Below, in pieces: positions 1 through 64,000 of a DNA stretch of 64,000 nucleotides. Where the stretch lies: the IMG/VR virus record IMGVR_UViG_3300045988_092303; one strand, 5' to 3'. Under the pieces are notes generated by a model that was not told where the DNA came from, did no database searches, and worked only from the letters and a program-made list of their open reading frames with translations. The first letter of the stretch is position 1, and each line of letters begins with the position of its first letter. Source of the stretch: a virus. Both the position numbers and the translations under genes were made by a program.

Positions 1-51
1 AAGTAACACCACCGGGGCGGGCAACCGCCCCACATGAAAGGAGAAGGAAAC

Positions 52-231
52 ATGAGAAAAAATATAAACCAGATCACAGCTGACAAGCTGGATAAAATGG
101 AGCTATCAGAAAGGGCTAGAAATATCATAGCACAGACGGATATAAACGTCATGGAAGAGTGTTTCGGAGGACTGGAGACAGCCGAAGAAGTAGAAACATA
201 TATCCGGGAAGAATACCCGGAAGAGGAATAA
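52..231 (+). CDS. small acidic hypothetical protein
   Basis: ORF track 34..231; GGAGAAGG Shine-Dalgarno favours ATG at 52; no recognisable motif. Confidence 0.4.
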   Translation: MRKNINQITADKLDKMELSERARNIIAQTDINVMEECFGGLETAEEVETYIREEYPEEE

Positions 232-255
232 AAAGCAAAGAGAAGGAGAAGGAAA

Positions 256-567
256 ATGGCAAACTGGAAATTGAACTTTGAAAAATTAGAAAATGCATTT
301 AAAGAAGCGAGAAAAAACGGTTATGAGCCGGTTTATAGGATATGCGAGGGAATAACACAGTATTCTGTTAGTGTAGATTCAGAAGCAACCGGGAAAAGCG
401 TATACAGCCAGAATACAGGCGACTGGTCGGAAATCGTGGACTTCTGCGCTACGCATTGCAACCCGGGTTATGATCTGATTTCTGGACTCGGATGCACTGA
501 TGACGAACTGACAGAAGCAACTATGAATTATATTCATAGTCTTGGCAAAAAATGTAAATACGAATAA
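256..567 (+). CDS. hypothetical protein
   Basis: 103-aa ORF with AGGAGAAGG RBS; followed by a terminator. Confidence 0.45.
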   Translation: MANWKLNFEKLENAFKEARKNGYEPVYRICEGITQYSVSVDSEATGKSVYSQNTGDWSEIVDFCATHCNPGYDLISGLGCTDDELTEATMNYIHSLGKKCKYE

Positions 568-573
568 TAAAAA

Positions 574-598
574 AGCAGCGGTTTCTAGCTGCTTTTTT
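574..598. terminator. intrinsic terminator, possibly bidirectional
   Basis: AGCAGC-loop-GCTGCT hairpin with A-run upstream and T-run downstream. Confidence 0.6.
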
Positions 599-835
599 AG
601 TGAAATAATGAATTTTCAACTCAACGTTTCCAGCAGGGCAGAAACGACACACAGCAACCCCATGCGCTGCTGATAGGCTCCTGCATGATCTGGCAACCAT
701 GCAGGAAAGAAAGTACCCAAATTATAAATAATTCGGAATAACTTCACCGATTAAAAAATATCACATTTTTTGATTTTTGTCAACTTCTTAAGCCGTCCAG
801 AAATGGGCGGTTTTTCTATGCCAGGATGATAATAG

Positions 836-980
836 TTATATATAAGAATATTATATAAACATGCTATATAACAATTTATATGAATATTTATATAAAAATT
901 TATATATACATTTATATAAAAAAGATATATAATAATTTATATAAGTTGCTTATATAAGAAATCTATATAAATATTTATAT
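836..980. repeat. array of about 12 direct TATATAA-core repeats (12-13 bp period)
   Basis: Reading the sequence: gttatatataaga/atattatataaac/atgctatataaca/atttatatgaat/atttatataaaa and so on, ending at the RBS of the 999 ORF. Confidence 0.8.
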
Positions 981-998
981 GCTATGGAGGGCGAAAAG

Positions 999-1244
999 AT
1001 GGCAAATACAGCAGATTACACAAGAAGAGCTATTGACAAATACCGGGCGAAATTCGACATTATACAGATCAAGGCACCGAAGGGAACAAAGGAACGTATA
1101 ACAACGTTGAGCGGTCAGAGCATGGCGGCTTTCTGTTTGCAATGCGTTCTTGATCGTCTGGACGAGCTGGAAAGATCAGAAACGGCACCGGAACATGAAC
1201 AACCAGCAAATACACCAACGAATAGCAAAGCAGACCAGCGGTAA
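999..1244 (+). CDS. putative ribbon-helix-helix type DNA-binding protein
   Basis: GGAGGG RBS then ATG 999; short basic N-terminus (ADYTRRAIDKYRAKF) followed by helices; sits between two repeat arrays. Confidence 0.45.
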   Translation: MANTADYTRRAIDKYRAKFDIIQIKAPKGTKERITTLSGQSMAAFCLQCVLDRLDELERSETAPEHEQPANTPTNSKADQR

Positions 1245-1299
1245 AAATTCCGGTTTAGGTCTGCTTTTTGTGTGCAAAAAACCGGCAGTCCTCGCGCGA

Positions 1300-1416
1300 A
1301 TAATATAAACCTTTTATACAGTCTATAAGTATATATAATATATAATACGTCTATAGATCTATGGGTCTTCTGAGGTAAAAGTAGTATATATATTTATATA
1401 TAGGGCAGTATATAAG
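1300..1416. repeat. second, more degenerate TATATAA/TATAA repeat array
   Basis: aatataaacc, ttttataca, ctataagtatatataatatataatacg, tctatagatc, tagtatatatatttatatatagggcagtatataag. Confidence 0.6.
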
Positions 1417-1439
1417 ACCGGAAGATAAATAAAATAGTA

Positions 1440-1468
1440 TTGACAAATTGAAAGATTATGGATATTAT
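1440..1468 (+). promoter_or_regulatory. sigma-70/sigma-A type promoter
   Basis: TTGACA (1440-1445), 17-nt spacer, TATTAT (1463-1468). Confidence 0.6.
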
Positions 1469-1474
1469 TATAAC

Positions 1475-1634
1475 TAAATTAAGCCGAGGCGCGCAGGTTC
1501 TCCCGGAGTCCGTAGAGGGATAAAAGAGCCGATCAACGCGAGAGGAAGCAAGAGCAAGGACGGACAGAAACACAAGCAAAGTGAAGCACGCTCGTAGATC
1601 AGACTTTAACAGGTCTTTTCTACGGGCGTTTTTT
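1475..1634 (+). ncRNA. conserved 5' leader RNA, copy A, ending in an intrinsic terminator
   Basis: No ORF. Terminator stem CGCTCGTAGA (1589-1598) / TCTACGGGCG (1619-1628) plus T-run. Shares ordered sequence blocks with 30594-30744. Confidence 0.55.
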
Positions 1635-1667
1635 ATTTCCCGGAAATCACAGAAGGAGGTGCAGAGC

Positions 1668-2336
1668 ATGGAAAAAGTAGAGGATTGCAAAGCGGATCCG
1701 GAAATATTTGAAAATGACATTGACATGTATTTGCAGATCTTCTGCGAAAACCAGAAGCCGCCCATCGAGGATCTGACGAAAGCAAGTCAAAGTGTTTGGA
1801 ATGCAGCGCTAATGTATGTACATAGACATGTATTTAAGAATCGGGAATATTTTAGAAGCACTGAAAATATACAGGCCAATAATAAAGCCCCCATCAGTAA
1901 TTATTATATATATAACTATAATCTAGTAAATGATGTATGTGATTATTATATATATCTATGTATGCAATATGAGAAAGAAATAAGTATATTAGGATTTAGT
2001 AATTTAACAGGTATTCCAGATAGCACAGTTTACGACTGGGGATATAATCCACAGAGACAACTAAGCCGTGTAGGCTCGGATATTTGCAAAAAGTTGCAAA
2101 AATACAACGAGGAAAGTCTGGAAAATAAACTTGCATCAGGCAAGGCGAACCCAGTGGGAGTTATCGCAATTCTCAACCGTCGTCACGGCTGGGCGAGTCC
2201 ATACACGGCAGATAGCAACCGCCAGAGGGCGCAGGCATTAACAGCAGATCAGTTGCCGCAATTGGGACAGAACAACAAAGGACTACCAGACAAAACGCAA
2301 GATATTGTGGATAGCGGAGACGAAGCCACGATATAA
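1668..2336 (+). CDS. putative terminase small subunit / packaging DNA-recognition protein
   Basis: AGGAGG RBS and ATG 1668. HTH-like segment (ILGFSNLTGIPDSTVYDW) and C-terminal ANPVGVIAILNRRHGW resemble TerS families. Gene contains TTATATATA motifs. Confidence 0.45.
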   Translation: MEKVEDCKADPEIFENDIDMYLQIFCENQKPPIEDLTKASQSVWNAALMYVHRHVFKNREYFRSTENIQANNKAPISNYYIYNYNLVNDVCDYYIYLCMQYEKEISILGFSNLTGIPDSTVYDWGYNPQRQLSRVGSDICKKLQKYNEESLENKLASGKANPVGVIAILNRRHGWASPYTADSNRQRAQALTADQLPQLGQNNKGLPDKTQDIVDSGDEATI

Positions 2337-2539
2337 ACGTAAAGAAAAGGCACGATATTTTTTTACATTGTCAAAACATGTGAGAAATTGTGGAAAATGA
2401 CGAACAGAACCGGGAAAGCCGGAGAGAATAACCGGGGGAGGGGGTCTGGCAGATCAGCGAAAACCGCCCTACTAAGTCCCCCAAATTTCCCAAAAAACAA
2501 AAAGGCCTCCTGCATAAGCAAGAAGCCAATTCAGAAAAA

Positions 2540-2710
2540 CTATTTGTTTGGACTTGATACAGAATCCAGATAAGCGGTGATGGCCTTGTCAAGTATTTTT
2601 GAAATAGGCACACCAGATTCCGTAGAATAAGATTTAAGTTTTGCATTAACATCAATAGATAATGTACTTGAAAATCTGACTCTATTTTTTAATTCGCTGT
2701 CATTAGGCAT
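2540..2710 (-). CDS. ribbon-helix-helix (CopG/Arc-like) protein, 56 aa
   Basis: Below the ORF-track size cutoff. AAGGAG RBS 7 nt before the ATG. MPNDSELKNRVRFSSTLSIDVNAKLKSYSTESGVPISKILDKAITAYL fits a beta-strand plus two helices. Divergent from the recombinase gene. Confidence 0.55.
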   Translation of the reverse strand: MPNDSELKNRVRFSSTLSIDVNAKLKSYSTESGVPISKILDKAITAYLDSVSSPNK

Positions 2711-2821
2711 ATAGACACTCCTTTCCGTAAACTTATTTAATTTTATTGCAATATGTGCTTGAAGTCAACAATGACATATGGTATACTTAATTAAGGTTAA
2801 ATAAGAAAAGGGGATAAAACA

Positions 2822-3394
2822 ATGAAAGTAGGATATGTCAGAGTCAGTACAGTTGAGCAGAATGAGGCAAGACAGATAGAAGGACTGCAAAAGTACGGGA
2901 TTGATAAATGGTACATTGAGAAAGTTTCTGGCAAAAATACAAATCGGGCGAAACTACAGGAAATGATTTCGACACTCCAGTCTGGAGACACGGTTTATAT
3001 CCATGATTTTTCTAGGCTTGCCAGATCGACCAGTGATCTTCTGAAAATGGTTGAAGAATTGAATAGTCGTGGTATCCACCTCGTCAGCAACAAAGAAAAC
3101 ATTGACACATCAACACCTACTGGAAAACTGATGCTTACTATGATTGGCGCGATAAATGAATTTGAGAGAACAAACATGCTGGAGCGTCAGAAAGAGGGAA
3201 TAGCAATTGCCAAGCGTGAGAACAAATACAAAAACTGCGGCAGGAAGAAAAAAGAGCTTGATGGTGAGTATGAATCCTTGATTCAGAGTTATGTGGACGG
3301 AGAAATTAGCAAAGTGCAGTTGGCGGTAATGATGAATGTATCAAGGCCAACATTGAACAGGATTTTGAAAGATTATGGGGGAAAAGAAGAATGA
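2822..3394 (+). CDS. small serine recombinase (resolvase/invertase family)
   Basis: MKVGYVRVSTVEQN catalytic Ser motif, central resolvase core, C-terminal HTH (SRPTLNRILKDYG). Confidence 0.9.
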   Translation: MKVGYVRVSTVEQNEARQIEGLQKYGIDKWYIEKVSGKNTNRAKLQEMISTLQSGDTVYIHDFSRLARSTSDLLKMVEELNSRGIHLVSNKENIDTSTPTGKLMLTMIGAINEFERTNMLERQKEGIAIAKRENKYKNCGRKKKELDGEYESLIQSYVDGEISKVQLAVMMNVSRPTLNRILKDYGGKEE

Positions 3395-3846
3395 TGGATT
3401 TGTCAAATAAGTGTTTTATCACAGAAAATTCAAATGAAAGTGAAAAACTCCTTCGTCTTGCGGTTTCGCTTGGATATTCATTACCGAAAGGCTTAAAGGT
3501 TCTTGCTTCTGGCAGAATCTTTAAGTTTACAGGATATCCGTACAAAGCGGTTACTTGTCCTGAAATGGCACCAGATAGTGCACTTTACTATTCTGAAGCT
3601 TTTGGGGATGAGGATATGGAACTGAAAGACATAATTTCAAGAGCAACACGTTTTTGCAGAGCACATGGATACAACACATTAAGATTGTATGCAGATGAAA
3701 CAGATGAAAATTATACCGGAAGTGCTTATGCAAGAACGGCTGACGGAGGTTCTCTGAAATCTGATTGCATTATACCGAAACCAAGAAGAGTAACGCTGGA
3801 AGAAATTGAAAAACGTTTTGGATGTCCAATTGAAATTGTATCGTAA
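3391..3846 (+). CDS. hypothetical protein
   Basis: 151-aa ORF overlapping the recombinase stop by 4 nt; no motif recognised. Confidence 0.5.
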   Translation: MMDLSNKCFITENSNESEKLLRLAVSLGYSLPKGLKVLASGRIFKFTGYPYKAVTCPEMAPDSALYYSEAFGDEDMELKDIISRATRFCRAHGYNTLRLYADETDENYTGSAYARTADGGSLKSDCIIPKPRRVTLEEIEKRFGCPIEIVS

Positions 3847-3862
3847 TAGGAGGCATAGACAA

Positions 3863-4243
3863 ATGACCGGAAGTGAATATCAGAGATTAGCAATGAGGAC
3901 AAATGACAGGAAATCAAATGACAGGCTGTTTGAAGCGTCTGCATCAATACATCAGGAATGTAAAGACTTTGGCGGAATCTTAAACGTCTGCCTTGGATTG
4001 TCTGGTGAAGTTGGAGAGTTCAACGACATGATTAAAAAGTGGGTGTTCCACGAAAAAGAACTGGACGTTGAACACGCAAAGAAAGAAGCTGGAGATATTT
4101 GCTGGTACTTGGCAATGCTGTGTGAGTCTTTTGGCTGGAGCTTGGATGAAATCATGCAAATGAACGTAGATAAGCTGAAAGCACGTTATCCGGAAGGCTT
4201 TGACACGTACATTGCTAATCACCGGAAAGATGGGGATGTATAG
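3863..4243 (+). CDS. mazG: MazG-like nucleotide pyrophosphohydrolase
   Basis: TAGGAGG RBS then ATG 3863. EYQRLAMRT...LSGEVGEFNDMIKK...EAGDICWYLAMLC...NVDKLKARYPEGF matches the MazG four-helix fold. Confidence 0.8.
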   Translation: MTGSEYQRLAMRTNDRKSNDRLFEASASIHQECKDFGGILNVCLGLSGEVGEFNDMIKKWVFHEKELDVEHAKKEAGDICWYLAMLCESFGWSLDEIMQMNVDKLKARYPEGFDTYIANHRKDGDV

Positions 4244-4404
4244 TGAAGATCGGGAACAAAGAAATCAACGATGAATGCCAGAACTGCTCGGAAGTCCTAC
4301 AATGCGAACTGTTCCGGCAGGGTCATGGAATTGGCAGACAGCGTGAGAACGTAGCAGAAATGATTATCTGCCAGTTAGAGCATCAGGGAAGATGCAAGAA
4401 GTAA

Positions 4405-4476
4405 TGGGCTATCGCCAAGCGGTTAAGGCACAGGACTTTGACTCCTGTATCCCCGGTTCGAGTCCGGGTAGCCTAG
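4405..4476 (+). tRNA. tRNA-Gln (anticodon TTG)
   Basis: Manual cloverleaf: acceptor TGGGCTA/TAGCCTA, anticodon stem CAGGA/TCCTG, loop CTTTGAC, T arm CCCGG-TTCGAGT-CCGGG. Confidence 0.85.
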
Positions 4477-4746
4477 TTGGGGACTTTGGGGTGTCCCCAG
4501 AATGGATTCTTTCCATTGTTTGGCTTCTCCTTTCCCCACTAGCGGAAAGCTGATTAAAGAGCCGTCGCAAGGCTCGGTGGGGTTTTAGGTTTTGCTGTGG
4601 TAGTTTCCTTGGTGTGAAGGAGTTCGCCAAAAAGAATCACAGCAGGCGGTTTAGTAGATGCGCGGCGCGTTGAAAGATTGTCTTAGTTGGCAGCTACGTA
4701 AAAAGCTGTAAAATGCATATGTCAGTTGCGCAGGCATATGCAATCT

Positions 4747-4818
4747 TGGAACATAGCTCAGTGGTAGAGCTTCCGGCTTATATCCGGAGAGTCCCGGGTT
4801 CGATTCCTGGTGTTCCAA
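4747..4818 (+). tRNA. tRNA-Ile (anticodon TAT)
   Basis: Acceptor TGGAACA/TGTTCCA, D arm GCTC-AGTGGTA-GAGC, anticodon stem TCCGG/CCGGA with loop CTTATAT, T arm CCGGG-TTCGATT-CCTGG. Confidence 0.8.
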
Positions 4819-4822
4819 TTCT

Positions 4823-4912
4823 GGGGAAGCGGCAACGATTGGCGGTGTTGCAGCTGACTGTAAATCAGTTCCCATGTGGTAAACAATGGAGGTTCAATTC
4901 CTCTCTTCCCCA
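4823..4912 (+). tRNA. tRNA-Tyr (anticodon GTA), long variable arm
   Basis: Acceptor GGGGAAG/CTTCCCC, anticodon stem GCTGA/TCAGT, loop CTGTAAA, long extra arm, T loop TTCAATT. Confidence 0.8.
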
Positions 4913-5087
4913 CTTTGCAGAAATAAAATAGAGCGTGAGATACGGTAGCGGCTCAAGGTATTGCGTAAATATACAAGTCAGGTAAACAGCTGGGTGATAC
5001 CCTACCGATAAACAGCAGAAAATCATAACGCGTGTCCCTGCTTGCAGGTGCTGACTAACTGCTGCATAGTATCATTTCTGCAATCAA

Positions 5088-5171
5088 GCAGTGTTCCCAT
5101 AATGGTATTGGAGCCGGTTGCTAACCGGCCGGCGTTTATTCGCCCTGCAGGTTCGAATCCTGCACACTGCG
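5088..5171 (+). tRNA. tRNA-Ser (anticodon GCT), long variable arm
   Basis: Acceptor GCAGTGT/ACACTGC, anticodon stem GCCGG/CCGGC, loop TTGCTAA, extra arm GGCG-TTTATT-CGCC, T arm GCAGG-TTCGAAT-CCTGC. Confidence 0.8.
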
Positions 5172-5269
5172 TTTCGGTCAGATATGACTGAAACAGTCTG
5201 GGAGAGCCGACAGGACTTAAAATTGGAGAGCTTGCGTAAGTCACGCTAAAGATCATTGTTGCAACGATG

Positions 5270-5342
5270 CCTACGATAGCATAACTGGAAATGCCACGGA
5301 TAAGCATCCGGAGATAGTGGGGTTCGATACCCCACCGTAGGA
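5270..5342 (+). tRNA. aberrant tRNA-like gene (non-canonical anticodon arm; possible pseudo-tRNA)
   Basis: Good acceptor (CCTACG/CGTAGG), D arm (GCAT-AACTGGAA-ATGC) and T arm (TGGGG-TTCGATA-CCCCA). The 17-nt anticodon region ACGGATAAGCATCCGGA only folds as a 4-bp stem with a 6-nt loop, or 5 bp with a tetraloop. Confidence 0.4.
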
Positions 5343-5557
5343 CGAGGTCATAAGGTTACAAGGTGCGCCGATGACCTAATAAACCCAAGCGAACCTGAGT
5401 TTTGGCAACGATTTTGACTTAAAAATCGAACGCGCAGAGGAATGTAGTAGAGGCGGAGAACTGCGAGAACAACGTACATCCGAGGTAAGGCACAAAGAGT
5501 TGGGATGTGCCAAAGCTCTCTGAGTGAGTAATCGGTGGTTTATGAGAGCATAAAAAT

Positions 5558-5641
5558 GCCAACGTGCCCGAGCGGTAAAGGGAGCGGTCTTGAAAATCGT
5601 CTGTCAGAAATGGCTTGTGGGTTCAAATCCTACCGTTGGCG
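5558..5641 (+). tRNA. tRNA-Ser (anticodon TGA), long variable arm
   Basis: Acceptor GCCAACG/CGTTGGC, anticodon stem GCGGT/ATCGT, loop CTTGAAA, long extra arm, T loop TTCAAAT. Confidence 0.8.
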
Positions 5642-5694
5642 TTCCCATTGGGTATCACGAAATCCTACCAAAATTTCAAAATGGAGGTGCAACC

Positions 5695-6147
5695 ATGATA
5701 AGTGAATTTGTTGAATATGTTAAACAGGCATGGAAGAATAAGCCAAATGTCAGCAGTCCATTGAATGCAGACCGTCTGAATCATATGGAAGATGGAATTT
5801 GGAACAATTATGGAAAGATAAAAGAAATCATTGCAGAACTCGTTTCTTTGAATGTTGATATTGAATCTATTATAAATCCAAACGGTGCAGAAAACGGTAC
5901 AGAACGTTGGTGCAGATATGTGGTTTTAGGAGATTTGGTACTTGCTTTTTGCCACCTTGAATTACTTTCGCAGGCAGCAGCATACACAACTGGTGTAGGC
6001 GTTCCGGCTCCCAAGAATGGATCACTTAATGTTAAGGATGAAACGGCAACATACTCTTTTCAAATAAATCAAAACGGCGTTTTTCAAAATTCTGTCGTGC
6101 TTCCCGCTGGAAAATACAATGTGTTTGCTGCTTATTTAAAAGCTTAA
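5695..6147 (+). CDS. tail-fibre-N-domain-like protein, paralog 1
   Basis: GGAGGTG RBS then ATG 5695 (track start 5590 lies inside the tRNA). N-terminus FVEYVKQAWKNKPNVSSPLNADRLNHMEDGI is a motif typical of Gram-positive phage fibre proteins. Confidence 0.55.
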   Translation: MISEFVEYVKQAWKNKPNVSSPLNADRLNHMEDGIWNNYGKIKEIIAELVSLNVDIESIINPNGAENGTERWCRYVVLGDLVLAFCHLELLSQAAAYTTGVGVPAPKNGSLNVKDETATYSFQINQNGVFQNSVVLPAGKYNVFAAYLKA

Positions 6148-6163
6148 AAATGGAGATGCAAAA

Positions 6164-6622
6164 ATGTTAGAAAATTTTGTGAAATATATTAAACAAGAAT
6201 GGAAAAATAAACCAGATACATCTACCCCTCTGTCAGCTGATAGGCTGAATCATATTGAGGGGGGGGTAAAAACTAATTCGGATGCAATTAACGAAATTAT
6301 TACTGGCGTTGCGAATTACAGTTCTGATGAAACGGAATGCGGTACATGGAAAGGAAAACCGCTGTACAGAAGAATCTTAGAACTTACTGACGCAACAGAC
6401 AGGAAAAATTACGATTTTAAAAAAATTATTGGGTCTGTAACAGTTGTGAAAACAGTTGGTCATACGGCTCAACCGAATGGAAACTTTGTTCCGCTCCCAT
6501 ATTATTTGAATGATAGAGACTATGCCGCATATTATATCAGTTCGAGCCTACTTTTTACTTATCGCTGCGGAGGATCGTATGGTGCCGGAGATGTGGAGTT
6601 GGAAGTATACTACACGAAATAG
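6164..6622 (+). CDS. tail-fibre-N-domain-like protein, paralog 2
   Basis: N-terminal 45 aa homologous to the 5695 ORF (FVKYIKQEWKNKPDTSTPLSADRLNHIEGGV); divergent C-terminus; similar upstream RBS region. Confidence 0.55.
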   Translation: MLENFVKYIKQEWKNKPDTSTPLSADRLNHIEGGVKTNSDAINEIITGVANYSSDETECGTWKGKPLYRRILELTDATDRKNYDFKKIIGSVTVVKTVGHTAQPNGNFVPLPYYLNDRDYAAYYISSSLLFTYRCGGSYGAGDVELEVYYTK

Positions 6623-6667
6623 TAGCTTACATCTCGAAACGGACGGCATAGGTGGAAGGGAGAAAAG

Positions 6668-6904
6668 ATGTTTAAAAGACTTTTCAATTTTTGGATTCGG
6701 CGGAAAACGAAGAATCTCACCAGGATTCCGCTGTTTACCATGGTATTTGATTACCGGAAGTATCAGCGAGATGGCAAGCCGGGGAGTTGCACATTTTACG
6801 CGCACCCGGACATTGCACAGGATGAATTTGTGAAAGAGAAACTTGGCGAAGTTGTTGACCATATCCGGGACAATTACGATCTGGATATTTTTACGAGGAT
6901 TTAA
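6668..6904 (+). CDS. hypothetical protein
   Basis: 78-aa ORF with GGGAGAAAAG RBS. Confidence 0.4.
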   Translation: MFKRLFNFWIRRKTKNLTRIPLFTMVFDYRKYQRDGKPGSCTFYAHPDIAQDEFVKEKLGEVVDHIRDNYDLDIFTRI

Positions 6905-6905
6905 G

Positions 6906-7172
6906 ATGAGCATGGCAGAAGTAATTGAGAGCATAGAAAAAGACATGTGGCGAGATTTGGAGAGTCGGAGCGTACCGGAAGAACAGATGGAAGTGATTGA
7001 TTGTACGACTTTAGGAGAAGAGCCAAATTCACAACATATTTGTGGAAGAATATCTGGGAATTATTCTTCAAAAGTGCCGTGGATAAGTGAAAATTCAATG
7101 CCGGAAGAACTTAGAAGATGTGTCGAAGAGGCATTGAAAAAAGGCATTGCTCAACATGCAGGCATTACATAG
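6906..7172 (+). CDS. hypothetical protein
   Basis: GAGGA RBS 6 nt before ATG 6906; acidic 88-aa product. Confidence 0.4.
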   Translation: MSMAEVIESIEKDMWRDLESRSVPEEQMEVIDCTTLGEEPNSQHICGRISGNYSSKVPWISENSMPEELRRCVEEALKKGIAQHAGIT

Positions 7173-7265
7173 AGCGTGACGGAGAATGTTGCAATGCGGA
7201 TTCTGACTACTGCGGTGGCTTCAGATGTTTAAATGATTCATGTGAACATTGGGAGGGATGGAAAA

Positions 7266-7562
7266 ATGGAAAAGTATAGAAAAAAGCCAGTTGTCGTAGA
7301 AGCGTTTCGGTATGACGGCGATCTGATTTACTCAAATGGTGAATGGTACTGCCCAGACTGGGCTAGAGATGCATTCCAGAATGGAACCATGTATTTTGAT
7401 TCTCTGGACTGCGAGGAACCGCCGGTAGAGCTGTTCATTGACACGCTGGAAGGTAAACACCATGTTTCTGTTGGAGATTTTATTATCCGTGGCGTTCATG
7501 GTGAACTTTATCCGTGCAAACCGGATATTTTCGCAAAGACATATGAGCTTGTAGAAGAGTAA
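7266..7562 (+). CDS. conserved phage protein of unknown function
   Basis: MEKYRKKPVVVEAFRY...GDFIIRGVHGELYPCKPDIFAKTYE resembles a widespread small phage protein family. Confidence 0.55.
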   Translation: MEKYRKKPVVVEAFRYDGDLIYSNGEWYCPDWARDAFQNGTMYFDSLDCEEPPVELFIDTLEGKHHVSVGDFIIRGVHGELYPCKPDIFAKTYELVEE

Positions 7563-7580
7563 ATTGGTGGAGGTATAAAA

Positions 7581-7985
7581 ATGTTTACATTAGGACAATG
7601 GATTGTTTTAGGAGTTTTATTATTAACAGGAATTGCTGTTGGTATACTTCTTTTTCTGGCCTGCGATAGCAAAACGGCAGGAATTGTAACTATTATCGGT
7701 ACTGTGGTAATTGTTGGAGCGTTGGCATTTGGAATGAACTGGTACAATACATCAACTGCCAGTGGAATAAGAGGACTGAAAGACTTTAAGTCTGAACTGA
7801 CAAACGGAATTGAACGGGAGATTACGATAACCGCAGAGGATGGACGGGAAATCTTTCACTATCAAGGAAAAGTTGATGTAGAAAGCGATCATACCGACAA
7901 TTACATTAAATTTGAGAGCGAAGAAGGAAAACGGTACTTGATCTATTATGGTATTCAGGACACTATAACGATTATTGAAAAATGA
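7581..7985 (+). CDS. membrane protein
   Basis: Two N-terminal hydrophobic helices followed by a soluble domain; GGAGG RBS. Confidence 0.5.
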   Translation: MFTLGQWIVLGVLLLTGIAVGILLFLACDSKTAGIVTIIGTVVIVGALAFGMNWYNTSTASGIRGLKDFKSELTNGIEREITITAEDGREIFHYQGKVDVESDHTDNYIKFESEEGKRYLIYYGIQDTITIIEK

Positions 7986-8000
7986 AATGGGAGATAAGTG

Positions 8001-8264
8001 ATGAAAAACTTAGAAAATTGGAAAGAAGTAACAAAAGGACTATACAGGTATGTAATTGGTGCAAATGTAGCATATGAAATCCATGTGCTGTTTTGGGATC
8101 ATGCAACGGATATTAAGACGGCAAAATCCAGTTTGTTTTTAGTAGGTGAATGGAGAACAAAAGCTGGCAAAAATACAACGGAGCGTGAATGTTTACTTTC
8201 TGAACAGCCGTTATTTGAATGTCTTGCAAAAGCTTTTGAAGATAATGAAGAAAACAATCAATAA
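8001..8264 (+). CDS. hypothetical protein
   Basis: 87-aa ORF with GGGAG RBS. Confidence 0.4.
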   Translation: MKNLENWKEVTKGLYRYVIGANVAYEIHVLFWDHATDIKTAKSSLFLVGEWRTKAGKNTTERECLLSEQPLFECLAKAFEDNEENNQ

Positions 8265-8301
8265 GTAATTATTACCTGCTGCAAAAAAAGGGGGAATTAT
8301 T

Positions 8302-8526
8302 TTGCAAATTGTTTTAATTACATCATCAATCTGTATTTTGTTTATTTTTTGTTACTGGATCTTTGATAGAATCATTACCGCAAAAAGACTAAAAGAGAAT
8401 CAGATTGCTTGGGATGAATATAGCCGAAACATGAGTAAATCCGAAAAAGACGCTTGCTACCTTGAATGGTGCAATGAACGCAAAATGCAAATGGGATGGA
8501 GTGCTTTTTATTTTCCACAAAAATAA
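8302..8526 (+). CDS. small membrane protein
   Basis: TTG start after GGGGG RBS; N-terminal TM helix (IVLITSSICILFIFCYWIF). Confidence 0.4.
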   Translation: MQIVLITSSICILFIFCYWIFDRIITAKRLKENQIAWDEYSRNMSKSEKDACYLEWCNERKMQMGWSAFYFPQK

Positions 8527-8593
8527 AAATGTGATTAAAACAATTATCGGCTGATAAAAGATGTGACAACGGTTAGTTAAAAAGGAGACAAGC

Positions 8594-8773
8594 ATGCTTA
8601 CTAAATTTAATCGTTTTGCTATTTTTCCCAAAATGTGCAACTCATGTCATGGATACATATTTCTGGAAAGATATCGTAGAGCAGATGTTTTTCATCATTT
8701 TGCAGATGTTCCTAATGGGCATCCGTTTTGGAAAGAAAATATTTGCCAGGAATGTATAAAAAAGTATAGTTGA
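8594..8773 (+). CDS. zinc-ribbon protein, 59 aa
   Basis: Below the track cutoff; AAAGGAG RBS; CNSC...CQEC cysteine pairs. Confidence 0.4.
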   Translation: MLTKFNRFAIFPKMCNSCHGYIFLERYRRADVFHHFADVPNGHPFWKENICQECIKKYS

Positions 8774-8845
8774 AACAATTACCGACTGAATATTGATTCA
8801 GCCGCTAACCTAGAAAAATTATAGGCAGAGGTCTTACAAGCACCT

Positions 8846-10654
8846 TTGCTTTTTGAAAGTGGAGGTGCTTTTCTATTGGCATCTGAAAATCTGAAACAAA
8901 CAATCCAAGGATACGAAAATTATATACAGTCGCATGGCATAGATGAGACGGTCATTGAGGCATACGTAGAAGCCTGTTCCGTGGCTATAAATAATGAAAA
9001 GGATACAGAATACGGCTTGCAACTCACAAAGCGGTCTAAGGAGCTTATAGAGCGTTACTGCATGGATCAGACCGGTGGGACGATCTGGGATCTGGAAAAA
9101 TATGCACAGGACAGCAGCAGTTCTTTCCAGCTAATCAACCAATATTATGAGATTTTAAAGCTTGAAACTTTTTGGAGCTTTGAAAGTTTCATGTACTACA
9201 TGGAGAAGAAGAGACCATACGGGAAGCGTTTTTATTATCCCAGAAGGAAATCACTTGGAATTGTAATAAAAGATCTGGAAGATCTGGAAAATAGAGTTAT
9301 TAAATTCTATGGGCTTTCAATGCCGTCTCGTGTCGGTAAATCTACAATTTGTATATTTTTTCTTGCGTGGATAGCTTTAAGGCGTCCAAATAGCCATTCA
9401 GCTATGGGCGGACATTCTGGAATACTGGCAAAGGGATTCTATAAAGAGTTAATGAATCTTTTCACCACAGAAGAATATACCTTTGCGGAGCTGTTTGCAT
9501 TTTGGCATCCAGAATATGCAAAAAGAGCATTACCCACAGACAAAAGTGCGGATGAATTTACGATTACGCTTGGCGACCCGGATAGATTTGCGACCGTTAC
9601 TTGTCGTGGTATTGATGGTACTTGGACTGGTGCAGTTGACGTATCAAAAGACGGGTATCTGTATGTGGATGACCTTGTAAGGGATCGTGAACATTCATTA
9701 AGTCCTATGCGAATGGAAAACACATTTCAAGAATACCTAAACAAGATGGTAGACCGTAAAAATGATGGTGCTAGGGAGCTTATGGTCGGTACTCTTTGGA
9801 ATGTTCTTGACCCTCTTGAAAGATTAAGAAAACAGTATGATGGAAACCCGGAATATAGATTTAGACGTATACCGGCGCTTAACGATAACGATGAAAGTAA
9901 TTTTGACTATGAAATAAATGGATTTTCAACAGCATATTACCGTGATATGCGTGAGCGCCTTGATAAAGCGGAATGGGAAGCTAAATTTATGCAACGACCG
10001 TTTGTACGAGAAGGACTTCTTTTCCCAACGGATGAGCTGCGGTACTTCAACGGCATTCTTCCGGATGGTGATTTCAGAAGAATCGGTGTTACGGACATTG
10101 CGTGGGGCGGAGGGGACAGTTTGTCAATGCCTATCGGAGCTGAATATGAAAACGGAGATGTCTACATTTACGACTGGGTGTTTAACGGAGGTCCGAAAGA
10201 AGTTACGGTTCCGCTAGTTGTCGGAAGAATCGTAGGAAATGAGATTAGGCAGACGCGTTTTGAAGGAAATGTCGGTGGCGATCTTTATTGTCAGTATGTT
10301 GACGAAAAATTACAAGACATTGGCTATAAATGTTCTTGCACAAGCAAAAAAGCTCCAAATAAAGTTGAAAAGTTAGCAAAAATCATTGCTTATTCTGGAG
10401 ACGTAAAGAGAAAATTTATTTTTTTGGAAAGCAAAAGGCCTACGCAGGAAGAACTGCAACGAGATGCAGATCTTGGAATTGTAAGATACCGAAGGAATGA
10501 TGAGTACCAGAAAGCAATGGACGAGCTGACTATGTTTGTAAGCATTGGTGGCAATGATCATGACGACGCGGCAGATGCATTAACACAGCTTGAAATGTTT
10601 ATTGAAAATCCGCTTGCGATCAGAAAAGCAACAATTATGTCAAGCCCGATTTAA
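8846..10654 (+). CDS. terL: terminase large subunit
   Basis: Walker A-like SMPSRVGKST, DD-type Walker B (YLYVDDLV), C-terminal nuclease-like region (HDDAADALTQ). True start may be TTG 8876 after GGAGGTG. Confidence 0.85.
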   Translation: MLFESGGAFLLASENLKQTIQGYENYIQSHGIDETVIEAYVEACSVAINNEKDTEYGLQLTKRSKELIERYCMDQTGGTIWDLEKYAQDSSSSFQLINQYYEILKLETFWSFESFMYYMEKKRPYGKRFYYPRRKSLGIVIKDLEDLENRVIKFYGLSMPSRVGKSTICIFFLAWIALRRPNSHSAMGGHSGILAKGFYKELMNLFTTEEYTFAELFAFWHPEYAKRALPTDKSADEFTITLGDPDRFATVTCRGIDGTWTGAVDVSKDGYLYVDDLVRDREHSLSPMRMENTFQEYLNKMVDRKNDGARELMVGTLWNVLDPLERLRKQYDGNPEYRFRRIPALNDNDESNFDYEINGFSTAYYRDMRERLDKAEWEAKFMQRPFVREGLLFPTDELRYFNGILPDGDFRRIGVTDIAWGGGDSLSMPIGAEYENGDVYIYDWVFNGGPKEVTVPLVVGRIVGNEIRQTRFEGNVGGDLYCQYVDEKLQDIGYKCSCTSKKAPNKVEKLAKIIAYSGDVKRKFIFLESKRPTQEELQRDADLGIVRYRRNDEYQKAMDELTMFVSIGGNDHDDAADALTQLEMFIENPLAIRKATIMSSPI

Positions 10655-10670
10655 GTATGGAGGAAAGTTA

Positions 10671-11087
10671 ATGGAAACAAAAAAATACCTTGGCCAGATC
10701 AAAAGATATGACTGTATGATTGCAAATAAAATCGAGGAGATCAAGAATCTCCGTGCAACACTTTATGGAATGCCGTCACTCTCCGGCGGAGAACGTGTGC
10801 AGACATCCGGCACAAAGGACATTGTTGGCAGCGGAGCACCTAAGATTGCTGATATGGAGTCAGAAGTGCGTACTCTCTCACGGAAAAGAGAAGAGATTGT
10901 TCGACAAATTGAGAAAATCCCGGATACGGACATGTATGATGTACTGGCAAAGCGGTTCGTGCTGGACAAAGATTTTAAGGTAATCAGCGTAGAAATCAAA
11001 AAATCAAAGCGTCAGACGTTTTTCATTTACGATAATGCTATTGATATGTTTGAAAAAATGTTTGGATACCTGTACATGGGAGACTAA
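10671..11087 (+). CDS. sigma-70 region-4-like / DUF1492-like phage transcriptional regulator
   Basis: ATG 10671 after GGAGGAAAG. YLGQIKRYDCMIANKIEEIKNL and a C-terminal HTH-like segment (MYDVLAKRFVLDKDFKVISVEI). Confidence 0.4.
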   Translation: METKKYLGQIKRYDCMIANKIEEIKNLRATLYGMPSLSGGERVQTSGTKDIVGSGAPKIADMESEVRTLSRKREEIVRQIEKIPDTDMYDVLAKRFVLDKDFKVISVEIKKSKRQTFFIYDNAIDMFEKMFGYLYMGD

Positions 11088-11195
11088 CCGCACAAAAATG
11101 CACTAAATAGCATAAAAACGTGTATTTTCTTTGAAAAATAAGTAGTATACAATATGATTGTAAAGTTTTAAGAAACTTTTCTCCCATCGGTAAGA

Positions 11196-11232
11196 GAGAG
11201 CATTGCTGGAAACGGCAGTGCTCTTTTCTTTT
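11196..11232 (+). terminator. intrinsic terminator/attenuator upstream of the Com-like and portal genes
   Basis: GAGCATTGC (11198-11206) / GCAGTGCTC (11215-11223) stem plus TTTTCTTTT; preceded by TTGAAA-16-TATGAT at 11131-11158. Confidence 0.55.
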
Positions 11233-11250
11233 GCAGAAATGAGGAAAATT

Positions 11251-11448
11251 ATGGAATACAAGCCAAAAACAATATATTGTCCACGGTGCGGCAGGAAAGT
11301 TGCTACATGGGACGGACGTTCTTCTATGCCGGTGATCGGCAGGTGTAAGAAATGTAATAAACGAGTTGTCTATTACGTTGACAACGATGAAACAGAAATT
11401 AAGAACATGCCGGGAAGAAATTGCTCTTCCGGAGTCACGTATTTGTAG
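11251..11448 (+). CDS. Com-like zinc-finger protein
   Basis: IYCPRCGRKVATW...GRCKKCNKRVVYYV resembles Mu Com-type CxxC...CxxC zinc fingers. Confidence 0.5.
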   Translation: MEYKPKTIYCPRCGRKVATWDGRSSMPVIGRCKKCNKRVVYYVDNDETEIKNMPGRNCSSGVTYL

Positions 11449-11457
11449 AGGTGTGAG

Positions 11458-13002
11458 ATGGCAAATCCGGGAAGAAAAATAATATGGACTGATGAACCAG
11501 AAATTACATATGAAAATGTTATTGATGTTCTCCGGGATGCAATTCTTGTCCATACTGCGAACGCACAAAGAATCCAGTTCCTTTTAGATTATGACGGTGG
11601 AGATCAGCCGATCATACGAAAAAAGCCAAAAACATACAGACCGGACATAGACTGCCGGTGCAATGATAATGTTGCGCATCAGGTTTCTAACTTTTGGACT
11701 GGATTTGGTTGGGGAAATGCTATAACGCTTGTCCAGAATGGAGACGGGAAAGATCAATACGTATCGGATGGCATTTCTGAGCTTAACAAGCAATACGATC
11801 TGGTGAAAATCCGGGCGAAAACACAGGAGCTTGGACGCTTTGTTGAAATCGGTGCATTGTGTTACATCTATGTTGATACAAATATGAATTGGATGGAAGG
11901 AAAAAGCTATTTTACGCTTGATATCCTAGATCCCAGAACCTCTTTTGTAATCAGATCAAATTATTATCCTGATAAACGTGTAATGCTCGGGGTCACTTAT
12001 CGTTGCGATAAAAGAGGAATTAAGCATTATACCTGCTTCACACCGGATGCTCGTTATGAAATCTCAGAATGGGAACATGCAGAACGAAGCGGAGAGTTAA
12101 ATCCGCTTGGTATGATACCGATTGTTGAATACATCAGATCGTATGATCGCATGGGTGTGTGGGAGCATCAGATTTCGGAGATGGACAATCTGAATTTGCT
12201 CATTTCAGATTTCTCAAATGATGTTGAGCAGAACACGCAGGCTGTATGGCACGCAAACGATGTTGATTTTCCTGTTAAGCAGGAAGTCATCGAAGAAAAA
12301 GACGGAACAAAGAAGTCTGTGGAGGAAGTTGTAAAACCAAAGTCTGGAGAATGGCTTAGTACATTCACTTCCCCTGACGGAAAGACTCCGTTTGTTAAGG
12401 CTCTGTCGATTGATTATGACTACGACGGAATGCTGAATGCAATACAATATCGCAGGAATAAAATTCTGGAAAAATGCAACGTTCCCCTCACAAGTGACAA
12501 TGCATCAAACATCACAGGAGTGGCAGCGAGCAATGCTTCCGGATGGGATCATGCGGAAGCGGCAGCATCAAAGCAGCAGATGATCACAGAAAGTTGCAAA
12601 CTGGAAGAAGTTGAAGTTGTTCTTGCGGCAATAGCAAACAATCCAAACCTTCCAGCTGACAGCCCGTTAAAGAAAATCACTCCGGCAGACATTGAAGTTA
12701 ATGTGAAACGTCAAAAACTGTATGAGCTGTCAACGAAAGTAAACAGTGCTGTAACACTTATAAAAGCTGGATTTGATGGAGGAAAGGTATTAAATGCCAT
12801 TCCGATTTTTGACGATCCTAATGAAGTGTGGGATGCCAGCAAAGAAACGGTGAAAAAAATCCAAAACAGCGGAATCTCTCAAGACGCAATCACCGGAGAT
12901 GATATAGAACCGGAAAAACCAAATTCTGACAGGATAATGCAGGATTTATCAGATCAGGTTACAAACAGTCCACTGATTGATAAAAGCAGAGCTGAGAAAT
13001 AA
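11458..13002 (+). CDS. portal protein (SPP1 gp6-like)
   Basis: 514 aa, downstream of TerL, followed by a Mu-F-like gene; size and order typical. Confidence 0.8.
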   Translation: MANPGRKIIWTDEPEITYENVIDVLRDAILVHTANAQRIQFLLDYDGGDQPIIRKKPKTYRPDIDCRCNDNVAHQVSNFWTGFGWGNAITLVQNGDGKDQYVSDGISELNKQYDLVKIRAKTQELGRFVEIGALCYIYVDTNMNWMEGKSYFTLDILDPRTSFVIRSNYYPDKRVMLGVTYRCDKRGIKHYTCFTPDARYEISEWEHAERSGELNPLGMIPIVEYIRSYDRMGVWEHQISEMDNLNLLISDFSNDVEQNTQAVWHANDVDFPVKQEVIEEKDGTKKSVEEVVKPKSGEWLSTFTSPDGKTPFVKALSIDYDYDGMLNAIQYRRNKILEKCNVPLTSDNASNITGVAASNASGWDHAEAAASKQQMITESCKLEEVEVVLAAIANNPNLPADSPLKKITPADIEVNVKRQKLYELSTKVNSAVTLIKAGFDGGKVLNAIPIFDDPNEVWDASKETVKKIQNSGISQDAITGDDIEPEKPNSDRIMQDLSDQVTNSPLIDKSRAEK

Positions 13003-13625
13003 TGGAACATGAATTTGACGAACTGAATAATCCAAAGAGCAGAGCAATTCCATATGAGCAGTATTTTGGGGAGATGGAACTGACGGAAGAACAGAAAGAA
13101 GAGAGGATAAAAGCATCTAAACGTATTGAAGATATGATGCTTTTTCTTTTTTCTTTACTTTCAGTCATGAAAGAATATTCCTACGAAAATTTAGAATTTG
13201 TTGTTTCGCAAGTAAAAAATCAGTATTCCGATGTTTTGTCCGTAAGCATGGAAATGGATGAATACTTAAATGGGTACGTGAATGATTTTTCCGAGCAGAT
13301 CGTAGAAACAACACAAAATCATATGGATGATGAATGGTATCTTTCAGATGACCGGGCAATGTTTGTTGCGGAGAATGAAGCAAATACGACGTTTAATTAC
13401 CTGGAATACAAAAAAGCTATTGAGTCCGGGAAGAAAAAGAAAAGGTGGATCACCATGCGTGACCGCCATGTAAGGAATACACACCAACTTGTTGAAGGAA
13501 AAACCATTGGAATCAATGATGTTTTCCTTGTTGGTGACAGTGAGATGTTTTATCCCAAAGACACAACATTCGGTGCGAGTGCACGTGAAATCGTGAATTG
13601 CAGATGCTCAATTAAATATTTTTGA
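13002..13625 (+). CDS. minor head / head morphogenesis protein (Mu F / SPP1 gp7-like)
   Basis: C-terminal RHVRNTH...EIVNCRCSIKYF is typical of the Mu-F family; follows portal. Confidence 0.75.
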   Translation: MEHEFDELNNPKSRAIPYEQYFGEMELTEEQKEERIKASKRIEDMMLFLFSLLSVMKEYSYENLEFVVSQVKNQYSDVLSVSMEMDEYLNGYVNDFSEQIVETTQNHMDDEWYLSDDRAMFVAENEANTTFNYLEYKKAIESGKKKKRWITMRDRHVRNTHQLVEGKTIGINDVFLVGDSEMFYPKDTTFGASAREIVNCRCSIKYF

Positions 13626-13629
13626 CACG

Positions 13630-13659
13630 AAACCGCTGATTCTTATTGGCGGTTTTTTA
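13630..13659 (+). terminator. intrinsic terminator
   Basis: AACCGC...GCGGTT hairpin followed by TTTTTT. Confidence 0.6.
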
Positions 13660-13739
13660 TATGCCCCAGAGAAGGGGCAGAAAAAATATCGCAAGAAGTT
13701 AGAGAAAACTTAAATCGCAGAAAGAAAGAGGTATGAATC

Positions 13740-14327
13740 ATGGCAGACACTAACACTACCACTACAACAACTAAGGCAGCTGAAACGCAGGTAAACACAG
13801 GGCAAGAGCCAACCACTACTCAGGAGAATGAAACAAAGACTCCAACTGTAGAAGAACTTATGGCGCAGCTGGCCAGCGAGAGGGCAGAGAAAGAGAAATA
13901 TAAAAATGCTTCTGACAAAGCAAGTTCCGAAGCTGCTCAGTACAAAAAACAGTTACGTTCCAAGCAGACGGCAGAGGAACAGGAAGCAGAAGCAAAAGCA
14001 GAAGCTGAACGCTTGCAGAACGAAAGGTATGAGAACGCAATTAAAGAGCTGAATCATATGAAAGCTGTATCTGCTTACAAGAATGTTTCTGAAAAATCTA
14101 TCGAAACCCTGATTGAAGCTGTTGCAGAGGGAGATCACAGTGCAATTGCCACAATTATTGACAACGAAGTAAAAGCGGCGGTCACTGCTGCAAAAGCGGA
14201 ATGGATGAAAACAAGACCGGCTGTAAATGCAGGAAAATATTCATCCATGACACGTGAGCAGATCATGGCAATTTCAGACAGAGATGAAAGATTAAAGGCT
14301 ATCGCTTTGAACCCAACTTTATTTTAG
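13740..14327 (+). CDS. scaffolding protein
   Basis: Thr-rich N-terminus then charged coiled coil (EQEAEAKAEAERLQ); immediately upstream of capsid. Confidence 0.65.
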   Translation: MADTNTTTTTTKAAETQVNTGQEPTTTQENETKTPTVEELMAQLASERAEKEKYKNASDKASSEAAQYKKQLRSKQTAEEQEAEAKAEAERLQNERYENAIKELNHMKAVSAYKNVSEKSIETLIEAVAEGDHSAIATIIDNEVKAAVTAAKAEWMKTRPAVNAGKYSSMTREQIMAISDRDERLKAIALNPTLF

Positions 14328-14339
14328 GAGGAATATTAA

Positions 14340-15440
14340 ATGGCAGCTGAAACAAATTTAATCAAAAGTGCAGACCTCGTAAAAGCCAGAGAGGTCGAGT
14401 TCACCTTTATGTTTGGTGAGAGTATTAAGAAGTTAATGGAGGCTCTGGGAGTAACCAGAATGATCCAGAAACAGGCTGGTATGGTGCTGAAAGCATACAA
14501 GGCCAGAGGAACACTGGAAGATGGAAATGTCGGTGAGGGTGAAACCATTCCGCTTTCCAAATACGAGACTTACCCGATTGTATTCGATGAGATCACTCTG
14601 AAAAAGTGGAGAAAAGCCACTTCCGCAGAGGCAATCATCGAAAAGGGATACAATCAGGCAGTTATCGAGACTACAGACGAGATGCTGAAAGACATCCAGA
14701 AGGGCATCAGAAGAGACTTCTTCACATTCCTTGAAAAAGGAACCGGAAGAGCAAACGGAACTGGCTTTCAGTCCACTCTTGCAAAGGCATGGGGACAGCT
14801 TGAGGTTCTGTTTGAGGATGATGAGATCGAGGCAGTATATTTCATGAATCCGCTGGATGTTGCTGATTATCTGGCAACCGCAAACATCACCCTGCAGAGT
14901 GCATTCGGTATGACTTACGTGGAGAACTTCCTTGGTCTTGGAACTGTGATCTTTAATAAATCCGTACCGACTGGAAAGATTTATGCAACTGCAAAGAAAA
15001 ATATCGTGATGTATTACATCCCAGTAAATGGCGCTGATCTGAACGAAGCATTTACGTTTACTTCCGATCAGACCGGCCTTATTGGAATCCATGAAAGTCC
15101 GGATTACAACAATATGACCGCTTCCGATACTGTTGTGTCTGGAATCGTACTGTTTGCTGAGAGAATTGACGGTATCGTTGTTGGCTCCATTGGAGGTTCT
15201 GGAAGCATCACGCTTTCCCTCGACAAAGAAACGGCAACCGTTCCGATCAATGGAAAAATTACCCTTAAAGCAACTGTAGCACCGGTTGGAACGGCAGTAA
15301 CATGGGAGAGTGACCAGCCAACTTATGCAACCGTTGAAAATGGTGTAGTAACCGGTAAGGCAGCAGGAACAGCAAACATCACGGCAAAAGCAGGTAGCCA
15401 GACCGCAACTTGCGCAGTAACCGTGAGCGCAGGAGCGTGA
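14340..15440 (+). CDS. major capsid protein with C-terminal Big_2 Ig-like domain
   Basis: Position after scaffold. C-terminal LSLDKETATVPINGKITLKATVAPVGTAVTWESDQPTYATVENGVVTGKAAGTANITAK is a Big_2-type repeat. Confidence 0.8.
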   Translation: MAAETNLIKSADLVKAREVEFTFMFGESIKKLMEALGVTRMIQKQAGMVLKAYKARGTLEDGNVGEGETIPLSKYETYPIVFDEITLKKWRKATSAEAIIEKGYNQAVIETTDEMLKDIQKGIRRDFFTFLEKGTGRANGTGFQSTLAKAWGQLEVLFEDDEIEAVYFMNPLDVADYLATANITLQSAFGMTYVENFLGLGTVIFNKSVPTGKIYATAKKNIVMYYIPVNGADLNEAFTFTSDQTGLIGIHESPDYNNMTASDTVVSGIVLFAERIDGIVVGSIGGSGSITLSLDKETATVPINGKITLKATVAPVGTAVTWESDQPTYATVENGVVTGKAAGTANITAKAGSQTATCAVTVSAGA

Positions 15441-15444
15441 TCGA

Positions 15445-15756
15445 ATGTATAAGGTAATCAGATTTTTCACTGATTTGCAAGACAATGATTATCCGTATAA
15501 CGAGGGAGATATCTTCCCTCGTGACGGATTATCCGTATCTAAAGAGAGATTGGTTGAGCTTTCCAGCACCAACAATAAGCAGAGAGAGCGTCTTATTGAG
15601 CTTGTCGTTGATGAAGGAAAGCTTACCAAAACAGAGATCAACCGGATGCCCGTATCCGATCTTCGGAAGATGGCATCTGACAGCGGAGTTGAAAATGCGG
15701 AAGCAATGACCGGCTCTGAATTAAAAACGTATCTCATTCACCTCATGGGTCTGTAG
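15445..15756 (+). CDS. Rho-N/SAP-like head-region protein
   Basis: C-terminal LTKTEINRMPVSDLRKMASDSGVENAEAMTGSELKTYL resembles a Rho N-terminal-like motif. Confidence 0.4.
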   Translation: MYKVIRFFTDLQDNDYPYNEGDIFPRDGLSVSKERLVELSSTNNKQRERLIELVVDEGKLTKTEINRMPVSDLRKMASDSGVENAEAMTGSELKTYLIHLMGL

Positions 15757-15767
15757 GGAGGTTCTAT

Positions 15768-16121
15768 ATGGCATACACAATGCTTGAGCAGGTGAAAATC
15801 CGGCTGAAACAATTTCATATTGATGATAAAGAATCCGTTGTGTTTGACCGTAAGGAAGAGAACCCTCTTATTGAGCAGTTAATTGAGCAGGCGAGGCAAG
15901 AAGTGATTATCAATAGGATGTACCCAGAAGATTATACGCAGGAACAGATAGATGATGATGTGAAGAAGTATGAGGGAGTCATAGTAAATCTAGCTGTGTA
16001 TGATCGCTCACAGGCAGGTGAGGCTTACATGGAATCTTATTCAGAGAATGGAGTAAGTAGGAGCTGGAAAGACCGTGACAGCCTCTTTTCCGGGGTATAT
16101 CCGATTGCCAAACTGCTATAA
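15768..16121 (+). CDS. head-tail connector (gp6/YqbG-like)
   Basis: Size, position and N-terminal LEQVKIRLKQFHIDD pattern. Confidence 0.5.
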   Translation: MAYTMLEQVKIRLKQFHIDDKESVVFDRKEENPLIEQLIEQARQEVIINRMYPEDYTQEQIDDDVKKYEGVIVNLAVYDRSQAGEAYMESYSENGVSRSWKDRDSLFSGVYPIAKLL

Positions 16122-16220
16122 CCTATCTGCCATGAGCAGAAAAGGAATCCGGTTTTTGCAAAGCATTTACCGGTTTTTGAAGATTGAGCGTTGCCGGAAG
16201 GCAGCAGGGGCGTGCTATAG

Positions 16221-16583
16221 GTGGTGGAGGGCAGCACGCAAAATTACAGTAGGAAGGCGGTATATGATGTGACGATACAGGTATCGGCAGCAATCATTAT
16301 AAGCGTGTTATCACTGAGTTTTTCCGTCTTTATGGGTCTGAAAAGTGATAAGCGGACAGACACAAAGGATATTGAGGAACGTGTAAAAGAAAATACACGC
16401 ATTAACATGAAACTGGATGCAATATCGAATAACACAACTGAAATCAAAAACGAGGTTTCCGAGATGAGGAAAGAAATCAATTCCCATGATGGAAGAATCG
16501 TTAAGGTTGAGGAAAGTGTAAAGTCGGCGCATCACAGGTTGGACGGCTTGGAAGAGCGTCTTAATGAGCATAAGGAGGCTTAG
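16221..16583 (+). CDS. xhlA: XhlA-like membrane/coiled-coil lysis-associated protein
   Basis: One TM helix then coiled coil with EVSEMRKEINSHDGRIVKVEESVKSAHHRLDGLEERL. Start uncertain (GTG 16221 or 16269). Confidence 0.45.
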   Translation: MVEGSTQNYSRKAVYDVTIQVSAAIIISVLSLSFSVFMGLKSDKRTDTKDIEERVKENTRINMKLDAISNNTTEIKNEVSEMRKEINSHDGRIVKVEESVKSAHHRLDGLEERLNEHKEA

Positions 16584-16586
16584 ATT

Positions 16587-16856
16587 ATGGACATCACACA
16601 GATTGGCACATCTTTGGCAATCATCGTTATTTGCTATCTGATCGGTTTAGGAGCGAAGACCGTTCCGAGTATTAAAGATAATCTTATCCCGGTTATCGTC
16701 GGAGTGTCTGGCGGAATCCTTGGTGCAGTAGGAATGTATGTTATGCCGGAGTTTCCGGCAAGTGACATTATGACAGCAATTGCAGTTGGTATTGTGAGCG
16801 GTCTGGCCAGCACCGGAGTAAATCAGGTCTACAAACAGGTAAAGAAGGATGCTTGA
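16587..16856 (+). CDS. holin (Phage_holin_1-like)
   Basis: 89 aa, 2-3 TM helices, charged C-terminus (YKQVKKDA); sequence pattern IPVIVGVSGGILG...GIVSGLASTGVNQ. Confidence 0.7.
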   Translation: MDITQIGTSLAIIVICYLIGLGAKTVPSIKDNLIPVIVGVSGGILGAVGMYVMPEFPASDIMTAIAVGIVSGLASTGVNQVYKQVKKDA

Positions 16857-17274
16857 CATTAACAAGCAGCTGATGAAGTATTCACAGCACGGTCAAAAAG
16901 TCACCATCTATGAAAAAGGTGATGATGGAAACATCAAATACTACGTGGATGGTGACGGAAACAAAATCCCTCTGATTGCAGATGAGAAAGTTGGTTTTTC
17001 AGAGCCAAAAGAGTTCTATGCCAATATCAGTAATAAGTTGAGCGAAGTTCTGGTAAAAGAGTTTGGAGTTGACGACAGTAGCACTTATGTACAGATCGTT
17101 ACCGATAAAGGATACCTTCCTTTGAAAGCCGGTGATGTGGTTTGGAAGAAGTCAGAAATTGTTTACGACGAAGATGGACTCGTTGACAGCACAACAGCTG
17201 ATTATGAAGTTAAGGGAGTTGCTGATGAGGGTCTGACCGTTGATCTGTTTTTGCTCCAGAAAGTTGTGAAGTAA
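16849..17274 (+). CDS. head closure / head-tail joining protein (putative)
   Basis: Position between connector and gp10-like genes; 141 aa. Confidence 0.4.
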   Translation: MLDINKQLMKYSQHGQKVTIYEKGDDGNIKYYVDGDGNKIPLIADEKVGFSEPKEFYANISNKLSEVLVKEFGVDDSSTYVQIVTDKGYLPLKAGDVVWKKSEIVYDEDGLVDSTTADYEVKGVADEGLTVDLFLLQKVVK

Positions 17275-17275
17275 T

Positions 17276-17779
17276 ATGTCAAAAACCATTTCAGTATCAT
17301 TGTCAGAAAAATCATTCCGGGATGCATCAAAAGAGATTTTGAAGTACAAAAAGGAAATCATTGCAAAGTGCCGGACGTTTGCGGAGCGTCTGGCAGAACG
17401 TGGCGTAGAAATTGCTCAAATGAAAATTCAAAGCCACAATGCTGTTTATACAGGTGAGCTGTGGGCGAGCATACAGAAGACTCCGGGAATGGTTTTACAT
17501 TATGGCAGCACCTATATCGTCTACACGGATTGCCCGTGGGCGAAATATGTTGAGTTTGGTACTGGTATTACCGGTTCGCATAATCCACACCCGAGTGCAT
17601 CAGTATCCGGCTGGAAATATGATGTCAATGAGCATGGAGAATCTGGCTGGTTTTACTATAGGGACGGAGAATGGCACTGGACAAAAGGAATGCCGTCCAG
17701 ACCATTCATGTATGAGACTGATCTGGAATTGATACTGGAAATTTCAAAGATTGCAAAGGAGGTGTTCGACAATGGCTAG
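17276..17779 (+). CDS. HK97 gp10-like tail completion protein
   Basis: AVYTGELWASIQ...YVEFGTG motif typical of the gp10 family. Confidence 0.6.
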   Translation: MSKTISVSLSEKSFRDASKEILKYKKEIIAKCRTFAERLAERGVEIAQMKIQSHNAVYTGELWASIQKTPGMVLHYGSTYIVYTDCPWAKYVEFGTGITGSHNPHPSASVSGWKYDVNEHGESGWFYYRDGEWHWTKGMPSRPFMYETDLELILEISKIAKEVFDNG

Positions 17780-18170
17780 TGGTAATCAATGGGCATTTGA
17801 TATTGAAACCAACGTGTTCTCAAAAATCTATGCTCAGCTTCATGAGAAATATCCGAAAGCACTTATCACCCGTGATGAGCAGTCGAGCACCACACCTACA
17901 TTTCCAACGATTCTTATACAGGCATTAGAGCCGGTAGAACGGAATCCAGATCTGGAAACGCAGATCAATAGCGTGCTGTTTAGTACGCAAATCAAAGTAA
18001 CTACAAACAAAAGCAGAAGTGAAGCCATGAGCATAGCAAGCGAAGTGGCAAAGCGTTATAAGGATTTATCGTTTCAGTTGATTGGAATGCCTTATTGCCG
18101 GAAAGAAGATAAGCTGTGGGCAGCTACCTTCCGGGCGAGACGAACATTCGACTGGAACGACAGATTATAA
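17772..18170 (+). CDS. tail terminator / tail completion protein (putative)
   Basis: GGAGG RBS 9 nt before ATG 17772; position immediately before major tail. Confidence 0.45.
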   Translation: MASGNQWAFDIETNVFSKIYAQLHEKYPKALITRDEQSSTTPTFPTILIQALEPVERNPDLETQINSVLFSTQIKVTTNKSRSEAMSIASEVAKRYKDLSFQLIGMPYCRKEDKLWAATFRARRTFDWNDRL

Positions 18171-18195
18171 AGAGCAGCAATGCTCTTATTTTTTT
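18171..18195 (+). terminator. intrinsic terminator
   Basis: AGAGCA-GCAA-TGCTCT hairpin and T-run. Confidence 0.6.
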
Positions 18196-18219
18196 ACTTA
18201 TTTTTAGGAGGTAAGAATT

Positions 18220-18720
18220 ATGGCAACAGGCTTAAAAAGTAGAATTGCTTATAAGGAACCGAGTTCCAGCGCGGCAGCAGGTGCTTACTGGGCAGGAACT
18301 TACAAGCTGCTTATCAGAGCAAAATCAATCCCGTCCCCGTTCGGTTCCCAAAACATGGTTGACACTTCCACTCTGGAAGACCTTGTTGAGACCCAGGAGA
18401 TGGGAAGACGTTCTGCAGGTTCCATGGAAGTTGAAGGTGCTTTTGAGAAGAAGTACAAAGATGAGATGGTGCAAAACGAGGGCAAGAAGCTCGACTTTAT
18501 CATCCTGTACGGTACGGACGGAAAAGGATCTGAAGGTATTTGCGGATTCATTGGGCAGGAGGCTTTTGCTCCCGGTGAGGCATCTGACGATCATCTGACT
18601 GGTACTGCTACGGTATCCGTGCAGACCGTTCCGAAGTGGATTGAGGATGACTATGATGTTGCGGTAACAGAGGATGAGAATGGTTATCCTACTGCTATTA
18701 CCCTGACAAAAAAATCATAA
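18220..18720 (+). CDS. major tail protein
   Basis: 166 aa, strong RBS (TAGGAGG), position before the G/GT chaperones. Confidence 0.65.
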   Translation: MATGLKSRIAYKEPSSSAAAGAYWAGTYKLLIRAKSIPSPFGSQNMVDTSTLEDLVETQEMGRRSAGSMEVEGAFEKKYKDEMVQNEGKKLDFIILYGTDGKGSEGICGFIGQEAFAPGEASDDHLTGTATVSVQTVPKWIEDDYDVAVTEDENGYPTAITLTKKS

Positions 18721-18868
18721 GCCAGTCTGCTAAAAGCAGAAAAGCCGTGGTGACTGGCTACGATGATGAAACGGCTGAGCCGGAAGTTGATATGTGGTAA
18801 AGGTGAAATGTGGGGCGGTCTACGGACTGCCCCCTTTCCTATAACAGATTCATGGAAAGGGAAAAGAA

Positions 18869-19327
18869 ATGAAAGAAATTACAGTTAATGGAAACGACTA
18901 CAAATTAGAGTTTAGCTTTGAAGCGGCAGAGAGAAAAGACTTTGTGTCTATGATGTTCCGCATTGTCTCCTGTGCAGCACTTTTGGAAGATGCGGCTGAC
19001 ATGGAAAATCCGACACCTAAAGACATGATTAACGGAACAATCAACATGGTGTCTGATATTCCGCACATCTGCCGTACCGGATTTTTTGTTGGTCTGATGG
19101 AAAATAATCCGGTACCGGAGACAGAAGCAAAAGCTCTGATGAAATCATATATGAAAGAGAACAAAATCGGCTATGCAGACCTGTACGAAGACCTGCGTAA
19201 ATGCATGGAGGAGGACGGTTTTTTCGAGCTGTCCGGAATCACCAAAATGCTAAACCAGTTGGCAGAGAATCAGAAGCCGAGAAAAGTGCCGCAGGATCAC
19301 AAGCAGAAATCGACTGGCACAAAATAA
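18869..19327 (+). CDS. tail assembly chaperone (G-like)
   Basis: Position between major tail and tape measure region; overlapped by a -1 frame ORF. Confidence 0.7.
   Translation: MKEITVNGNDYKLEFSFEAAERKDFVSMMFRIVSCAALLEDAADMENPTPKDMINGTINMVSDIPHICRTGFFVGLMENNPVPETEAKALMKSYMKENKIGYADLYEDLRKCMEEDGFFELSGITKMLNQLAENQKPRKVPQDHKQKSTGTK
19219..19225 (+). promoter_or_regulatory. -1 programmed frameshift slippery heptamer T TTT TTC
   Basis: Zero frame GGT TTT TTC. The -1 frame stays open to 19683 (track ORF 19201..19683). Confidence 0.65.
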
Positions 19328-19683
19328 TCTGGGAGGAATACTTCCCGGTGGCTTTTTCCATTGGAATTTCAATAGACGAATTTAAGCATCTCAATCCTAC
19401 GAAGCTTGGATATTGTCTGAAGGGCTATGCAATCCAGGAACGTAGGAAGGATGCACAGATGTGGGCATGGTTAGGAAATTATGGCTTGTCTGCCGTGGCT
19501 ACAGCCATTGAGCATAACTTTGCAAAACATCCGAAGTCTAAATACATTGAAAAACCGATGCTTCAAGACGAGAAAGAAAATACTTCCGGTAACACCGAGT
19601 CTCGAGAGGAATGTGCTGTATACGAAATGAAGCAGCGAATCAATCTTCTCCGGCAGCAAGGTTTACCAGAAAGTCCTGACTAG
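19225..19683 (+). CDS. T-portion of the GT frameshift fusion chaperone
   Basis: ORF in the -1 frame relative to 18869..19327, overlapping its 3' end, as in the lambda G/GT paradigm. Confidence 0.6.
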   Translation, partial: RAVRNHQNAKPVGRESEAEKSAAGSQAEIDWHKIIWEEYFPVAFSIGISIDEFKHLNPTKLGYCLKGYAIQERRKDAQMWAWLGNYGLSAVATAIEHNFAKHPKSKYIEKPMLQDEKENTSGNTESREECAVYEMKQRINLLRQQGLPESPD

Positions 19684-19696
19684 GAGGAATTTTTTT

Positions 19697-20413
19697 ATGA
19701 GAATTAACGTACATGCCGGACATAACCCGGCAGGAAAAGTTGCGTGTGGCGCAGTAGGTCTTATTCAGGAATCCGTAGAGGACAGGAGAGTAAAGGATGA
19801 GGTTATCAATCAGCTCCGGCAGCTTGGACATACGGTCTATGACTGTACCGTGGATAATGGCACGGGACAGAAAGACGTATTACAGAAAATCGTGCAGAAA
19901 TGCCGACTTCATGAAGTTGATCTGGATGTATCCATCCACTTCAATTCCGGTGCGAATGATAAATCCGGCAACGGCAAGACAACTGGAGTCGAGGTACTGG
20001 TCTACTCCGCGTCCAGCAAGGCAAAAGGATATGCGGATAAAGTCTGTGCTGCTATTGCAAGATTAGGTTTCCGAAATCGTGGTGTAAAGACAAATTCCAG
20101 TCTGCATGTCTTAAAAAATACCAAAGCACCTGCAATGCTGGTTGAATGTTGCTTCGTGGACGACAAGGATGACGTAAAGCTCTACAATTACTATGAGATG
20201 GCATCTGCTATCGTTTACGGAATTACCGGTGAGAAGGTCTCTGTGACCTCTGAAACGGCAAAAGCAGATGCAGGTGAGGAAACTACCACTGGCAATCCGA
20301 AAGCTCTTTATCGGGTGCAGGTGGGCGCATACGGTGTGAAGGAAAATGCAAATGCAATGGTTGAAAAACTGAAAAAAGCCGGATTCACTGATGCGGCAAT
20401 CGTGCAGGCATAG
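19697..20413 (+). CDS. N-acetylmuramoyl-L-alanine amidase (Amidase_3) with C-terminal SPOR domain; endolysin
   Basis: MRINVHAGHN...DVSIHFNS...VECCFVDD amidase_3 motifs; C-terminal YRVQVGAYGVKENANAMVEKLKKAGF is SPOR-like. Confidence 0.85.
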   Translation: MRINVHAGHNPAGKVACGAVGLIQESVEDRRVKDEVINQLRQLGHTVYDCTVDNGTGQKDVLQKIVQKCRLHEVDLDVSIHFNSGANDKSGNGKTTGVEVLVYSASSKAKGYADKVCAAIARLGFRNRGVKTNSSLHVLKNTKAPAMLVECCFVDDKDDVKLYNYYEMASAIVYGITGEKVSVTSETAKADAGEETTTGNPKALYRVQVGAYGVKENANAMVEKLKKAGFTDAAIVQA

Positions 20414-20428
20414 AAAAGAGGTTGAGAA

Positions 20429-20749
20429 ATGGAAATTCTAATTCAAGGTGACAATAAACCAATCATAATTGAATTTGATGAATCGGTCGAAAATGTTGAG
20501 CAATTTAGCGCAATGTTAAGTTATGAATCCCATGAATTTAAAAAATGGGATGAAAACGATGTTAAAATTGAAGGGACTACCATTTCTCTGCCACTTACAC
20601 AGGAAGAATCGCGTGGTATAACCAGTCGATACGCAGACCTTGAAATTAAGCTCGTTGCAAACGGAGATATTGAATTTTTCGATGTAATACGTTTTGAAAT
20701 ATTATCTCGTAGAGATAAAAGAATATTTCAGATTGGCGGTGAATTATGA
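20429..20749 (+). CDS. hypothetical protein (possible Ig-like fibre accessory)
   Basis: 106-aa ORF translationally coupled to the collagen-like gene. Confidence 0.35.
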   Translation: MEILIQGDNKPIIIEFDESVENVEQFSAMLSYESHEFKKWDENDVKIEGTTISLPLTQEESRGITSRYADLEIKLVANGDIEFFDVIRFEILSRRDKRIFQIGGEL

Positions 20750-22632
20750 AAATCACAAAAATCCAATCCGGGAAAATGTCAAAAGCATCACCGGTACAAA
20801 ATCTGATTTATAAGAAAGGTTATTCTCCGTTTATAGGGGGGGACGGAACTTGGTTTGTATTCGATGAATCCTCAAAATCTTTTGTTGACACCGGAATCCG
20901 TGCTCAAGGTCCGCAAGGTGAGCAGGGACCGACCGGAGAGCGTGGTCTTACCGGGGAAACAGGCGCGCAGGGAGAACGTGGAGAAACTGGTCCGCAAGGA
21001 GCACAGGGCGTTCCTGGCGCTAAAGGAGACAAAGGTGACAAGGGAGAACAGGGCGTCCAGGGTGAGCGTGGAGAAAAAGGGAATACTGGTGAAAAGGGTG
21101 ATAAGGGCGAACCGGGAGCAAAAGGTGAACAAGGTCCCATAGGTCCTCGTGGCGAGAAAGGAGAAACCGGACCCAAGGGAGATACAGGTGAGACTGGTCC
21201 ACAAGGCCCTAAAGGGGATAAAGGCAATCCTGGACCTCAAGGACCTAAAGGTGATATCGGCGAACAGGGACCCATTGGACCCGCTGGAAAAAACGGGAAA
21301 ACTCCTATAAAAGGAACAGACTATTTTACTTCAGCCGACATTGAGGCCATTGAAGCTGATGTGAAAAAGGCTATTCCCAGTAATGTTTCCGCATTTAAGA
21401 ATGACAGTGAGTATATATCTTCAAAGCCTATTATGTCTATGACTCATGAACACATTTGGAATACAAAAGAAACATATTCTGGAAGTAGTAGTCAGAAGTA
21501 TTGTGGTTGGTTTTTCTTTCGCATTAAGCCGATAGACAAGAGTAAAAACTTTGCCATTAAATACGGAGCAAAAGCATGGATGCCTGATTGGACAAAGGAA
21601 AATCTTACAGCACAAGGTTTAACGCCAGCCAATTATGGTGGTGGCGGTGAAAATTATTTATTTGGGCGGCAAGAAGTAGAACTTCAAATGTCTTTTTCGC
21701 CTGTAAATAACAAATCATATACGAAATATGTAATGGATTGCGATATTCCTTTTTCACAGTATAGGTCTTTATATTATATGTTGTTGGCATATCCAAAATC
21801 ACAGACGCAAGATGATGATTGGTATTATCTTGGGTGGTCAATTTGTAATTCATATCAATATTATGCCAGCTCACAAAGCACATTTGAAAAATTAAAGGCT
21901 TGTTTTGGGAGAACAATTATTACTGATATTTATGAATTGGAAAACTGTGAAATTGAATCGTTAAATGAATTGATTGAGTTTGATAGTGCACTTTTTCCAC
22001 AACATACACTTATACAGCCGACAACATCCACTAACGGACGCACTCAGACTGGAGACGCAAACAGTATAGATAGAGACTGTATACCAATGTATAAAACAGC
22101 GGATGGGGCATTGACAGCATATGCGTTCGTAATGCAGACGGAAGACCCAGGTAAAGTCGGACAGGTTATGGCAAATACATCAAATGCTAGTGCTCAAACC
22201 AAAGAGTTTTCTTCAAGAAGATTCAATATTTCTAAAGGAATATATTACTATACTTCGTCTGTGGTTAAAACAGATGGAACGGCTTTAGGTGGAACGTCTA
22301 TGTATACGTTATATCCAAGTTGTGATTTAAGATATAGTTTTAACTGTGGAAACAATATACTTTCAAACAGGCCCGGAGTTGACGTATATCTTGTGGGAAT
22401 GATTGAAAGCGATGGATTTTTCGTGCCACATCAGTTTGAGAGAGTTGTAAACGGAAAAACATATAAAGACTGCCTTGCTGATGAAACAATGCTTCCAACC
22501 GAAGCTGATGGACTTGTGTATATTTTGCTTGGACATACAGCAACAGCGTCACGATATAGTATTGTATTCCTTCCGAAACATCCGATTTACAAGCACAACG
22601 GCACATATATGGAGTGCATAGGAACAGTTTGA
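20746..22632 (+). CDS. collagen-like repeat tail fibre / surface protein
   Basis: About 45 uninterrupted G-X-Y triplets (aa ~54-190) followed by a ~440-aa globular C-terminal domain. Confidence 0.75.
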   Translation: MKITKIQSGKMSKASPVQNLIYKKGYSPFIGGDGTWFVFDESSKSFVDTGIRAQGPQGEQGPTGERGLTGETGAQGERGETGPQGAQGVPGAKGDKGDKGEQGVQGERGEKGNTGEKGDKGEPGAKGEQGPIGPRGEKGETGPKGDTGETGPQGPKGDKGNPGPQGPKGDIGEQGPIGPAGKNGKTPIKGTDYFTSADIEAIEADVKKAIPSNVSAFKNDSEYISSKPIMSMTHEHIWNTKETYSGSSSQKYCGWFFFRIKPIDKSKNFAIKYGAKAWMPDWTKENLTAQGLTPANYGGGGENYLFGRQEVELQMSFSPVNNKSYTKYVMDCDIPFSQYRSLYYMLLAYPKSQTQDDDWYYLGWSICNSYQYYASSQSTFEKLKACFGRTIITDIYELENCEIESLNELIEFDSALFPQHTLIQPTTSTNGRTQTGDANSIDRDCIPMYKTADGALTAYAFVMQTEDPGKVGQVMANTSNASAQTKEFSSRRFNISKGIYYYTSSVVKTDGTALGGTSMYTLYPSCDLRYSFNCGNNILSNRPGVDVYLVGMIESDGFFVPHQFERVVNGKTYKDCLADETMLPTEADGLVYILLGHTATASRYSIVFLPKHPIYKHNGTYMECIGTV

Positions 22633-22646
22633 TAAATGACTAATCA

Positions 22647-22684
22647 GGGGCAATAGGTGTTACAGCCTACTGCCCCCTTTTTTG
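22647..22684 (+). terminator. intrinsic terminator
   Basis: GGGGCAATAGG...CCTACTGCCCC stem and T-run. Confidence 0.65.
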
Positions 22685-22756
22685 CTTATAACAAGCAACC
22701 GAACACTGTTTGAAGTGTTCGCTAACCATCTAAAAACTAATGGTGGAGGTGATAAA

Positions 22757-24098
22757 ATGGGAGCAACCACGATTGATGATCTCCAGATCAAGATTGAAGC
22801 GGATGCGAAAACCGCTTCTGATAAGCTGGATGCGCTTGCTCAAAGCATGGTGAAACTGGCATCAAGCCTGAGCATCAATGTTGGCAAGATGTCCGGTGTT
22901 GCTATTGGACTTAATAGCATTACCAAGGCATCGCAGAATCTCAATTCCAGAAATATTACGACGCTGGCAACTTCTATGGGGAAGGTAGCCGGTGTGGACT
23001 CTGCTCAAATTTCCAGAGTGGCAGGTTCTATGACACAGCTCAAAAACAGCGTTTCCGGTGGTTTTAATACCGATATGACCGGAATAGTGAATGTTGCTAA
23101 TTCACTGTCAAAATTGGGCGGTAAGAACGCTACACAGGGCGCACAGAACCTTGTGCTGATAAAAGATCAGCTTGCTCAATTTGTGCAGGGGATGAACAGC
23201 GTAGGAACATTTACGTTTGACCCAACCGGTCTTACAAACACAATTAAAGCTATTGCGAAACTGGGCGGAAAGACTGCAACGCAGGCAACGGCAAATCTTC
23301 CGAGTATTTCTGCTCAATTACAGAATTTTGTCCGGCAGATGAACCAGATCGGCTCCATGTCGTTTGACAACAAGAATCTGACTGACCTTGTAACGTCCAT
23401 AGGCAGGCTAGGAAGCGTTGCAAGTGGGCGAGCGGTAAATAATATACCTTTGCTTGCAAACAACCTTAAATACCTGTTTGAGACGCTTTCAAAAGCACCA
23501 TACATCAGCCAGAACATTATCCAGATGACTACGGCACTGGCTAATCTGGCACGTACAGGAGCATCTAGTGGTACTGCGGCAAGATCACTGGGGACAAATC
23601 TTTTCTCCTTCTCAAAATCTGCCGGTAACGCAAGTAAGAGTGCATTTTCTTTGGCAGGTGCTATCGGTAAGTTTTACGCAACTTACTGGATGGTTATCAG
23701 AGGATTTGGACTTTTCCGGAATGCTATTGACATCTCATCCGATTTAACAGAGGTTGAGAACGTGGTACGTACCACGTTCGGAAATATGGAGTACAAGGTT
23801 AATGACTTTGTGCAAAACTCCATTCAGCAGTTCGGTATGTCCGAGCTTTCCGTTAAGCAGTATGCCAGTACATTCCAGGCTATGGGAACTGCTATGGATG
23901 TTGGCGGCAAACAGATTGAGAACGCAAACAGGTTCTTAAATGGTGCCACAGACGGATATATTGGATTGTCAGATTCTATGTCCGATGTGTCTTTGAATCT
24001 TACTAAACTGACGGCGGATATGGCATCTTTCTACGACAAAGATCAGGCAGATGTAGCAAAAGATTTACAGTCCGTGTTTACCGGCATGGTTGTTCCGT
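22757..24098 (+). CDS. tape measure protein, exon 1
   Basis: GGAGGTG RBS then ATG 22757. Ala/Ser/Gly-rich helical repeats typical of TMP. Reading frame ends 5 codons after the proposed splice site. Confidence 0.75.
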
Positions 24099-25437
24099 TG
24101 ACTTTAGCGGCTTAACACAGAAATGTGTTTTGAAAAATCCGGAGAACGCAAGCAAAAGCGGTGTCAGAAGAAATTCTGGCTAACGGTAAAACTCTAAATT
24201 TGTATTTGCAATCTTCTTTATTTACTGTGCAAATTCGGTTATAATAATCATGAAAGGATATGGTTATTATGGAATTTGGGCAGGAAAAGAAATATTATGT
24301 ATATGCTTGGTTTTACAAGCAATCAGGAAAATTATTTTATATTGGGAAAGGAACAAAATATAGATATCGTTCAAAGAAAAGAGATAATCATAAACTTGTG
24401 GATATAATAAATTCTTGCGATTGTGACTCTAAAATTCTGGAAGGGAATCTTACAGAAGAAGAAGCCTATGATCTTGAAAAAGAGATGATAAAGAAATATC
24501 GGTCACTTGGACATCCTTTAATAAATATTCAAGATGGAGGGCATCTTCCCCCTAATCACTCTGGCACACATAAAAGTGAAGAAGCAAAAAGGAAGATGAG
24601 TGAGAGTAGAAAAAAATATTTCAAAAATCATCCAGAGGCAAGAATAGAAGCTTCCGAAAGAATGAAAGATTTTTTCTTAACAGAAGAAGGAAAAGAATTT
24701 CAGAAAAAGTCTATAGAAGCAAGAAACAATGATGAGTTTAGAATGAAGTTATCCGAAAAATGTAGGAAAGCAAATAACACAGAAGAATATAAAAATCGTC
24801 AATCCCAAATAATCAAAAAAAGATGGGAGTCTAAAGAATATGCAGATTCCTTTAGCGGAGAGAACAATCCTAATGCTCAGGCGGTTAGACAGTATGACTT
24901 GAGTCATAATTTCATAGCAGAATATCAAACGATGGCAGAAGCAAGCAAAATTACCGGAGTTGGCCAGAGCAAAATTTCCTTGGTTTCAAGTGGAAAAAGG
25001 AAAACAGCAGGTGGATATATTTGGGAATATGCAACTGACAAAAGAATTTCCTACAAGAGAACGAAATCTACATATGATGTAAAAAAAGATAAATCCGCAA
25101 TTCCTATTTTGCAATATGATTTATCTGGAAAACTTGTCTCAGAATACAATAGCGTTGCAGAAGCAGCAAGAATAAATAATTTTCCAAATAGAACTAATAT
25201 TTCCACAAATTTGAGAGGAAGATCAAAAAGCGCATACGGCTTTGTATGGAAATACAAACATGACAATACCGTGCCGAGCCAATTAAAAACCACCAATTGA
25301 GGTGGTTTTTTTATTGGAAGGTGTAACGACTAATTGTAGGGCGGAGATTAGCACCGCTCGAAGTACCGGAAATCCTTTTAGGATTGTGAGATAGTCTAAT
25401 CCCCTAATAAATATCGGGAAACCGAGGGTAGTTAATG
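24099..25437 (+). mobile_element. putative group I intron carrying a GIY-YIG homing endonuclease
   Basis: Joining 24098|25438 restores an in-frame TMP (VVPL-RKYGLDL). 5' splice site after U that can pair with GCGG 24107-24110. Last intron base is G. Boundaries +/- a few nt. Confidence 0.6.
24260..25300 (+). CDS. GIY-YIG homing endonuclease (I-TevI-like) with two NUMOD/IENR-type HTH repeats
   Basis: KYYVYAWFYKQSGKLFYIGKGTKYR GIY-YIG motif. Repeated ...QYDLS(H/G)..(I/V)(A/S)EY.(T/S)(M/V)AEA(S/A)(K/R)I modules. ATG 24269 also possible. Confidence 0.8.
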   Translation: MVIMEFGQEKKYYVYAWFYKQSGKLFYIGKGTKYRYRSKKRDNHKLVDIINSCDCDSKILEGNLTEEEAYDLEKEMIKKYRSLGHPLINIQDGGHLPPNHSGTHKSEEAKRKMSESRKKYFKNHPEARIEASERMKDFFLTEEGKEFQKKSIEARNNDEFRMKLSEKCRKANNTEEYKNRQSQIIKKRWESKEYADSFSGENNPNAQAVRQYDLSHNFIAEYQTMAEASKITGVGQSKISLVSSGKRKTAGGYIWEYATDKRISYKRTKSTYDVKKDKSAIPILQYDLSGKLVSEYNSVAEAARINNFPNRTNISTNLRGRSKSAYGFVWKYKHDNTVPSQLKTTN

Positions 25438-28139
25438 TAAGAAAGTACGGACTCGATTTAACGCAGGCTACTCTGAAAGAGTGGGCAATGAAGAACGGCA
25501 TGGATGCTGATATTAAGTCCATGACGCAGTCAGAAAAGGCAATGTTGCGGTATCAGTACGTCCTAGCAAATACCACGGCAGCACAAGGGGACTTCGCCAG
25601 AACAGCCGATAGCTGGGCCAATCAGGTACGAATTTTGAAGCAGAACTTCCAGCAGTTAGGCGGCATTATTGGTGGGGCACTGATTAACGCATTCAAACCG
25701 TTTTTACGGACTCTGAATTTTGTTATGCAAAAGGTAATCAGTTTTGCAACAATGGTAACAAATGCCCTTGGCGCAATATTCGGCTGGAAATTTGAAGTGT
25801 CCGGCGGTGGTGTAGCTGATGACTGGTCAGATGCGGCAAGTTCAGCTGATGATCTGGCAGACAGTACCGGTAAAGCAGCTGACAATACAAAGAAGATGAA
25901 AACCAACCTTCTGGCTATTGACGAATTAAATGTACTTAACCCGGATGATTCAGATTACGGTTCCGGCGGTTCTGGTTCCGGTGCAGGTGGCGCAGGTGGC
26001 GGTGCAGGTGGTCTGGTTAAGACAGACACTATCTGGAAAGATTTTGAGAGTAATATCAAAGATCTGTATCAGCTTGGTGAGTATATACGTGATGCACTTA
26101 TCGGTGCAATGGAAAGCATTGACTGGGACAGTGTGTATGAAAAAGCACGAAACTTTGGAACTGGCTTAGCACAGTTTCTTAATGGACTCTTTGCTGATGC
26201 TAACGGTATTACGCTTTTTGGAGAAGTCGGAAAAACCATTGCAAGCGCGCTGAACACAGTGATCTATGCAGCACTGGCGTTTGGACAGGAATTTGATTTT
26301 ACGCAATTTGGATATAATATAGCAGATGGAATTAACCATTTTTTTGAAACATTCGATTTTGCTTCTTTAGCTGAAACTCTTAATGTATGGGCAAATGGAA
26401 TTTTAAATGCTGCACAAGAAGCAGTAAGTGCTGTGCATTGGAATGAAGTGTTTAAAGGAATTGGTACTCTGTTTTTCAATTTGGACGCAACTGCAATAGT
26501 CGAGGTGCTTGCACTTGGATTTGCTTGGAAAAATAAAGCTAAAATATTAAAAATGGCTGGTCTTTCTTTAGCAAAAGTGTTTGTTGGCGGAATTAAACTA
26601 TCAGATATTTTAGTATCTATAACAAAATTGAGTTTTGTTCTTCCTGGAACACCTGCTTTTGATGTAATCGCAAGCAGAATTCTCGATACGTTAAGTGATT
26701 GCCTTAGAAACTTGATTCCAGATTGGGCATTCGAAGCATTGAGTAAAATAGGTGCAGGATTAGTACTTGGTGCGGCTGGTGGTTCTTGGCTTCCTGGCCT
26801 TGGAACTATTGCAGGTGCAATTGTTGGAGGAATTGTAGGTGCATTAGATTCGATTGAAATTGATGGACAAAGTATTCTTCAAAATATCTTTGGAAAAATT
26901 TTCAATTTTGATACCACAATGGTGTTTTTTGAATCTGCCAAAGAAAATTTTAAAAAAGGCGGATTATATATAATTCTTGGGATTATTGAAGGAATCGAAG
27001 GTGCTATCAGCCTTTTACTAGAGCCAATCGCAGATGTGTTTACTTCTGTTATCGAATTTTTTTGCAATGTGTTTGGAATCCACAGTCCTGCTGAAACAAT
27101 GAAACCAATTGGAGAAAATATTATCAGAGGTATAATTGTCGGTTTTAGTGAAACAGTTGGAGAATTTCTTGTTGAATTCCAAAGCCTTGCAACTTCTGTT
27201 ACAGATTATTTGAATGAAAATTTAATTGTTCCGGTAGTAGAAATATTCACTATAGCCAGCCAGAATATAGAAAATTTGTTCAGTAATGCGTGGATAGCAA
27301 TACAAGGAATTTGGTCTGTAGTATCAGCATGGTTTAATTCTACGGTGATCGTGCCGACTGTAAATTTCTTTACTACCATGAAAAACACTGTAACTAATCT
27401 TTTCCGATTACTGTGGACAGCTGTTCAAAATATCTGGATTGTTGTATCATCATGGTTTAACAACAACGTTATTGTGCCGACGGTAACATTTTTCACAAAG
27501 TTCTACGAAAAAGTGAAAAAATTATTCTCTGATTTGTGGTCAAATGTGCAGGAAATCTGGAAAGTGGTTTCCGGCTGGTTTAGTGATAATGTTATCACTC
27601 CGGTATCAAATTCATTTTCAGAAGCATGTAAAAATATTGCATCATACTTTGAAAATTTGTGGAAAAATGTGAAAAATGGCGTTGTCGGTGCTATGAACGT
27701 AGTCATTCAATCTGTAGAAAAAGCGGTTAATGGCGTTATTTCTATGCTGAATACGTTGCACTGGGAAATCCCGGACTGGGTGCCGGAGTTTGGTGGAAGA
27801 TCGTTTGGTTTTCATATTAAACCTATAGCTTTGGAAAGAATCCCGATGTATGAAGTCGGAGGTTTCCCGGAGGACGGCTTGTTCTTTGCTAATCACAATG
27901 AAATGGTTGGTCAGTTCTCGAATGGCAGAACTGCAGTAGCAAACAATGAACAGATCGTTGCCGGAATCCGTGAAGGTGTTAAGGCTGCGGTTACGGAAGC
28001 ACTGGCTCCTTATCTGTCAGACATTGCAGATACAAACCGGGAGATTGCCGAGAAGGATGCATCCATCAATGTGGATGGCCGGGAACTGGTTAATGCGATT
28101 AACAGCCGGATTAGCCGGAACGGTTTCAGTTTCACGTAA
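25438..28139 (+). CDS. tape measure protein, exon 2
   Basis: In-frame RKYGLDLTQATLKEWAMKNG... upstream of the first ATG (25488). Gly-rich and hydrophobic TMP-like repeats (NxxIVPTVxFF x4). 4044 nt total when spliced. Confidence 0.75.
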
Positions 28140-28144
28140 AATTA

Positions 28145-28180
28145 AGGCGGTGGGGTAAAACCTGCCGCCTCTTTTCTTTT
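28145..28180 (+). terminator. intrinsic terminator after the tape measure gene
   Basis: AGGCGG...CCGCCT stem plus CTTTTCTTTT. Confidence 0.6.
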
Positions 28181-28231
28181 ACCTTTTTTCGTGGTATAAT
28201 CTGCATATATTTTCATGGGAGGAAAAGTTGT

Positions 28232-28855
28232 ATGGAGAAGAAAGAAACAAAATTATGTAAATATTGCCAGACGGAAATTCCAAAAAAAGCAAAAGTTTGT
28301 CCTAATTGCAAACGCAGGCAGGGCGGAATAGGATGTTTAGGTGTTGTTTTGCTAGTTTTAGGTGTTTTCATTTTTATCGGCTCGTTTGGTGCTTCTATGA
28401 GCAAGGATAAAAATCCGGAAAAGGTAGGAGAAGTTGGAACTGAACTTTCTGAAACTGGAACGCAGACAATTGACAATACTTTCAATGTTGGTGATGTAGT
28501 AGAAACTGATAATTTTAGAATCACCTATGAGTCTGCCGGAGAGTACACAGACAGCAATGAGTTTTTACAGCCGAAAGACGGATATGTATACTGGGAGTTT
28601 AAATTTAAATTTGAGAACATTTCCAATACAGATCAAACAGTTTCCACCATGATGGACTGGGAATGTTATGCGGATAATTCAAAAGCAGATCAGACATGGA
28701 TTGTTGATGATAATGGACTTGACGGAAAATTATCTGCCGGAAGAGAAGCAGAAGGAGCTGTGTATTTTGAGGTTCCCAAAGATGCTGAAAACATTGAACT
28801 TGAATATGATATTAACTTCTGGCAAAGTGACAAAATTATTTTTGTTGGGAAGTAA
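28232..28855 (+). CDS. zinc-ribbon / TM / DUF4352-like membrane protein (moron)
   Basis: N-terminal CKYC...CPNC, one TM helix, Ig-like DUF4352-type domain (FRITYESAGEYTD...YWEFKFKFENISN...GAVYFEVPKD). Own extended -10 promoter (TGgTATAAT 28192-28200) and terminator. Confidence 0.65.
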   Translation: MEKKETKLCKYCQTEIPKKAKVCPNCKRRQGGIGCLGVVLLVLGVFIFIGSFGASMSKDKNPEKVGEVGTELSETGTQTIDNTFNVGDVVETDNFRITYESAGEYTDSNEFLQPKDGYVYWEFKFKFENISNTDQTVSTMMDWECYADNSKADQTWIVDDNGLDGKLSAGREAEGAVYFEVPKDAENIELEYDINFWQSDKIIFVGK

Positions 28856-28863
28856 CAGTTTTT

Positions 28864-28892
28864 GGGGCAGAGAAATCTGCCCTTATTTTTTT
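28864..28892 (+). terminator. intrinsic terminator
   Basis: GGGCAGA-GAAA-TCTGCCC hairpin plus T-run. Confidence 0.7.
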
Positions 28893-28903
28893 GTAAAAAA
28901 GTG

Positions 28904-28932
28904 TTGACTAAATGTCATGACAATTATATAAT
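28904..28932 (+). promoter_or_regulatory. near-consensus promoter
   Basis: TTGACT, 17 nt, TATAAT. Confidence 0.7.
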
Positions 28933-28963
28933 ACAATTAAATCAAATGAAAGGAGCGGATGAA

Positions 28964-29143
28964 ATGTCACCTAGAAATGGTAGACCACCATCAGAAAACC
29001 CAAAATCTCATAGAGAAAGTTTTCGATTATCTGATGATGACATGATGAAGTTAAATTATTGCATGGAAAAAACCGGAATGAAGAAAACGGAAGTCATCAG
29101 AAAAGGCATTGATTTGGTCTATAATAAACTAAAAAAGGAGTAA
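28964..29143 (+). CDS. ribbon-helix-helix transcriptional regulator
   Basis: AGGAG RBS then ATG 28964. HRESFRLSDDDMMKLNYCMEKTGMKKTEVIRKGIDLVY fits an RHH fold. Confidence 0.6.
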   Translation: MSPRNGRPPSENPKSHRESFRLSDDDMMKLNYCMEKTGMKKTEVIRKGIDLVYNKLKKE

Positions 29144-29258
29144 CCTACGTGTACTTGGCGGTATCAGGGTTACTCCAATGGGACACATCCACAAGGGATA
29201 TGCACTAATACTGTAGCATACCTCTTGTGGAAAATCAATATTTCACAGGAGGTTTTTT

Positions 29259-29423
29259 ATGGTAACAGAACAGTACAAAGCATTATTATCTCAACTTACA
29301 GAGGAATGCGATAACGCATTATATCTTCGTAGCGCAGTTATTTTCATGGCAACACTGAATGACAAGGAACTGACGGAATCTGATGGTGTTCTCAAAATTA
29401 CGAAGAAAGGCGGTGCTCATTGA
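29259..29423 (+). CDS. small hypothetical protein (54 aa)
   Basis: AGGAGG RBS; below the track cutoff; stop overlaps the next ATG. Confidence 0.4.
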   Translation: MVTEQYKALLSQLTEECDNALYLRSAVIFMATLNDKELTESDGVLKITKKGGAH

Positions 29424-29575
29424 TGGAAGAGAACAGAAAGAAAATTCACGAGATGGTTGACTGCATGGACACTGACGGGAGGTTAGCATACTGGGAGACA
29501 TTCATGAGACGCTGGTTAGAATATTGGGGGCATGGATGCTTGGACAACATGGGAAAGAAAGGCGGTGTGCAGTAA
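29423..29575 (+). CDS. small protein, tandem paralog 1 (50 aa)
   Basis: MEENRKKIHEMVDCMDTDGRLAYWETFMRRWLEYWG; AAAGGCGGTG RBS. Confidence 0.45.
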   Translation: MEENRKKIHEMVDCMDTDGRLAYWETFMRRWLEYWGHGCLDNMGKKGGVQ

Positions 29576-29697
29576 TGGAAGAAAACAGAAAGAAATTGCA
29601 TGAAATGGTTGACTGTATGAACACCGAGGAAATGCTTGCCTACTGGGAGACTTTTATGAGGCTCTGGCTGGAAGAGTGGGGAGGTGACTGTTTATGA
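29575..29697 (+). CDS. small protein, tandem paralog 2 (40 aa)
   Basis: MEENRKKLHEMVDCMNTEEMLAYWETFMRLWLEEWG, near-duplicate of the preceding ORF. Confidence 0.45.
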   Translation: MEENRKKLHEMVDCMNTEEMLAYWETFMRLWLEEWGGDCL

Positions 29698-29828
29698 GTT
29701 ACAAAGAAGAGATTGTTAAGATGCTGGAATGTATCAGCAATGAGCGGATTTTGAAACTCATTTACGGATTTGTCCGTAGCGGTTACAGAGAGGACAGAGC
29801 AATGAAAGGCGGTGCCAGAAATGACTGA
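29694..29828 (+). CDS. small protein (44 aa)
   Basis: MSYKEEIVKMLECISNERILKLIYGFVRSGY; same architecture as the 38872 ORF. Confidence 0.4.
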   Translation: MSYKEEIVKMLECISNERILKLIYGFVRSGYREDRAMKGGARND

Positions 29829-30570
29829 TATTCAGATTTTTAATAACCCGGATTTTGGAGACATTAGAACCGTTGAGGTTGACGGAAAACCATATTTTGT
29901 TGGAAGAGACATTGCAAAAGCATTAGGATATAGTGACCCGCACAAAGCAGTATCCCGGCACTGTAAGGGTGGGATGAAATATCCCATAGGGGTGCAAACT
30001 GGTACGGGAGCTGATGGAACACCGATAATACAGGATATAGATATGCTTATCATTTCAGAAGGTGATGTTTACAGACTCATTATAAAGTCGCAGTTGCCGG
30101 CAGCAGAAAAGTTTGAAGGATGGGTAATGGATGAAGTCCTCCCGGCAATTAGGAAGAACGGCTCTTACACCATGCCGATCAGCACCAACGACAAGATCAT
30201 GCTTCTTGCGCAGGGACATATGGAGTTGCAACAGGAGGTTGACAGCATTAAGAAGGACATGGAGAGTCTGAAAATGGATTTACCGATTCTTCCAGTAGAG
30301 GAAGACCGGATAACATCCGCTGTGAAGCGCAAGGGACTGGCTGTGATGGGCGGTAAGACCTCTAATGTGTACCGGGATAAATCCATCCGCCGGAAGGTGT
30401 ATCAGGGCATCTATGCGAATTTGAAGTACAACTTCCAGATCAAGACCTATCGGGCATTGAAACGGAGTCAGGTGGACAAGGCTATTGAGATCATCAATAA
30501 CTACCAGCCGCCGTATGTTCTGGCAGAACAGATAGACTCTGCAAATGCACAGCAGACCTTGATATTCTAG
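29821..30570 (+). CDS. Bro-N domain antirepressor-like protein
   Basis: IQIFNNPDFGDIRTVEVDGKPYFVGRDIAKALGY Bro-N motif; C-terminal ORF6C-like region. Confidence 0.75.
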   Translation: MTDIQIFNNPDFGDIRTVEVDGKPYFVGRDIAKALGYSDPHKAVSRHCKGGMKYPIGVQTGTGADGTPIIQDIDMLIISEGDVYRLIIKSQLPAAEKFEGWVMDEVLPAIRKNGSYTMPISTNDKIMLLAQGHMELQQEVDSIKKDMESLKMDLPILPVEEDRITSAVKRKGLAVMGGKTSNVYRDKSIRRKVYQGIYANLKYNFQIKTYRALKRSQVDKAIEIINNYQPPYVLAEQIDSANAQQTLIF

Positions 30571-30593
30571 GGAAAAACTGCTATAATAAAATC

Positions 30594-30744
30594 AAATTCA
30601 GCCGAATCCATCAGCTCCGCCCGGCTTGTCGTTGAGGGGAGAACGGGGCGAAAAGGATAGGACGAATCGAGCAAGGACGGCAAACATTTTGAGAAGCACG
30701 CTCACTGGACATGGTAGAGATACTGTGTCTGGTGGGCGTTTTTT
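30594..30744 (+). ncRNA. conserved 5' leader RNA, copy B, ending in an intrinsic terminator
   Basis: Extended -10 TGcTATAAT (30579-30587). Terminator CGCTCACTGGA (30699-30709) / TCTGGTGGGCG (30728-30738) plus TTTTTT. Blocks shared with 1475-1634. Confidence 0.55.
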
Positions 30745-30775
30745 GTTTGTCTGAAAAATGGGAGGAAAGGGAAAA

Positions 30776-31498
30776 ATGGAAGAAACGAAGATTTTTAAGA
30801 GCGAAGAGTTTGGAGAAGTTAGAACTGCTGTGATCGACGGTGAAGCATGGTTCGTTGGCAAGGACGTTGCGGATATTCTTGGGTACCAGAATGGAAGCAG
30901 GGACATCAATGCACACGTAGACGATGAAGACAGAAGAATTATCAAAAGTACCGAAACGGTATCTTTGGATATTCCAAGTAGAGGAATGCTTTTAATCAAT
31001 GAGTCAGGTCTCTACAGCCTTATTCTTTCAAGTAATATGCCGAACGCAAAGAAATTCAAAAAGTGGGTGACATCAGAGGTACTGCCGTCCATCAGAAAAC
31101 ATGGCATCTATGCCACTGACAATGTGATCGACAACATCCTGAATAACCCGGACTTTGGCATTGAGCTTCTTACAAAGCTGAAAGAAGAACGTGCAGCAAG
31201 GGTAGAAGCTGAGAAAAAGAATGCGATCCTTACCCATGTGAATAAAACATATACCATGACCGAGATTGCGAAGGAACTGAATCTGAAATCTGCCGTGGAG
31301 CTGAACAAAATCCTGGCGGATAAGAAGATCCAGTACAAGGTGAATGGAACATGGGTACTTTATTCCGATTATAGCAATCTTGGGTACGAAGATATCAAGC
31401 AGGAAGTCCTTGACAACGGAAGGGTGATTTATCACCGGAAGATCACACAGATGGGACGGGCATTTATCCTTGGACTTTTTGAGGACAAGGCGTCATAA
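30776..31498 (+). CDS. Bro-N + KilA-C/ANT type phage antirepressor
   Basis: IFKSEEFGEVRTAVIDGEAWFVGKDVADILGY Bro-N motif. C-terminal TMTEIAKELNLKSAVELNKILADKKIQYK...WVLY resembles an antirepressor C-domain. Confidence 0.75.
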   Translation: MEETKIFKSEEFGEVRTAVIDGEAWFVGKDVADILGYQNGSRDINAHVDDEDRRIIKSTETVSLDIPSRGMLLINESGLYSLILSSNMPNAKKFKKWVTSEVLPSIRKHGIYATDNVIDNILNNPDFGIELLTKLKEERAARVEAEKKNAILTHVNKTYTMTEIAKELNLKSAVELNKILADKKIQYKVNGTWVLYSDYSNLGYEDIKQEVLDNGRVIYHRKITQMGRAFILGLFEDKAS

Positions 31499-31647
31499 AG
31501 ATTAGCAGTAGTCAGTGGTTTATGGAGGTTCGACTCCTCCGGCTGCTTTTACAACTGGATAGGGTAGCTCCCGAAGAGCGGAAATCCTACACCGCCTGCC
31601 AGTTGTTTTTCATAAATGTAGGAGTCTATTTGTAGGAGGTAGAGTAT

Positions 31648-32382
31648 ATGGAAAGAAAATCAAGAAAATTAGCAACAGAAAAGCAAATTTTATATGCAAA
31701 TGCAATTGCAAAATCCCTTGAAATTGATTTGTGTTTTAAAAATGGTGATCCATATTATACGGTTTCAAAATTTATTAAAGAAAATGAAGAATACTATAAA
31801 GAAAATATCAAAATGGCAACACCAAGACAAATTGATTATGCAAATGCTATTTCTGACGAACTTAAAATCGAAAAGAAATTTGATGAAACTGCTCTTGCAA
31901 AAGATGTTGCAAAATTTATAAGCGATCATGGAGAGGAATTTGCCCTGAATTGTGCAAAAAAGAAATATTTGGAAGAAAAAGTTGGATATATAAATAAAAA
32001 TGGAGAATTTATTAGTTTTCCATTTGAATGTTGCGAATTTATGAGCGAAAACTTATATGGAAAACATGGAGTATATGCATTTTTAGATGGTTCTGAAAAT
32101 GTAGTCTATATAGGAAAATCCATAAATCTCGCAGATAGAATAACAGGTTCATACCATGAAAGACAAGATGGAAGAATCGAAAAAATCATGTATTACACAG
32201 ATGAAAGTATGGCAAATGCTCATGTTTTGGAACTTATTTTGATAAACAAATATAAACCGATTTTTAATACGGATTGCAAATCTGATGATGATTTTACTTT
32301 ATTTCCATGCGATATAAGCATTGAAAAAGATTTTAAAGTTCTTCCGTATTTTTCAAATAAATGTAAGGAGGTAAATGCATGA
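31648..32382 (+). CDS. GIY-YIG domain protein with duplicated N-terminal motif
   Basis: C-terminal HGVYAFLDGSENVVYIGKSINLADR...ELILINKYKPIFN (GIY-YIG). N-terminal repeats KQILYANAIAKSLEI / RQIDYANAISDELKI. Confidence 0.65.
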   Translation: MERKSRKLATEKQILYANAIAKSLEIDLCFKNGDPYYTVSKFIKENEEYYKENIKMATPRQIDYANAISDELKIEKKFDETALAKDVAKFISDHGEEFALNCAKKKYLEEKVGYINKNGEFISFPFECCEFMSENLYGKHGVYAFLDGSENVVYIGKSINLADRITGSYHERQDGRIEKIMYYTDESMANAHVLELILINKYKPIFNTDCKSDDDFTLFPCDISIEKDFKVLPYFSNKCKEVNA

Positions 32383-33389
32383 ATTACAAAGAGCTTTTAT
32401 ACAACAAAGATGCTGCATTAACCTTCTTTCCTAGACTGGCCGTAATTTTTAATAAATACGATGACATTGAGTCAGAGAAAGTTTTTCGTGAGACAGGGGA
32501 AAAAAGAAAATCTGATAAAAGTGGTCTTTCAAAAGCAATTGTTATTAACCAGCTTAATTACTGGTTAGGTATTAACCAGAAGAGTGGTAACAATTTTAGA
32601 GATGGTTATTACTGGACGTATAATACATATCAAATGTGGGCGGATAATGACTTCGTTTTTTGGTCTGCTGATACCGTAAAACGGGTATTTACTTCCCTAG
32701 AAAAAATCGGAGTTGTTGTTTCTACGTCAGCATATAACAAACTTAGACTTGATAAAACAAAGTGGTACAGGATTGATTATGATAGATTGCAGGAAGTTAT
32801 TGACACCGTAGAAGAAGACGAAAAAACACGAGCAGTGCAATGTGCACCGTCGAGGAGGGCAATGTGCACCGTCGAGGAGGGCAATGTGCACCATAGAGGA
32901 GGGCAACTTGCACCGAGCAATACCATAGACTACACAGAGACTTCTTCAGAGACTACATCAGAGAGTATGAGAGTATGCTCTTTTTCAGCGGAAAAAGAGG
33001 TCTCTCCCACATCTGAAGGTGGTACGTTATCTCCTACGGTCACAAAAGCCATTGACGAGGCAATGACGGAAGAAGGAGAATCTCCAGATAGCTTCTGTAG
33101 AGCCGAATTGAAGGATATAGCTGAATACTTTGTAAGCGAATATGCCAGAACGCAAGGAAAGCCGCATAAGCCACTCACAAGACCGGCTATTAGCAATATC
33201 GTATACAATTACTTGCATCAAGACGAGGACGAATACGGAATCATGGATGATGTGTGGACGCTAGACCAGTACATTCCGTTAATTGATATGTATATGCAGA
33301 CGAACTACCGGGAGGGCATAGAAAAGAGCCTGTCCCACTTTATGTCCGGTTCTATCCGCCGGAATTTAAAAGCAAAATTGATAGAGTAA
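32379..33389 (+). CDS. replication initiator / replisome-organizer-like winged-helix protein
   Basis: N-terminal AIVINQLNYWLG...YWTYNTYQMWADN..FWSADTVKRVFTSLEKIGVVV pattern of DnaD/Rep-organizer N-domains; internal 22-bp iterons. Confidence 0.55.
   Translation: MNYKELLYNKDAALTFFPRLAVIFNKYDDIESEKVFRETGEKRKSDKSGLSKAIVINQLNYWLGINQKSGNNFRDGYYWTYNTYQMWADNDFVFWSADTVKRVFTSLEKIGVVVSTSAYNKLRLDKTKWYRIDYDRLQEVIDTVEEDEKTRAVQCAPSRRAMCTVEEGNVHHRGGQLAPSNTIDYTETSSETTSESMRVCSFSAEKEVSPTSEGGTLSPTVTKAIDEAMTEEGESPDSFCRAELKDIAEYFVSEYARTQGKPHKPLTRPAISNIVYNYLHQDEDEYGIMDDVWTLDQYIPLIDMYMQTNYREGIEKSLSHFMSGSIRRNLKAKLIE
32837..32916. repeat. 3.6 tandem copies of a 22-bp iteron (candidate origin)
   Basis: GCAATGTGCACCGTCGAGGAGG x2, GCAATGTGCACCATAGAGGAGG, GCAACTTGCACCGA. 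The period is not a multiple of 3. Confidence 0.8.
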
Positions 33390-33487
33390 GAATCATACCG
33401 GGTGCCGACGACGTAGGCATCCGCTAACCAGAAAAAGATACTGGCAGACTGCCGGAGGGCACTTCTGCCGAGAACGGAGGTGCCTGT

Positions 33488-33901
33488 ATGGCAACAAAAA
33501 TAGTACGAGCAGGTTCCGGCCTGTCTTCTTTCTTGAATGTGAACGGGGTAGATTTCCCGTGCCCTAGGGTGGGATTTTCGTATATTATCAGCACAACGGT
33601 AAATGCAGGGCGAAATGCGAACAATGCGGTTATTGGCCAGAGAGTAGGAAGAGACATTTTTAAACTGAACAATTTGGAATGGGCAATGCTGGATGCAGAA
33701 ACATGGCAGCGGATGTTAAAAGCAATTAAACCATTTTATGTGCCGGTAACTTTTGAAGATTATCGGACAGGTCGTCCGATCACCATTACAATGTATCCGG
33801 GAGACAGGACGGCAACACCATTATTTGCAGACCCGGATTCTCACATTGTTACAAAGTATGAAAACTGCAAATTCAATCTGATTGATGCCGGTTGGGAGTG
33901 A
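33488..33901 (+). CDS. tail component (possible distal tail protein)
   Basis: First structural-looking ORF after the island; precedes the large tail protein. Confidence 0.35.
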   Translation: MATKIVRAGSGLSSFLNVNGVDFPCPRVGFSYIISTTVNAGRNANNAVIGQRVGRDIFKLNNLEWAMLDAETWQRMLKAIKPFYVPVTFEDYRTGRPITITMYPGDRTATPLFADPDSHIVTKYENCKFNLIDAGWE

Positions 33902-33907
33902 TAGATC

Positions 33908-36211
33908 ATGCAAAATGTAAGTGCAGCATATAAAAAGGCCATGCGACAACCGATGCGGAACCGTGGCTATATAACTGCCCGAATCGGAATTATCAGTTCC
34001 ACAGCGCAGGATAACGTAGTTGCAAAAGAATCTGATAATGATTTTGCTTACTTTGCGAATATCACGGAAGTGTTCAAAGATAACACAGTAAGCCGGGTAT
34101 ATGCCACCATGGAGCAGGATTTCGCAAAGGTTGACGGAACCATGTACTTCCTTCCAGAGGAATACGACGGGTATGACTACTACAATAATGGTCTGGTGAC
34201 GAATGAGCTGCTAAGTCCCATGTACATTTCCTTTGACGGAAACATTGCGGATATTAAGGGACTCACAATTGATTTTGGGGAATACTACCCGACTTCATTT
34301 ACGGTTCAGTCTGATAACGGTACGAAAACATATGAAAATGCAGGGAAAATATTTGTTACCGAGGATACATTTGATGCGGTAACGTTCCTGCGGATAACAC
34401 CTGTGACTATGGTTAATGGACAGGGAAGGATGCGAATTTTACAGTTTACCTGCGGAATTTCCAATACTTTCTCAAATAAGCAGGTGAAATCATTCACATA
34501 TAAAGATTACGTATCGTCTGTATGCGAGTCCCTTCCGAGTCAGGATATGACTTTGACGGTAGATAATCAGGATTTATATTATAACCCGGATAACCCGGAA
34601 TCAGCCGTTGCATACATGGAGCAGGGGCAGGAAATGAAAGTTTCCTTCGGATATGACATTGACGGAGCTGGAACGATTGAATGGGTGCCGGAAATAACCA
34701 CATTCCTTAAATCGTGGTCGGCGACCGATACAGAAGCTAAATTTACTATGGTTGATGTATTTAACTGGAAACTAAATGGAACGTATTACAAGGGTCTGTA
34801 CCGCACGGAGGGCATATCTCTGTATGATATGGCGTTGGATGTTTTGACAGATGCCGGCATGAAGCCAGAAGAATATGTGATCGACCCGTATTTGCATGAT
34901 GTCAAGGTATACAATCCTATGCCCGCGGTGAAACATTCAGAGGCCTTGCAGATCATATCGAATGCCGGACGCTGCGTTTTAAGCGTTGACCGGAAAGGAA
35001 GGGTACTGATTAGATCATCTTTTATCCCGGATATGACTTCCAGTGACGGAATAGATTTGCTGTATCCAAGTAATTTCCTGTATCCGGGAGAAGATGTACT
35101 ACCGATAGGGGACAACGGGACGGCAGCACAAACAGAATTCAGCCATGCAGAAAATGTTCTGAAATCAGGAAAGCGGACAGCATATGCAATGTTCAGTAAC
35201 GATTTTTCCGTGGTAGATGGAACGGTGATGTTTCTTCCAGAGTCAGAAGCGGATTATGTTGATACGACTGGATATGTCAGTGATAGCATAGCGGATGAAA
35301 ACGGGGAGTTTCAGGACATACCAAAAATTATCATCGAATTGGAGTCTGGATATATTTGTTACGGTTTTGCTATTCAATTCCGGAATGTGGCACCTAAAGA
35401 ATACCACGTAGTAACCTACTATCAGGAAGAACAGGTGCAGGATGTAACGGTCGAAAATCCTGGATTATACAGCCAGTACACAGAACAGCTTGACCGGTTC
35501 GACGTCATGGAGATTGTGTTCAAGAAAGGTTACCCAAATGCCAGAGTGGCGGTTGACTCGGTATTGTTCGGAAATGCAACAGATTACACGCTGTCAAGAG
35601 ATTACAATTTGAAGGGTTCACCGACTGCAACAAGACAAGAAAGAGTCAAAACGATTGCAGTTAAGCGAAGCCTTTACAGAAATTCTACATTGGCAATTAA
35701 AGAATTATCGTCAGAAGAACTCACGCTGGCCGGAACAGAGATCACGAAAACGATTCATTTTAGCAAAGCGTCATACGGTCTTACAGTGTCCATAGAAGAG
35801 GGGACTGCAACGGCAACGATTACTGCCAGCAGCAACTACTTCGCAGATATTAAGATCACAGGAGCAGCCGGCGAAAAAATCAGATATTCTGTCAAGGGAT
35901 ATGAATATGTTGTGGATGAACTGTATTACAGAGTCAACCACAATGACACAGGAATTGAAAAAGCATGGAGCAATCCTCTAATCAGCACCGAAGAGCTGGC
36001 AAAAGATCAGGAAGAATGGCTTGCATCCTACTATCTGGGTGATGTAGATTATCAGATCACATGGAATGGAGACCCACGGACGGATGCGAATGATCTTTTC
36101 TATCTGGAATTAAAAGAGAGAGACAACACGATGATACGAGCCTACCAGAATGAGTTGAAATATAGCTCCGGATGGTCAGGCACTTTAAAGGCAAGAAAGG
36201 TGGTGCTGTAA
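33908..36211 (+). CDS. large tail-tip / baseplate-like structural protein
   Basis: 767 aa; position after TMP and small tail protein. Confidence 0.45.
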   Translation: MQNVSAAYKKAMRQPMRNRGYITARIGIISSTAQDNVVAKESDNDFAYFANITEVFKDNTVSRVYATMEQDFAKVDGTMYFLPEEYDGYDYYNNGLVTNELLSPMYISFDGNIADIKGLTIDFGEYYPTSFTVQSDNGTKTYENAGKIFVTEDTFDAVTFLRITPVTMVNGQGRMRILQFTCGISNTFSNKQVKSFTYKDYVSSVCESLPSQDMTLTVDNQDLYYNPDNPESAVAYMEQGQEMKVSFGYDIDGAGTIEWVPEITTFLKSWSATDTEAKFTMVDVFNWKLNGTYYKGLYRTEGISLYDMALDVLTDAGMKPEEYVIDPYLHDVKVYNPMPAVKHSEALQIISNAGRCVLSVDRKGRVLIRSSFIPDMTSSDGIDLLYPSNFLYPGEDVLPIGDNGTAAQTEFSHAENVLKSGKRTAYAMFSNDFSVVDGTVMFLPESEADYVDTTGYVSDSIADENGEFQDIPKIIIELESGYICYGFAIQFRNVAPKEYHVVTYYQEEQVQDVTVENPGLYSQYTEQLDRFDVMEIVFKKGYPNARVAVDSVLFGNATDYTLSRDYNLKGSPTATRQERVKTIAVKRSLYRNSTLAIKELSSEELTLAGTEITKTIHFSKASYGLTVSIEEGTATATITASSNYFADIKITGAAGEKIRYSVKGYEYVVDELYYRVNHNDTGIEKAWSNPLISTEELAKDQEEWLASYYLGDVDYQITWNGDPRTDANDLFYLELKERDNTMIRAYQNELKYSSGWSGTLKARKVVL

Positions 36212-36212
36212 T

Positions 36213-36620
36213 ATGGCGTGGATTCAGCCTAAAACAAACTGGGCGGTTGGAGACCGGTTCAATATATCGGATTACAACAGGATTAAGGGAAATCTGAATT
36301 TTTTACACGAACGAGCGGAAGAGCTTTACCCGGATTTCAAAATCATCAATATGGGAGCGGATAAAGGATATTCCGATTACCCATATGCCCGTGAAATCAA
36401 TAATTTTGAGAAGAACCTGGAAACAATCAACGATAATGTTTTCACACAAGATTTTGGTGTAACAGCAACATTCTACAGCAATGGGGCTTTTATTCAGTGG
36501 AACGAACTGAACCGGATAGAGTCAGGCATTTTAAGCATTTATGAAATGTTGAATAGGCAGGAAGCGGGACTTCCGGTGCTGTCATTCAGACTTGGTAATA
36601 TGAGAGGAGTGAAGTTGTGA
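36213..36620 (+). CDS. tail fibre-associated protein
   Basis: N-terminal KTNWAVGDRFNISDYNRIKGNLNFL motif common in Gram-positive phage fibre proteins. Confidence 0.5.
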   Translation: MAWIQPKTNWAVGDRFNISDYNRIKGNLNFLHERAEELYPDFKIINMGADKGYSDYPYAREINNFEKNLETINDNVFTQDFGVTATFYSNGAFIQWNELNRIESGILSIYEMLNRQEAGLPVLSFRLGNMRGVKL

Positions 36621-37072
36621 TGTTAAAGACGGATTACAAAGATGATATTATTGCTAACGGAACAAAGAGAAAGTACACGCAGACAACAAATTCTGACGGG
36701 ACGATCTCTTTGACTGATGCTACGGAGTATCAGCAGGAGGGAGACAATTTTGGAGCAAAGGACATCAATGATACAAATATCGTTGTTAATGGATTAAAAG
36801 GAGTCAAAGAAGCAGCTTTACTGGCTGCAGGATGGACGGGATCCGAAGCACCATATCAGCAGATCGTATTAGTTGATGGAATAAAAGAGGATGATTCACC
36901 GATACTTGTAAGTTTGTTAGCTGATGGAGCGTCAGAAGCAACGCAGAAAGCTTACAGTAAGGCTTTTGGAATTGTTTCTTCTGGAACAGGGACAACCTCT
37001 GCAGGAAGTGTCACTTTCAAAGTATACAAAAAACCAGCCACGGATATCACGGTCGGCTTGAAAGGAGTATAA
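36617..37072 (+). CDS. tail fibre-associated protein
   Basis: Coupled ORF in the fibre cluster. Confidence 0.4.
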   Translation: MMLKTDYKDDIIANGTKRKYTQTTNSDGTISLTDATEYQQEGDNFGAKDINDTNIVVNGLKGVKEAALLAAGWTGSEAPYQQIVLVDGIKEDDSPILVSLLADGASEATQKAYSKAFGIVSSGTGTTSAGSVTFKVYKKPATDITVGLKGV

Positions 37073-37075
37073 TCT

Positions 37076-37837
37076 ATGGGAATGATTTTAATGCCGGGCG
37101 GCGGTGGTGGAATTGATCTTGACCTTGTTACTGCGCTTGCAGGTGATGTACTTAGCGGAAAAGTAATTGTTGGGGCGGATGGGGAACCAATAACAGGAAC
37201 GCTTGCTTTAACAGGAGATGCAGGTACGGGAGATGTACTGTCCGGGAAGACGTTCTACAATGCCGATGCAAAAACAAAGCGTTCTGGAACAATGGCGAAC
37301 AGAGGCGCGTTGAACTGGTCTGGAAGTAATACAACAAAATCTGTGGATGCCGGATATTATAGCGGAGGTACACTAGATAGTAGACCATCGTATAATTCTG
37401 GACGTACTCAAGGACAGAATGATGTAAAAAATAGCCCGAATTCATACGGGCTATATACAAAGGCGCAGTATGATGCGAATTATAATAACGGCTTAAACGC
37501 AAAAGTAAACAATTTATCAGTCAAACAAGAACAATTTAATAACAAGACAACAGATTCGAGCAAGAAAGCCTACTTCAATGTTGCAGCAAATACAGGAAAA
37601 CACTATGTAGTAGTAAGTGTCGTATCGAGAGCAAATACTACGGCGGATACGCTAAAACATTCTCTTGCTGTAACAAATGGATCTATAAGTCAATTACAAC
37701 AAATTTTAAGCAACTCAAGTACCTGCGTTACTGTTTGGCACTTAGAAAAAACGAATTCATCTGCCGTTTCTACAATAACTGTTACCGCTGGAAGATCAGA
37801 TGCTGATGCATTTATGCTTGTAATTAAATTAACTTAA
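37076..37837 (+). CDS. tail fibre protein with GDVLSGK repeats
   Basis: AGDVLSGKVIVGADGEPITGT / GDVLSGKTFYNADAKTKRSGT repeats typical of phage fibre proteins. Confidence 0.55.
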   Translation: MGMILMPGGGGGIDLDLVTALAGDVLSGKVIVGADGEPITGTLALTGDAGTGDVLSGKTFYNADAKTKRSGTMANRGALNWSGSNTTKSVDAGYYSGGTLDSRPSYNSGRTQGQNDVKNSPNSYGLYTKAQYDANYNNGLNAKVNNLSVKQEQFNNKTTDSSKKAYFNVAANTGKHYVVVSVVSRANTTADTLKHSLAVTNGSISQLQQILSNSSTCVTVWHLEKTNSSAVSTITVTAGRSDADAFMLVIKLT

Positions 37838-38591
37838 AGACATACGCCACATATCCGATCATATCATCGACATCACCTTCTGAGCATCGGGATCTGTTAT
37901 CTCTGATGCTCACATATTCACATTTTCCATTTCCGCAAGGAATTCTGCGGGCAATGAACACATTGTCCCCGTAAATGATGATGCTATCCTCGGTATGGCG
38001 TGGATTGCGGTCATTGGCGATTAGAAGAATGTCATATGGCGTGTAGTGCGGCATATAGTTGTCGACGGATGTTTTTATGCCCATAAAAATTTGCGGCTTG
38101 ATATTTTGCGGAATATCAGTGATATCAAGGGATTCAAACTCGCCGGAAATATGTAACGTGCCGTCTGGATGTTCCTCCAGATTCATCACAGGGACAGTTT
38201 TTCTCCCTTGCCGGAAACCGCCCAAAGAAAGATCATATTGCCTGCGGACGAACCAGCGCACAAAATACTGATAGTGTTCAGGCATTTCACGGAACATAGA
38301 AATGCAGTCCATGTCCTCTTCGGAAATAGTGTCAAGTCCGATTAGCTCATCCACTGTAACACCTATAGCCTTGGCTAAGAGGGCGGCAGTGGACAACTTA
38401 CAGTCTTTGGAATTCTGGTACAACAGATTTTTAAGCGTGTCAAAAGAAATACCGGCGGATTCAGCCAATTCATGAATGGTAATATCTGAATACTTTAAGC
38501 AAATATCCAAATTGTGACGTAAATTATCTGTAAAGATAGTGCTTTCTCTGGTAAAATGTCCCGATAATTTATACAAATTTTCTTTTTTCAT
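37824..38591 (-). CDS. CI/LexA-like repressor (HTH_XRE + S24-like C-domain lacking the catalytic Ser)
   Basis: HTH ITIHELAESAGISFDTLKNLLY. C-terminal DNYMPHYTPYDILLIAND aligns with the GDSMxP motif but has Tyr in place of Ser. Confidence 0.65.
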   Translation of the reverse strand: MKKENLYKLSGHFTRESTIFTDNLRHNLDICLKYSDITIHELAESAGISFDTLKNLLYQNSKDCKLSTAALLAKAIGVTVDELIGLDTISEEDMDCISMFREMPEHYQYFVRWFVRRQYDLSLGGFRQGRKTVPVMNLEEHPDGTLHISGEFESLDITDIPQNIKPQIFMGIKTSVDNYMPHYTPYDILLIANDRNPRHTEDSIIIYGDNVFIARRIPCGNGKCEYVSIRDNRSRCSEGDVDDMIGYVAYVFKLI

Positions 38592-38801
38592 AGTGTTCCG
38601 TCCTCCCTCTTTAAAGTGTTAAAATATGCTTGTCTCAAAAAAGAGACATCAACTTCCGGCTGGGGGAACACTAATCCGCATGGTGTTTCCCCATACGAAT
38701 AGCTTACTTTTTTCGGGAAAATCTGTCAATCTTTTCGCATACATAATCTTTCTGCAAAATCCGACACGGTTCGACAAGATTTGATTGATATTGGCAAAAT
38801 A

Positions 38802-38815
38802 AGAACATATGTTCT
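38802..38815. promoter_or_regulatory. LexA (Cheo) box overlapping a promoter
   Basis: AGAACATATGTTCT matches GAAC-N4-GTTC. Overlaps TTGGCA (38791)-18-TATAAT (38815-38820). Confidence 0.6.
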
Positions 38816-38871
38816 ATAATTCTATTAAGCTACTTTACGGCACATGCGGATTTTTGATTGGAGGGTTTTTA

Positions 38872-38982
38872 GTGAATGAGAAGGAAGTTTACCGACGACG
38901 AATTATTGAAATGGTTAATAGGATTGAGAATCCGTGTTGGCTACGTTCGATTTACATATTTATAAAAACACTTCTGGAATAA
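38872..38982 (+). CDS. 36-aa protein under the LexA-box promoter (candidate small antirepressor)
   Basis: GGAGGG RBS 6 nt before GTG 38872; VNEKEVYRRRIIEMVNRIENPCWLRSIYIFIKTLLE. Confidence 0.4.
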   Translation: MNEKEVYRRRIIEMVNRIENPCWLRSIYIFIKTLLE

Positions 38983-38984
38983 CG

Positions 38985-39026
38985 AAAAAGACCATGTACT
39001 CACGTGTTGTACATGGTCTTTCTTTT
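38985..39026. terminator. bidirectional intrinsic terminator
   Basis: AAGACCATGTAC / GTACATGGTCTT 12-bp stem flanked by A-run and T-run. Confidence 0.7.
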
Positions 39027-39390
39027 AATTTTTTCCTGCAATCATATCAATCAATTCTTCAAGATGCGTCCATCCATCATCATCGAGCATTGCAAGAGCA
39101 TTGATAAGACGTCTTCTGAAATTAGAATCATCCATCTTAGAAACATTTCCCAAAAGCCTTGCAATTTCATCATTCTTGGTGGTCGGCTGAAACATTTCCC
39201 CGGTTCCGGTTCGGAGCCACTCTTCATTTACATTAAAAACAGAACATATCAATGCAATAGCAGAATCGCTTGGAACGCTTCGCCCCATTTCATAAGTAGC
39301 AACAGTGTTTCTCTTTACTTTTATTTTATCAGCAAATTCCTGTTGAGTGAATCCGAGAGTGTTTCTAATTTCTTTTATTCGCTCATTCAT
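39025..39390 (-). CDS. XRE-family HTH repressor
   Basis: AAAGGAGGTG RBS then MNERIKEIRNTLGFTQQEFADKIKVKRNTVATYEMGR. Confidence 0.8.
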   Translation of the reverse strand: MNERIKEIRNTLGFTQQEFADKIKVKRNTVATYEMGRSVPSDSAIALICSVFNVNEEWLRTGTGEMFQPTTKNDEIARLLGNVSKMDDSNFRRRLINALAMLDDDGWTHLEELIDMIAGKN

Positions 39391-39453
39391 TTTCGCACCT
39401 CCTTTCCGTATTTGTATAATAACATAGAATGTTGAAAAAATCAACAAAAACTA

Positions 39454-39482
39454 TTGACAAATGTTTTTGACCGACTTATAAT
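39454..39482 (+). promoter_or_regulatory. consensus early rightward promoter
   Basis: TTGACA, 17 nt, TATAAT; preceded by the GTTGAAAAAATCAAC palindrome. Confidence 0.7.
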
Positions 39483-39512
39483 TGTTTTACAATCAACAAG
39501 GAGGTGAGGAAA

Positions 39513-40025
39513 ATGGAAGGAGATGAGGAACGTCTAAAGAGGATTTGGACTTTGATGATAGGGAGGTGTCATGGTAATTACAAAGATGATTCTTATAAAA
39601 GAAATGGAATTAAAGTTTGTGATGAATGGAGAAATTCTTTTGATGAGTTCAAACATTGGGCACTAGAAAATGGATATAGCTCTCGATTGCTGATAGATAG
39701 AATGGATACATTCGGAAATTATGAACCGAACAATTGTAGATGGATAACAAGGGAGGAAAACGCGAGAAACAAAAGAAACACAATTTTTGTTTTGTATGAC
39801 GGAAAAGTTGTTAAGCTGTGCGAACTATGCAGAGAAAAGAGAGTTTCACTTTCTACTGTTTATTCCAGATTAAGAAATGGATGGGACATAGAAAAAGCGT
39901 TATCTGAACCTGTGCGAAAAAGAAAAAGAAAAAAGTATGGTATTCGCAAGTCCGAAACAAAGAAAACAGGGAAAAAGTTGTACTGTGCCGTTCCGTATCA
40001 AAAGGCAAAGAGAGAAGAAAACTGA
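39513..40025 (+). CDS. HNH-like homing-endonuclease-family DNA-binding protein, paralog 1
   Basis: RLKRIWTLMIGRC...GIKVCDEW...IDRMDTFGNYEPNNCRWITREENARN plus C-terminal HTH (LSTVYSRLRNGWDIEKAL). Confidence 0.6.
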   Translation: MEGDEERLKRIWTLMIGRCHGNYKDDSYKRNGIKVCDEWRNSFDEFKHWALENGYSSRLLIDRMDTFGNYEPNNCRWITREENARNKRNTIFVLYDGKVVKLCELCREKRVSLSTVYSRLRNGWDIEKALSEPVRKRKRKKYGIRKSETKKTGKKLYCAVPYQKAKREEN

Positions 40026-40055
40026 ACTCACGAAGTCAATAAAGGAGGTGATGGA

Positions 40056-40331
40056 ATGGCAAAAATCGAAATTAGACAGGTTGATGGGGAAAAAGGAATA
40101 TTCACCGAAATTCTTATTGGTGGTCGCAAAATTGATGGTGTCAGAAGCTACGAATTAAAGCAAAAAGCTGGGGAGCTTCCTGTGCTGACAATTGACTTGA
40201 ACGCTTTTGAAATTGCGACAGACTTGAGGGTGCTACTTGTTAATCAGGACACTGCTGGAGAGATTAAAAGCATCAGATTCAAAGATGGGTATGAGGTTGA
40301 AATTGGCTCTCCTGTTACAGAGAGCCAGTAA
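40056..40331 (+). CDS. hypothetical protein
   Basis: 91-aa ORF with AAGGAGG RBS. Confidence 0.45.
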   Translation: MAKIEIRQVDGEKGIFTEILIGGRKIDGVRSYELKQKAGELPVLTIDLNAFEIATDLRVLLVNQDTAGEIKSIRFKDGYEVEIGSPVTESQ

Positions 40332-40332
40332 A

Positions 40333-40518
40333 TCATTTGTTGAGATTTTGAAGTATGGAACATTGTTTAGGACTGCGGCAACAGCCAGATAACATTGCAT
40401 ATTGGCAGATTAAGCGACCGGTTTCAAAATGCTGTTTTTCCAAATCGGAAGAATCTGCCATTTTAATCTCAACAGAATAATTCTTGCTCTGTTTATCACA
40501 GAAGCCAGTAAAAACCAT
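40333..40518 (-). CDS. small Cys-containing protein (61 aa)
   Basis: AAGGAGGTGG RBS 9 nt before internal ATG 40518 of track ORF 40333..40779. Confidence 0.45.
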   Translation of the reverse strand: MVFTGFCDKQSKNYSVEIKMADSSDLEKQHFETGRLICQYAMLSGCCRSPKQCSILQNLNK

Positions 40519-40577
40519 AATAAGCCACCTCCTTAGTTGTTTTAAGGAGATTATACCACAGGAAGGAAGTGAATTGA

Positions 40578-40721
40578 ATGAGTGAAAGAGAAAAGCAGGT
40601 AGTTGAGAAACTGAAAGATGCAATTCCGAAGATGTCAGATTTTGACAAGGGTTATATTCTTGGGAAAGTTGAGAGCATGGCAGAAAAGAAGGAAAAACAA
40701 GAGAAGAAAGATGGTGATTAA
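40578..40721 (+). CDS. small hypothetical protein (47 aa)
   Basis: ATG after GGAAGGAAG; below the track cutoff. Confidence 0.35.
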   Translation: MSEREKQVVEKLKDAIPKMSDFDKGYILGKVESMAEKKEKQEKKDGD

Positions 40722-40770
40722 ATGCTTGAAGTTCAAAGAATTTAACTTCTGAAAGGAGAGATAAGGAAGA

Positions 40771-40932
40771 ATGCAGCATGACATCGCTGGGTTAAAAGAA
40801 GCCCTCTACCAGCAAATTGAGAAACTGGCAGAGGAAAGCAACAGTAATTCTGCTGATGCGGAAACCAAAATTCGCATTGCGGGCGAAATTTGCCGTATCA
40901 CAGATACGATTATCAGGATTGATGCCGATTAA
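40771..40932 (+). CDS. small hypothetical protein (53 aa)
   Basis: AAAGGAGAG RBS; below the track cutoff. Confidence 0.35.
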   Translation: MQHDIAGLKEALYQQIEKLAEESNSNSADAETKIRIAGEICRITDTIIRIDAD

Positions 40933-41101
40933 GTGCGGATTCGATACTGGATATATTTCTTTCTATGGACTTAAGCTCTACGAGATTTGATACGCTATGT
41001 AGACTGCTTAATTTATGCATAGCACAACATTCATACTTGGAAATATACCACGCACAGTCATGTACACAATCCTTGAAATCGTTAAGAGGACATTTACTTA
41101 T
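40913..41101 (-). CDS. small Cys-rich protein, start codon unclear
   Basis: AAAGGAGGTG RBS sits 8 nt upstream of an in-frame ATA (41101). The nearby ATG is out of frame. Product SKCPLNDFKDCVHDCAWYISKYECC. Confidence 0.3.
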   Translation of the reverse strand: MSKCPLNDFKDCVHDCAWYISKYECCAMHKLSSLHSVSNLVELKSIERNISSIESALNRHQS

Positions 41102-41152
41102 CTTTATCACCTCCTTTATAGGAGAGTATACCACGAAAGAAGGTGAATTGAA

Positions 41153-41947
41153 ATGAATGAACCGGTACAAAGCAATATGCGTACTCCGATTGAGATTGCG
41201 CTTGATATTGACGGCGAGGGGATGACTACGGCTAGAAAGCTGTATGAGTTTCTGGAACTGGCACCGCAGAATTATGCAAGATGGCTTAAAGCTAATATTC
41301 TTGATAATGAATTTGCTACTGAAAATGAGGATTATTTTTACTCTTCATCAATGAAGAGTGAACATGGAAGAGGCAATTTTGCCGAGGATTACCGTCTGAC
41401 AGCCCATTTTGCAAAGAAACTCTCCATGAAGGGAAATGGTGAGAAAGCAGAACAGGCAAGAGAGTATTTTTCGTTGGTTGAGGAAAAAGTTAAGCAGACT
41501 GTCATTGACCGTTCGCAACTGTCACCGCAGTTACAGCTTATGAATATGCTTGTCGAAAATATGAACAGGGCAGAGATTGAGCAGAAACGGCAGGCACAGC
41601 AGATCGCAAAGGTTGAGCAGACAGTTGACACCATAAAAGAGATATTCACAGAGCCTATTGGGGACTGGAAAGCGGAAATAAATGCGAGGGTGCGTGAAAT
41701 CTCAATAAAGAGCGGTACTGACTATCAGTCTTTATACAGCCAACTTTACGGGGAACTGGAAACAACGGCACATTGCAGTCTGAAGAGATTGCAGGATAAC
41801 AAACGTTCCAGAATGGAGAAAGCCGGGAACACAAAGACGGCTATCAAGGATGGAACAACAAAAATTGCAATCATTTATGAAAAACCGCAGCTGAAAGCCA
41901 TTTTTGAGGGAATCGTAAAGAGATATGCAATGAAATATTGCTCATAG
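41153..41947 (+). CDS. AntA-type phage antirepressor
   Basis: MTTARKLYEFLELAPQNYARWLKANILDNEF...DY resembles the AntA/AntB N-domain; coiled-coil C-terminus. Confidence 0.65.
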   Translation: MNEPVQSNMRTPIEIALDIDGEGMTTARKLYEFLELAPQNYARWLKANILDNEFATENEDYFYSSSMKSEHGRGNFAEDYRLTAHFAKKLSMKGNGEKAEQAREYFSLVEEKVKQTVIDRSQLSPQLQLMNMLVENMNRAEIEQKRQAQQIAKVEQTVDTIKEIFTEPIGDWKAEINARVREISIKSGTDYQSLYSQLYGELETTAHCSLKRLQDNKRSRMEKAGNTKTAIKDGTTKIAIIYEKPQLKAIFEGIVKRYAMKYCS

Positions 41948-41961
41948 GGAAGGGAAACAGA

Positions 41962-42165
41962 ATGGGTAACATAAAGAATACGGCAATAGAGGCGTATCGT
42001 ATAAGAACTCTTGATCGTAGTTTAATTACTAAAAAAAGCATGAAATGTGCAATTAGAAAAATTGCTGATGACGACGAAGATTTTGAAAATATTGTTTTTG
42101 AATTGGGATGCTCTGTTTTAGCAAAAAGCATATACAAAAGGAAGCTGAAAGGGAACTATTCGTAA
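41962..42165 (+). CDS. hypothetical protein
   Basis: ATG 41962 after GGGAAGGGAAA. Confidence 0.4.
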   Translation: MGNIKNTAIEAYRIRTLDRSLITKKSMKCAIRKIADDDEDFENIVFELGCSVLAKSIYKRKLKGNYS

Positions 42166-42179
42166 AACAGGAGGCACTT

Positions 42180-42374
42180 ATGCGGACAGCACCATGCTTA
42201 AAGTGTGAACGTCGTGGATGCGGAAGTTACCATGATGAATGTGAGCAGTACAAAGCATTCAGAGCGGAGCAGGATGCATTGAGCGAGAAGAAAAAGAAGT
42301 TTCGAGGTGAAGATGTTCCGGCACGACATTACAGATGGCGAGAGCATTCACCTATCAAATGTCACAAAAAGTAG
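42180..42374 (+). CDS. small zinc-finger-like protein
   Basis: AGGAGG RBS; CLKCERRGCGSYHDEC. Confidence 0.4.
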   Translation: MRTAPCLKCERRGCGSYHDECEQYKAFRAEQDALSEKKKKFRGEDVPARHYRWREHSPIKCHKK

Positions 42375-42384
42375 GAGGGAGCAA

Positions 42385-42861
42385 GTGAAAAGAATGGCAA
42401 TAGCGGTAGTAATTGCATTCCTGTTGTTCGCCGGTTTTGCCATGATTGCAAATGCCGGAAGTGATCATCAGGGAGACTGGCAGGAGTACATTGAACGGCT
42501 TTGCGAAAGCAAAAACATTTCACCGGAGCTTGTGGAAGCCATGATAGAAAGGGAGTCTAGCTGGAACCCGGATGCGGTAAACGGTAACTGCGTTGGCCTC
42601 ATGCAGGTGGACAAGGAAATTCACCGGGAACTGATCGGAGATCGGAATATGACTGACCCATACGACAACATTTATGTGGGAGTAACGCTTCTGGAAGAGC
42701 TGCTACACAAATATGGCGAGGTAGCACCGGCACTGATGTTCTATAACGCAGGATATTCCGATAATTACGGAGTCGGAGCATATGAGGACGGAACACTTAG
42801 CAACTATGCTGAAGAAATTTTAAAGCGTGCAGCGGAACTAGAAAGATTGCACGGGAAATAG
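42385..42861 (+). CDS. membrane-anchored lytic transglycosylase (SLT domain)
   Basis: N-terminal TM helix; catalytic region MIERESSWNPDAVNGNCVGLMQV...YNAGY. Confidence 0.8.
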   Translation: MKRMAIAVVIAFLLFAGFAMIANAGSDHQGDWQEYIERLCESKNISPELVEAMIERESSWNPDAVNGNCVGLMQVDKEIHRELIGDRNMTDPYDNIYVGVTLLEELLHKYGEVAPALMFYNAGYSDNYGVGAYEDGTLSNYAEEILKRAAELERLHGK

Positions 42862-42873
42862 GAGGAAAAAGTA

Positions 42874-42984
42874 ATGACAATTTATATTCCAGAATTTTGG
42901 GCAGGCTTTGTAGCTTGTATCATTGCAGAGCTTGGTGCTTGCATCGCATACAGCTGGTATCTTTCACGGAGAAAGAAAAGATGA
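42874..42984 (+). CDS. 36-aa membrane peptide
   Basis: AGGAGGAAAAAG RBS; single TM helix then RRKKR. Confidence 0.35.
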   Translation: MTIYIPEFWAGFVACIIAELGACIAYSWYLSRRKKR

Positions 42985-43157
42985 AGCAGCCAAAGAGATT
43001 AACCAGAGAGCAGAAAGAAGCTGTGGCGGCAGCTAGATTTAATCCGGCTAACTGGATGCTGGTGGATGAAACGGAGTTTTATTTAAAGATCATCCACAAA
43101 GGAACAGGTATTATTCGGTCGGTGGATAAGTTTAGAAGATTAAATTACAGGAGATAA
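42981..43157 (+). CDS. hypothetical protein
   Basis: ATG 42981 overlaps the previous stop; MKQPKRLTREQKEAVAAARFNPANW. Confidence 0.4.
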   Translation: MKQPKRLTREQKEAVAAARFNPANWMLVDETEFYLKIIHKGTGIIRSVDKFRRLNYRR

Positions 43158-43273
43158 AAAATGAACATGGAAGCTATTACATTGCAGAACTGCATTGACA
43201 ATTATGAGAAAAAAGATCAGGCAGCAGTTATTAACGACGGTCAGGTGCTTGGATTTGAACAGGTGGAGGAAAA

Positions 43274-43522
43274 ATGAAAGTGGATTTACTGGAGGATGCG
43301 TATATATGCATCAGCAAAGACGAGTATCTCGATTTGGTAGATCAGGAAACCAGAGTGAATGTTCTGGTTGATTTGATAGCTGCCGGATGTAAGCCGAGCG
43401 GAGAGGAAATACTTCGTATCCTTGGAACGGAACTGGCAATCGTAACCGCAAACGAATTAAGGGAGAAAAGAAATGGAACTGAAACTTTTGCGAATGAAGC
43501 TGAAAAACTTCACAAAATATAA
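43274..43522 (+). CDS. hypothetical protein
   Basis: 82-aa ORF overlapping the ATPase start. Confidence 0.4.
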   Translation: MKVDLLEDAYICISKDEYLDLVDQETRVNVLVDLIAAGCKPSGEEILRILGTELAIVTANELREKRNGTETFANEAEKLHKI

Positions 43523-45404
43523 CGAAAAAGAGATTGATTTCTCTAATATCACTAAAATTTCCGGCATGAACGGAGCTGGAAAGTCCAGCATTGCGACCGC
43601 ATATACTTGGGTACTGTTTGATTGCGACTACAATTTGAAAAGCAGTCCGGCAGTCCGTAGGGAAGTTGACGGGGAACCGGTAATGGATTCTGATGTAGAA
43701 GTAACACTGGTTTTTAACCTGGATGGGAAAGAAATTTCCATGCGGAAGGTACAGCACCGGACGATCAGCAAGGACGGAGCATCTTACAAAGATGATAATA
43801 AATATTTTATCAATGATGTTCCAAAGAAAAAAACAGAATTTGAATCATATCTTGGAATTGATATGGGTCTTTTGAAAAGTTGTTCCAATCCAGAGGCTTT
43901 TCTTACTAAAAAAGCAGATGAAATGAGAGCATATTTATTCTCATTGTCAAAAGAGTTTTCGGATTTATCCGTTTGCCGGGAAAATGAAGAACTTTCAGAA
44001 CTGGCAGAAAGGCTGAAAGATTACTATGTAGAAGAATTATCTGCAATGAACAAGAAAAAGAAATCAGACATCGAGAAAGAGCTTCCGGTTCTGGACGGAC
44101 AGATTAAGGAGAAAGAACGAGATATCAAGTTGAAATCTGACATTGATGTATCTGATCTGGAATTGCAGAGAAATACATTGAAAGAACAGATTGCAGAGAA
44201 TCTGAAAAAACAGGCTGACAGTCAGAACATTTTGAAAGATTATGAAGCTGCGACTGCCGGAATCATGGAGCTGAAATTCAAACTGTCAGATATGCAGAAT
44301 CAGGCAAATAATGTTCTGTCAGAAAAAGTCCGGAAGATCAGAAGTGAGATTGCAGAAAAAACAGCTGAAAGGCGGAAATTAGAAATTGAGTCTGACAATT
44401 ACAGCCGGAAAGTAGAAATTTTGAAAGATTCGATTAAAAGATTGACCGAAGATAAGCAGAAAATGGCTGAACTTTGGAAGCAGGAAAAAACCAGAGTTTT
44501 TGATGAAAGTAGTACCGTGTGCGTGTACTGCGGGCAGGAATATCCAGAGGACAAGAAAAAACAGCTCCGGTCAGAGTTCGCAGTGCGTAAAGAAGCTGAG
44601 TTAAAACGAATTACCGATAAAGGAATGTCGTTGAAAAAGACGATTGAAGAAGATGAACAGGAAGTCGAGAAACTGAATGATTCTTTGAAAGAGACAACTG
44701 AAGATATCAGAAATGTCGAAGAAGGAATTCGACTTCTCAAAGAAAAAGAAGCCAAAATTCCGGTCGCTGCGGATATTTCCGGCACTGAAGAATATAAGAA
44801 CATTCAGAAACAGATTTCGGAAAAAGAAAAATATCTGGAGCAGTTCAGCAATGTGGAAGAATTGAAAGTACAGCTTAAACAGGAAGAGATGGAACTGAAT
44901 GAGCAGCTGAGAGCTTGCGAACAGAAGATTGCACAGTCAGATACTTCCGCAGAAGAAGAACGGCTGGAAGAACTGAAATCCAAGAAACTTGACCTGGGGC
45001 AGAAAAAGACGGATGCAGAACATATCCTTGACCTTCTGGCAGAACTGGAAAAGAAGAAAAATGAGCTGCTTTCCGATGAAATCAACAGCAATTTTGGACT
45101 GGTTAAGTGGAAGTTGTTCGAGAATGCAAAGAACGGCAATTATAAGTCCGTATGCATTCCACAGATTGACGGAAAGTCTATTCTGACCACAATCAGCAAT
45201 AAGGGAAACCGGATTCTCGGAAAACTGGATATTTGCCGGAGCATCCAGAAAATCGAAGGAATTTCAGTTCCTATTTGGTTGGACGATTGCGAGTCGTTGG
45301 ACTCCGAAAACCAGAAAAAAGTTATTGATATGGTAGACGGGCAGTTGATTATGTTGATCGTAAATGATGGCAAAGAACTAAAAGTGGAGGGAGAAAATGA
45401 GTAG
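43473..45404 (+). CDS. Rad50/SbcC-like AAA ATPase with CxxC hook
   Basis: N-terminal LKNFTKY...ISGMNGAGKSS (Walker A), ~400-aa coiled coil with central VCVYCGQEY, C-terminal PIWLDDCESLD (Walker B/D-loop). Confidence 0.7.
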   Translation: MELKLLRMKLKNFTKYNEKEIDFSNITKISGMNGAGKSSIATAYTWVLFDCDYNLKSSPAVRREVDGEPVMDSDVEVTLVFNLDGKEISMRKVQHRTISKDGASYKDDNKYFINDVPKKKTEFESYLGIDMGLLKSCSNPEAFLTKKADEMRAYLFSLSKEFSDLSVCRENEELSELAERLKDYYVEELSAMNKKKKSDIEKELPVLDGQIKEKERDIKLKSDIDVSDLELQRNTLKEQIAENLKKQADSQNILKDYEAATAGIMELKFKLSDMQNQANNVLSEKVRKIRSEIAEKTAERRKLEIESDNYSRKVEILKDSIKRLTEDKQKMAELWKQEKTRVFDESSTVCVYCGQEYPEDKKKQLRSEFAVRKEAELKRITDKGMSLKKTIEEDEQEVEKLNDSLKETTEDIRNVEEGIRLLKEKEAKIPVAADISGTEEYKNIQKQISEKEKYLEQFSNVEELKVQLKQEEMELNEQLRACEQKIAQSDTSAEEERLEELKSKKLDLGQKKTDAEHILDLLAELEKKKNELLSDEINSNFGLVKWKLFENAKNGNYKSVCIPQIDGKSILTTISNKGNRILGKLDICRSIQKIEGISVPIWLDDCESLDSENQKKVIDMVDGQLIMLIVNDGKELKVEGENE

Positions 45405-45996
45405 AGCATTGGATATGGCAAGAGAACTGGTTAAGAAGCTGGAAGAAGAGGAAGAGCAGTCAAAAGTGCAGCTTTCGACTTTGAATCCGGGAGAAATTTT
45501 CAAAATTGGGGAATACGACTTTGTGGTTTTGAAGCAACATGAGGAAACAACAGAAGTGATCTCCAAAGGATTCATGGCGGGAAATGTAAAGTTTGATGAT
45601 GATTCAAAGGACTACAGTAAATCAAACCTTAGAAAAGTTATTGAGACAAAAATTCAGCCAGCTATTGAGGCGGAAGTAGGAGAGGAAAACCTTGTTGAAA
45701 CTGTTGCGGACCCGAAATCTGTAGATTCACAGTATGAATTTACCGGATGCAAGTGCAAAGTTAGACCGATTACGTTTGATGAGGCAAGGATGTACAACAA
45801 TTTGCTGGTTAATAAAGATCTTAACGATTGGTGGTGGACATGCACACCTTGGAGCACAGAAGACAGAGGATGGAAATATTCTATGACCGTTGTTTCTCCG
45901 GCCAGCGGTATCGGCAGCCGCATTTGCAACTACGGCAACGGTGTTCGTCCGTTTTGCATCTTAAAATCTAATATCTTTGTATCGAAAGGGGAATGA
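45397..45996 (+). CDS. DUF6273-like protein, paralog 1
   Basis: GEIFKIGEYDFVVLK...SNLRKVIE...WWWTCTPWS...GVRPFCILK pattern. Confidence 0.55.
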   Translation: MSRALDMARELVKKLEEEEEQSKVQLSTLNPGEIFKIGEYDFVVLKQHEETTEVISKGFMAGNVKFDDDSKDYSKSNLRKVIETKIQPAIEAEVGEENLVETVADPKSVDSQYEFTGCKCKVRPITFDEARMYNNLLVNKDLNDWWWTCTPWSTEDRGWKYSMTVVSPASGIGSRICNYGNGVRPFCILKSNIFVSKGE

Positions 45997-46613
45997 AAAT
46001 GGCATTGACAATGAAAGCATTGCAGGAACAGATTGATGTGTTAAAAAAAGAAATGGAAGAGCTGAGAAGTGGACAGAAAGTAGAATGCAACAAGAGATTT
46101 TCTAAATGTCTTACCATTGGCGACACATTTGAACTGGCAGAAGTTAATTGGAAGATTATTGACATCACAAGTGACGGTTATGTTTGCCTGGCTGATTCTA
46201 TCGGTAACATGGAATTTGACTCTAAAAATAATGACTGGAGAACCAGCGATCTTCGGAAGTATTTGAATGAAGAATTTTTGAAAAAGATGGAATCAGAAAT
46301 CGGGACAGGTAATCTGATCGAATTTGAAAGAAATCTTCTTTCATTGGACGGTCAGACGGAGTACGGAACATGTGATGATAAAGTGTCACTTTTGACAGTG
46401 GACGAGTATCGAAAATACAGAAAGTTGATTCCAAATACAGGCGATTGGTTCTGGTTGATTTCTCCGTGGAGTACGCCTTGCAATGATTTCAAAAGCAGTG
46501 TTGTCGTTGTTTCTCCGTCCTGCTTTATCAGCCGCAGCTATTGCTATGACGGCGGCGGTGTTCGCCCATTCTGTATCTTTTCTTCTGCAATCTTTGAACC
46601 AGAGGAAAAATAA
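45993..46613 (+). CDS. DUF6273-like protein, paralog 2
   Basis: GDTFELAEVNWKIID...SDLRKYLNEEF...FWLISPWS...GVRPFCIFS. Confidence 0.55.
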   Translation: MKMALTMKALQEQIDVLKKEMEELRSGQKVECNKRFSKCLTIGDTFELAEVNWKIIDITSDGYVCLADSIGNMEFDSKNNDWRTSDLRKYLNEEFLKKMESEIGTGNLIEFERNLLSLDGQTEYGTCDDKVSLLTVDEYRKYRKLIPNTGDWFWLISPWSTPCNDFKSSVVVVSPSCFISRSYCYDGGGVRPFCIFSSAIFEPEEK

Positions 46614-46700
46614 ATGGCGGAAACAGAACTGAAAGTAATTCTGAAAGCAAAAGATCTGGCAGAGCATACTTTGCAGGAGGTGATTAGGTACGGGAAATAG
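46614..46700 (+). CDS. 28-aa ORF, possibly the N-terminal remnant of a four-helix-bundle protein
   Basis: MAETELKVILKAKDLAEHTLQEVIRYGK then TAG; resembles the start of Avd-like four-helix proteins. Confidence 0.3.
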   Translation: MAETELKVILKAKDLAEHTLQEVIRYGK

Positions 46701-47154
46701 ATTTAATAAAAAACACGGATTTTCTGACTCAAGGTTATATCGTATATACAACAATATTAAAAGTAGATGTTATAAAATGTATGCGAAAGAATATGAAAAT
46801 TATGGTGGAAGAGGAATTGGAATGTGTGATCAATGGCTAGGAGAAAATGGATTTGTAAAATTTTTAGATTGGGCATTGAAAAACGGATATTCGGAAGAAT
46901 TAACTATTGACAGAATTGATAATAATGGAAACTATTGTCCAGAAAATTGTAGATGGGTAACTAGTTTGGTTCAAAACAATAATAGCAGACATGCGAAATT
47001 TATTGAGTATAACGGAAAGAAAAAAAGCATATCTGAATGGGCTAGAATTATAGGGATTTCCAGAGATTCGTTAGCAAAGAGATTACATATGGGATGGAGC
47101 ATTGATAAGGCATTGAGTACGCCTATTGATAAAAGATATTCAAGAAAATGCTAA
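46684..47154 (+). CDS. HNH-like homing-endonuclease-family protein, paralog 2 (conserved N-terminus lies upstream of the first ATG)
   Basis: Track ORF starts at ATG 46777, but the in-frame upstream sequence encodes the family motif KKHGFSDSRLYRIYNNIKSRCY with no ATG/GTG/TTG. Core IDRIDNNGNYCPENCRWVT and C-terminal HTH. Confidence 0.55.
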   Translation, partial: LGTGNRFNKKHGFSDSRLYRIYNNIKSRCYKMYAKEYENYGGRGIGMCDQWLGENGFVKFLDWALKNGYSEELTIDRIDNNGNYCPENCRWVTSLVQNNNSRHAKFIEYNGKKKSISEWARIIGISRDSLAKRLHMGWSIDKALSTPIDKRYSRKC

Positions 47155-47206
47155 TGTTATATTCGATGGATTTATATGTAAAAGAATTATTGGAGGAAAA
47201 GTAATT

Positions 47207-47944
47207 ATGGCAGATACACAGGTAGCAGTAACAGAGGAAAAGAAAGAAGTATCAAGAAATAAAGTGACGGATTACAGTCTTGGAATTTTTGGAACGTCAG
47301 ATAACTTCATTATGGCTATGCAGATGGCAAAAGCATTGTCAAGTTCAACGATAGTGCCACAAACGTTCCAGAGAAACGAAGCGAATTGTCTGATTGCCAT
47401 TGAGCAGGCACAGAGATTGCACGTAAGTCCGCTTATGGTAATGCAGAATCTCAATGTGATTCAGGGAAGACCGTCATGGAGTTCCAAGTTTTTGATTGCT
47501 GCGATCAATAACAGCGGAAAATTCGATACGGAATTACAGTTCGAGGAGAAGAAGGACAAGGATGGAAAGCCATTTTCTTGCACAGCATGGGTAATGAAGA
47601 ATGGTAGAAAAGTTGAAGGAATGACGGTTGACATGGACATGGCGAGAGCAGAGGGATGGCTTGGAAAAAACGGAAGTAAATGGAAAACCATGCCACAGCT
47701 GATGCTTCGTTACAGAGCGGCATCTTTCTTTTCCAGTCTTAATTGCCCGGAACTGACTATGGGTCTGTACACAAAAGAAGAGATTATTGACGGTGATTTC
47801 AAAGAATACAAGATTGAAGATGTACAGGAGCAGGCTCATGAAGAGATCGTTCAGAATGCAAATTCTATGGATTTTGAACCGGAAGAAACTGCTGGAACAG
47901 TGACAGAGCCAGACGGGCAGCAGGCAATGCCGGAGTTTATGTAG
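47207..47944 (+). CDS. recT: RecT-family single-strand annealing protein
   Basis: GGAGG RBS then ATG 47207. TIVPQTFQRNEANCLIAIEQAQRLHVSPLMVMQNLNVIQGRPSW...WKTMPQLMLRYRAASFF. Confidence 0.8.
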   Translation: MADTQVAVTEEKKEVSRNKVTDYSLGIFGTSDNFIMAMQMAKALSSSTIVPQTFQRNEANCLIAIEQAQRLHVSPLMVMQNLNVIQGRPSWSSKFLIAAINNSGKFDTELQFEEKKDKDGKPFSCTAWVMKNGRKVEGMTVDMDMARAEGWLGKNGSKWKTMPQLMLRYRAASFFSSLNCPELTMGLYTKEEIIDGDFKEYKIEDVQEQAHEEIVQNANSMDFEPEETAGTVTEPDGQQAMPEFM

Positions 47945-48037
47945 GAGGGATAGAACGCATCACCACGACTGGATTAAAGTTTGCAAGCACCATAAATTGG
48001 GATATGAATGCAAAATATGTTGGAGGTTTTGGAGATC

Positions 48038-48292
48038 ATGAATAAAACAGTTCAATTTAATATAAGAGTAACAATGAGCGAAAGATGGGTTAATAATTTT
48101 TGTTCGATGTTGCATTGGATGGAAAGTTGTGGAAAGTTAGGTCATTCGTCCATGATTGAATTTTATTCTGATGGTGATGGAGATTTTAGACCTACGTTTG
48201 AATTTGATAGAGAATATGAGAAAACAGAAGGCAGATGGAAAACAGCACATAGTCAATTGCCAGATGCCGAAGTGCTTTTTGATGCAGGTTAA
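48038..48292 (+). CDS. hypothetical protein
   Basis: GGAGG RBS then ATG 48038. Confidence 0.4.
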   Translation: MNKTVQFNIRVTMSERWVNNFCSMLHWMESCGKLGHSSMIEFYSDGDGDFRPTFEFDREYEKTEGRWKTAHSQLPDAEVLFDAG

Positions 48293-48309
48293 GACTTGGA
48301 GGAGTAGTT

Positions 48310-48585
48310 ATGAGAGTAATTTCACAGGATGGAACGGATGATATTCCATATGAAAATTTTACATTTTCGATAACTGTAGATAATTGCATAATCGCAAGCA
48401 AAAATTTAGCAGCAAGTCCGCAAGAACTTTTTTGCGGAAGAATTGCAGAATATTCGTCCAGAGAAAAAGCACTGAAAGCCATGGAAATGCTGAGAAAAAC
48501 ATGGTTAGGAGAAAGCGTAGAGTTTGAAAACGGATTTTACCGAAAAAATTGCGTTTTCCAATTTCCGGCAGATGATGAGGTGTAA
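48310..48585 (+). CDS. hypothetical protein
   Basis: 91-aa ORF with GGAGGAG RBS. Confidence 0.4.
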   Translation: MRVISQDGTDDIPYENFTFSITVDNCIIASKNLAASPQELFCGRIAEYSSREKALKAMEMLRKTWLGESVEFENGFYRKNCVFQFPADDEV

Positions 48586-48591
48586 ATACGA

Positions 48592-49167
48592 ATGGATGAA
48601 GAGTGGAAATGGGTAAATGGCTTTTCCGGAATATACCAAATATCGAATTTTGGAAGATTGAAAAGTTTCAAAAGATGCTCCGACGGATATATTCTTTCTG
48701 AGAGAAATGAAAAAGGAGGGTATTTTAGCGTTGTTCTTCGTGATTCTATTCAAAATAAGAGACGTAGTGTAAGGATTCATGTATTGGTGGCGGAGACATT
48801 TATCGGAGAAATCCCTAAAGGTTACCATGTTCATCATAAAGACGACAACAAACAAAACAATATTGTTACTAATCTTGAAATCATACATCCAAAGAAACAC
48901 CGAAAGGAAACGCTAAAGAAACACCCTCAAATAAATGTAGGCATTGCAAATTACAATAGGTTTGAAAAGACGAAACATATTTTACAGTATGATTCAGACG
49001 GAAATTTTATTGCAGAATATGCAAATGGACGAATTGCGAGTGAACTTACAGGAATTTGTCAAAGAAATATATTGCAAGTGGCAAATGAGGAAGAATATAA
49101 GCCTGGAAAGGTAAGAAAACAAGCTGGAGGTTATGTGTGGAAGTTAAAGGAAAGCGAGGTGATTTAA
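48592..49167 (+). CDS. HNH homing endonuclease (NUMOD4 + HNH_3)
   Basis: WKWVNGFSGIYQISNFGRLKS (NUMOD4-like), GYHVHHKDDNKQNNIVTNLEI (HNH), C-terminal IENR-like HTH. Confidence 0.85.
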   Translation: MDEEWKWVNGFSGIYQISNFGRLKSFKRCSDGYILSERNEKGGYFSVVLRDSIQNKRRSVRIHVLVAETFIGEIPKGYHVHHKDDNKQNNIVTNLEIIHPKKHRKETLKKHPQINVGIANYNRFEKTKHILQYDSDGNFIAEYANGRIASELTGICQRNILQVANEEEYKPGKVRKQAGGYVWKLKESEVI

Positions 49168-49894
49168 TGCTCAAATTGCTATGCTGCGGAACTGGAAGTT
49201 CGGGAAATTCATATGCGCTTAGGACGAATACAGAAACGCTTCTGCTTGATGCAGGAATGCCGATTAAGGATATCAAGAGAATGTGCGGATGGAATATCAG
49301 AGACATTTCCGGCTGTGTTGTAACTCATGAGCATGGTTAGGAGACCATAGCAAATCACTGAAAGAATTAGAAGCAATGGGAATACCTGTATTTGCTCCGT
49401 ATAGACATGATACCGGTGTGAAATTCAAAGGCAGATGGAAAATCAGATCATTTGATTTGACCGATTTAAACGGCAAGTGGACTCATACGAACGGAGATGG
49501 CTCCGAATGCCCGTGTTACGGATTTTTGATTCGTCACCCAGAGATGGGGACAATGATTTATGCAACTGACACAGAACTGATTAAGTGGCGGTTCAAAAAT
49601 GTAAATCACATTCTACTTGGTGTTAATTATGACCCGGAATTGTTATCCGGTGACGATGCAAAGAAAAACCATGTTATCCGCGGTCATATGAGCATTGATA
49701 CGGCTTGCGACTTTGTAAAAGCCAATGTGTCAGATCAGTTGCAAAACGTGATTATGTGCCATTTATCAAAAGAAAATGCTGATAGTGATAGTTTTATCGA
49801 GAAGATGAAAAAAGTTGCTTATGGGGCGAATGTAGATGTTGCGGTTGCAGGGAAAAGTTGGGATTTGAAAAATCCTAGTGAGTGTCCGTTTTAG
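49167..49894 (+). pseudogene. MBL-fold hydrolase/nuclease gene interrupted by 5 nt inside the HxHxDH motif (pseudogene or recoded)
   Basis: MLKLLCCGTGSSGNSY...VVTHEHG-TAG at 49338. Frame +2 continues DHSKSLKELEAMGIPVF... to 49894. Removing 5 nt restores THEHGDH. Confidence 0.7.
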
Positions 49895-49906
49895 AAAGGA
49901 GATTAT

Positions 49907-50062
49907 ATGGCTAAATACAAAGATATTTTAGGAAATATAAGAGAGTGTGAGGATAAAACAATAACAATCAGCCTTGAAAGATACAATACTTTGATTATTA
50001 AAGAAGCTATTACTGATGGCTTTGTAGAACTCAAGGAAATAGAGGGAAAAAAGAATGATTAA
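49907..50062 (+). CDS. small hypothetical protein (51 aa)
   Basis: AAAGGAG RBS; below the track cutoff. Confidence 0.35.
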   Translation: MAKYKDILGNIRECEDKTITISLERYNTLIIKEAITDGFVELKEIEGKKND

Positions 50063-50209
50063 AGGCAGAAAAGTCTATGACCCATTAACTGATACTTGGA
50101 GCACAGGTTATTGGGTTGCGGATGATAAAGGGAATTATTACCCAATATGGTAGAAGAATATCCAAATTCAGAATATGAAATGGTGATTAGAAGAAAGGCG
50201 GAATGACTT

Positions 50210-50647
50210 ATCAATAAAGTAATTTTAACAGGTAGATTCGTGAAAGACCCTGACGTTAGATACTCAAACGGAGAGAAAACAACTGCGGTTGCGAGATTTA
50301 CTCTGGCAGTAGAACGAAGATTCAAAGGTGATGGAAACCCGACAGCTGATTTTATCAACTGTGTAGCATTCGGAAAATCCGGGGAGTTTATCGAAAAATA
50401 CTTCCGTAAAGGCATGAGGGCTAATATTTGCGGACGGATTCAGACCGGTTCCTATACGAACAAGGACGGGAACAAGGTCTACACCACGGATGTTCTGGTG
50501 GAAGAAATTGAGTTTGGAGAAAGTAAAAACAGCAATCAGCAGAGTGCAGCTCCGGCTAATCCGAATAATGAAGTTAATCCAATGACAGATGAAAATGGTT
50601 TCATGAACATACCAGATGGAATTGACGAAGAGTTACCGTTTGCTTGA
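50210..50647 (+). CDS. ssb: single-stranded DNA-binding protein
   Basis: INKVILTGRFVKDPDVRYS...ARFTLAV...FINCVAFGK OB fold and acidic tail DEELPF. The OB fold begins upstream of track start 50240. No canonical in-frame start (ATC 50210 candidate). Confidence 0.85.
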   Translation: MNKVILTGRFVKDPDVRYSNGEKTTAVARFTLAVERRFKGDGNPTADFINCVAFGKSGEFIEKYFRKGMRANICGRIQTGSYTNKDGNKVYTTDVLVEEIEFGESKNSNQQSAAPANPNNEVNPMTDENGFMNIPDGIDEELPFA

Positions 50648-50663
50648 TAGAGAGGGTGAGAAA

Positions 50664-51356
50664 ATGAAAAAATTTGAACTTACAGCAGAATATGTGACCA
50701 ATATTTTTGGAAAGAAATTATTTAGAATTAAGGCTCTTGTGGAATTTGGAAATGTGAAAGAAGGAGAATTGGGAGGATTCATAGAGAAAGAATCTAACCT
50801 CGCTAATAGCGGTAATGCATGGGTCTACGGTGATGCACAGGTCTGCGGTAATGCACGGGTCTACGGTAATGCATGGGTCTGCGGTAATGCACGGGTCTAC
50901 GGTAATGCACGGGTCTACGGTGATGCACAGGTCTACGGTAATGCACGGGTCTACGGTGAAGCACGGGTCTACGGTGAAGCATGGGTCTGCGGTAATGCAC
51001 GGGTCTGCGGTAATGCACGGGTCTGCGGTGAAGCACGGGTCTACGGTGAAGCATGGGTCTGCGGTAATGCACGGGTCTACGGTGAAGCATGGGTCTGCGG
51101 TAATGCACGGGTCTACGGTGATCTGGATTATGCAATTGTTGGAGGTTTTGGAAGTGAGCAGCGGACAACTACATTTTTCCGGCAGAAGGACGGAACAGTA
51201 GGAGTGAGGTGCGGATGCTTTTACGGAACACTGGAAGAATTCAGGGGAAAAGTTAAGAAAACGCACAAAGACAGCAAATACGGACAGGAATACCTGATGA
51301 TTGCAGATCTGATGGAATTACATTTTGCAGGAGGAAAAGAAGATGATGAACGATAA
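50664..51356 (+). CDS. hexapeptide-repeat (beta-helix-like) protein
   Basis: ATG 50664. 17 tandem G-[NDE]-A-[RWQ]-V-[YC] units flanked by unique N- and C-terminal domains. Confidence 0.6.
   Translation: MKKFELTAEYVTNIFGKKLFRIKALVEFGNVKEGELGGFIEKESNLANSGNAWVYGDAQVCGNARVYGNAWVCGNARVYGNARVYGDAQVYGNARVYGEARVYGEAWVCGNARVCGNARVCGEARVYGEAWVCGNARVYGEAWVCGNARVYGDLDYAIVGGFGSEQRTTTFFRQKDGTVGVRCGCFYGTLEEFRGKVKKTHKDSKYGQEYLMIADLMELHFAGGKEDDER
50810..51120. repeat. 17 tandem 18-bp repeats (GGTAATGCACGGGTCTAC consensus)
   Basis: Direct reading. All six frames are open across the array, producing spurious ORFs on both strands. Confidence 0.9.
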
Positions 51357-51591
51357 TGTGGCAGTTAAAGCGAGCGATGAAGTAAACCTTGCCGAGGTAG
51401 TGGTGAATACAGGAGAGATTCTGACTGTAGTTGAAAACCTTGTGTGTGAGATCGGCAGAAAACTGTATGGATACGATATGACTCAGAAGAACGATGAACA
51501 GGTGAACTGCATGGAGCAGGCACTTGTTAGCAATCGAGAGAGATTAGCCGAAATCCGCAATAAGTTGGAGGTTATCTGCAGGAGGCTGTGA
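51343..51591 (+). CDS. hypothetical protein
   Basis: GGAGG RBS 8 nt before ATG 51343. Confidence 0.4.
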   Translation: MMNDNVAVKASDEVNLAEVVVNTGEILTVVENLVCEIGRKLYGYDMTQKNDEQVNCMEQALVSNRERLAEIRNKLEVICRRL

Positions 51592-51592
51592 T

Positions 51593-51766
51593 ATGGCAAT
51601 GATTAAGACAAGCCTGAAGGTGTGCCGGAGCTGCAAATACGGCTTATACAATGGCACGAACGGCGGAGTGAGTTGCAGTTATATCTTGAAAACGTTACAT
51701 AGCCGAAACTGTCCGGTATGGCAGTGCGACAAATATGAGGCGAAGAGAAGGAAAAGAAAGGAATAA
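51593..51766 (+). CDS. small Cys-rich protein (57 aa)
   Basis: CRSC...CSY...CPVWQC; below the track cutoff. Confidence 0.35.
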   Translation: MAMIKTSLKVCRSCKYGLYNGTNGGVSCSYILKTLHSRNCPVWQCDKYEAKRRKRKE

Positions 51767-51768
51767 AA

Positions 51769-52302
51769 ATGAGCGATATTATCGAATATGCAAAATCTGA
51801 ACTTGATCGCATTCCGAAAGGCGAAGATGGAATGCAGGAAATGATGAATAACAACATTTTGGAGATTCTTGAAAAATTTGCAGATCAGGGGCACAGCGGT
51901 TTTTCTGCCAGCTACGCGATCAGTGTTCTGGAAAGACTGATGAGGTGGAAACCTATTAGCCCACTGACAGGAGAAGAAGATGAATGGATTACGGTATATG
52001 GACAAACAAAGCAGAACAAGAGATGCCCTGGTGTATTTCTTAAGCCGGATGGAACGGCATATGACATTGACGGAATCATTGTAAGTGACAACGGAGGAAT
52101 TACTTGGTTTTCAAGCGGACGATTCCGGAAAGAAATCACATTCCCATACATGCCACCTAGCCATCCAGAGAAAGTGTATATCGAGTATACGGAGGATGTA
52201 CCGCCGGGGTTTACAGGCGATAAATACGACATTATCACCGACGATAAAGAACGCATCAGAGCGTTATATGAGAGGAAAAGAAAAGAGTTTGATGAGGCAT
52301 AG
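51769..52302 (+). CDS. hypothetical protein
   Basis: 177-aa ORF. Confidence 0.45.
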   Translation: MSDIIEYAKSELDRIPKGEDGMQEMMNNNILEILEKFADQGHSGFSASYAISVLERLMRWKPISPLTGEEDEWITVYGQTKQNKRCPGVFLKPDGTAYDIDGIIVSDNGGITWFSSGRFRKEITFPYMPPSHPEKVYIEYTEDVPPGFTGDKYDIITDDKERIRALYERKRKEFDEA

Positions 52303-52518
52303 AAGTGAAGTAGGCTGGTGCGACAAGTCCCAGCCGAGAAAGAGAAAAAGAAAGGAATAACGAATCCTCGGTAAACCGAGGTTGCGCAATGGGTAAAGTA
52401 AAACAGAATTGCGCACAAAGCATAGTAAAATGAGTTCCGCGCAAGACCGGATTAAAGTATGCTAAAAAACGCTTGCTGACTATGTTATCCACGATACATG
52501 GATTTGTAACGTGGTGTT

Positions 52519-53265
52519 ATGACAAAAAAGAAACTAAAGGTATGTTGGATAAGTGCAGGAATATCTAGTTTTATGGCTGGATATCTTGCTGGAGATGTAG
52601 ACGAATGGATATACATTGACATTGCAGACCAACATCCAGACAGCATGAGATTTATCAAAGATTGCGAAAAGGCTATCGGAAAAGAGATAAAGATTTTGAA
52701 GTCAAGCGAGTACAATTCTGTTGAGGATTGCATAAGAACGGCTGGATTTATTGGAAATTACAGAACAGGAATAAATCCATGTACTAATTGGCTGAAAAAG
52801 CGGATTCGTAAAGAATGGGAAGAACGACACAAAGATTGTGAGATTACTTATGTGTGGGGATTTGACCTTAAGGAAACTGAAAGGGCTGAAAGAACCATTG
52901 AAGCTAATCCACAGGCGCAACATGAATTTCCATTGATTGACAGAGGATTGTCGAAAGAAGAGGTACACGGATTGTTTGAACGGACTTTTGATTTTGCCCG
53001 ACCAAAGATGTACGAACTTGGATATGCGAACAATAATTGCGTCGGCTGTGTAAAAGGCGGCATGGGTTATTGGAACCATATCAGAAAGGATTTTCCGGAA
53101 GTCTTTGAAAGTCGGGCGAAGTTGGAAAGAGAAGTTGGTTATTCAATCCTTAAGGACGGAAAAGGTAATCCGGTATATCTGGATGAACTTGAACCGAACA
53201 GAGGTAACATGAACACAGAGATTTTCCCGGAATGCGGGATCATGTGCTACTTGGCACAGAAATAA
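52519..53265 (+). CDS. PAPS-reductase-like / PP-loop (adenine nucleotide alpha-hydrolase) protein
   Basis: N-terminal VCWISAGISSFMA (degenerate SGGxDS), PCTNWLKKRIRK, C-terminal NNCVGCVKGG, as in phage PAPS-reductase/DndC-like proteins. Confidence 0.5.
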   Translation: MTKKKLKVCWISAGISSFMAGYLAGDVDEWIYIDIADQHPDSMRFIKDCEKAIGKEIKILKSSEYNSVEDCIRTAGFIGNYRTGINPCTNWLKKRIRKEWEERHKDCEITYVWGFDLKETERAERTIEANPQAQHEFPLIDRGLSKEEVHGLFERTFDFARPKMYELGYANNNCVGCVKGGMGYWNHIRKDFPEVFESRAKLEREVGYSILKDGKGNPVYLDELEPNRGNMNTEIFPECGIMCYLAQK

Positions 53266-53320
53266 CAGAAAGGAGCCGGGACCTATCCGGATAAAAGGCG
53301 CGCCGGGTTCCTTTCAAAAA

Positions 53321-54145
53321 ATGAAAACAAAATGTGAGATTTATCGTGATTCGATGCAGAATTACAAAAAATACGGAATACCTAAAGCACAGCTTGTTAT
53401 TGCAGATGTGCCGTATAACCTGGGAAACAATATGTACGGCAGTAACCCTATGTGGTATGTCGGTGGTGACAATAAAAATGGAGAGAGCAAGCTGGCCGGA
53501 AAAGCGGCGTTCAATTCCGACTTCAACTTCAATCTCTATGAGTATTTCCATTTCTGCAGCAAGATGCTGAAAAAAGAGCCAAAGGAAAAAGGAAAAGCGC
53601 CATGCATGATTGTGTTCTGCAGTTTTCAACAAATACCGACCATGCTCAAAGCAGCAGAAAAACACGGATTCAGGAATAGTATACATGTTACATTCTGCAA
53701 AAATTATTCTGCGCAGGTGCTTAAAGCAAATATGAGGGTAGTGGGAGCTACAGAACATGCGCTTATCCTGTACCGAGACAAGCTGCCAAAGTTCAACAAT
53801 AACGGAAAGATGATATTTGACTGGATGCCGTGGGAAAAAGACCCGGATGGCAAGTATCCGAAAATTCATCCAACGCAGAAGCCAGTATGTCTGCTAAAAA
53901 AGCTAATTAAGATTTTTACGGATGAAGGGGATGTGGTAATCGACCCGTGTTGTGGCAGTGGCAGCACACTTCGGGCGGCAATGGAGCTTGGCAGGCCGTG
54001 TTATGGATTCGAGATTGATCGGAATTTCTATGAACGAGCAAAAAATGAAATGCTCGTGGAGAATTACGGCGAGGTTTCCATGCGAGCTGCAGACAAAAGT
54101 ACGGGACAGCAGAATATCTTCGATATGTTGGATGGGGTGATGTAA
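53321..54145 (+). CDS. DNA methyltransferase (beta-class N6A/N4C)
   Basis: Motif IV IADVPYN near the N-terminus; motif I VVIDPCCGSGSTLRAA near the C-terminus. Confidence 0.8.
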   Translation: MKTKCEIYRDSMQNYKKYGIPKAQLVIADVPYNLGNNMYGSNPMWYVGGDNKNGESKLAGKAAFNSDFNFNLYEYFHFCSKMLKKEPKEKGKAPCMIVFCSFQQIPTMLKAAEKHGFRNSIHVTFCKNYSAQVLKANMRVVGATEHALILYRDKLPKFNNNGKMIFDWMPWEKDPDGKYPKIHPTQKPVCLLKKLIKIFTDEGDVVIDPCCGSGSTLRAAMELGRPCYGFEIDRNFYERAKNEMLVENYGEVSMRAADKSTGQQNIFDMLDGVM

Positions 54146-54903
54146 TGGATTTTGGCTACTACAACATGGACTGCATAGACGGAATGAAAGAGTTCCCAGA
54201 CAAATATTTTGATCTGGCAGTTGTTGACCCGCCGTATTTCTCTGGACCTGAACGCAGAGGATTCTATGGGAGAAAAATCTCTCCCATAGGTGTCCAACGG
54301 ATATATGAAAAATCAGAATGTTGGCAAGTGCCGGATGAAGATTACTTCAAAGAATTGTTCCGGGTATCAAAGGAGCAGATCATCTGGGGATGCAATTATT
54401 TTGAATACCAATTCGCACCGGGAAGAATTGTATGGGATAAGTGTAACGGCAATAGTGATTTTTCGGATTGCGAGATTGCTTACTGCAGTATGCATGATTC
54501 TGTGAGATTGTTCCGGTACATGTGGAACGGGATGTTCCAGGGAAAATCCATAAGTGAAGGGCATATCCAGCAGGGAAACAAAAAGTTGAATGAGAAGCGG
54601 ATACACCCAACGCAGAAGCCAAAAGTTTTGTATGACTGGATTTTCGGCAGATATGCAAAGCCAGGGCAGAAGCTATTAGATACTCACGTCGGAAGCGCAA
54701 GCAGTCTTATGGCAGCTCATGACGCCGGACTGCAGTATGTGGGATTTGAGAAGGATCCGTATTATTACGATCTGTCAAAAAATAGACTTGAACAGCATGA
54801 GGTGCAATTGAGTTTAACTCAACTTAACTTAATTAACGAATTGGAGGATGGAAAGGAGAATGAGTATGAACGTATACATCAGCGGCCCTATGCGGGGCAT
54901 TGA
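54145..54903 (+). CDS. DNA methyltransferase (beta-class N6A/N4C)
   Basis: Motif IV LAVVDPPYF; IHPTQKP; motif I LLDTHVGSASSLMAA. Confidence 0.8.
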   Translation: MDFGYYNMDCIDGMKEFPDKYFDLAVVDPPYFSGPERRGFYGRKISPIGVQRIYEKSECWQVPDEDYFKELFRVSKEQIIWGCNYFEYQFAPGRIVWDKCNGNSDFSDCEIAYCSMHDSVRLFRYMWNGMFQGKSISEGHIQQGNKKLNEKRIHPTQKPKVLYDWIFGRYAKPGQKLLDTHVGSASSLMAAHDAGLQYVGFEKDPYYYDLSKNRLEQHEVQLSLTQLNLINELEDGKENEYERIHQRPYAGH

Positions 54904-55153
54904 CAACTACTATGAAAATTTCCAGATAGCAGAAAGAAAGATCAAAGAGTACGGGCACCGGGTAGCTAATCCGGCAGATCTTGATGTTGAAGGACTTACT
55001 AGAGAACAGATGCTTAATGTAGACTTTGCGATGATGAATCTGTGCGACGCGATCTATATGCTGAAAGGCTGGGAAAATTCCTGCGGAGCTAATCGGGAAT
55101 ATGGATATGCACTTGGCAAAGGAATGGATATCATGTTTGAGAGTGACAAGTAA
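54866..55153 (+). CDS. DUF4406 / nucleoside 2-deoxyribosyltransferase-like protein
   Basis: MNVYISGPMRG...NPADL...CDAIYMLKGWENSCGANREYGYA. Confidence 0.6.
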   Translation: MNVYISGPMRGIDNYYENFQIAERKIKEYGHRVANPADLDVEGLTREQMLNVDFAMMNLCDAIYMLKGWENSCGANREYGYALGKGMDIMFESDK

Positions 55154-55173
55154 ACAGCGGGGAGGCAAAGCTA

Positions 55174-55344
55174 ATGGAGAAACTTAAACCGTGCCCGTTC
55201 TGCGGGGGAAAGAGTATACATATTTGGAGAACAAGCACGCCTTGGGTATCATGTAATAACTGCCTTGCAAATACAGCCTGTGCGCTGACAGAGGAAGAAG
55301 CAGTTAAGTATTGGAATAGGAGGGTAAATGATGAGGCTGATTGA
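55174..55344 (+). CDS. Lar-like restriction alleviation zinc-ribbon protein (56 aa)
   Basis: MEKLKPCPFCGGKSIHI...SCNNC...EEEAVKYWNRR; below the track cutoff. Confidence 0.55.
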   Translation: MEKLKPCPFCGGKSIHIWRTSTPWVSCNNCLANTACALTEEEAVKYWNRRVNDEAD

Positions 55345-55603
55345 TGCAGATCTGCTGATTGAGGGCAGAGTTGAGAATGATCCGGTAGTTATAGCTGCGA
55401 GATGCGCACCGACTGCCTACGATCTGGACAAGGTTGTGGAACAGTTGGAAGAACGGACAACATTCCTGAAGGAATGCACAAAATATGGGAACAAGGATGC
55501 GGAACAGCAGGAAAAGTCATATGCCACCATGATGATGTATGAAGTTGCATACTTGGTAGATGATCTGCTGGAAATCGTGAAAGGAGGTGGAGTAGATGGT
55601 TAA
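55328..55603 (+). CDS. hypothetical protein
   Basis: 91-aa ORF. Confidence 0.4.
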   Translation: MMRLIDADLLIEGRVENDPVVIAARCAPTAYDLDKVVEQLEERTTFLKECTKYGNKDAEQQEKSYATMMMYEVAYLVDDLLEIVKGGGVDG

Positions 55604-55823
55604 TTTTAGCGGATTCGATAGGGGTGTGATCGGGAAGCCGCTTCCGGCTGATTCTACGCTTAATAACATGAAAAAATACCAGCTGATCGAGCTATTGCAT
55701 ATTGCGGAGAGTAACCATAAGGTGCTGGTTGATGCCTATGACAATGCAGTTAATACCAACAAGTGCAATAGCTGTCCAATTATGCAGGCGGCGAAAAAAA
55801 TGAGGTGCGAAGATGAGGTTTGA
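55596..55823 (+). CDS. hypothetical protein
   Basis: 75-aa ORF. Confidence 0.35.
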   Translation: MVNFSGFDRGVIGKPLPADSTLNNMKKYQLIELLHIAESNHKVLVDAYDNAVNTNKCNSCPIMQAAKKMRCEDEV

Positions 55824-55963
55824 CAGATTCGACTTTCTGGTTGATATACAAGATGTATATATTCTTCCAACAATCAGAATAAGCACACAGTATGAAATGA
55901 TTGATAAAAATTTCAACATTCAGATTCATTTTGCAGTATTTCATTTTAGATGGAGGTGGGTAG

Positions 55964-56701
55964 ATGGCAATTAAACAGATTCTGATGAGAACCGAAATGG
56001 TGAGAGCAATTCTGGACGGGCGGAAGACCTGCACACGGAGGATTGTGAAATCTACACCATCTTTCTTTGAAGTGAATGAAAAACCGGTATATCTATATGA
56101 CACGGAGCCATCAATGGGGAAAATTTATCCACCATGCCAGCCGGGAGATATCTTGTATGTCCGGGAAACATGGGGTATCAGCAATATGGACGATGAAAGC
56201 AAGATGGCCTATATAGTATATCGAGCATCTGAAGAGCAGGAAAACGAAGGCTGTCGAGAAGTGCATCTCCCAGATGAAAAATTTGAAAAGATGTATGAAT
56301 CTATGGTGGAAAGTGAACCAGAATGGCGCCCATCCATCCACATGCCCAAAGAGGCAGCTCGTATCTGGCTGAAGGTTACGGATGTGAGGGTGGAGCGGTT
56401 GCAGGATATGACAGATGATGATGCAGAAGCAGAGGGAATGCCAGACAGCTTTGATTATCCAGTTGATAAGGCATATTGCCCATTGTGCAAAGGGGAAGGA
56501 ATAATCGGCACTGTAGATGTTCATTCGCTTGGACATATGGATGTTGACTGCCCGTACTGCGACAGCTACCGAAAGAGATTTGAAAATTTGTGGAACAGCA
56601 TTAACCAAAAGTGCCTTGACTGCTACGGATGGGATGCAAACCCGTGGGTCTGGGTGATCGAGTTTGAGCGGTGTGAGAAACCGAAGGAGGTAGAAGAATG
56701 A
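55964..56701 (+). CDS. ASCH-like domain protein with C-terminal Cys cluster
   Basis: ILMRTEMVRAILDGRKTCTRRIVK...PGDILYVRETW; later CPLCKG...CPYC. Confidence 0.5.
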   Translation: MAIKQILMRTEMVRAILDGRKTCTRRIVKSTPSFFEVNEKPVYLYDTEPSMGKIYPPCQPGDILYVRETWGISNMDDESKMAYIVYRASEEQENEGCREVHLPDEKFEKMYESMVESEPEWRPSIHMPKEAARIWLKVTDVRVERLQDMTDDDAEAEGMPDSFDYPVDKAYCPLCKGEGIIGTVDVHSLGHMDVDCPYCDSYRKRFENLWNSINQKCLDCYGWDANPWVWVIEFERCEKPKEVEE

Positions 56702-56949
56702 AATATACGATTGAGACAACGGAAGATGGATGGGTTGAAACGTTGGAGATCAGCGGTCATTCCTACGAGAAAAACTGGAAGAGGCGTAGCAGTGGTTGTT
56801 ATCGGTGTGAAGAGGGAGATTTTACTGATCGCATAATTGCCGATGGATACGCACCTGATTATTTGGGAGATGATCTGTATGAAGTTATTGATGAAAGCCC
56901 AAATGGGCTAGATATGCACAACTTAGTGCGTGATTATCTGGAGGAATGA
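56698..56949 (+). CDS. hypothetical protein
   Basis: 83-aa coupled ORF. Confidence 0.4.
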   Translation: MKYTIETTEDGWVETLEISGHSYEKNWKRRSSGCYRCEEGDFTDRIIADGYAPDYLGDDLYEVIDESPNGLDMHNLVRDYLEE

Positions 56950-57368
56950 CTATGAAAGAGATTCTTTTCCGTGGTAAGCGGATTGATAACGGCGAGTGGG
57001 TAGAAGGTTATTATGTAAAAGCACTGGATATGTATGATAAGGAAATACATGTAATTTTCGACACAACGGCAACTTTTTACTCATTTGGAGAAACATCTGG
57101 TTTTGAATTAGTTGACGCTGAAACAATCTGCCAGTGCACTGGATTGACCGATAAGTGTGGCAACAAGATCTGGGAAGGCGATATTATGCGAGAAATATAT
57201 TGTCCGCATCATCCATACGAAGTTATTTGGGATGATGAACAAGGCGGATGGGCGTTAGGAATTGATCATGAGCCATTATATTACATTGGTAGCGAAAGCG
57301 GCGAGAAACACGAAGTAATAGGAAACGTATATGACAACCCGGAATTGTTGGAGAAAAGTAATGAATGA
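56946..57368 (+). CDS. YopX-family protein
   Basis: KEILFRGKRIDNGEWVEGYY...IGNVYDNPELLE. Confidence 0.75.
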   Translation: MTMKEILFRGKRIDNGEWVEGYYVKALDMYDKEIHVIFDTTATFYSFGETSGFELVDAETICQCTGLTDKCGNKIWEGDIMREIYCPHHPYEVIWDDEQGGWALGIDHEPLYYIGSESGEKHEVIGNVYDNPELLEKSNE

Positions 57369-57714
57369 GAATGAAGTAGAAATCCTGTTGAGAGATATGC
57401 AGGAGTATCGTGAATTAACAAACCGTGTGAAAGCCATCTATGGAGATCAGATGACTCTAAAAGATATGGTGGATGTAATGGAACGTATCATCCGGGAGCC
57501 GGGCAGAAAAGATCCGGTCAATGCCAGAATCCTTACATACGATGAATCTGCCATGTGGGATGAATATAGAAAAGTCGGAACACCAGAAGAATGCTTGCGG
57601 AATAAAGACTTCTTGGATTTTCTTTCGGATGAGATGGATCCTGACGATTATGAGATGTATTTGCGCATATATAATTCGCTTGATGAGAAAGGAGACGGCC
57701 ATGACGGAGAATGA
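57361..57714 (+). CDS. hypothetical protein
   Basis: ATG 57361; contains a GTPEEC motif shared with the next ORF. Confidence 0.4.
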   Translation: MNENEVEILLRDMQEYRELTNRVKAIYGDQMTLKDMVDVMERIIREPGRKDPVNARILTYDESAMWDEYRKVGTPEECLRNKDFLDFLSDEMDPDDYEMYLRIYNSLDEKGDGHDGE

Positions 57715-58129
57715 AGCACTCGAAAGCGCATTGAAAAAAATAATCGCACAGGAAAAGTCTGATTGGGGATATATAGAAAACTTTGATGTTGATGAGAATT
57801 GGGCGGTAAGAACAGCTATTGAACATGTGAAGCAGTACAGGAAGATCGGTACAGTGAGGGCACTGAAAGAAGCAGCTAAGTATCTGGGATTAGTTAAGAT
57901 ACACGGAACTGTCGGAAAAGCTATTGAGGCATGTGCAGCCTATGAAGAGATCGGTACGCTTGAAGAATGTCGGGAGGCTATGGAAAAACAGAGAAGGAAG
58001 CTTGTGAAAAATCCATATGGAACAAGTTATATCTGGAAAGCTGGTTATTGCCCTGTATGCGACTGCGGAGTTACAGCAAGATGGGATTATTGCCAATGCT
58101 GCGGGCAGAAATTAAGCTGGGAGGATTAA
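57701..58129 (+). CDS. hypothetical protein with C-terminal zinc ribbon
   Basis: IGTLEECREAMEKQ; CPVCDCG...CQCCGQ. Confidence 0.4.
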   Translation: MTENEALESALKKIIAQEKSDWGYIENFDVDENWAVRTAIEHVKQYRKIGTVRALKEAAKYLGLVKIHGTVGKAIEACAAYEEIGTLEECREAMEKQRRKLVKNPYGTSYIWKAGYCPVCDCGVTARWDYCQCCGQKLSWED

Positions 58130-58131
58130 CT

Positions 58132-58266
58132 ATGGATCCTGATTATGATTACTGCTACGAATGCACCGGATACGGTGATAACTACTATGAAAACGAGGAC
58201 GGCGAGATGATTTGCAGGTGTTTTGAATGTCCATTTTTTAATAGTGGAGGTGATTTTTATGAATGA
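58132..58266 (+). CDS. small Cys-rich protein
   Basis: MDPDYDYCYECTGYGD...CRCFECPFF. Confidence 0.35.
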   Translation: MDPDYDYCYECTGYGDNYYENEDGEMICRCFECPFFNSGGDFYE

Positions 58267-58441
58267 TGAAACAAAAGAAGAAATCAAAGCGGTTCTTACA
58301 TTATTAAAACATACGCTTGTCAAAAATGGTGTGAGCATGGGAAACAGCGGGAAAAAACTGTTATTTTTTAGCACAAATCACTATGTGGCTACTGGAAAAT
58401 TTGATGGATTCAGTGTAGAAATGGATAGTTTGGTGAAATAA
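58259..58441 (+). CDS. hypothetical protein
   Basis: GGAGGTG RBS then ATG 58259. Confidence 0.4.
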   Translation: MNDETKEEIKAVLTLLKHTLVKNGVSMGNSGKKLLFFSTNHYVATGKFDGFSVEMDSLVK

Positions 58442-58455
58442 ATGTTAAGAAGTAA

Positions 58456-58812
58456 AGAAGAACGAGCAAGAATGGAGGGTATGGCGCAGGCAGTCGTACT
58501 TGCGCAAGAAAACTTTATTCCATCAACCATCCTAACATAAAGGATTATACAAAAATTTGTCCTATATGTAAAAAGGCATTTAATGCTAAAAGAGGAGGAC
58601 ATTTCAATGATGCTGTGTATTGTAGCAGAAAATGTAAAAATTTATCTTGTTCCCCGATTTGGGAGTATAAAGGAGAATCACACAGAGTTATTGAATGGGC
58701 TGAAATAGTAGGTATAAATGCACACTGCTTGTTGCACAGAAAAAAATTGGGATGGACTATTGAGGATATATTGACAATCCCATTGAAAGGCAGGAGAAAT
58801 GTCGAATATTAA
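58456..58812 (+). CDS. zinc-ribbon + HNH-like-family C-terminal HTH fragment, no canonical start
   Basis: Open frame encodes CPICKKAFNAKRGGHFNDAVYCSRKC then HRVIEWAEIVGINAHCLLHRKKLGWTIEDIL (same HTH as 39513 and 46684 paralogs). Only GTG 58615 is available. Confidence 0.4.
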   Translation, partial: RRTSKNGGYGAGSRTCARKLYSINHPNIKDYTKICPICKKAFNAKRGGHFNDAVYCSRKCKNLSCSPIWEYKGESHRVIEWAEIVGINAHCLLHRKKLGWTIEDILTIPLKGRRNVEY

Positions 58813-59389
58813 TTATAAAAAACTGTATGCAATAAAAGAAAATAACCGGAAGCGAATACTAAAGGTTTGTCCGGATATGAAAAATCAAAGCGGTATTTAC
58901 TTCTACACAAGAGAAGATGAAAACGGAATATCGTACTTCTATATCGGCCAAAGTGTTGATTGTTTAGAGAGAAACATTTCTCATCTATCTGGATATCAGC
59001 ATATAGACTTGTCAATTAAAAAGAGAGGGTTTTATAGCGAAGATAATCCGTATGGGTGGAAACTTAATTTTATTCATTATCCAGAAAGGGAGCTTGATAG
59101 ATGGGAACAATATTGGATTTTGGTATATACAAAGAAAGGTTATCAATGTAGATATAACAAGACATCTGGTGGTCAAGGGGATGGGAAAGAGAAAATAAAT
59201 GAATTTAAACCATCAAAGGGCTACAGAGACGGGATTCAGCAGGGCAGAAAGAATATGGCTAGGGAATTATCATCTATCGCAGAAAAGCACCTTAAAATCG
59301 AATTGAGAGCAGACAAGGCTAATAATAAGGTGTCACAGAAACAGTATGGCAAATTTATGGATTTGTTGAAAGAAGGGAATTCAGAGTGA
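58799..59389 (+). CDS. GIY-YIG nuclease-domain protein
   Basis: SGIYFYTREDENGISYFYIGQSVDCLER...REL.RWEQYWI. Confidence 0.7.
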   Translation: MSNINYKKLYAIKENNRKRILKVCPDMKNQSGIYFYTREDENGISYFYIGQSVDCLERNISHLSGYQHIDLSIKKRGFYSEDNPYGWKLNFIHYPERELDRWEQYWILVYTKKGYQCRYNKTSGGQGDGKEKINEFKPSKGYRDGIQQGRKNMARELSSIAEKHLKIELRADKANNKVSQKQYGKFMDLLKEGNSE

Positions 59390-59601
59390 TAACTGAACGA
59401 GATGAATGCTGCGGTTGTGCAACGGAATCGTATCCTTGCCTGGGGGATAGTTGTCCTAGAAGACATACGGTGGTGCTGATCTACGACGAGTGTGGGGATG
59501 AAGTAGAAAAATTATACAAAGTGGACGGAATGCAGTTATGTAGCCGATGCACTTTGAATGAACTGGAGGAAGTTGATTATGAAAGAGAAAGAGGCTATTG
59601 A
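59386..59601 (+). CDS. small Cys-rich protein
   Basis: ECCGCATESYPCLGDSCPRRH...CSRC. Confidence 0.35.
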   Translation: MITERDECCGCATESYPCLGDSCPRRHTVVLIYDECGDEVEKLYKVDGMQLCSRCTLNELEEVDYERERGY

Positions 59602-60040
59602 ATATCTGAAAACAAAATATTTGCACCCAGATAGTCCGGCTAATCCGTCAAAAGAGCTATGCATTATGCATAACGAGGCTCTTGATTTGGCAATTGCAGC
59701 CTTGAAAGAAGAGGATAAGCGGAAGAAAAAGAGTGTTACGTTAGAGCAGATCAAGGAAATTGTTGACTATTTGAATCAAGTATGCGGAACGAGATACAAA
59801 TACAATAACAAGCAGACACAATCTTACATAAATGCCAGATTCTCCGAAGGATATACGATGGAAGATTTCAAGAACGTGATCGACAAAAAGGCAAAGGAAT
59901 GGAAAGGTACGCAGTTTGAGCAGTTTTTGAAGCCTGGAACGCTGTTTTGCACCAAATTTGAGGGATACGTCAATCAGAAAGAGAAAGTCTTCAGGCCAAA
60001 AGGACAGCAGGATATTTTAGGCGAGTGGAGGGATAGCTGA
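59579..60040 (+). CDS. phage conserved C-terminal domain protein (Phg_2220_C / DnaD-associated)
   Basis: IVDYLNQVCGTRYKYNNKQTQSYINARFSEGYTMEDFKNVIDKKAKEW...FLKPGTLFCTKFEGYVNQ. Confidence 0.7.
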   Translation: MKEKEAIEYLKTKYLHPDSPANPSKELCIMHNEALDLAIAALKEEDKRKKKSVTLEQIKEIVDYLNQVCGTRYKYNNKQTQSYINARFSEGYTMEDFKNVIDKKAKEWKGTQFEQFLKPGTLFCTKFEGYVNQKEKVFRPKGQQDILGEWRDS

Positions 60041-60591
60041 TGACCAGAGAAGAGACACAAAATCTTTTGGCAATGATGCAGGCAGCATATCAGAATTACA
60101 ATCCACCTAGCAAAACAGCAGCGGTAAATGTCTGGCATATGATGTTGCAGGACTTTGACTGGAAGCTTGTGCAGGCAGCATTTGTGGCTTTTGCCAGAGA
60201 GAACGCCAGCGGATTTCCGCCATCTCCCGGTCAGATCATCGAAAAAATCCAATTGCTCACTAAACCAGAAGATTTGAATGAAATGGAAGCATGGGCATTG
60301 GTAAGTAAGGCTATAAGAAGAAGTGGTTATAATAGCCGAGAGGAATACGCAAAGCTGCCGGAATCAGTTCAGAAAGCTGTAGGTTCCTCAAATCAGTTGT
60401 GCGCTTGGGCAATGGATACAGAATACAATGAAAGTGTTGTGAGCAGCCACTTTGTACGGTGCTACAGGACAATTGTTGAGCGAGAAAACACAATTGCAAA
60501 GATGCCGGAAAATATCCGGAAACTTATCGGGGAAGTGAATCATAAATTGGATGGAATAATCTGTGGACCTGCTAAGTTAGAAGAAAAATAA
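60040..60591 (+). CDS. replicative helicase loader-like protein (G40P loader/inhibitor family)
   Basis: LLAMMQAAYQNY...NVWHMMLQDFDWKLVQAAFVAFARENASGFPPSPGQII. Confidence 0.6.
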   Translation: MTREETQNLLAMMQAAYQNYNPPSKTAAVNVWHMMLQDFDWKLVQAAFVAFARENASGFPPSPGQIIEKIQLLTKPEDLNEMEAWALVSKAIRRSGYNSREEYAKLPESVQKAVGSSNQLCAWAMDTEYNESVVSSHFVRCYRTIVERENTIAKMPENIRKLIGEVNHKLDGIICGPAKLEEK

Positions 60592-60645
60592 ATATCGGAA
60601 GGAGTAGGGAGGTTTGTCCGGACAATAAAGCTAGCTTTACTCTGA

Positions 60646-61131
60646 ATGATTATGAAAAACCAGAAGGAATACAGTGCAAAGTTGTATAGAACGCGGAAAG
60701 AAAACGGATTATGTCCGAGGTGTGGAAAGCCAATGGACCGGAAAGGTTGTCTTTGTTCAAACTGTTTAGAGAAAGATAGGGAATACCGTAGGGAAAACAG
60801 AAAATTTTGCAGGGAACATAAAATTTGTCCGATGTGCCAAAAGGAAAAATTGTTTGGCAATGAAAAGCAGTGTGTATTGTGCAGAGCTCATTATTATGAT
60901 TACCGCCAAAAAAATCCTGTATCGAAAGAAAAAAAGCGGATATACAATGCAACTTTTAGAGAGAAACAAAATAAACTATACTCTGAAAGAATTGCAAGCG
61001 GTATATGTACACGCTGCGGAAAATTAAAAGTTGTTCCAGGCAGAAAAAAGTGCAAGATCTGCCTTGAAAAAGATATGATTTTGCGCAGAAATAGGAGGGC
61101 TTATGAGGTCGAACTTCAACAGACTAAGTAA
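60646..61131 (+). CDS. multi-CxxC zinc-ribbon protein
   Basis: Repeated CPRCGK...CSNC, CPMC...CVLC, CTRCGK...CKIC modules. Confidence 0.45.
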   Translation: MIMKNQKEYSAKLYRTRKENGLCPRCGKPMDRKGCLCSNCLEKDREYRRENRKFCREHKICPMCQKEKLFGNEKQCVLCRAHYYDYRQKNPVSKEKKRIYNATFREKQNKLYSERIASGICTRCGKLKVVPGRKKCKICLEKDMILRRNRRAYEVELQQTK

Positions 61132-61438
61132 GCCGGAAGTTGATTTTTTGTTAGATAACTGTAATTTTTCTGAAGAAGAGGAAATACTTTTAAAAATGGC
61201 AAGTGCCGGAAACAGTGATATTCAAATAGCGGAAAAATTGAGTATGTGTGTTTCCAGCATAACAAAGAAAAAGAGGGCAATTATATGTAAGATCATGGAG
61301 TTTTTGGAGGTATCTGGCAATATGACTACAATTTATGTTAATGGAAAAAGAGTCACTAAAGAAGAACTCAAAAAAAATGAAATTCAGATAGAGGCAGTCA
61401 AAAAAATTCTATCCGAGAAATTGACGAAAAATAAATAA
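61103..61438 (+). CDS. sigma-70 region-4 / LuxR-type HTH regulator
   Basis: LSKPEVDFLLDNCNFSEEEEILLKMASAGNSDIQIAEKLSMCVSSITKKKRAI. Confidence 0.55.
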   Translation: MRSNFNRLSKPEVDFLLDNCNFSEEEEILLKMASAGNSDIQIAEKLSMCVSSITKKKRAIICKIMEFLEVSGNMTTIYVNGKRVTKEELKKNEIQIEAVKKILSEKLTKNK

Positions 61439-61454
61439 AATTGTAGAATATGGC

Positions 61455-61476
61455 TAGAATAAAACCTAGCCATTTC
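61455..61476. repeat. left copy of the 22-bp inverted repeat flanking the integrase gene
   Basis: TAGAATAAAACCTAGCCATTTC; part of terminator hairpin ATGGCTAG/CTAGCCAT (61450-61473). Confidence 0.85.
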
Positions 61477-61498
61477 TTTTAGAAAGGGATGGCCAAAT

Positions 61499-62845
61499 AT
61501 GAGTAAACTTAATGTTGCATATTTAAGAGTATCAACAGAATCTCAAACCGAAAAGTACGGACTTGATGTGCAAAGGCAGAAGATTCTGGACTACTGCGAA
61601 AGAAAGGGAGTGAAAATTGACAAGTGGTATATAGATGGTGGGTACAGCGGAAGCAAACTTGACCGGCCAGAAATAAAAGAGCTGCTTGACCATGCAGAAA
61701 AAGGGTTGATAGGAACGGTTTACATTTATAAGTTGGATAGAATGAGCCGAGATGTGATTGATACACTTAACCTATTTTATAAAATTCTTCCAAAATATGG
61801 CGTAAAAGTAGTTTCTATGACAGAAGATCTGCGGACAGATAACCCTATGGACAGGGTTATGCTGACTATGAATGCTGCTATGAACCAGTATGAACGAGAA
61901 GTAATACGTATGAGAATGACCGCCGGAATGATTGAACGTGTTAAAAAGGGATTCTGGATGGGTGGAGGACTCATCCCATGGGGTTACTATTATGACAGAA
62001 ACGATGGGATACTTCATGTAGATCAGAAAGAAGCTGAAATGGTCAGAAAAGCATTCAATATGTATTTAGACGGGTATTCATGCGAAAACATTGCGAAAAT
62101 TGTAGGTTTCAAGTCAGAAAAAATTGTTAGGGACATTCTAAAAAGAAAATCTAATATTGGAATGATAGAATACAAAGGAAAAGTGTATAAAGGAAAGCAT
62201 GAACCAATAATAGACGAAGCCACTTTTAATAGAGTGCAAGATTTAATGAGAAAAAGAACTACTAATTCGCATGTAAACCACGATAATTTATTAACCGGTC
62301 TTTGCTATTGCGGAGTTTGTGGTGCGAGGATGCGTTACCAAAAATGGGGGAATTATCATAAGATTGTATGTTATTCACAGTACAAAAATAAAGAATACAT
62401 GCAACGGTCCGACCACTGTTATAATCTTAAACCGTTTGCGTCAGATATTGAAGCGGAAGTCGAAGATTGCTTTAAGAGATTTCTGATAAATATTGATAAT
62501 CAAGATGAACCGCCCAAAAACCACAAAGAAGAGATAGAAGAATCTATAAAAAAATCATCCGCAAAAGTAAAACGATTGTACATGCTTTATGCGGATAATC
62601 CTAGTGATAATCTTTTGGAGGTAATAAAAGAGGAAGAAGATAAAATTTGCAGTTTAAAAAAACAATTGGAATTAGAAATTGAAAACGACAGGAGGTCTGA
62701 TACAGAAAAGATCGAGAAGATCAAACGGATGTCTGATGTATGGGATACATTGACAGTGCGGGACAAAAACCGTGTTTTAAAAGAGTGTATAGAGAGAATT
62801 ATCATTACAGGGAGCGATATAGAAATTCGCTTCATTACTTTATAA
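61499..62845 (+). CDS. large serine recombinase (integrase)
   Basis: N-terminal VAYLRVSTESQ catalytic domain, recombinase domain, zinc-ribbon (CYCGVCGARM...C) and C-terminal coiled coil; 448 aa. Confidence 0.9.
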   Translation: MSKLNVAYLRVSTESQTEKYGLDVQRQKILDYCERKGVKIDKWYIDGGYSGSKLDRPEIKELLDHAEKGLIGTVYIYKLDRMSRDVIDTLNLFYKILPKYGVKVVSMTEDLRTDNPMDRVMLTMNAAMNQYEREVIRMRMTAGMIERVKKGFWMGGGLIPWGYYYDRNDGILHVDQKEAEMVRKAFNMYLDGYSCENIAKIVGFKSEKIVRDILKRKSNIGMIEYKGKVYKGKHEPIIDEATFNRVQDLMRKRTTNSHVNHDNLLTGLCYCGVCGARMRYQKWGNYHKIVCYSQYKNKEYMQRSDHCYNLKPFASDIEAEVEDCFKRFLINIDNQDEPPKNHKEEIEESIKKSSAKVKRLYMLYADNPSDNLLEVIKEEEDKICSLKKQLELEIENDRRSDTEKIEKIKRMSDVWDTLTVRDKNRVLKECIERIIITGSDIEIRFITL

Positions 62846-62902
62846 TATATTCTCCCATATCTTACTATCGCGGGAGCGAACGTTAGAAAGGGGAGAAAAC
62901 CG

Positions 62903-62924
62903 GAAATGGCTAGGTTTTATTCTA
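62903..62924. repeat. right copy of the 22-bp inverted repeat flanking the integrase gene
   Basis: GAAATGGCTAGGTTTTATTCTA is the exact reverse complement of 61455-61476. Confidence 0.85.
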
Positions 62925-62960
62925 TTTTTACTGTTTACATATTGTTATTTTGAAGAGTTG

Positions 62961-62985
62961 AGACGGTTTTGCCGTCTTTTTTTAT
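62961..62985 (+). terminator. intrinsic terminator
   Basis: AGACGG-TTTTG-CCGTCT plus TTTTTTT. Confidence 0.65.
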
Positions 62986-63017
62986 GCCAGAATATAAGCA
63001 GAAGGAGGGAGAAAAGA

Positions 63018-63161
63018 ATGTTTTCAGATGAAATTTTAGAAAAGATTTTTGCCCGGAAAGAATTGCAGAGACTTGATCTACAGACACAATCAGAAGTCAT
63101 TCATGCAATAGAGGAAGTTTTAGAGGAGGTAAAGGAAGATGCCGGTTCCGTATCAGAATAA
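63018..63161 (+). CDS. small hypothetical protein
   Basis: GGAGGGAG RBS then ATG 63018. Confidence 0.4.
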   Translation: MFSDEILEKIFARKELQRLDLQTQSEVIHAIEEVLEEVKEDAGSVSE

Positions 63162-63660
63162 TATGTATCCACAGATGCCGTATGGCCAGCAACAGTACGG
63201 TGTAAATTCATATCTTCCGTATATGCAGCCAAGATTTCAGCAACCGGAAGTTCCAGTGCAGCAGGTTCAGCAACAGACTCAACCGGTGCAACAGATGCCA
63301 AGGGGACTTAACGGAATGGTCGTGCAGGCAATTGAAAACGTGACAGCTGATTGTGTGCCTATGGACGGATCAGCAGCTTTCTTTCCAAAACAGGACTTGT
63401 CAGAAATCTATGTTAAAAGTTGGTGCGCTGATGGAACAATACGCACATTGACCTATAAACCGGTTCAACTAAATACACCCAAAGAAGTACAGGCTGACGC
63501 AGATAAAATGGCTTCTGGACTCGCACAGAACGTCACAGAGGTATTTGAGAGACGCTTCAACGAACTTTCCGAAAAGATTGACCGGTTGGAACTGTCAATA
63601 GCCAGACCTGGAACAAAAGGAAGAACTGCCACAGTGAAAAAGGATGGTGAATCTGAATGA
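63139..63660 (+). CDS. Gln/Pro-rich hypothetical protein
   Basis: 173-aa ORF; low-complexity Q/P/Y N-terminus. Confidence 0.45.
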   Translation: MPVPYQNNMYPQMPYGQQQYGVNSYLPYMQPRFQQPEVPVQQVQQQTQPVQQMPRGLNGMVVQAIENVTADCVPMDGSAAFFPKQDLSEIYVKSWCADGTIRTLTYKPVQLNTPKEVQADADKMASGLAQNVTEVFERRFNELSEKIDRLELSIARPGTKGRTATVKKDGESE

Positions 63661-63887
63661 ATCCGATGAATTTAATGCAGATGTTTCAAAATCCACAGCA
63701 GTTTATGCAAAATATTATGGGTAACAGCCAAATCATGAGCAATCCAATGGTAAGAAATATAATGAATATGGCTCAAAGAGGAGATATACAAGGCATAGAG
63801 AAATTTGGAAGGAACATTGCAAAAGAAAAGGGAATTGATTTTGATAAAGCATTTGCTGAATTTAAAAACCAATTCCCCATAAAATAG
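63657..63887 (+). CDS. Met/Asn/Gln-rich small protein
   Basis: 76-aa coupled ORF. Confidence 0.4.
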   Translation: MNPMNLMQMFQNPQQFMQNIMGNSQIMSNPMVRNIMNMAQRGDIQGIEKFGRNIAKEKGIDFDKAFAEFKNQFPIK

Positions 63888-64000
63888 CTATTTGGACTTT
63901 GGAGCAAAAACTTTTTCTAGTGGCCATTTTTTTTGCAGGCGTTTGGATAAAGATTGATCGCTTATTCCGATTTCTGCGGCCCATTCATGAAGAGTCTTTG
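63888..64000 (-). CDS. 3' end of another HNH-like-family gene (partial, runs off the window)
   Basis: Minus-strand translation ...KTLHEWAAEIGISDQSLSKRLQKKWPLEKVFAPKSK* matches the C-terminal HTH of the 39513, 46684 and 58456 paralogs. Confidence 0.5.
   Translation of the reverse strand, partial: KTLHEWAAEIGISDQSLSKRLQKKWPLEKVFAPKSK

What the first reader, a model, noticed from the sequence alone, without database searches (positions are those of the whole stretch)
1440..1667. Paralogous promoter-to-terminator leader RNA, copy A, upstream of the TerS-like gene (unrecognised class)
A promoter (TTGACA-17-TATTAT) is followed by about 160 nt with no ORF. This ends in a strong intrinsic terminator just before the RBS and ATG at 1668. 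A second copy lies at 30594-30744.

Shared blocks, in the same order:
- AAATTnAGCCGA at the predicted 5' end.
- GTCCGTAGAGGGA (1508-1520) versus GTCGTTGAGGGGA (30628-30640).
- Identical GAGCAAGGACGG (1552-1563 / 30669-30680).
- Identical GAAGCACGCTC (1583-1593 / 30693-30703).
- GGGCGTTTTTT.

The two terminator stems differ in sequence but both pair: CGCTCGTAGA/TCTACGGGCG versus CGCTCACTGGA/TCTGGTGGGCG. These are compensatory changes. In copy A, CCGTAGA (1510-1516) is complementary to the 3' terminator arm, which gives an antiterminator-like alternative. I cannot assign it to any named riboswitch or leader family. This is a candidate novel cis-regulatory RNA, or the target of a phage antiterminator.
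Basis: seen in the sequence. Interest (0 to 1): 0.7.

Follow-up and report, generated by a model that had tools for sequence, protein, structure and literature searches.

The report
New phage leader RNA gating terminators
Two related, previously undescribed folded RNAs, each made from a strong promoter and ending in a strong stop signal, sit in front of the early and late gene blocks of a human-gut phage and its relatives, and most likely decide whether transcription continues into those genes.

Summary
Copy A (1440-1636) and copy B (30559-30745) each have a near-consensus sigma-70 promoter, a ~95-nt structured domain at the transcript's 5' end, a variable A-rich linker and a long-stem intrinsic terminator.

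No Rfam 15 family matches. A model built only from B-type sequences finds copy A at E=3e-11.

I found 53 distinct family members in IMG/VR gut-phage contigs and three MAGs, often two per contig. Structure:
- A stacked hairpin, P0-P3.
- A 5-8 bp pseudoknot between the P3 loop (GCCGU) and an invariant tail (GAGCARGGACGG).
- A terminator with an invariant base (CGCUC/GGGCG).

In the alignment, 93.5% of cells pair, against 38-44% in slid controls, and 24 of 33 pairs change on both sides.

A-type copies always precede a TerS-like gene. B-type copies precede anti-repressor/Rha genes and/or the int-alpA RNA, then replication genes.

My reading is a new family of cis-acting conditional-terminator leaders. 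It is closest in logic to HK022 putL/putR or lambda nut, and a riboswitch-like switch is not excluded. The function is inferred, not shown.

The parts
1440..1468 (+). Copy A promoter: -35 TTGACA (1440-1445), 17-nt spacer, -10 TATTAT (1463-1468)
   Evidence: 11 of 12 matches. All 53 family members have a 10-11 of 12 promoter ending 4-13 nt before model position 1.
1475..1635 (+). Copy A RNA element: 5' domain, linker and terminator
   Evidence: CM hits: R1 62.8 bits, E=3e-11; R2 118.7 bits.
1483..1546 (+). Copy A stacked hairpin: P0 1484-1485/1544-1545; P1 about 1490-1493/1537-1540; P2 1496-1501/1525-1530; P3 1502-1504/1517-1519; 12-nt loop 1505-1516
   Evidence: Constrained folds, column mapping, covariation counts.
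1508..1513 (+). Copy A pseudoknot 5' strand, GUCCGU, in the P3 loop
   Evidence: Pairs with ACGGAC at 1560-1565. The G-to-U change in the loop is matched by a C-to-A change in the tail (GC:48, UA:6).
1552..1565 (+). Copy A conserved tail GAGCAAGGACGG (1552-1563), which contains the pseudoknot 3' strand ACGGAC (1560-1565)
1589..1634 (+). Copy A intrinsic terminator: 18-nt arms 1589-1606 and 1611-1628, invariant base CGCUC/GGGCG, U-tract 1629-1634
   Evidence: (-22.0 kcal/mol).
1668..2336 (+). TerS-like gene, first gene after copy A. It is followed by an invertase, a MazG protein, tRNAs, TerL and portal.
   Evidence: 67 related loci.
984..1244 (+). Small Arc-like RHH protein gene just upstream of copy A. 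It may be an associated regulator.
   Evidence: The same family sits upstream of the A-type element on the same strand in 42 loci, covering every A-type sequence type for which upstream sequence was held. Fold support is sub-threshold: AmrZ E=0.24, Arc E=0.58.
30559..30587 (+). Copy B promoter: TTGATA-17-TATAAT
   Evidence: 11 of 12 matches, TG before the -10.
30593..30745 (+). Copy B RNA element
   Evidence: R1 183.7 bits; R2 145.2 bits.
30601..30662 (+). Copy B stacked hairpin: P0 30602-30603/30660-30661; P1 30606-30609/30655-30658; P2 30614-30619/30644-30649; P3 30620-30622/30636-30638
30626..30633 (+). Copy B pseudoknot 5' strand, UUGUCGUU
   Evidence: Pairs with GACGGCAA at 30676-30683, 8 bp.
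30669..30683 (+). Copy B conserved tail GAGCAAGGACGG plus the pseudoknot 3' strand
30699..30744 (+). Copy B intrinsic terminator: arms 30699-30716 and 30721-30738, U-tract 30739-30744
   Evidence: -26.6 kcal/mol; 19 pairs.
30776..31498 (+). Ant/BRO-type anti-repressor gene, first gene after copy B
   Evidence: phrog_130, E=1e-72.
31552..31618 (+). int-alpA RNA (RF02996), a second terminator-like structured RNA in the same operon start
   Evidence: 47.5 bits. The motif follows B-type elements in L157, L159, L161, L166 and L188.

Best explanation
Each copy is a self-contained transcription gate made of four parts:
- a constitutive-looking sigma-A promoter;
- a ~95-nt RNA domain that folds as soon as it is transcribed, consisting of a P0-P3 stacked hairpin whose loop pairs with the invariant tail GAGCARGGACGG to form a pseudoknot;
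- a short unstructured linker;
- an unusually long-stem intrinsic terminator with an invariant base.

By default, RNA polymerase stops and releases a ~150-nt RNA. When the gate is open, the polymerase reads through into the operon. That operon is TerS, packaging and structural genes for A-type copies. For B-type copies it is anti-repressor/Rha genes, the int-alpA RNA and replication genes.

I think the 5' domain most likely acts in cis on the transcribing polymerase, in the manner of HK022 putL/putR, possibly helped by a conserved host or phage factor as at lambda nut sites. This would suppress the adjacent terminator and later ones.

What is shown: the structure, its conservation, its position and its absence from Rfam. 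What is inferred: the read-through control and its mechanism.
For: Structure:
- 93.5% of cells pair, against 38-44% in slid controls.
- 24 of 33 pairs change on both sides, and 0 of 500 shuffles reach the observed values (one search agrees).
- The pseudoknot was not part of the model. It nevertheless forms 5-8 contiguous bp in all 50 distinct sequences examined, with one compensatory change.

Position:
- 53 of 53 elements start 4-13 nt after a 10-11 of 12 promoter.
- Where downstream sequence is held, a same-strand gene or the int-alpA RNA follows the terminator.

Parallels with put and nut:
- Many contigs carry two paralogous copies, one heading each of the two lytic transcription units. HK022 has putL and putR downstream of PL and PR in the same way (PMC9378689).
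- The core nucleotides are invariant although the TerS proteins of these phages fall to 26-32% identity. This fits a conserved partner such as RNA polymerase or another host factor. That is my inference.
- The linker varies from about 13 to 31 nt with no conserved sequence, and no conserved loop-to-arm antiterminator helix exists. Neither is what a classical mutually exclusive-helix switch would show.

Other support:
- A further terminator-like RNA, int-alpA, lies downstream in the B units, and an internal terminator lies at 18170 in the late unit. Both would benefit from processive read-through.
- Relatives L139 and L141 keep a promoter plus proximal terminator ahead of TerS without the RNA domain, so terminator gating of late genes is general in this phage group.
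Against: - No experiment or transcript data supports read-through control.
- In put, EAR and nut systems the terminator is not part of the conserved element. Here the terminator base is invariant: every true hit of a scan that did not require the terminator (18 of 18) carries GGGCGTTTTT, and a second scan that required neither the GAGC nor the terminator found no additional members. This points towards a local switch instead.
- Invariant GAGC in the tail could pair with invariant GCUC at the base of the terminator's 5' arm. This appears in some truncated folds.
- Stems of 13-19 pairs are in the range reported to resist conAn antitermination (PMC10325885).
- No antiterminator protein was identified.
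- The family is narrow, about 65 loci, many from one IMG/VR dataset, so many covarying cells are inherited rather than independent events.
Confidence: 0.45

Rival explanations
1. A riboswitch-like local attenuator. The P3, pseudoknot and tail core would bind a small molecule, or a conserved RNA-binding protein such as CsrA given the ARGGA motif. Binding would stabilise pairing of tail GAGC with GCUC at the base of the terminator's 5' arm. The terminator then cannot complete next to the U-tract, and transcription continues. Only the adjacent terminator would be affected.
For: - The layout is that of an aptamer followed by an intrinsic terminator.
- Invariant nucleotides are concentrated in the pseudoknot and tail while the helices covary.
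- The invariant terminator base is explained if its 5' arm has two uses.
- GAGC:GCUC pairing appears in truncated-transcript folds of L120, L145, L181 and L183.
- A variable-length linker between sub-domains is known from ZTP riboswitches (my own knowledge).
- A MazG nucleotide pyrophosphohydrolase is conserved in the A-type operon. This hints at a nucleotide ligand, but it is a lead only.
Against: - The candidate switching helix is only 4 bp, is flanked by mismatches, and has no covariation to test it.
- No ligand is indicated by gene context. The controlled genes are structural, replication and anti-repressor genes, not metabolic ones.
- The second terminator-like RNA, int-alpA, would still block the B unit.
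Confidence: 0.3
2. Protein-driven antitermination in the manner of lambda Q at PR'-6S-tR' or of conAn1 with conAn2. A phage regulator would load onto polymerase at the promoter or leader. One candidate is the Arc-like RHH protein encoded just upstream of A-type copies. The RNA domain would be its recognition or processivity partner.
For: - An RHH-like gene lies 0.4-2.9 kb upstream on the same strand in 42 loci, covering every A-type sequence type for which upstream sequence was held. This is the position of Q relative to PR' (my own knowledge).
- In conAn, the ConAn1 gene directly precedes the conAn2 RNA, and both act in cis (PMC8191782).
- A constitutive promoter, a short terminated RNA and then late genes is the lambda PR' design.
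Against: - RHH proteins are DNA binders, usually repressors.
- The RHH gene is also present in L141, which lacks the RNA domain.
- It was not found next to B-type copies.
- An invariant RNA core alongside fast-evolving phage proteins is unexpected for a phage-specific protein-RNA pair.
- The fold assignment is sub-threshold.
Confidence: 0.15
3. Stand-alone small RNA genes, or insulators. The ~150-nt terminated RNA would be the product and would act in trans, as in the immunity systems of P4 CI or P1 C4 RNA. Alternatively, the long-stem terminator would mainly end the preceding operon, and the downstream genes would be expressed by other means.
For: - A strong promoter and a strong terminator would give an abundant, stable, structured RNA.
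- Ant genes are classically controlled by small RNAs in P1, P7 and P22 (my own knowledge).
- Long stems resist antitermination (PMC10325885).
- Nearly all genes run in one direction, so each terminator also closes the upstream unit.
Against: - No other promoter lies between the terminator and the next gene, 25-45 nt downstream.
- Loop and tail covary within each copy, not between copies. Pairing the A loop with the B tail gives only 4 bp, by my own inspection of the loop and tail sequences.
- There is no Rfam C4 match.
- The strict association with operon starts argues for action in cis.
Confidence: 0.08

Closest known systems
HK022 putL/putR (polymerase-utilisation RNAs)
   Same: - Two paralogous, sequence-related structured RNAs per phage.
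- Each lies just downstream of a strong early promoter and ahead of terminators.
- They act in cis on the polymerase, and no dedicated protein is evident (PMC9378689).
   Different: - put is about 70 nt with two stem-loops and no pseudoknot.
- It has no conserved adjacent terminator.
- It occurs in a lambdoid coliphage and only on early operons.
- There is no sequence or Rfam relationship.
- Our element also heads the late (TerS) operon.
Lambda nutL/nutR with N, and lambda PR'-6S RNA-tR' with Q
   Same: - Paired sites at operon starts (nut).
- A constitutive promoter, then a short terminated RNA, then late genes starting with packaging functions (PR'/tR').
- The regulator gene sits just upstream (Q), as the RHH gene does here.
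   Different: - nut is boxA plus a 15-nt boxB hairpin, and needs N and the Nus factors.
- Q recognises DNA, and the 6S RNA has no conserved fold.
- No N or Q homologue was found.
conAn (ConAn1 protein plus conAn2 RNA) of Gram-positive conjugative plasmids, and EAR of Bacillales
   Same: - RNA-based antitermination in Firmicutes mobile elements, placed at the start of a long operon.
- The RNA alone works on nearby terminators (PMC8191782).
   Different: - conAn2 is 260-600 nt, poorly conserved and not promoter-proximal.
- EAR (my own knowledge) has its own Rfam family and lies within or ahead of eps/capsule operons. It was not matched here.
Transcriptional riboswitches with pseudoknotted aptamers (for example the ZTP, preQ1 and fluoride classes)
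   Same: - Covarying helices with invariant junction and pseudoknot nucleotides.
- An intrinsic terminator whose conserved 5' arm may overlap the sensing domain.
   Different: - No ligand is known.
- No clear mutually exclusive helix exists.
- The element controls phage lytic operons.
- No Rfam riboswitch model matches, even at E<=10.
P1/P7 C4 and P4 CI immunity RNAs
   Same: - A structured RNA in the leader of an anti-repressor or replication operon.
- A constitutive promoter with premature termination.
   Different: - Those RNAs are processed and act by antisense pairing to sites in the same leader.
- Here the loop-tail pairing covaries in cis within one domain, and RF01695 is not matched.

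Membership tests
Any Rfam 15 family (4227 models, including riboswitches, EAR/epsC, C4 and int-alpA) | Covariance-model score at or above the gathering threshold, or at least a credible sub-threshold match | tested here: not met
   Whole window at gathering thresholds: only tRNAs and int-alpA at 31552. E<=10 scans of both copies return only spurious eukaryotic miRNA and lncRNA hits and one hepatitis C virus cis-element hit, all far below gathering scores. In 14 related loci nothing overlaps the elements.
HK022 put RNA | An RNA of about 70 nt made of two adjacent stem-loops | tested here: not met
   Our 5' domain is one long interrupted hairpin (P0-P3) plus a loop-tail pseudoknot, about 95 nt.
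HK022 put RNA | Promoter-proximal paralogous copies at the heads of phage operons that contain terminators | tested here: met
   This is a resemblance in layout, not homology.
HK022 put RNA | Factor-independent, processive antitermination through binding to the RNAP beta' zinc-binding domain | not testable with these tools
   Needs in vitro transcription or structural work.
Lambda-type nut site | A boxA sequence followed by a short boxB hairpin, and an N-like ARM protein encoded by the phage | tested here: not met
   There is no boxB-like short hairpin. CGCUC resembles the start of lambda boxA, but here it is the terminator arm. No N-like protein was found in the PHROG or Pfam scans.
Q-dependent late promoter unit (PR'-tR') | Constitutive promoter, short terminated transcript, late genes downstream | tested here: met
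   for copy A.
Q-dependent late promoter unit (PR'-tR') | A Q-family protein and a DNA Q-binding element with a sigma-dependent promoter-proximal pause | tested here: inconclusive
   No Q family appeared among roughly 60 proteins scanned, but not every ORF was scanned. Pause and QBE elements were not analysable.
Riboswitch (generic) | A conserved aptamer with covarying helices and invariant core nucleotides | tested here: met
Riboswitch (generic) | An expression platform with a mutually exclusive alternative helix | tested here: inconclusive
   Only a 4-bp GAGC:GCUC candidate exists. The loop-versus-3'-arm helix is not conserved.
Riboswitch (generic) | Specific ligand binding | not testable with these tools
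   Needs in-line probing or ITC.
Intrinsic (Rho-independent) terminator | A GC-rich hairpin immediately followed by a U-tract, kept by compensatory change | tested here: met
   13-19 pairs, -16 to -27 kcal/mol, and 5-7 U (6 in both window copies).

The most novel reading that the evidence does not exclude
This could be a new class of RNA that by itself makes host RNA polymerase terminator-resistant, alongside the few RNA-based antiterminators known (put, EAR and the conAn2 RNA). Alternatively, it could be a phage-specific riboswitch class whose ligand gates both the anti-repressor/replication operon (that is, induction) and the late packaging operon of temperate gut Clostridia phages. In either case one conserved RNA device would control the whole lytic programme.
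Probability: 0.35. Interest if true: 0.85.

Novelty: new variant of a known kind. Interest (0 to 1): 0.72.

Why it matters
Late and early gene control in temperate phages of gut Clostridia is essentially uncharted. Only a few RNA-based antitermination systems have been described so far: put, EAR and the conAn2 RNA.

This element is a compact, strongly covarying, pseudoknotted leader. It sits at both lytic operon starts in a whole group of human-gut phages. That makes it a concrete, testable handle on how these prophages commit to lysis. It is also a candidate new class of antiterminator RNA or riboswitch, and a possible portable conditional terminator for engineering Firmicutes.

It also ties the orphan Rfam motif int-alpA to a defined regulatory context.

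Tried and rejected
- Exact-block scans of IMG/VR (GCAAGGACGG...GAAGCAC and a longer version) returned only chance coding hits. The degenerate tail-plus-terminator pattern worked.
- blastn against GenBank phages found nothing. The closest cultured phage by TerL, Clostridium phage Maintenon at 40% identity, lacks the element in bases 1-50000 of its 57-kb record, which include the region upstream of its TerS gene.
- RNAalifold on plain MAFFT alignments recovered only the terminator. The 5' domain needed constrained single-sequence folds and a hand-set seed structure.
- An alternative closing helix, 5' GCCG with tail CGGC, came from the first MFE folds. I rejected it because copy A's tail change is compensated in the loop, not at the 5' end.
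- I tested whether the invariant terminator was an artefact of my search pattern. Two scans that did not require the terminator (one also left the GAGC free) returned only elements that carry it, plus chance hits.
- A species-genome scan gave mostly chance hits. Three were real: L210, L226 and L228.
- I looked for a shared repressor operator between the immunity region and the two promoters. Only an extended -35 similarity turned up.
- The search for a known antiterminator protein (Q, N, NusG-like) among about 60 window proteins found none.
- Leader peptide: none is shared.
- PDB and Pfam support for the RHH assignment stayed below threshold.

Full report
**Observation**

Both copies exist as described.
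- Copy A has TTGACA-17-TATTAT at 1440-1468. Its RNA starts near 1475 and ends in a long hairpin plus U-tract at 1589-1634, and the RBS and ATG (1668) follow.
- Copy B has TTGATA-17-TATAAT at 30559-30587. Its RNA spans 30593-30745, and the next gene starts at 30776.
- The 12-mer GAGCAAGGACGG and the 11-mer GAAGCACGCTC each occur exactly twice in 64 kb, in the same order.
- No ORF is shared by the leaders.
- Rfam 15 has no match at gathering thresholds or at E<=10 on either copy.

**The element is a family**

Relatives of the downstream 222-aa protein in IMG/VR carry the same leader in several diverged sequence types. A degenerate tail-plus-terminator pattern found 65 viral loci, many on contigs with two copies. 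A species-genome scan, filtered with the model, added three more:
- a Lachnospiraceae contig (L226);
- a Christensenellaceae MAG contig (L228);
- a 31-kb contig binned as Alphaproteobacteria (L210), which is probably a phage.

A covariance model built from four B-type sequences with a hand-set structure recovered every locus. It also recovered copy A independently at 62.8 bits, E=3e-11. The refined model scores all members at 92-148 bits and finds exactly two copies in the window. There are 53 distinct full-length sequences.

**Structure**

Constrained single-sequence folds give the same architecture in every type:
- P0, 2-3 bp;
- P1, 4-7 bp;
- an internal loop with a near-invariant AG;
- P2, 5-6 bp;
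- a 3' bulge;
- P3, GCCC/GGGR;
- a loop of 11-14 nt.

The loop core GCCGU pairs with ACGGC inside the invariant tail GAGCARGGACGG. This gives 5-8 contiguous base pairs in all 50 distinct sequences examined. Copy A's loop GUCCGU matches its tail ACGGAC, a compensatory change relative to UGCCGU/ACGGCA in other types.

On the model-derived alignment A8 (one search agrees on A6):
- 93.5% of cells pair, against 38-44% when partners are slid.
- 24 of 33 pairs change on both sides.
- 0 of 500 shuffles reach the observed values.
- P1 and P2 carry three to five pair types per position.

The pseudoknot was not part of the model, so its 94% pairing and GC:48/UA:6 are independent of the fitting.

Two caveats apply. 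Many sequences are close relatives, so cells are not independent events. The nested helices were counted on an alignment fitted to them.

**Terminator**

Stems have 13-19 pairs and -16 to -27 kcal/mol. That is long compared with the 9+/-2 bp typical of Bacillus terminators (PMC10325885). The upper stem covaries, but the basal CGCUC/GGGCG and the U-tract are invariant.

I checked whether this invariance came from my search pattern.
- A scan that required only the 5' motif and the tail returned 18 true elements, all with GGGCGTTTTT.
- A scan that required only the loop and AAGGACGGC returned no new true elements.

The linker between tail and terminator is A-rich, about 13-31 nt, and not conserved.

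**Context**

All 53 members have a promoter with 10-11 of 12 consensus matches, ending 4-13 nt before the model start. The RNA is therefore the very 5' end of the transcript.

A-type copies always precede a TerS-like gene:
- 67 loci carry it.
- Pfam GP3_package gives E=1e-5, below its cutoff.
- Clostridium phage Maintenon shows the same TerS - tRNAs - TerL order.
- In the window, the genes that follow are an invertase, a MazG-domain protein, six tRNAs, TerL, portal and the structural genes.

B-type copies precede Ant/BRO, Rha-like or KilA-like genes. They also precede the Rfam int-alpA RNA, either directly or after that first gene, and replication genes come next.

The window phage is temperate:
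- It has a serine integrase at 61499-62845.
- It has a CI-like repressor at 39025-39393 on the minus strand, with a divergent 12 of 12 promoter.

Nearly all genes run on the + strand, and the sequence continues beyond the window's end back to its start in relatives. The two elements therefore head two of the three rightward transcription units.

A small Arc-like RHH protein gene lies 0.4-2.9 kb upstream of the A-type element, on the same strand, in 42 loci covering every A-type sequence type for which upstream sequence was held. The fold assignment is only suggestive.

Relatives L139 and L141 (TerS 45% identical) keep a promoter and a short proximal terminator but lack the RNA domain. L148 carries a third, divergent promoter-leader-terminator unit.

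**Mechanism**

The default state must be termination, because a consensus promoter is followed by a strong terminator with no intervening promoter. Expression of TerS and the late genes, and of the replication unit, therefore needs regulated or constitutive read-through. That step is inferred.

I favour a put/nut-like action of the 5' domain on the elongating polymerase (0.45). My reasons:
- There are two paralogous promoter-proximal copies, as with putL/putR (PMC9378689).
- The core is invariant across phages whose proteins have diverged to about 30% identity, which points to a conserved partner.
- The linker is variable.
- No conserved alternative helix exists.
- Further terminator-like structures lie downstream.

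The main rival is a riboswitch-like local switch (0.30). The invariant terminator base is most simply explained if its 5' arm, CACGCUC, has a second conserved partner. Tail GAGC can pair with GCUC. That pairing is only 4 bp and cannot be tested by covariation.

A protein-driven model in the style of Q or conAn, involving the RHH protein, gets 0.15. A trans-acting sRNA or insulator reading gets 0.08.

Family-wide it is no better than non-cognate or shuffled controls.

**Comparison with known systems**

The element works like a phage antitermination site or attenuator, but it belongs to no described family.
- It fails the put architecture of two stem-loops in about 70 nt.
- It lacks the boxA/boxB of nut.
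- It is far smaller than conAn2, which is 260-600 nt (PMC8191782).
- It matches no Rfam model, including EAR, C4 and every riboswitch.
- Literature searches found no description of it.

**Verdict**

This is a real, well-supported, previously undescribed structured leader RNA family of human-gut Firmicutes phages. It is placed at the two key lytic operon starts. It is a new family within the known kind of promoter-proximal terminator-control RNAs. Its trigger and mode of action remain to be shown experimentally.

Noticed in passing
window 31552-31618; L159 4899-4967; L157 11399-11467(-); L161 598-666; L188 2319-2387; L166 8002-8070(-): The orphan Rfam motif int-alpA (RF02996) consistently follows the B-type element, either about 22-55 nt after its terminator or after one anti-repressor/Rha gene. 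Its outer stem plus U-run looks like a second terminator, so the replication unit starts with two structured, terminator-bearing leaders in tandem.
   Followed up: partly
window 31523-31541: A tRNA T-arm-like sequence, GGAGGTTCGACTCCTCC, lies just upstream of int-alpA. A similar sequence sits upstream of int-alpA in L161. It may be a remnant tRNA 3' end or an att-like site.
   Followed up: no
window 984-1244 and 42 related loci: A small Arc-like ribbon-helix-helix protein family (motif FPKGTKERI...NAFI) is encoded on the same strand 0.4-2.9 kb upstream of the A-type element wherever upstream sequence is held. It is also present in L141, which lacks the RNA domain. It may be a late-promoter regulator.
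   Followed up: partly
window 3806-4243: A MazG nucleotide-pyrophosphohydrolase domain protein (Pfam 33.7 bits) is conserved in 53 related loci, in the operon controlled by the A-type element.
   Followed up: partly
window 4405-5642: A cluster of six tRNA genes (Gln, Ile, Tyr, Ser, Ser and one with an aberrant anticodon loop at 5270-5343) lies between the TerS-like gene and TerL. Clostridium phage Maintenon has the same TerS - tRNA - TerL layout.
   Followed up: no
window 50756-51175: About 23 tandem copies of an 18-nt unit lie inside ORF 50616-51356, which makes it a hexapeptide-repeat protein.
   Followed up: no
L148 7218-7346 (- strand): A third, divergent promoter-leader-terminator unit lies about 3.6 kb upstream of the B-type element (46.6 bits with R2). 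Its upper terminator stem resembles copy B's, but its 5' domain differs and its terminator base is CCCUC/GGGGG.
   Followed up: partly
L139 and L141, about 2860-2990: These relatives have a TerS 45% identical to the window's. They carry a promoter and a short AT-rich leader with a 10-bp terminator ahead of TerS, but no pseudoknot domain.
   Followed up: no
window 1330-1445: An AT-rich region upstream of copy A's promoter contains three AGTAT(A/T) repeats about 30 nt apart, the last overlapping the -35. They may be operator sites or packaging or attachment-related sequence.
   Followed up: no
window 39025-39482: Immunity region: a CI-like HTH repressor on the minus strand (39025-39393), a divergent perfect 12 of 12 promoter (39454-39482), and a palindrome (39445-39469) over its -35. 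A second HTH protein lies at 37824-38591 on the minus strand.
   Followed up: partly
window 29812-30570, 30776-31498, 41153-41947: There are three Ant/BRO-type anti-repressor paralogues, two of them flanking copy B. There are also two HNH endonuclease paralogues (39504-40025, 46777-47154) and tandem phrog_9958 paralogues (45397-46613).
   Followed up: no
L135 795-864 (- strand): A type II hammerhead ribozyme (RF02276, 62.4 bits) lies in a related phage contig about 2 kb upstream of its A-type element.
   Followed up: no
L228 about 478-492: One family member carries an extra small hairpin (GCCAGCUAUUGGC) inserted in the P1/P2 internal loop. This marks a tolerated variable-insertion site in the fold.
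   Followed up: no

What the first reader, a model, noticed from the sequence alone, without database searches (positions are those of the whole stretch)
28181..33487. A 5.3-kb regulatory/replication island inserted between the tape measure and distal tail genes
In siphoviruses the distal tail gene normally follows the tape measure directly. Here the two are separated by several elements:
- A self-contained moron. It encodes a zinc-ribbon/TM/DUF4352-like membrane protein (28232-28855) with its own extended -10 promoter and terminator.
- A near-consensus promoter (28904-28932) driving an RHH regulator.
- Four tiny ORFs.
- Two Bro-N antirepressor-like genes.
- A GIY-YIG protein.
- A replication-initiator-like gene containing 22-bp iterons.

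The only origin-like element I can see in the whole window is in this island. Other replication-associated genes (the Phg_2220_C protein and the helicase-loader-like protein at 59.6-60.6 kb) and the recombination genes (43-50 kb) are far away. The island has no integrase. It could be a hitchhiking satellite-like or plasmid-like replicon, or a relocated early module.
Basis: partly seen in the sequence, partly recalled or inferred. Interest (0 to 1): 0.65.

Follow-up and report, generated by a model that had tools for sequence, protein, structure and literature searches.

The report
Mosaic regulatory-replication zone splitting tail genes
In this gut-bacterium (probably Lachnospiraceae) temperate phage, the gap between the tail tape-measure gene and the tail-tip genes has filled with independently swappable cassettes (a membrane protein, antirepressor genes, two conserved RNA elements and a replication initiator with its origin), so it is a resident, lineage-wide part of the phage and not a hitchhiking mini-replicon.

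Summary
Twelve more distant relatives show what the junction looks like elsewhere. In 6 of them the tape-measure gene (TMP) is followed directly by the 33488 homologue, so the block is an insertion in evolutionary terms.

It is not one element:
- All close relatives carry a block at this junction, with composition matching the rest of the genome.
- The contents vary cassette by cassette, and the closest relative lacks 28900-30572 and 31576-32366 with clean junctions.
- There is no integrase, flanking repeat or packaging gene.

Three parts form a conserved backbone:
- X (30573-30757) is a promoter, structured leader and strong terminator. It always lies upstream of the tail-tip genes.
- An int-alpA RNA (31552-31618) precedes this Rep family in every context examined.
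- The Rep gene carries iterons that change with its N-terminal DNA-binding domain.

In one sublineage the block X, int-alpA, Rep, tail tip and fibres is inverted and abuts the repressor gene.

Best reading: a P22 immI-like antirepressor region plus the phage's own origin cassette, lodged at a terminator-marked operon boundary. Function is inferred, not shown. Interest is moderate.

The parts
28145..28180 (+). Intrinsic terminator directly after the TMP stop codon (28139). It marks the operon boundary.
   Evidence: 10-bp stem with 7 GC pairs, followed by a T-run. The block 28140-28235 is conserved in all type A and type C relatives. Equivalent terminators follow the TMP in outgroup phages.
28192..28200 (+). 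Extended -10 promoter, TGgTATAAT, for the first island gene.
   Evidence: Read from the sequence. It lies inside the conserved block 28140-28235.
28232..28855 (+). Zinc-ribbon, transmembrane, DUF4352 membrane protein (moron cassette).
   Evidence: PF11611 at 3.2e-17. Present in L004, L158 and most type C loci (not L008); absent in L001-3, L005 and L014.
28864..28893 (+). Terminator after the DUF4352 gene.
   Evidence: sequence.
28904..28932 (+). Near-consensus sigma-70-type promoter with the palindrome TGTCATGACA (28913-28922) in its spacer. The palindrome is a candidate operator.
   Evidence: 11 of 12; the palindrome is the only exact copy in the window.
28964..29143 (+). Small RHH-type repressor (59 aa).
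   Evidence: phrog_876 at 3.8e-16. MobC_2 at 1.2e-4, below threshold. The AAGGAG ribosome-binding site lies 8 nt upstream of the ATG at 28964.
29220..29253 (+). Hairpin that includes the ribosome-binding site of the next ORF. It is part of a conserved 77-bp non-coding piece (29185-29261).
   Evidence: 96% identity in L001 and in L007 (type B).
29259..29828 (+). Four small ORFs: 29259-29423, 29420-29575, 29575-29697 and 29694-29828. The middle two are tandem paralogues.
   Evidence: 152-bp repeat at 29403-29681, 78-79% identity; 90-98% amino-acid identity in relatives.
29812..30570 (+). Antirepressor-like protein, Bro-N plus ORF6C.
   Evidence: E 3.4e-23 and 3.4e-31; phrog_463 at 1e-69.
30559..30757 (+). 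Element X: promoter (TTGATA-17-TGcTATAAT, 30559-30587), a structured leader of about 110 nt, and a 19-bp-stem terminator (30698-30739 plus T-run).
   Evidence: (z=-3.6). It occurs once per contig in 19 IMG/VR contigs. In every locus mapped it lies upstream of the tail-tip genes, with no more than three genes in between.
30758..31498 (+). Second antirepressor-like protein, Bro-N plus ANT/KilAC.
   Evidence: E 6.7e-29 and 1.3e-13. Degraded in L158. No full-length homologue in the other relatives, which show only Bro-N-domain similarity to their own Bro gene.
31514..31548 (+). tRNA-like minihelix (acceptor stem AGCAG/CTGCT plus T-arm GGAGG-TTCGACT-CCTCC) abutting int-alpA.
   Evidence: single copy. 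In L134 a real tRNA-Leu occupies this position.
31552..31618 (+). int-alpA RNA motif (Rfam RF02996), followed by a conserved ribosome-binding site. It is the 5' leader of the Rep cassette.
   Evidence: 47.5 bits against a gathering score of 35.8; compensatory changes in all three helices; found directly upstream of Rep homologues in every context examined.
31648..32382 (+). GIY-YIG-like protein, probably a free-standing homing endonuclease inserted between the leader and Rep.
   Evidence: below threshold. Absent from all relatives examined. L158 lacks 31576-32366 with clean junctions.
32379..33389 (+). Replication-initiator-like protein: N-terminal winged-helix domain (about residues 1-154), a disordered linker, and a conserved helical C-terminal domain (about 214-336).
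   Evidence: PHROGs. AlphaFold2 pLDDT 76; 37-40% identity to the DnaD-like or replication-initiation proteins of cultured Listeria, Bacillus and Staphylococcus phages.
32829..32915 (+). Four 22-bp iterons (consensus CGAGGAGGGCAATGTGCACCGT) encoding the linker. This is the candidate origin.
   Evidence: each N-domain allele in relatives has its own repeat array at the same position.
33488..36211 (+). Tail-tip genes: a 137-aa Dit-like protein and a 767-aa Tal-like protein. They are the first genes after the island.
   Evidence: Position directly after the TMP in 6 of 12 outgroup loci. phrog_1194 and phrog_13879 have no known function. hhalign gives 97% probability to the DUF6711-position protein of L137.

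Best explanation
The 5.3 kb is a resident, mosaic accretion zone at a natural operon boundary, the terminator after the TMP gene. It is found throughout a clade of temperate siphophage-like viruses that probably infect Lachnospiraceae.

It holds three layers:
1. A membrane-protein moron (DUF4352), probably expressed from its own promoter.
2. A P22 immI-like secondary control region. A small RHH repressor probably autoregulates a consensus promoter through the palindrome in its spacer. That promoter drives small ORFs and a Bro-N antirepressor. A second Bro-N/ANT antirepressor follows. These antirepressors would inactivate the CI-like repressor (37824-38591, no S24 peptidase domain detected).
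3. The phage's own origin cassette. A structured int-alpA leader precedes a lambda-O-style initiator whose iterons lie inside its own gene. The initiator would work with the Phg_2220_C protein and the G39P-like helicase loader encoded at 59.6-60.6 kb.

Element X (promoter, leader, terminator) heads the transcription unit that runs through Rep into the tail-tip and fibre genes. It probably gates that unit by terminator read-through.

Shown here: the anatomy, the conservation and mosaicism, the co-variation of iterons with the N-domain, the linkage of int-alpA to Rep, and the inversion. Inferred only: all protein activities, the promoter use, and origin function.
For: **Position and history**
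- An island of 1.8-5.4 kb sits between the TMP and the 33488 homologue in the type A and B contigs mapped. In the type C loci the same junction is rearranged.
- The outgroup shows TMP and Dit adjacent in 6 of 12 loci. Inserts of 1.2-4 kb occupy the same junction in 5 others, and three of those inserts carry an antirepressor, RHH or DUF4352-like gene.
- A terminator follows the TMP even in the phages with no insert.

**Not foreign and not a unit**
- Composition is indistinguishable from the rest of the genome.
- The cassettes vary independently. L158 joins 28900 directly to 30573 and lacks 31576-32366. DUF4352, the RHH-Bro segment, Bro-ANT and GIY-YIG each have their own distribution among relatives.

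**Conserved backbone**
- X, int-alpA, the Rep C-terminal domain and the Rep-Dit spacer are 89-97% identical across types A and C.
- The minimal form, seen in L011, is CI, X, int-alpA, Rep, Dit.

**Rep is an initiator-type protein with its own origin-like repeats**
- It matches several PHROG initiator families and cultured-phage initiators.
- Alternative alleles carry an HTH_36 domain.
- The iteron array changes with the N-domain allele, while the C-terminal domain stays about 85-96% identical in the alleles where only the N-domain is swapped.

**Rep fits the phage's own replication system**
- The window's other replication genes lack an origin-binding domain. The Phg_2220_C protein matches phrog_428 positions 223-313, while Rep matches positions 98-219.
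- Homologous G39P-like loaders in other phages are preceded by full-length winged-helix initiators.
- Eight of the 12 contigs that carry Rep at the tail locus, including every one of 56 kb or more, also have this loader module; the other four are shorter contigs. None of the six type B contigs has it.
- No other initiator, helicase or primase was found in the window.

**The tail-tip unit is autonomous**
- In six independent contigs from two samples, X, int-alpA, Rep, Dit, Tal and the fibres are inverted relative to the head-TMP operon and follow the CI gene.

**Published analogue**
- P22 immI (mnt, arc, ant plus sieA) lies inside the late operon just before the tailspike gene and is highly variable among P22-like phages (PMC8022706).
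Against: - No function has been tested.
- The RHH assignment rests on one PHROG family. Sequence search of the PDB found nothing.
- The Foldseek matches of Rep are only generic winged-helix hits with E of 0.04 or worse. The C-terminal domain has no match.
- There is no clear AT-rich unwinding element next to the iterons.
- Type B relatives have X and antirepressors but no Rep, so Rep is not required at this site.
- The structure of X is supported by only two covarying pairs, both from one lineage.
- If late transcription is antiterminated, as in P22, X's promoter may be irrelevant to tail-tip expression in the window's orientation.
- The Dit and Tal identities are positional only.
Confidence: 0.65

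Rival explanations
1. Hitchhiking element. The block, or its int-alpA-Rep-ori core, is a satellite-like or plasmid-like replicon that parasitises the phage and replicates or moves on its own.
For: - It carries an initiator with iterons, regulators and a possible homing endonuclease.
- A tRNA-like fragment abuts int-alpA. From memory, not checked here, that RNA motif is named for its neighbourhood to integrase and alpA genes.
- The int-alpA-Rep cassette occurs in different genomic places in different phage lineages.
- The Rep N-domain is 49% identical to that of the L137 lineage, whereas the structural proteins of that lineage are only 23-32% identical. This suggests the cassette is exchanged horizontally.
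Against: - There is no integrase, no second att-like copy, no flanking repeats and no packaging or capsid-remodelling genes.
- Composition is identical to the phage.
- It is never present or absent as a unit.
- Rep is fixed next to Dit in both orientations.
- Rep co-occurs with a loader module that lacks its own origin-binding domain.
Confidence: 0.07
2. Passive cargo. The junction is simply a tolerated dumping ground. The Rep gene and antirepressors are non-essential morons or decaying remnants, and the phage replicates from another origin, for example the AT-rich repeats at 839-980.
For: - Type B relatives lack Rep.
- Bro-ANT is degraded in L158, and the Rep frame in L003 appears interrupted.
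- The contents turn over quickly.
- Another repeat-rich non-coding region exists at 839-980.
Against: - The Rep C-terminal domain, int-alpA and X are 85-97% conserved across lineages whose Tal protein is only 65% identical.
- The iterons co-vary with the N-domain.
- No alternative initiator was found in the window.
Confidence: 0.15
3. Invertible host-range module. The block X-Rep-Dit-Tal-fibres (30.57-37.84 kb) is flipped by the phage's Hin-like invertase (2822-3394). On this reading the island merely borders a programmed inversion.
For: - The block is found in both orientations among relatives.
- A small serine invertase is encoded in the window.
- The C-terminal parts of the fibre genes are variable.
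Against: - No inverted repeats flank the block.
- The right end overlaps the stop codon of the CI gene.
- The two orientations belong to lineages whose Tal proteins are 65% identical and whose flanking content differs, so this looks like an old rearrangement and not a switch.
- No pair of near-identical contigs differs only in orientation.
Confidence: 0.06
4. Assembly chimera at 28.2 or 33.4 kb.
For: None found.
Against: The junction of the TMP end with 28140-28235, and the Rep-Dit junction (32961-33486), are contiguous in 15 or more independent contigs from several samples.
Confidence: 0.01

Closest known systems
P22 immI secondary immunity region (mnt-arc-ant, with sieA) between gene 16 and tailspike gene 9
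   Same: - It lies inside the late structural gene block, just upstream of the receptor-binding or tail-tip genes.
- It combines a membrane-protein gene, small RHH repressor(s) and an antirepressor.
- It is largely its own transcription unit and is highly variable among relatives (PMC8022706).
- The window has a DUF4352 membrane protein, an RHH gene with an operator-like palindrome, and two Bro-N antirepressor-like genes, one with the ANT/KilAC domain.
   Different: - The window is a siphophage-like genome of a Gram-positive host, whereas P22 is a podovirus of Salmonella.
- No sequence relationship to Arc or Mnt was shown.
- No sar-type antisense RNA was identified.
- The zone also holds a replication initiator with its origin and two conserved RNA elements (X and int-alpA), which immI lacks.
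Lambda O / ori-lambda and SPP1 G38P / oriL type initiators (origin iterons inside the initiator gene); DnaD-like 'replisome organiser' proteins of Firmicutes phages
   Same: - An N-terminal winged-helix DNA-binding domain, an iteron array in the part of the gene that encodes the linker, and a conserved C-terminal domain.
- N-domain and iterons are swapped together among alleles.
- A G39P-like loader is encoded in the phage.
   Different: - The gene is 26 kb away from the loader, wedged between TMP and tail-tip genes.
- It is preceded by an int-alpA RNA leader.
- The Phg_2220_C domain that usually sits in the same protein family (phrog_428) is encoded separately.
- Binding and origin activity are untested.
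Phage satellites (SaPI / PICI type)
   Same: Rep with an iteron origin, next to regulators, within a few kb.
   Different: No integrase, no att sites, no packaging or capsid-redirection genes, no unit-like presence or absence, and the same composition as the phage.
Lambda PR'-tR' (6S RNA) late leader, or the P1 c4 immunity RNA, as working models for X and int-alpA (recalled from memory, not tested)
   Same: - X has a strong promoter followed about 150 nt later by a strong terminator, ahead of late or antirepressor genes.
- int-alpA is abutted by a tRNA-like element. From memory, the P1 c4 RNA is matured by RNase P.
   Different: - No Q-like or other antiterminator was identified.
- No antisense target was found.
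- There is no sequence or Rfam relationship.
Mu G / P1 C invertible tail-fibre segments
   Same: Tail-tip and fibre genes are found in both orientations among relatives, and a Hin-family invertase is encoded in the genome.
   Different: The block is 5-7 kb of whole genes plus Rep, no flanking inverted repeats were found, and the orientations separate diverged lineages.

Membership tests
P22 immI-type secondary immunity region | Located within the late structural genes, immediately upstream of the receptor-binding or tail-tip gene(s), and variable among relatives | tested here: met
   P22 description from PMC8022706.
P22 immI-type secondary immunity region | Small RHH repressor(s) acting on an operator in the antirepressor promoter | tested here: inconclusive
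   phrog_876 at 3.8e-16, with Pfam below threshold. A unique palindrome lies in the promoter spacer. No PDB match by sequence. Binding was not tested.
P22 immI-type secondary immunity region | Antirepressor protein that inactivates the primary repressor | not testable with these tools
   Domain level only: Bro-N plus ORF6C, and Bro-N plus ANT. The CI-like protein has an HTH_26 domain and no detected S24 peptidase domain.
P22 immI-type secondary immunity region | Antisense RNA (sar) opposing ant | tested here: not met
   No convergent promoter or sRNA was recognised. X is co-directional and has no antisense target.
Iteron-type phage initiator with the origin inside its gene (lambda O / SPP1 G38P-like) | N-terminal DNA-binding domain homologous to phage replication initiators | tested here: met
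   phrog_6493 at 5.9e-28, phrog_11233 at 1.8e-20, phrog_428 and phrog_9773. tblastn to cultured-phage initiators. Winged-helix model.
Iteron-type phage initiator with the origin inside its gene (lambda O / SPP1 G38P-like) | Three or more direct repeats inside the gene, specific to the DNA-binding-domain allele | tested here: met
   Four 22-bp repeats. Allele-specific arrays sit at the same position in L001, L008, L011, L030 and L137.
Iteron-type phage initiator with the origin inside its gene (lambda O / SPP1 G38P-like) | Adjacent AT-rich unwinding region | tested here: inconclusive
   The 5' flank is 32-37% GC against 41% for the genome. There is no sharp AT-rich block.
Iteron-type phage initiator with the origin inside its gene (lambda O / SPP1 G38P-like) | Supports initiation of replication | not testable with these tools
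   Needs a replication assay or marker-frequency data.
Phage satellite / PICI-like element | Integrase and att sites, or other defined ends | tested here: not met
   No integrase in 28.1-33.5 kb. No flanking repeats. The tRNA-like fragment is single-copy.
Phage satellite / PICI-like element | Present or absent as a discrete unit; composition distinct from the helper phage | tested here: not met
   Cassette-wise variation. Composition is identical.
Phage satellite / PICI-like element | Packaging-hijack genes (small terminase, capsid-size redirection) | tested here: not met
   None among the 10 island proteins.
int-alpA RNA (Rfam RF02996) | Covariance-model score above the gathering threshold, with the three-helix structure kept by compensatory changes | tested here: met
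   47.5 bits against 35.8. L137 scores 57.3 bits and L011 51.7 bits. Compensatory changes in P1, P2 and P3.
GIY-YIG homing endonuclease | GIY-YIG catalytic domain | tested here: inconclusive
   Pfam 20.6 bits, below the 22.6 cut-off, though the motif is visible in the sequence. The presence/absence polymorphism has clean junctions.

The most novel reading that the evidence does not exclude
In this phage clade, and apparently separately in the distant L137 lineage, the replication origin and initiator sit at the head of the tail-tip operon. They carry a structured int-alpA leader that may be matured by tRNA-processing enzymes. Together these parts form a self-contained, orientation-independent module: X, int-alpA, Rep with its origin, Dit, Tal and the fibres. 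The module would couple origin firing or initiator expression to expression of the host-range genes, and it would move or invert as a unit.
Probability: 0.2. Interest if true: 0.65.

Novelty: new variant of a known kind. Interest (0 to 1): 0.45.

Why it matters
- **Operon structure.** In a widespread group of human-gut phages that probably infect Lachnospiraceae, the supposedly fixed tape-measure-to-tail-tip gene order is broken at a terminator-marked boundary. That boundary behaves like P22's immI site, as a hotspot that collects immunity and antirepressor genes. Here it also holds what looks like the phage's only origin-binding initiator.
- **Annotation.** Gene callers and synteny-based annotators will mislabel such regions as foreign islands or assembly errors.
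- **int-alpA.** This orphan Rfam motif now has a concrete, testable association, as the 5' leader of one family of phage replication initiators, often directly after a tRNA or a tRNA-like element.
- **Element X.** A second conserved RNA-like element is a candidate gate for tail-tip gene expression.

None of this overturns a principle. It refines how modules are arranged and exchanged in uncultured temperate phages.

Tried and rejected
- **Database searches.** Megablast against INPHARED and PLSDB found no relative. The only hit was a 64-nt intron-like piece. No cultured phage is close; the best Tal match is 22% identical.
- **Structure of the 137-aa Dit-like protein.** The model was unusable at pLDDT 33, so its Dit identity could not be tested.
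- **Structure of Rep.** Foldseek returned only generic winged-helix hits. These include the staphylococcal plasmid RepA N-domain at E 0.2-0.5. Nothing matched the C-terminal domain. A profile search of PDB sequences found only a weak winged-helix hit.
- **RHH and CI-like proteins.** Sequence searches of the PDB gave nothing useful.
- **The 18-bp x 17 array at 50810-51119.** Rejected as a second origin, because it encodes YdcK-type beta-solenoid repeats.
- **Invertase sites.** A search for inverted repeats around 28.9 and 37.8 kb, and near the invertase gene, found none convincing.
- **Targets or extra copies of X and int-alpA.** A search for antisense targets or second copies in the window found none.
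- **Second copy of the tRNA-like fragment.** None was found, so there is no att-like repeat pair.
- **Rfam on the island.** A permissive-threshold search added nothing for X. The group I intron in the TMP gene was not detected by Rfam.
- **Literature.** No description of this arrangement was found.

Full report
**What the window is.** It is a temperate, siphophage-like genome.
- Structural genes: large terminase 8846-10654, portal, major head protein 14340-15440 and major tail protein 18220-18720.
- The tape-measure protein (TMP) is in two pieces, 22682-24115 and 25488-28139 (phrog_1535, E=1.7e-54).
- After the island come a 137-aa and a 767-aa protein and fibre-like genes up to 37837.
- A leftward CI-like HTH protein is at 37824-38591.
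- Rightward early genes follow. They include a third antirepressor, SbcC-like and RecT proteins, HNH endonucleases and methyltransferases. A Phg_2220_C protein lies at 59558-60040 and a G39P-like loader at 60040-60591.
- A large serine recombinase is at 61499-62845.
- Relatives are found in Lachnospiraceae and Clostridia metagenome-assembled genomes.

**Observation.** Each item in the finding was confirmed at its coordinates.
- A terminator (28145-28170) directly follows the TMP stop.
- An extended -10 (28192-28200) precedes the zinc-ribbon, transmembrane, DUF4352 gene, which ends in a second terminator (28864-28883).
- The promoter at 28904-28932 matches 11 of 12 consensus positions. It holds the window's only exact TGTCATGACA palindrome in its spacer.
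- An RHH-type repressor follows (phrog_876, 3.8e-16), then four small ORFs, two of which are a 152-bp tandem duplication.
- Next come Bro-N/ORF6C and Bro-N/ANT proteins and a GIY-YIG-like protein that is below the Pfam threshold.
- Last is an initiator-like protein (PHROG matches down to 6e-28) with four 22-bp iterons at 32829-32915.
- 'The only origin-like element' is overstated. An AT-rich non-coding array lies at 839-980, and the 18-bp x 17 array at 50.8 kb is coding.

**Composition.**
- Island GC is 0.402, against 0.409 for the window.
- GC and AT skews are identical to those of the whole window.
- The tetranucleotide distance to the whole window is at the 10th percentile of all 5.3-kb windows, and at the 0.8th percentile when scored strand-specifically.
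- Nothing marks the island as foreign.

**Close relatives.** No cultured phage or plasmid is close. IMG/VR and ENA contigs fall into three arrangements.

| Type | Tal identity to window | Arrangement |
|---|---|---|
| A | 96-97% | TMP, variable 2.8-5.4 kb island, Rep, Dit, Tal (same as the window) |
| B | 55-75% | TMP, 1.8-3.7 kb with RHH and antirepressor-like genes but no Rep, Dit |
| C | 65% (six contigs, two samples) | The block X, int-alpA, Rep, Dit, Tal, fibres is inverted; its start abuts the 3' end of the CI gene and its end converges on DUF4352-TMP |

DNA comparison shows a conserved backbone at 89-97% identity: 28140-28235, X (30572-30756), int-alpA (about 31552-31650), and 32961-33486. 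Everything else comes and goes.
- The closest relative with the same Rep allele (L158, Rep 94% identical) joins 28900 directly to 30573. It has a decayed Bro-ANT gene and lacks 31576-32366, the GIY-YIG gene.
- The block is therefore a mosaic of at least six independently varying cassettes and not one element.
- Both island junctions are contiguous in many assemblies, which excludes a chimera.

**Outgroup.** Twelve prophage or phage loci with 56-81% identical Dit were examined.
- In six of them the TMP is followed by Dit within 26-71 nt.
- Five have inserts of 1.2-4 kb at that junction, and three of these carry an antirepressor, RHH or DUF4352-like gene.
- One has the Dit-Tal-fibre block upstream of the TMP.
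- In five of the six loci with no insert, a strong hairpin plus T-run terminator follows the TMP stop.
- The TMP|Dit junction is therefore an old operon boundary that has become an insertion hotspot.

**Rep and the origin.**
- The protein has a confident winged-helix N-terminal domain, a disordered linker encoded by the iterons, and a helical C-terminal domain (AlphaFold2, pLDDT 76).
- Fold search gave only generic winged-helix matches.
- The N-domain is 37-40% identical to proteins of cultured Listeria, Bacillus and Staphylococcus phages. Those are annotated as replication initiation protein or DnaD-like helicase loader.
- Among relatives the N-domain is swapped. One allele is HTH_36. The C-terminal domain stays 85-96% identical in those alleles.
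- Each N-domain allele has its own repeat array at the same place, just 5' of the conserved junction. L137 shows the same pattern. This is the lambda-O pattern of specificity domain plus cognate iterons.
- Rep matches phrog_428 positions 98-219, and the separate Phg_2220_C protein matches positions 223-313.
- In distant phages the G39P-like loader is preceded by a full-length winged-helix initiator. In this clade it is preceded by a 152-160-aa protein with only the Phg_2220_C domain.
- Eight of the 12 Rep-carrying contigs, including every one of 56 kb or more, also have this loader module. None of the six type B contigs does.
- No other initiator, helicase or primase was detected in the window.
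- I infer that Rep is the phage's own origin-binding protein. This is not shown.

**int-alpA.**
- Rfam places an int-alpA RNA at 31552-31618, scoring 47.5 bits against a gathering score of 35.8.
- A covariance model built from the hits finds the element directly upstream of Rep homologues in every context examined:
  - the window clade;
  - the distant L137-139 lineage, ordered TMP, pRha, a small ORF, int-alpA, Rep, several genes, a Dit homologue and a 1090-aa protein;
  - L134-136, where Rep sits in an ordinary early position before the terminase;
  - L030, L066 and L067.
- All three helices show compensatory changes.
- The element ends in a U-run and a conserved ribosome-binding site.
- In the window the GIY-YIG gene has taken the slot immediately after this leader, and Rep follows with overlapping stop and start codons.
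- A tRNA-like minihelix (31514-31548) abuts the element. In L134 a genuine tRNA-Leu does.

**Element X.**
- Positions 30559-30757 comprise TTGATA-17-TGcTATAAT, a leader of about 110 nt, and a 19-bp-stem terminator.
- It is conserved from the promoter to the terminator, while the sequence to its left differs between lineages.
- It occurs once per contig.
- In every locus mapped it lies upstream of Dit, with no more than three genes in between. In L145 and L146 it is only about 430 bp from Dit.
- Covariation support is thin: two adjacent pairs, from one lineage.
- The X-to-fibres block works in either orientation relative to the head-TMP operon. X is therefore the simplest candidate for that unit's promoter and gate. 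This is inference.

**Mechanistic reading.** The nearest described system is P22 immI. That region holds RHH repressors, an antirepressor and the sieA membrane-protein gene. It lies inside the late operon just before the tailspike gene, is largely separately transcribed, and is very variable (PMC8022706). I propose three functional parts:
1. An immI-like antirepressor region made of the RHH gene, its operator-like palindrome and the Bro-N proteins. It would act on a CI-like repressor that has no detected S24 peptidase domain.
2. A DUF4352 moron.
3. The int-alpA-Rep-ori cassette, all lodged at the TMP terminator.

**Rivals.**

| Rival | Confidence |
|---|---|
| Hitchhiking replicon | 0.07 |
| Passive cargo | 0.15 |
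| Invertase-driven switch | 0.06 |
| Assembly chimera | 0.01 |

**Verdict.** The block was inserted, and it is regulatory and replicative. It is nevertheless a resident mosaic zone and not a hitchhiker. It is a new variant of known kinds and of moderate interest (0.45).

Noticed in passing
window 24101-25442 (homing endonuclease gene 24260-25300): The TMP gene is interrupted by a 1342-bp insertion that carries a GIY-YIG homing endonuclease. L158 has an uninterrupted TMP with clean junctions, and the exons rejoin in frame (473 + 15 + 883 codons). Positions 25378-25441 match, at 89%, a 64-nt piece found in about 200 SPO1-like Listeria, Enterococcus and Staphylococcus phages. This is very likely a group I intron, although Rfam did not call it.
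   Followed up: partly
window 31514-31548; L134 7485-7632: A tRNA-like minihelix (acceptor stem plus a perfect T-arm) sits immediately 5' of the int-alpA RNA. In L134 a real tRNA-Leu abuts an int-alpA copy. This suggests the RNA is matured by tRNA-processing enzymes, or that recombination occurs at tRNA genes.
   Followed up: partly
window 2822-3394: A Hin/Gin-type small serine invertase (Resolvase domain plus HTH, phrog_125 at 3e-63) lies between the terS-like gene and a tRNA cluster. No invertible segment or flanking inverted repeats were found.
   Followed up: partly
window 839-980: A non-coding AT-rich array of about eleven phased 12-bp units (TATATAAAAATT) with overlapping palindromes lies upstream of the terS-like gene. 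It could be a pac site, a bent-DNA site or a second origin-like site.
   Followed up: no
window 50616-51356: The 18-bp x 17 tandem array encodes a YdcK-type beta-solenoid repeat protein (PF18836, 2.6e-27). It is not an iteron origin.
   Followed up: yes
window 51769-52302: A Tad3-family Thoeris inhibitor (PF25185, E=1.4e-37), an anti-defence gene in the early region.
   Followed up: no
window 19697-22632; L002 6599-7579: An amidase-SPOR lysin and a collagen-like protein sit between the tail-chaperone genes and the TMP. The collagen-like gene pair is absent in type C relatives. In L002 a 40% identical copy lies inside the island instead, so it behaves as a mobile moron.
   Followed up: partly
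L106 9195-19318: In one Lachnospiraceae genome the Dit-Tal-fibre block lies upstream of the TMP, directly after the amidase. This is another relocation of the tail-tip module.
   Followed up: no
window 4405-5642: A cluster of six tRNA or tRNA-like genes (Gln, Ile, Tyr, Ser, one undetermined, Ser). L134 shares head and packaging genes with the window. There, the int-alpA-Rep cassette sits right after the equivalent tRNA cluster, which may be where the cassette came from.
   Followed up: partly
window 29185-29261: A 77-bp non-coding piece with a hairpin that sequesters the ribosome-binding site of the next ORF. It is 96% conserved in L001 and in L007, a type B locus, where the flanking genes differ.
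   Followed up: no
L003 8641-9482: The Rep reading frame in L003 appears interrupted. Only a 93-aa ORF covers the conserved C-terminal domain. This may be a pseudogene or an assembly error.
   Followed up: no
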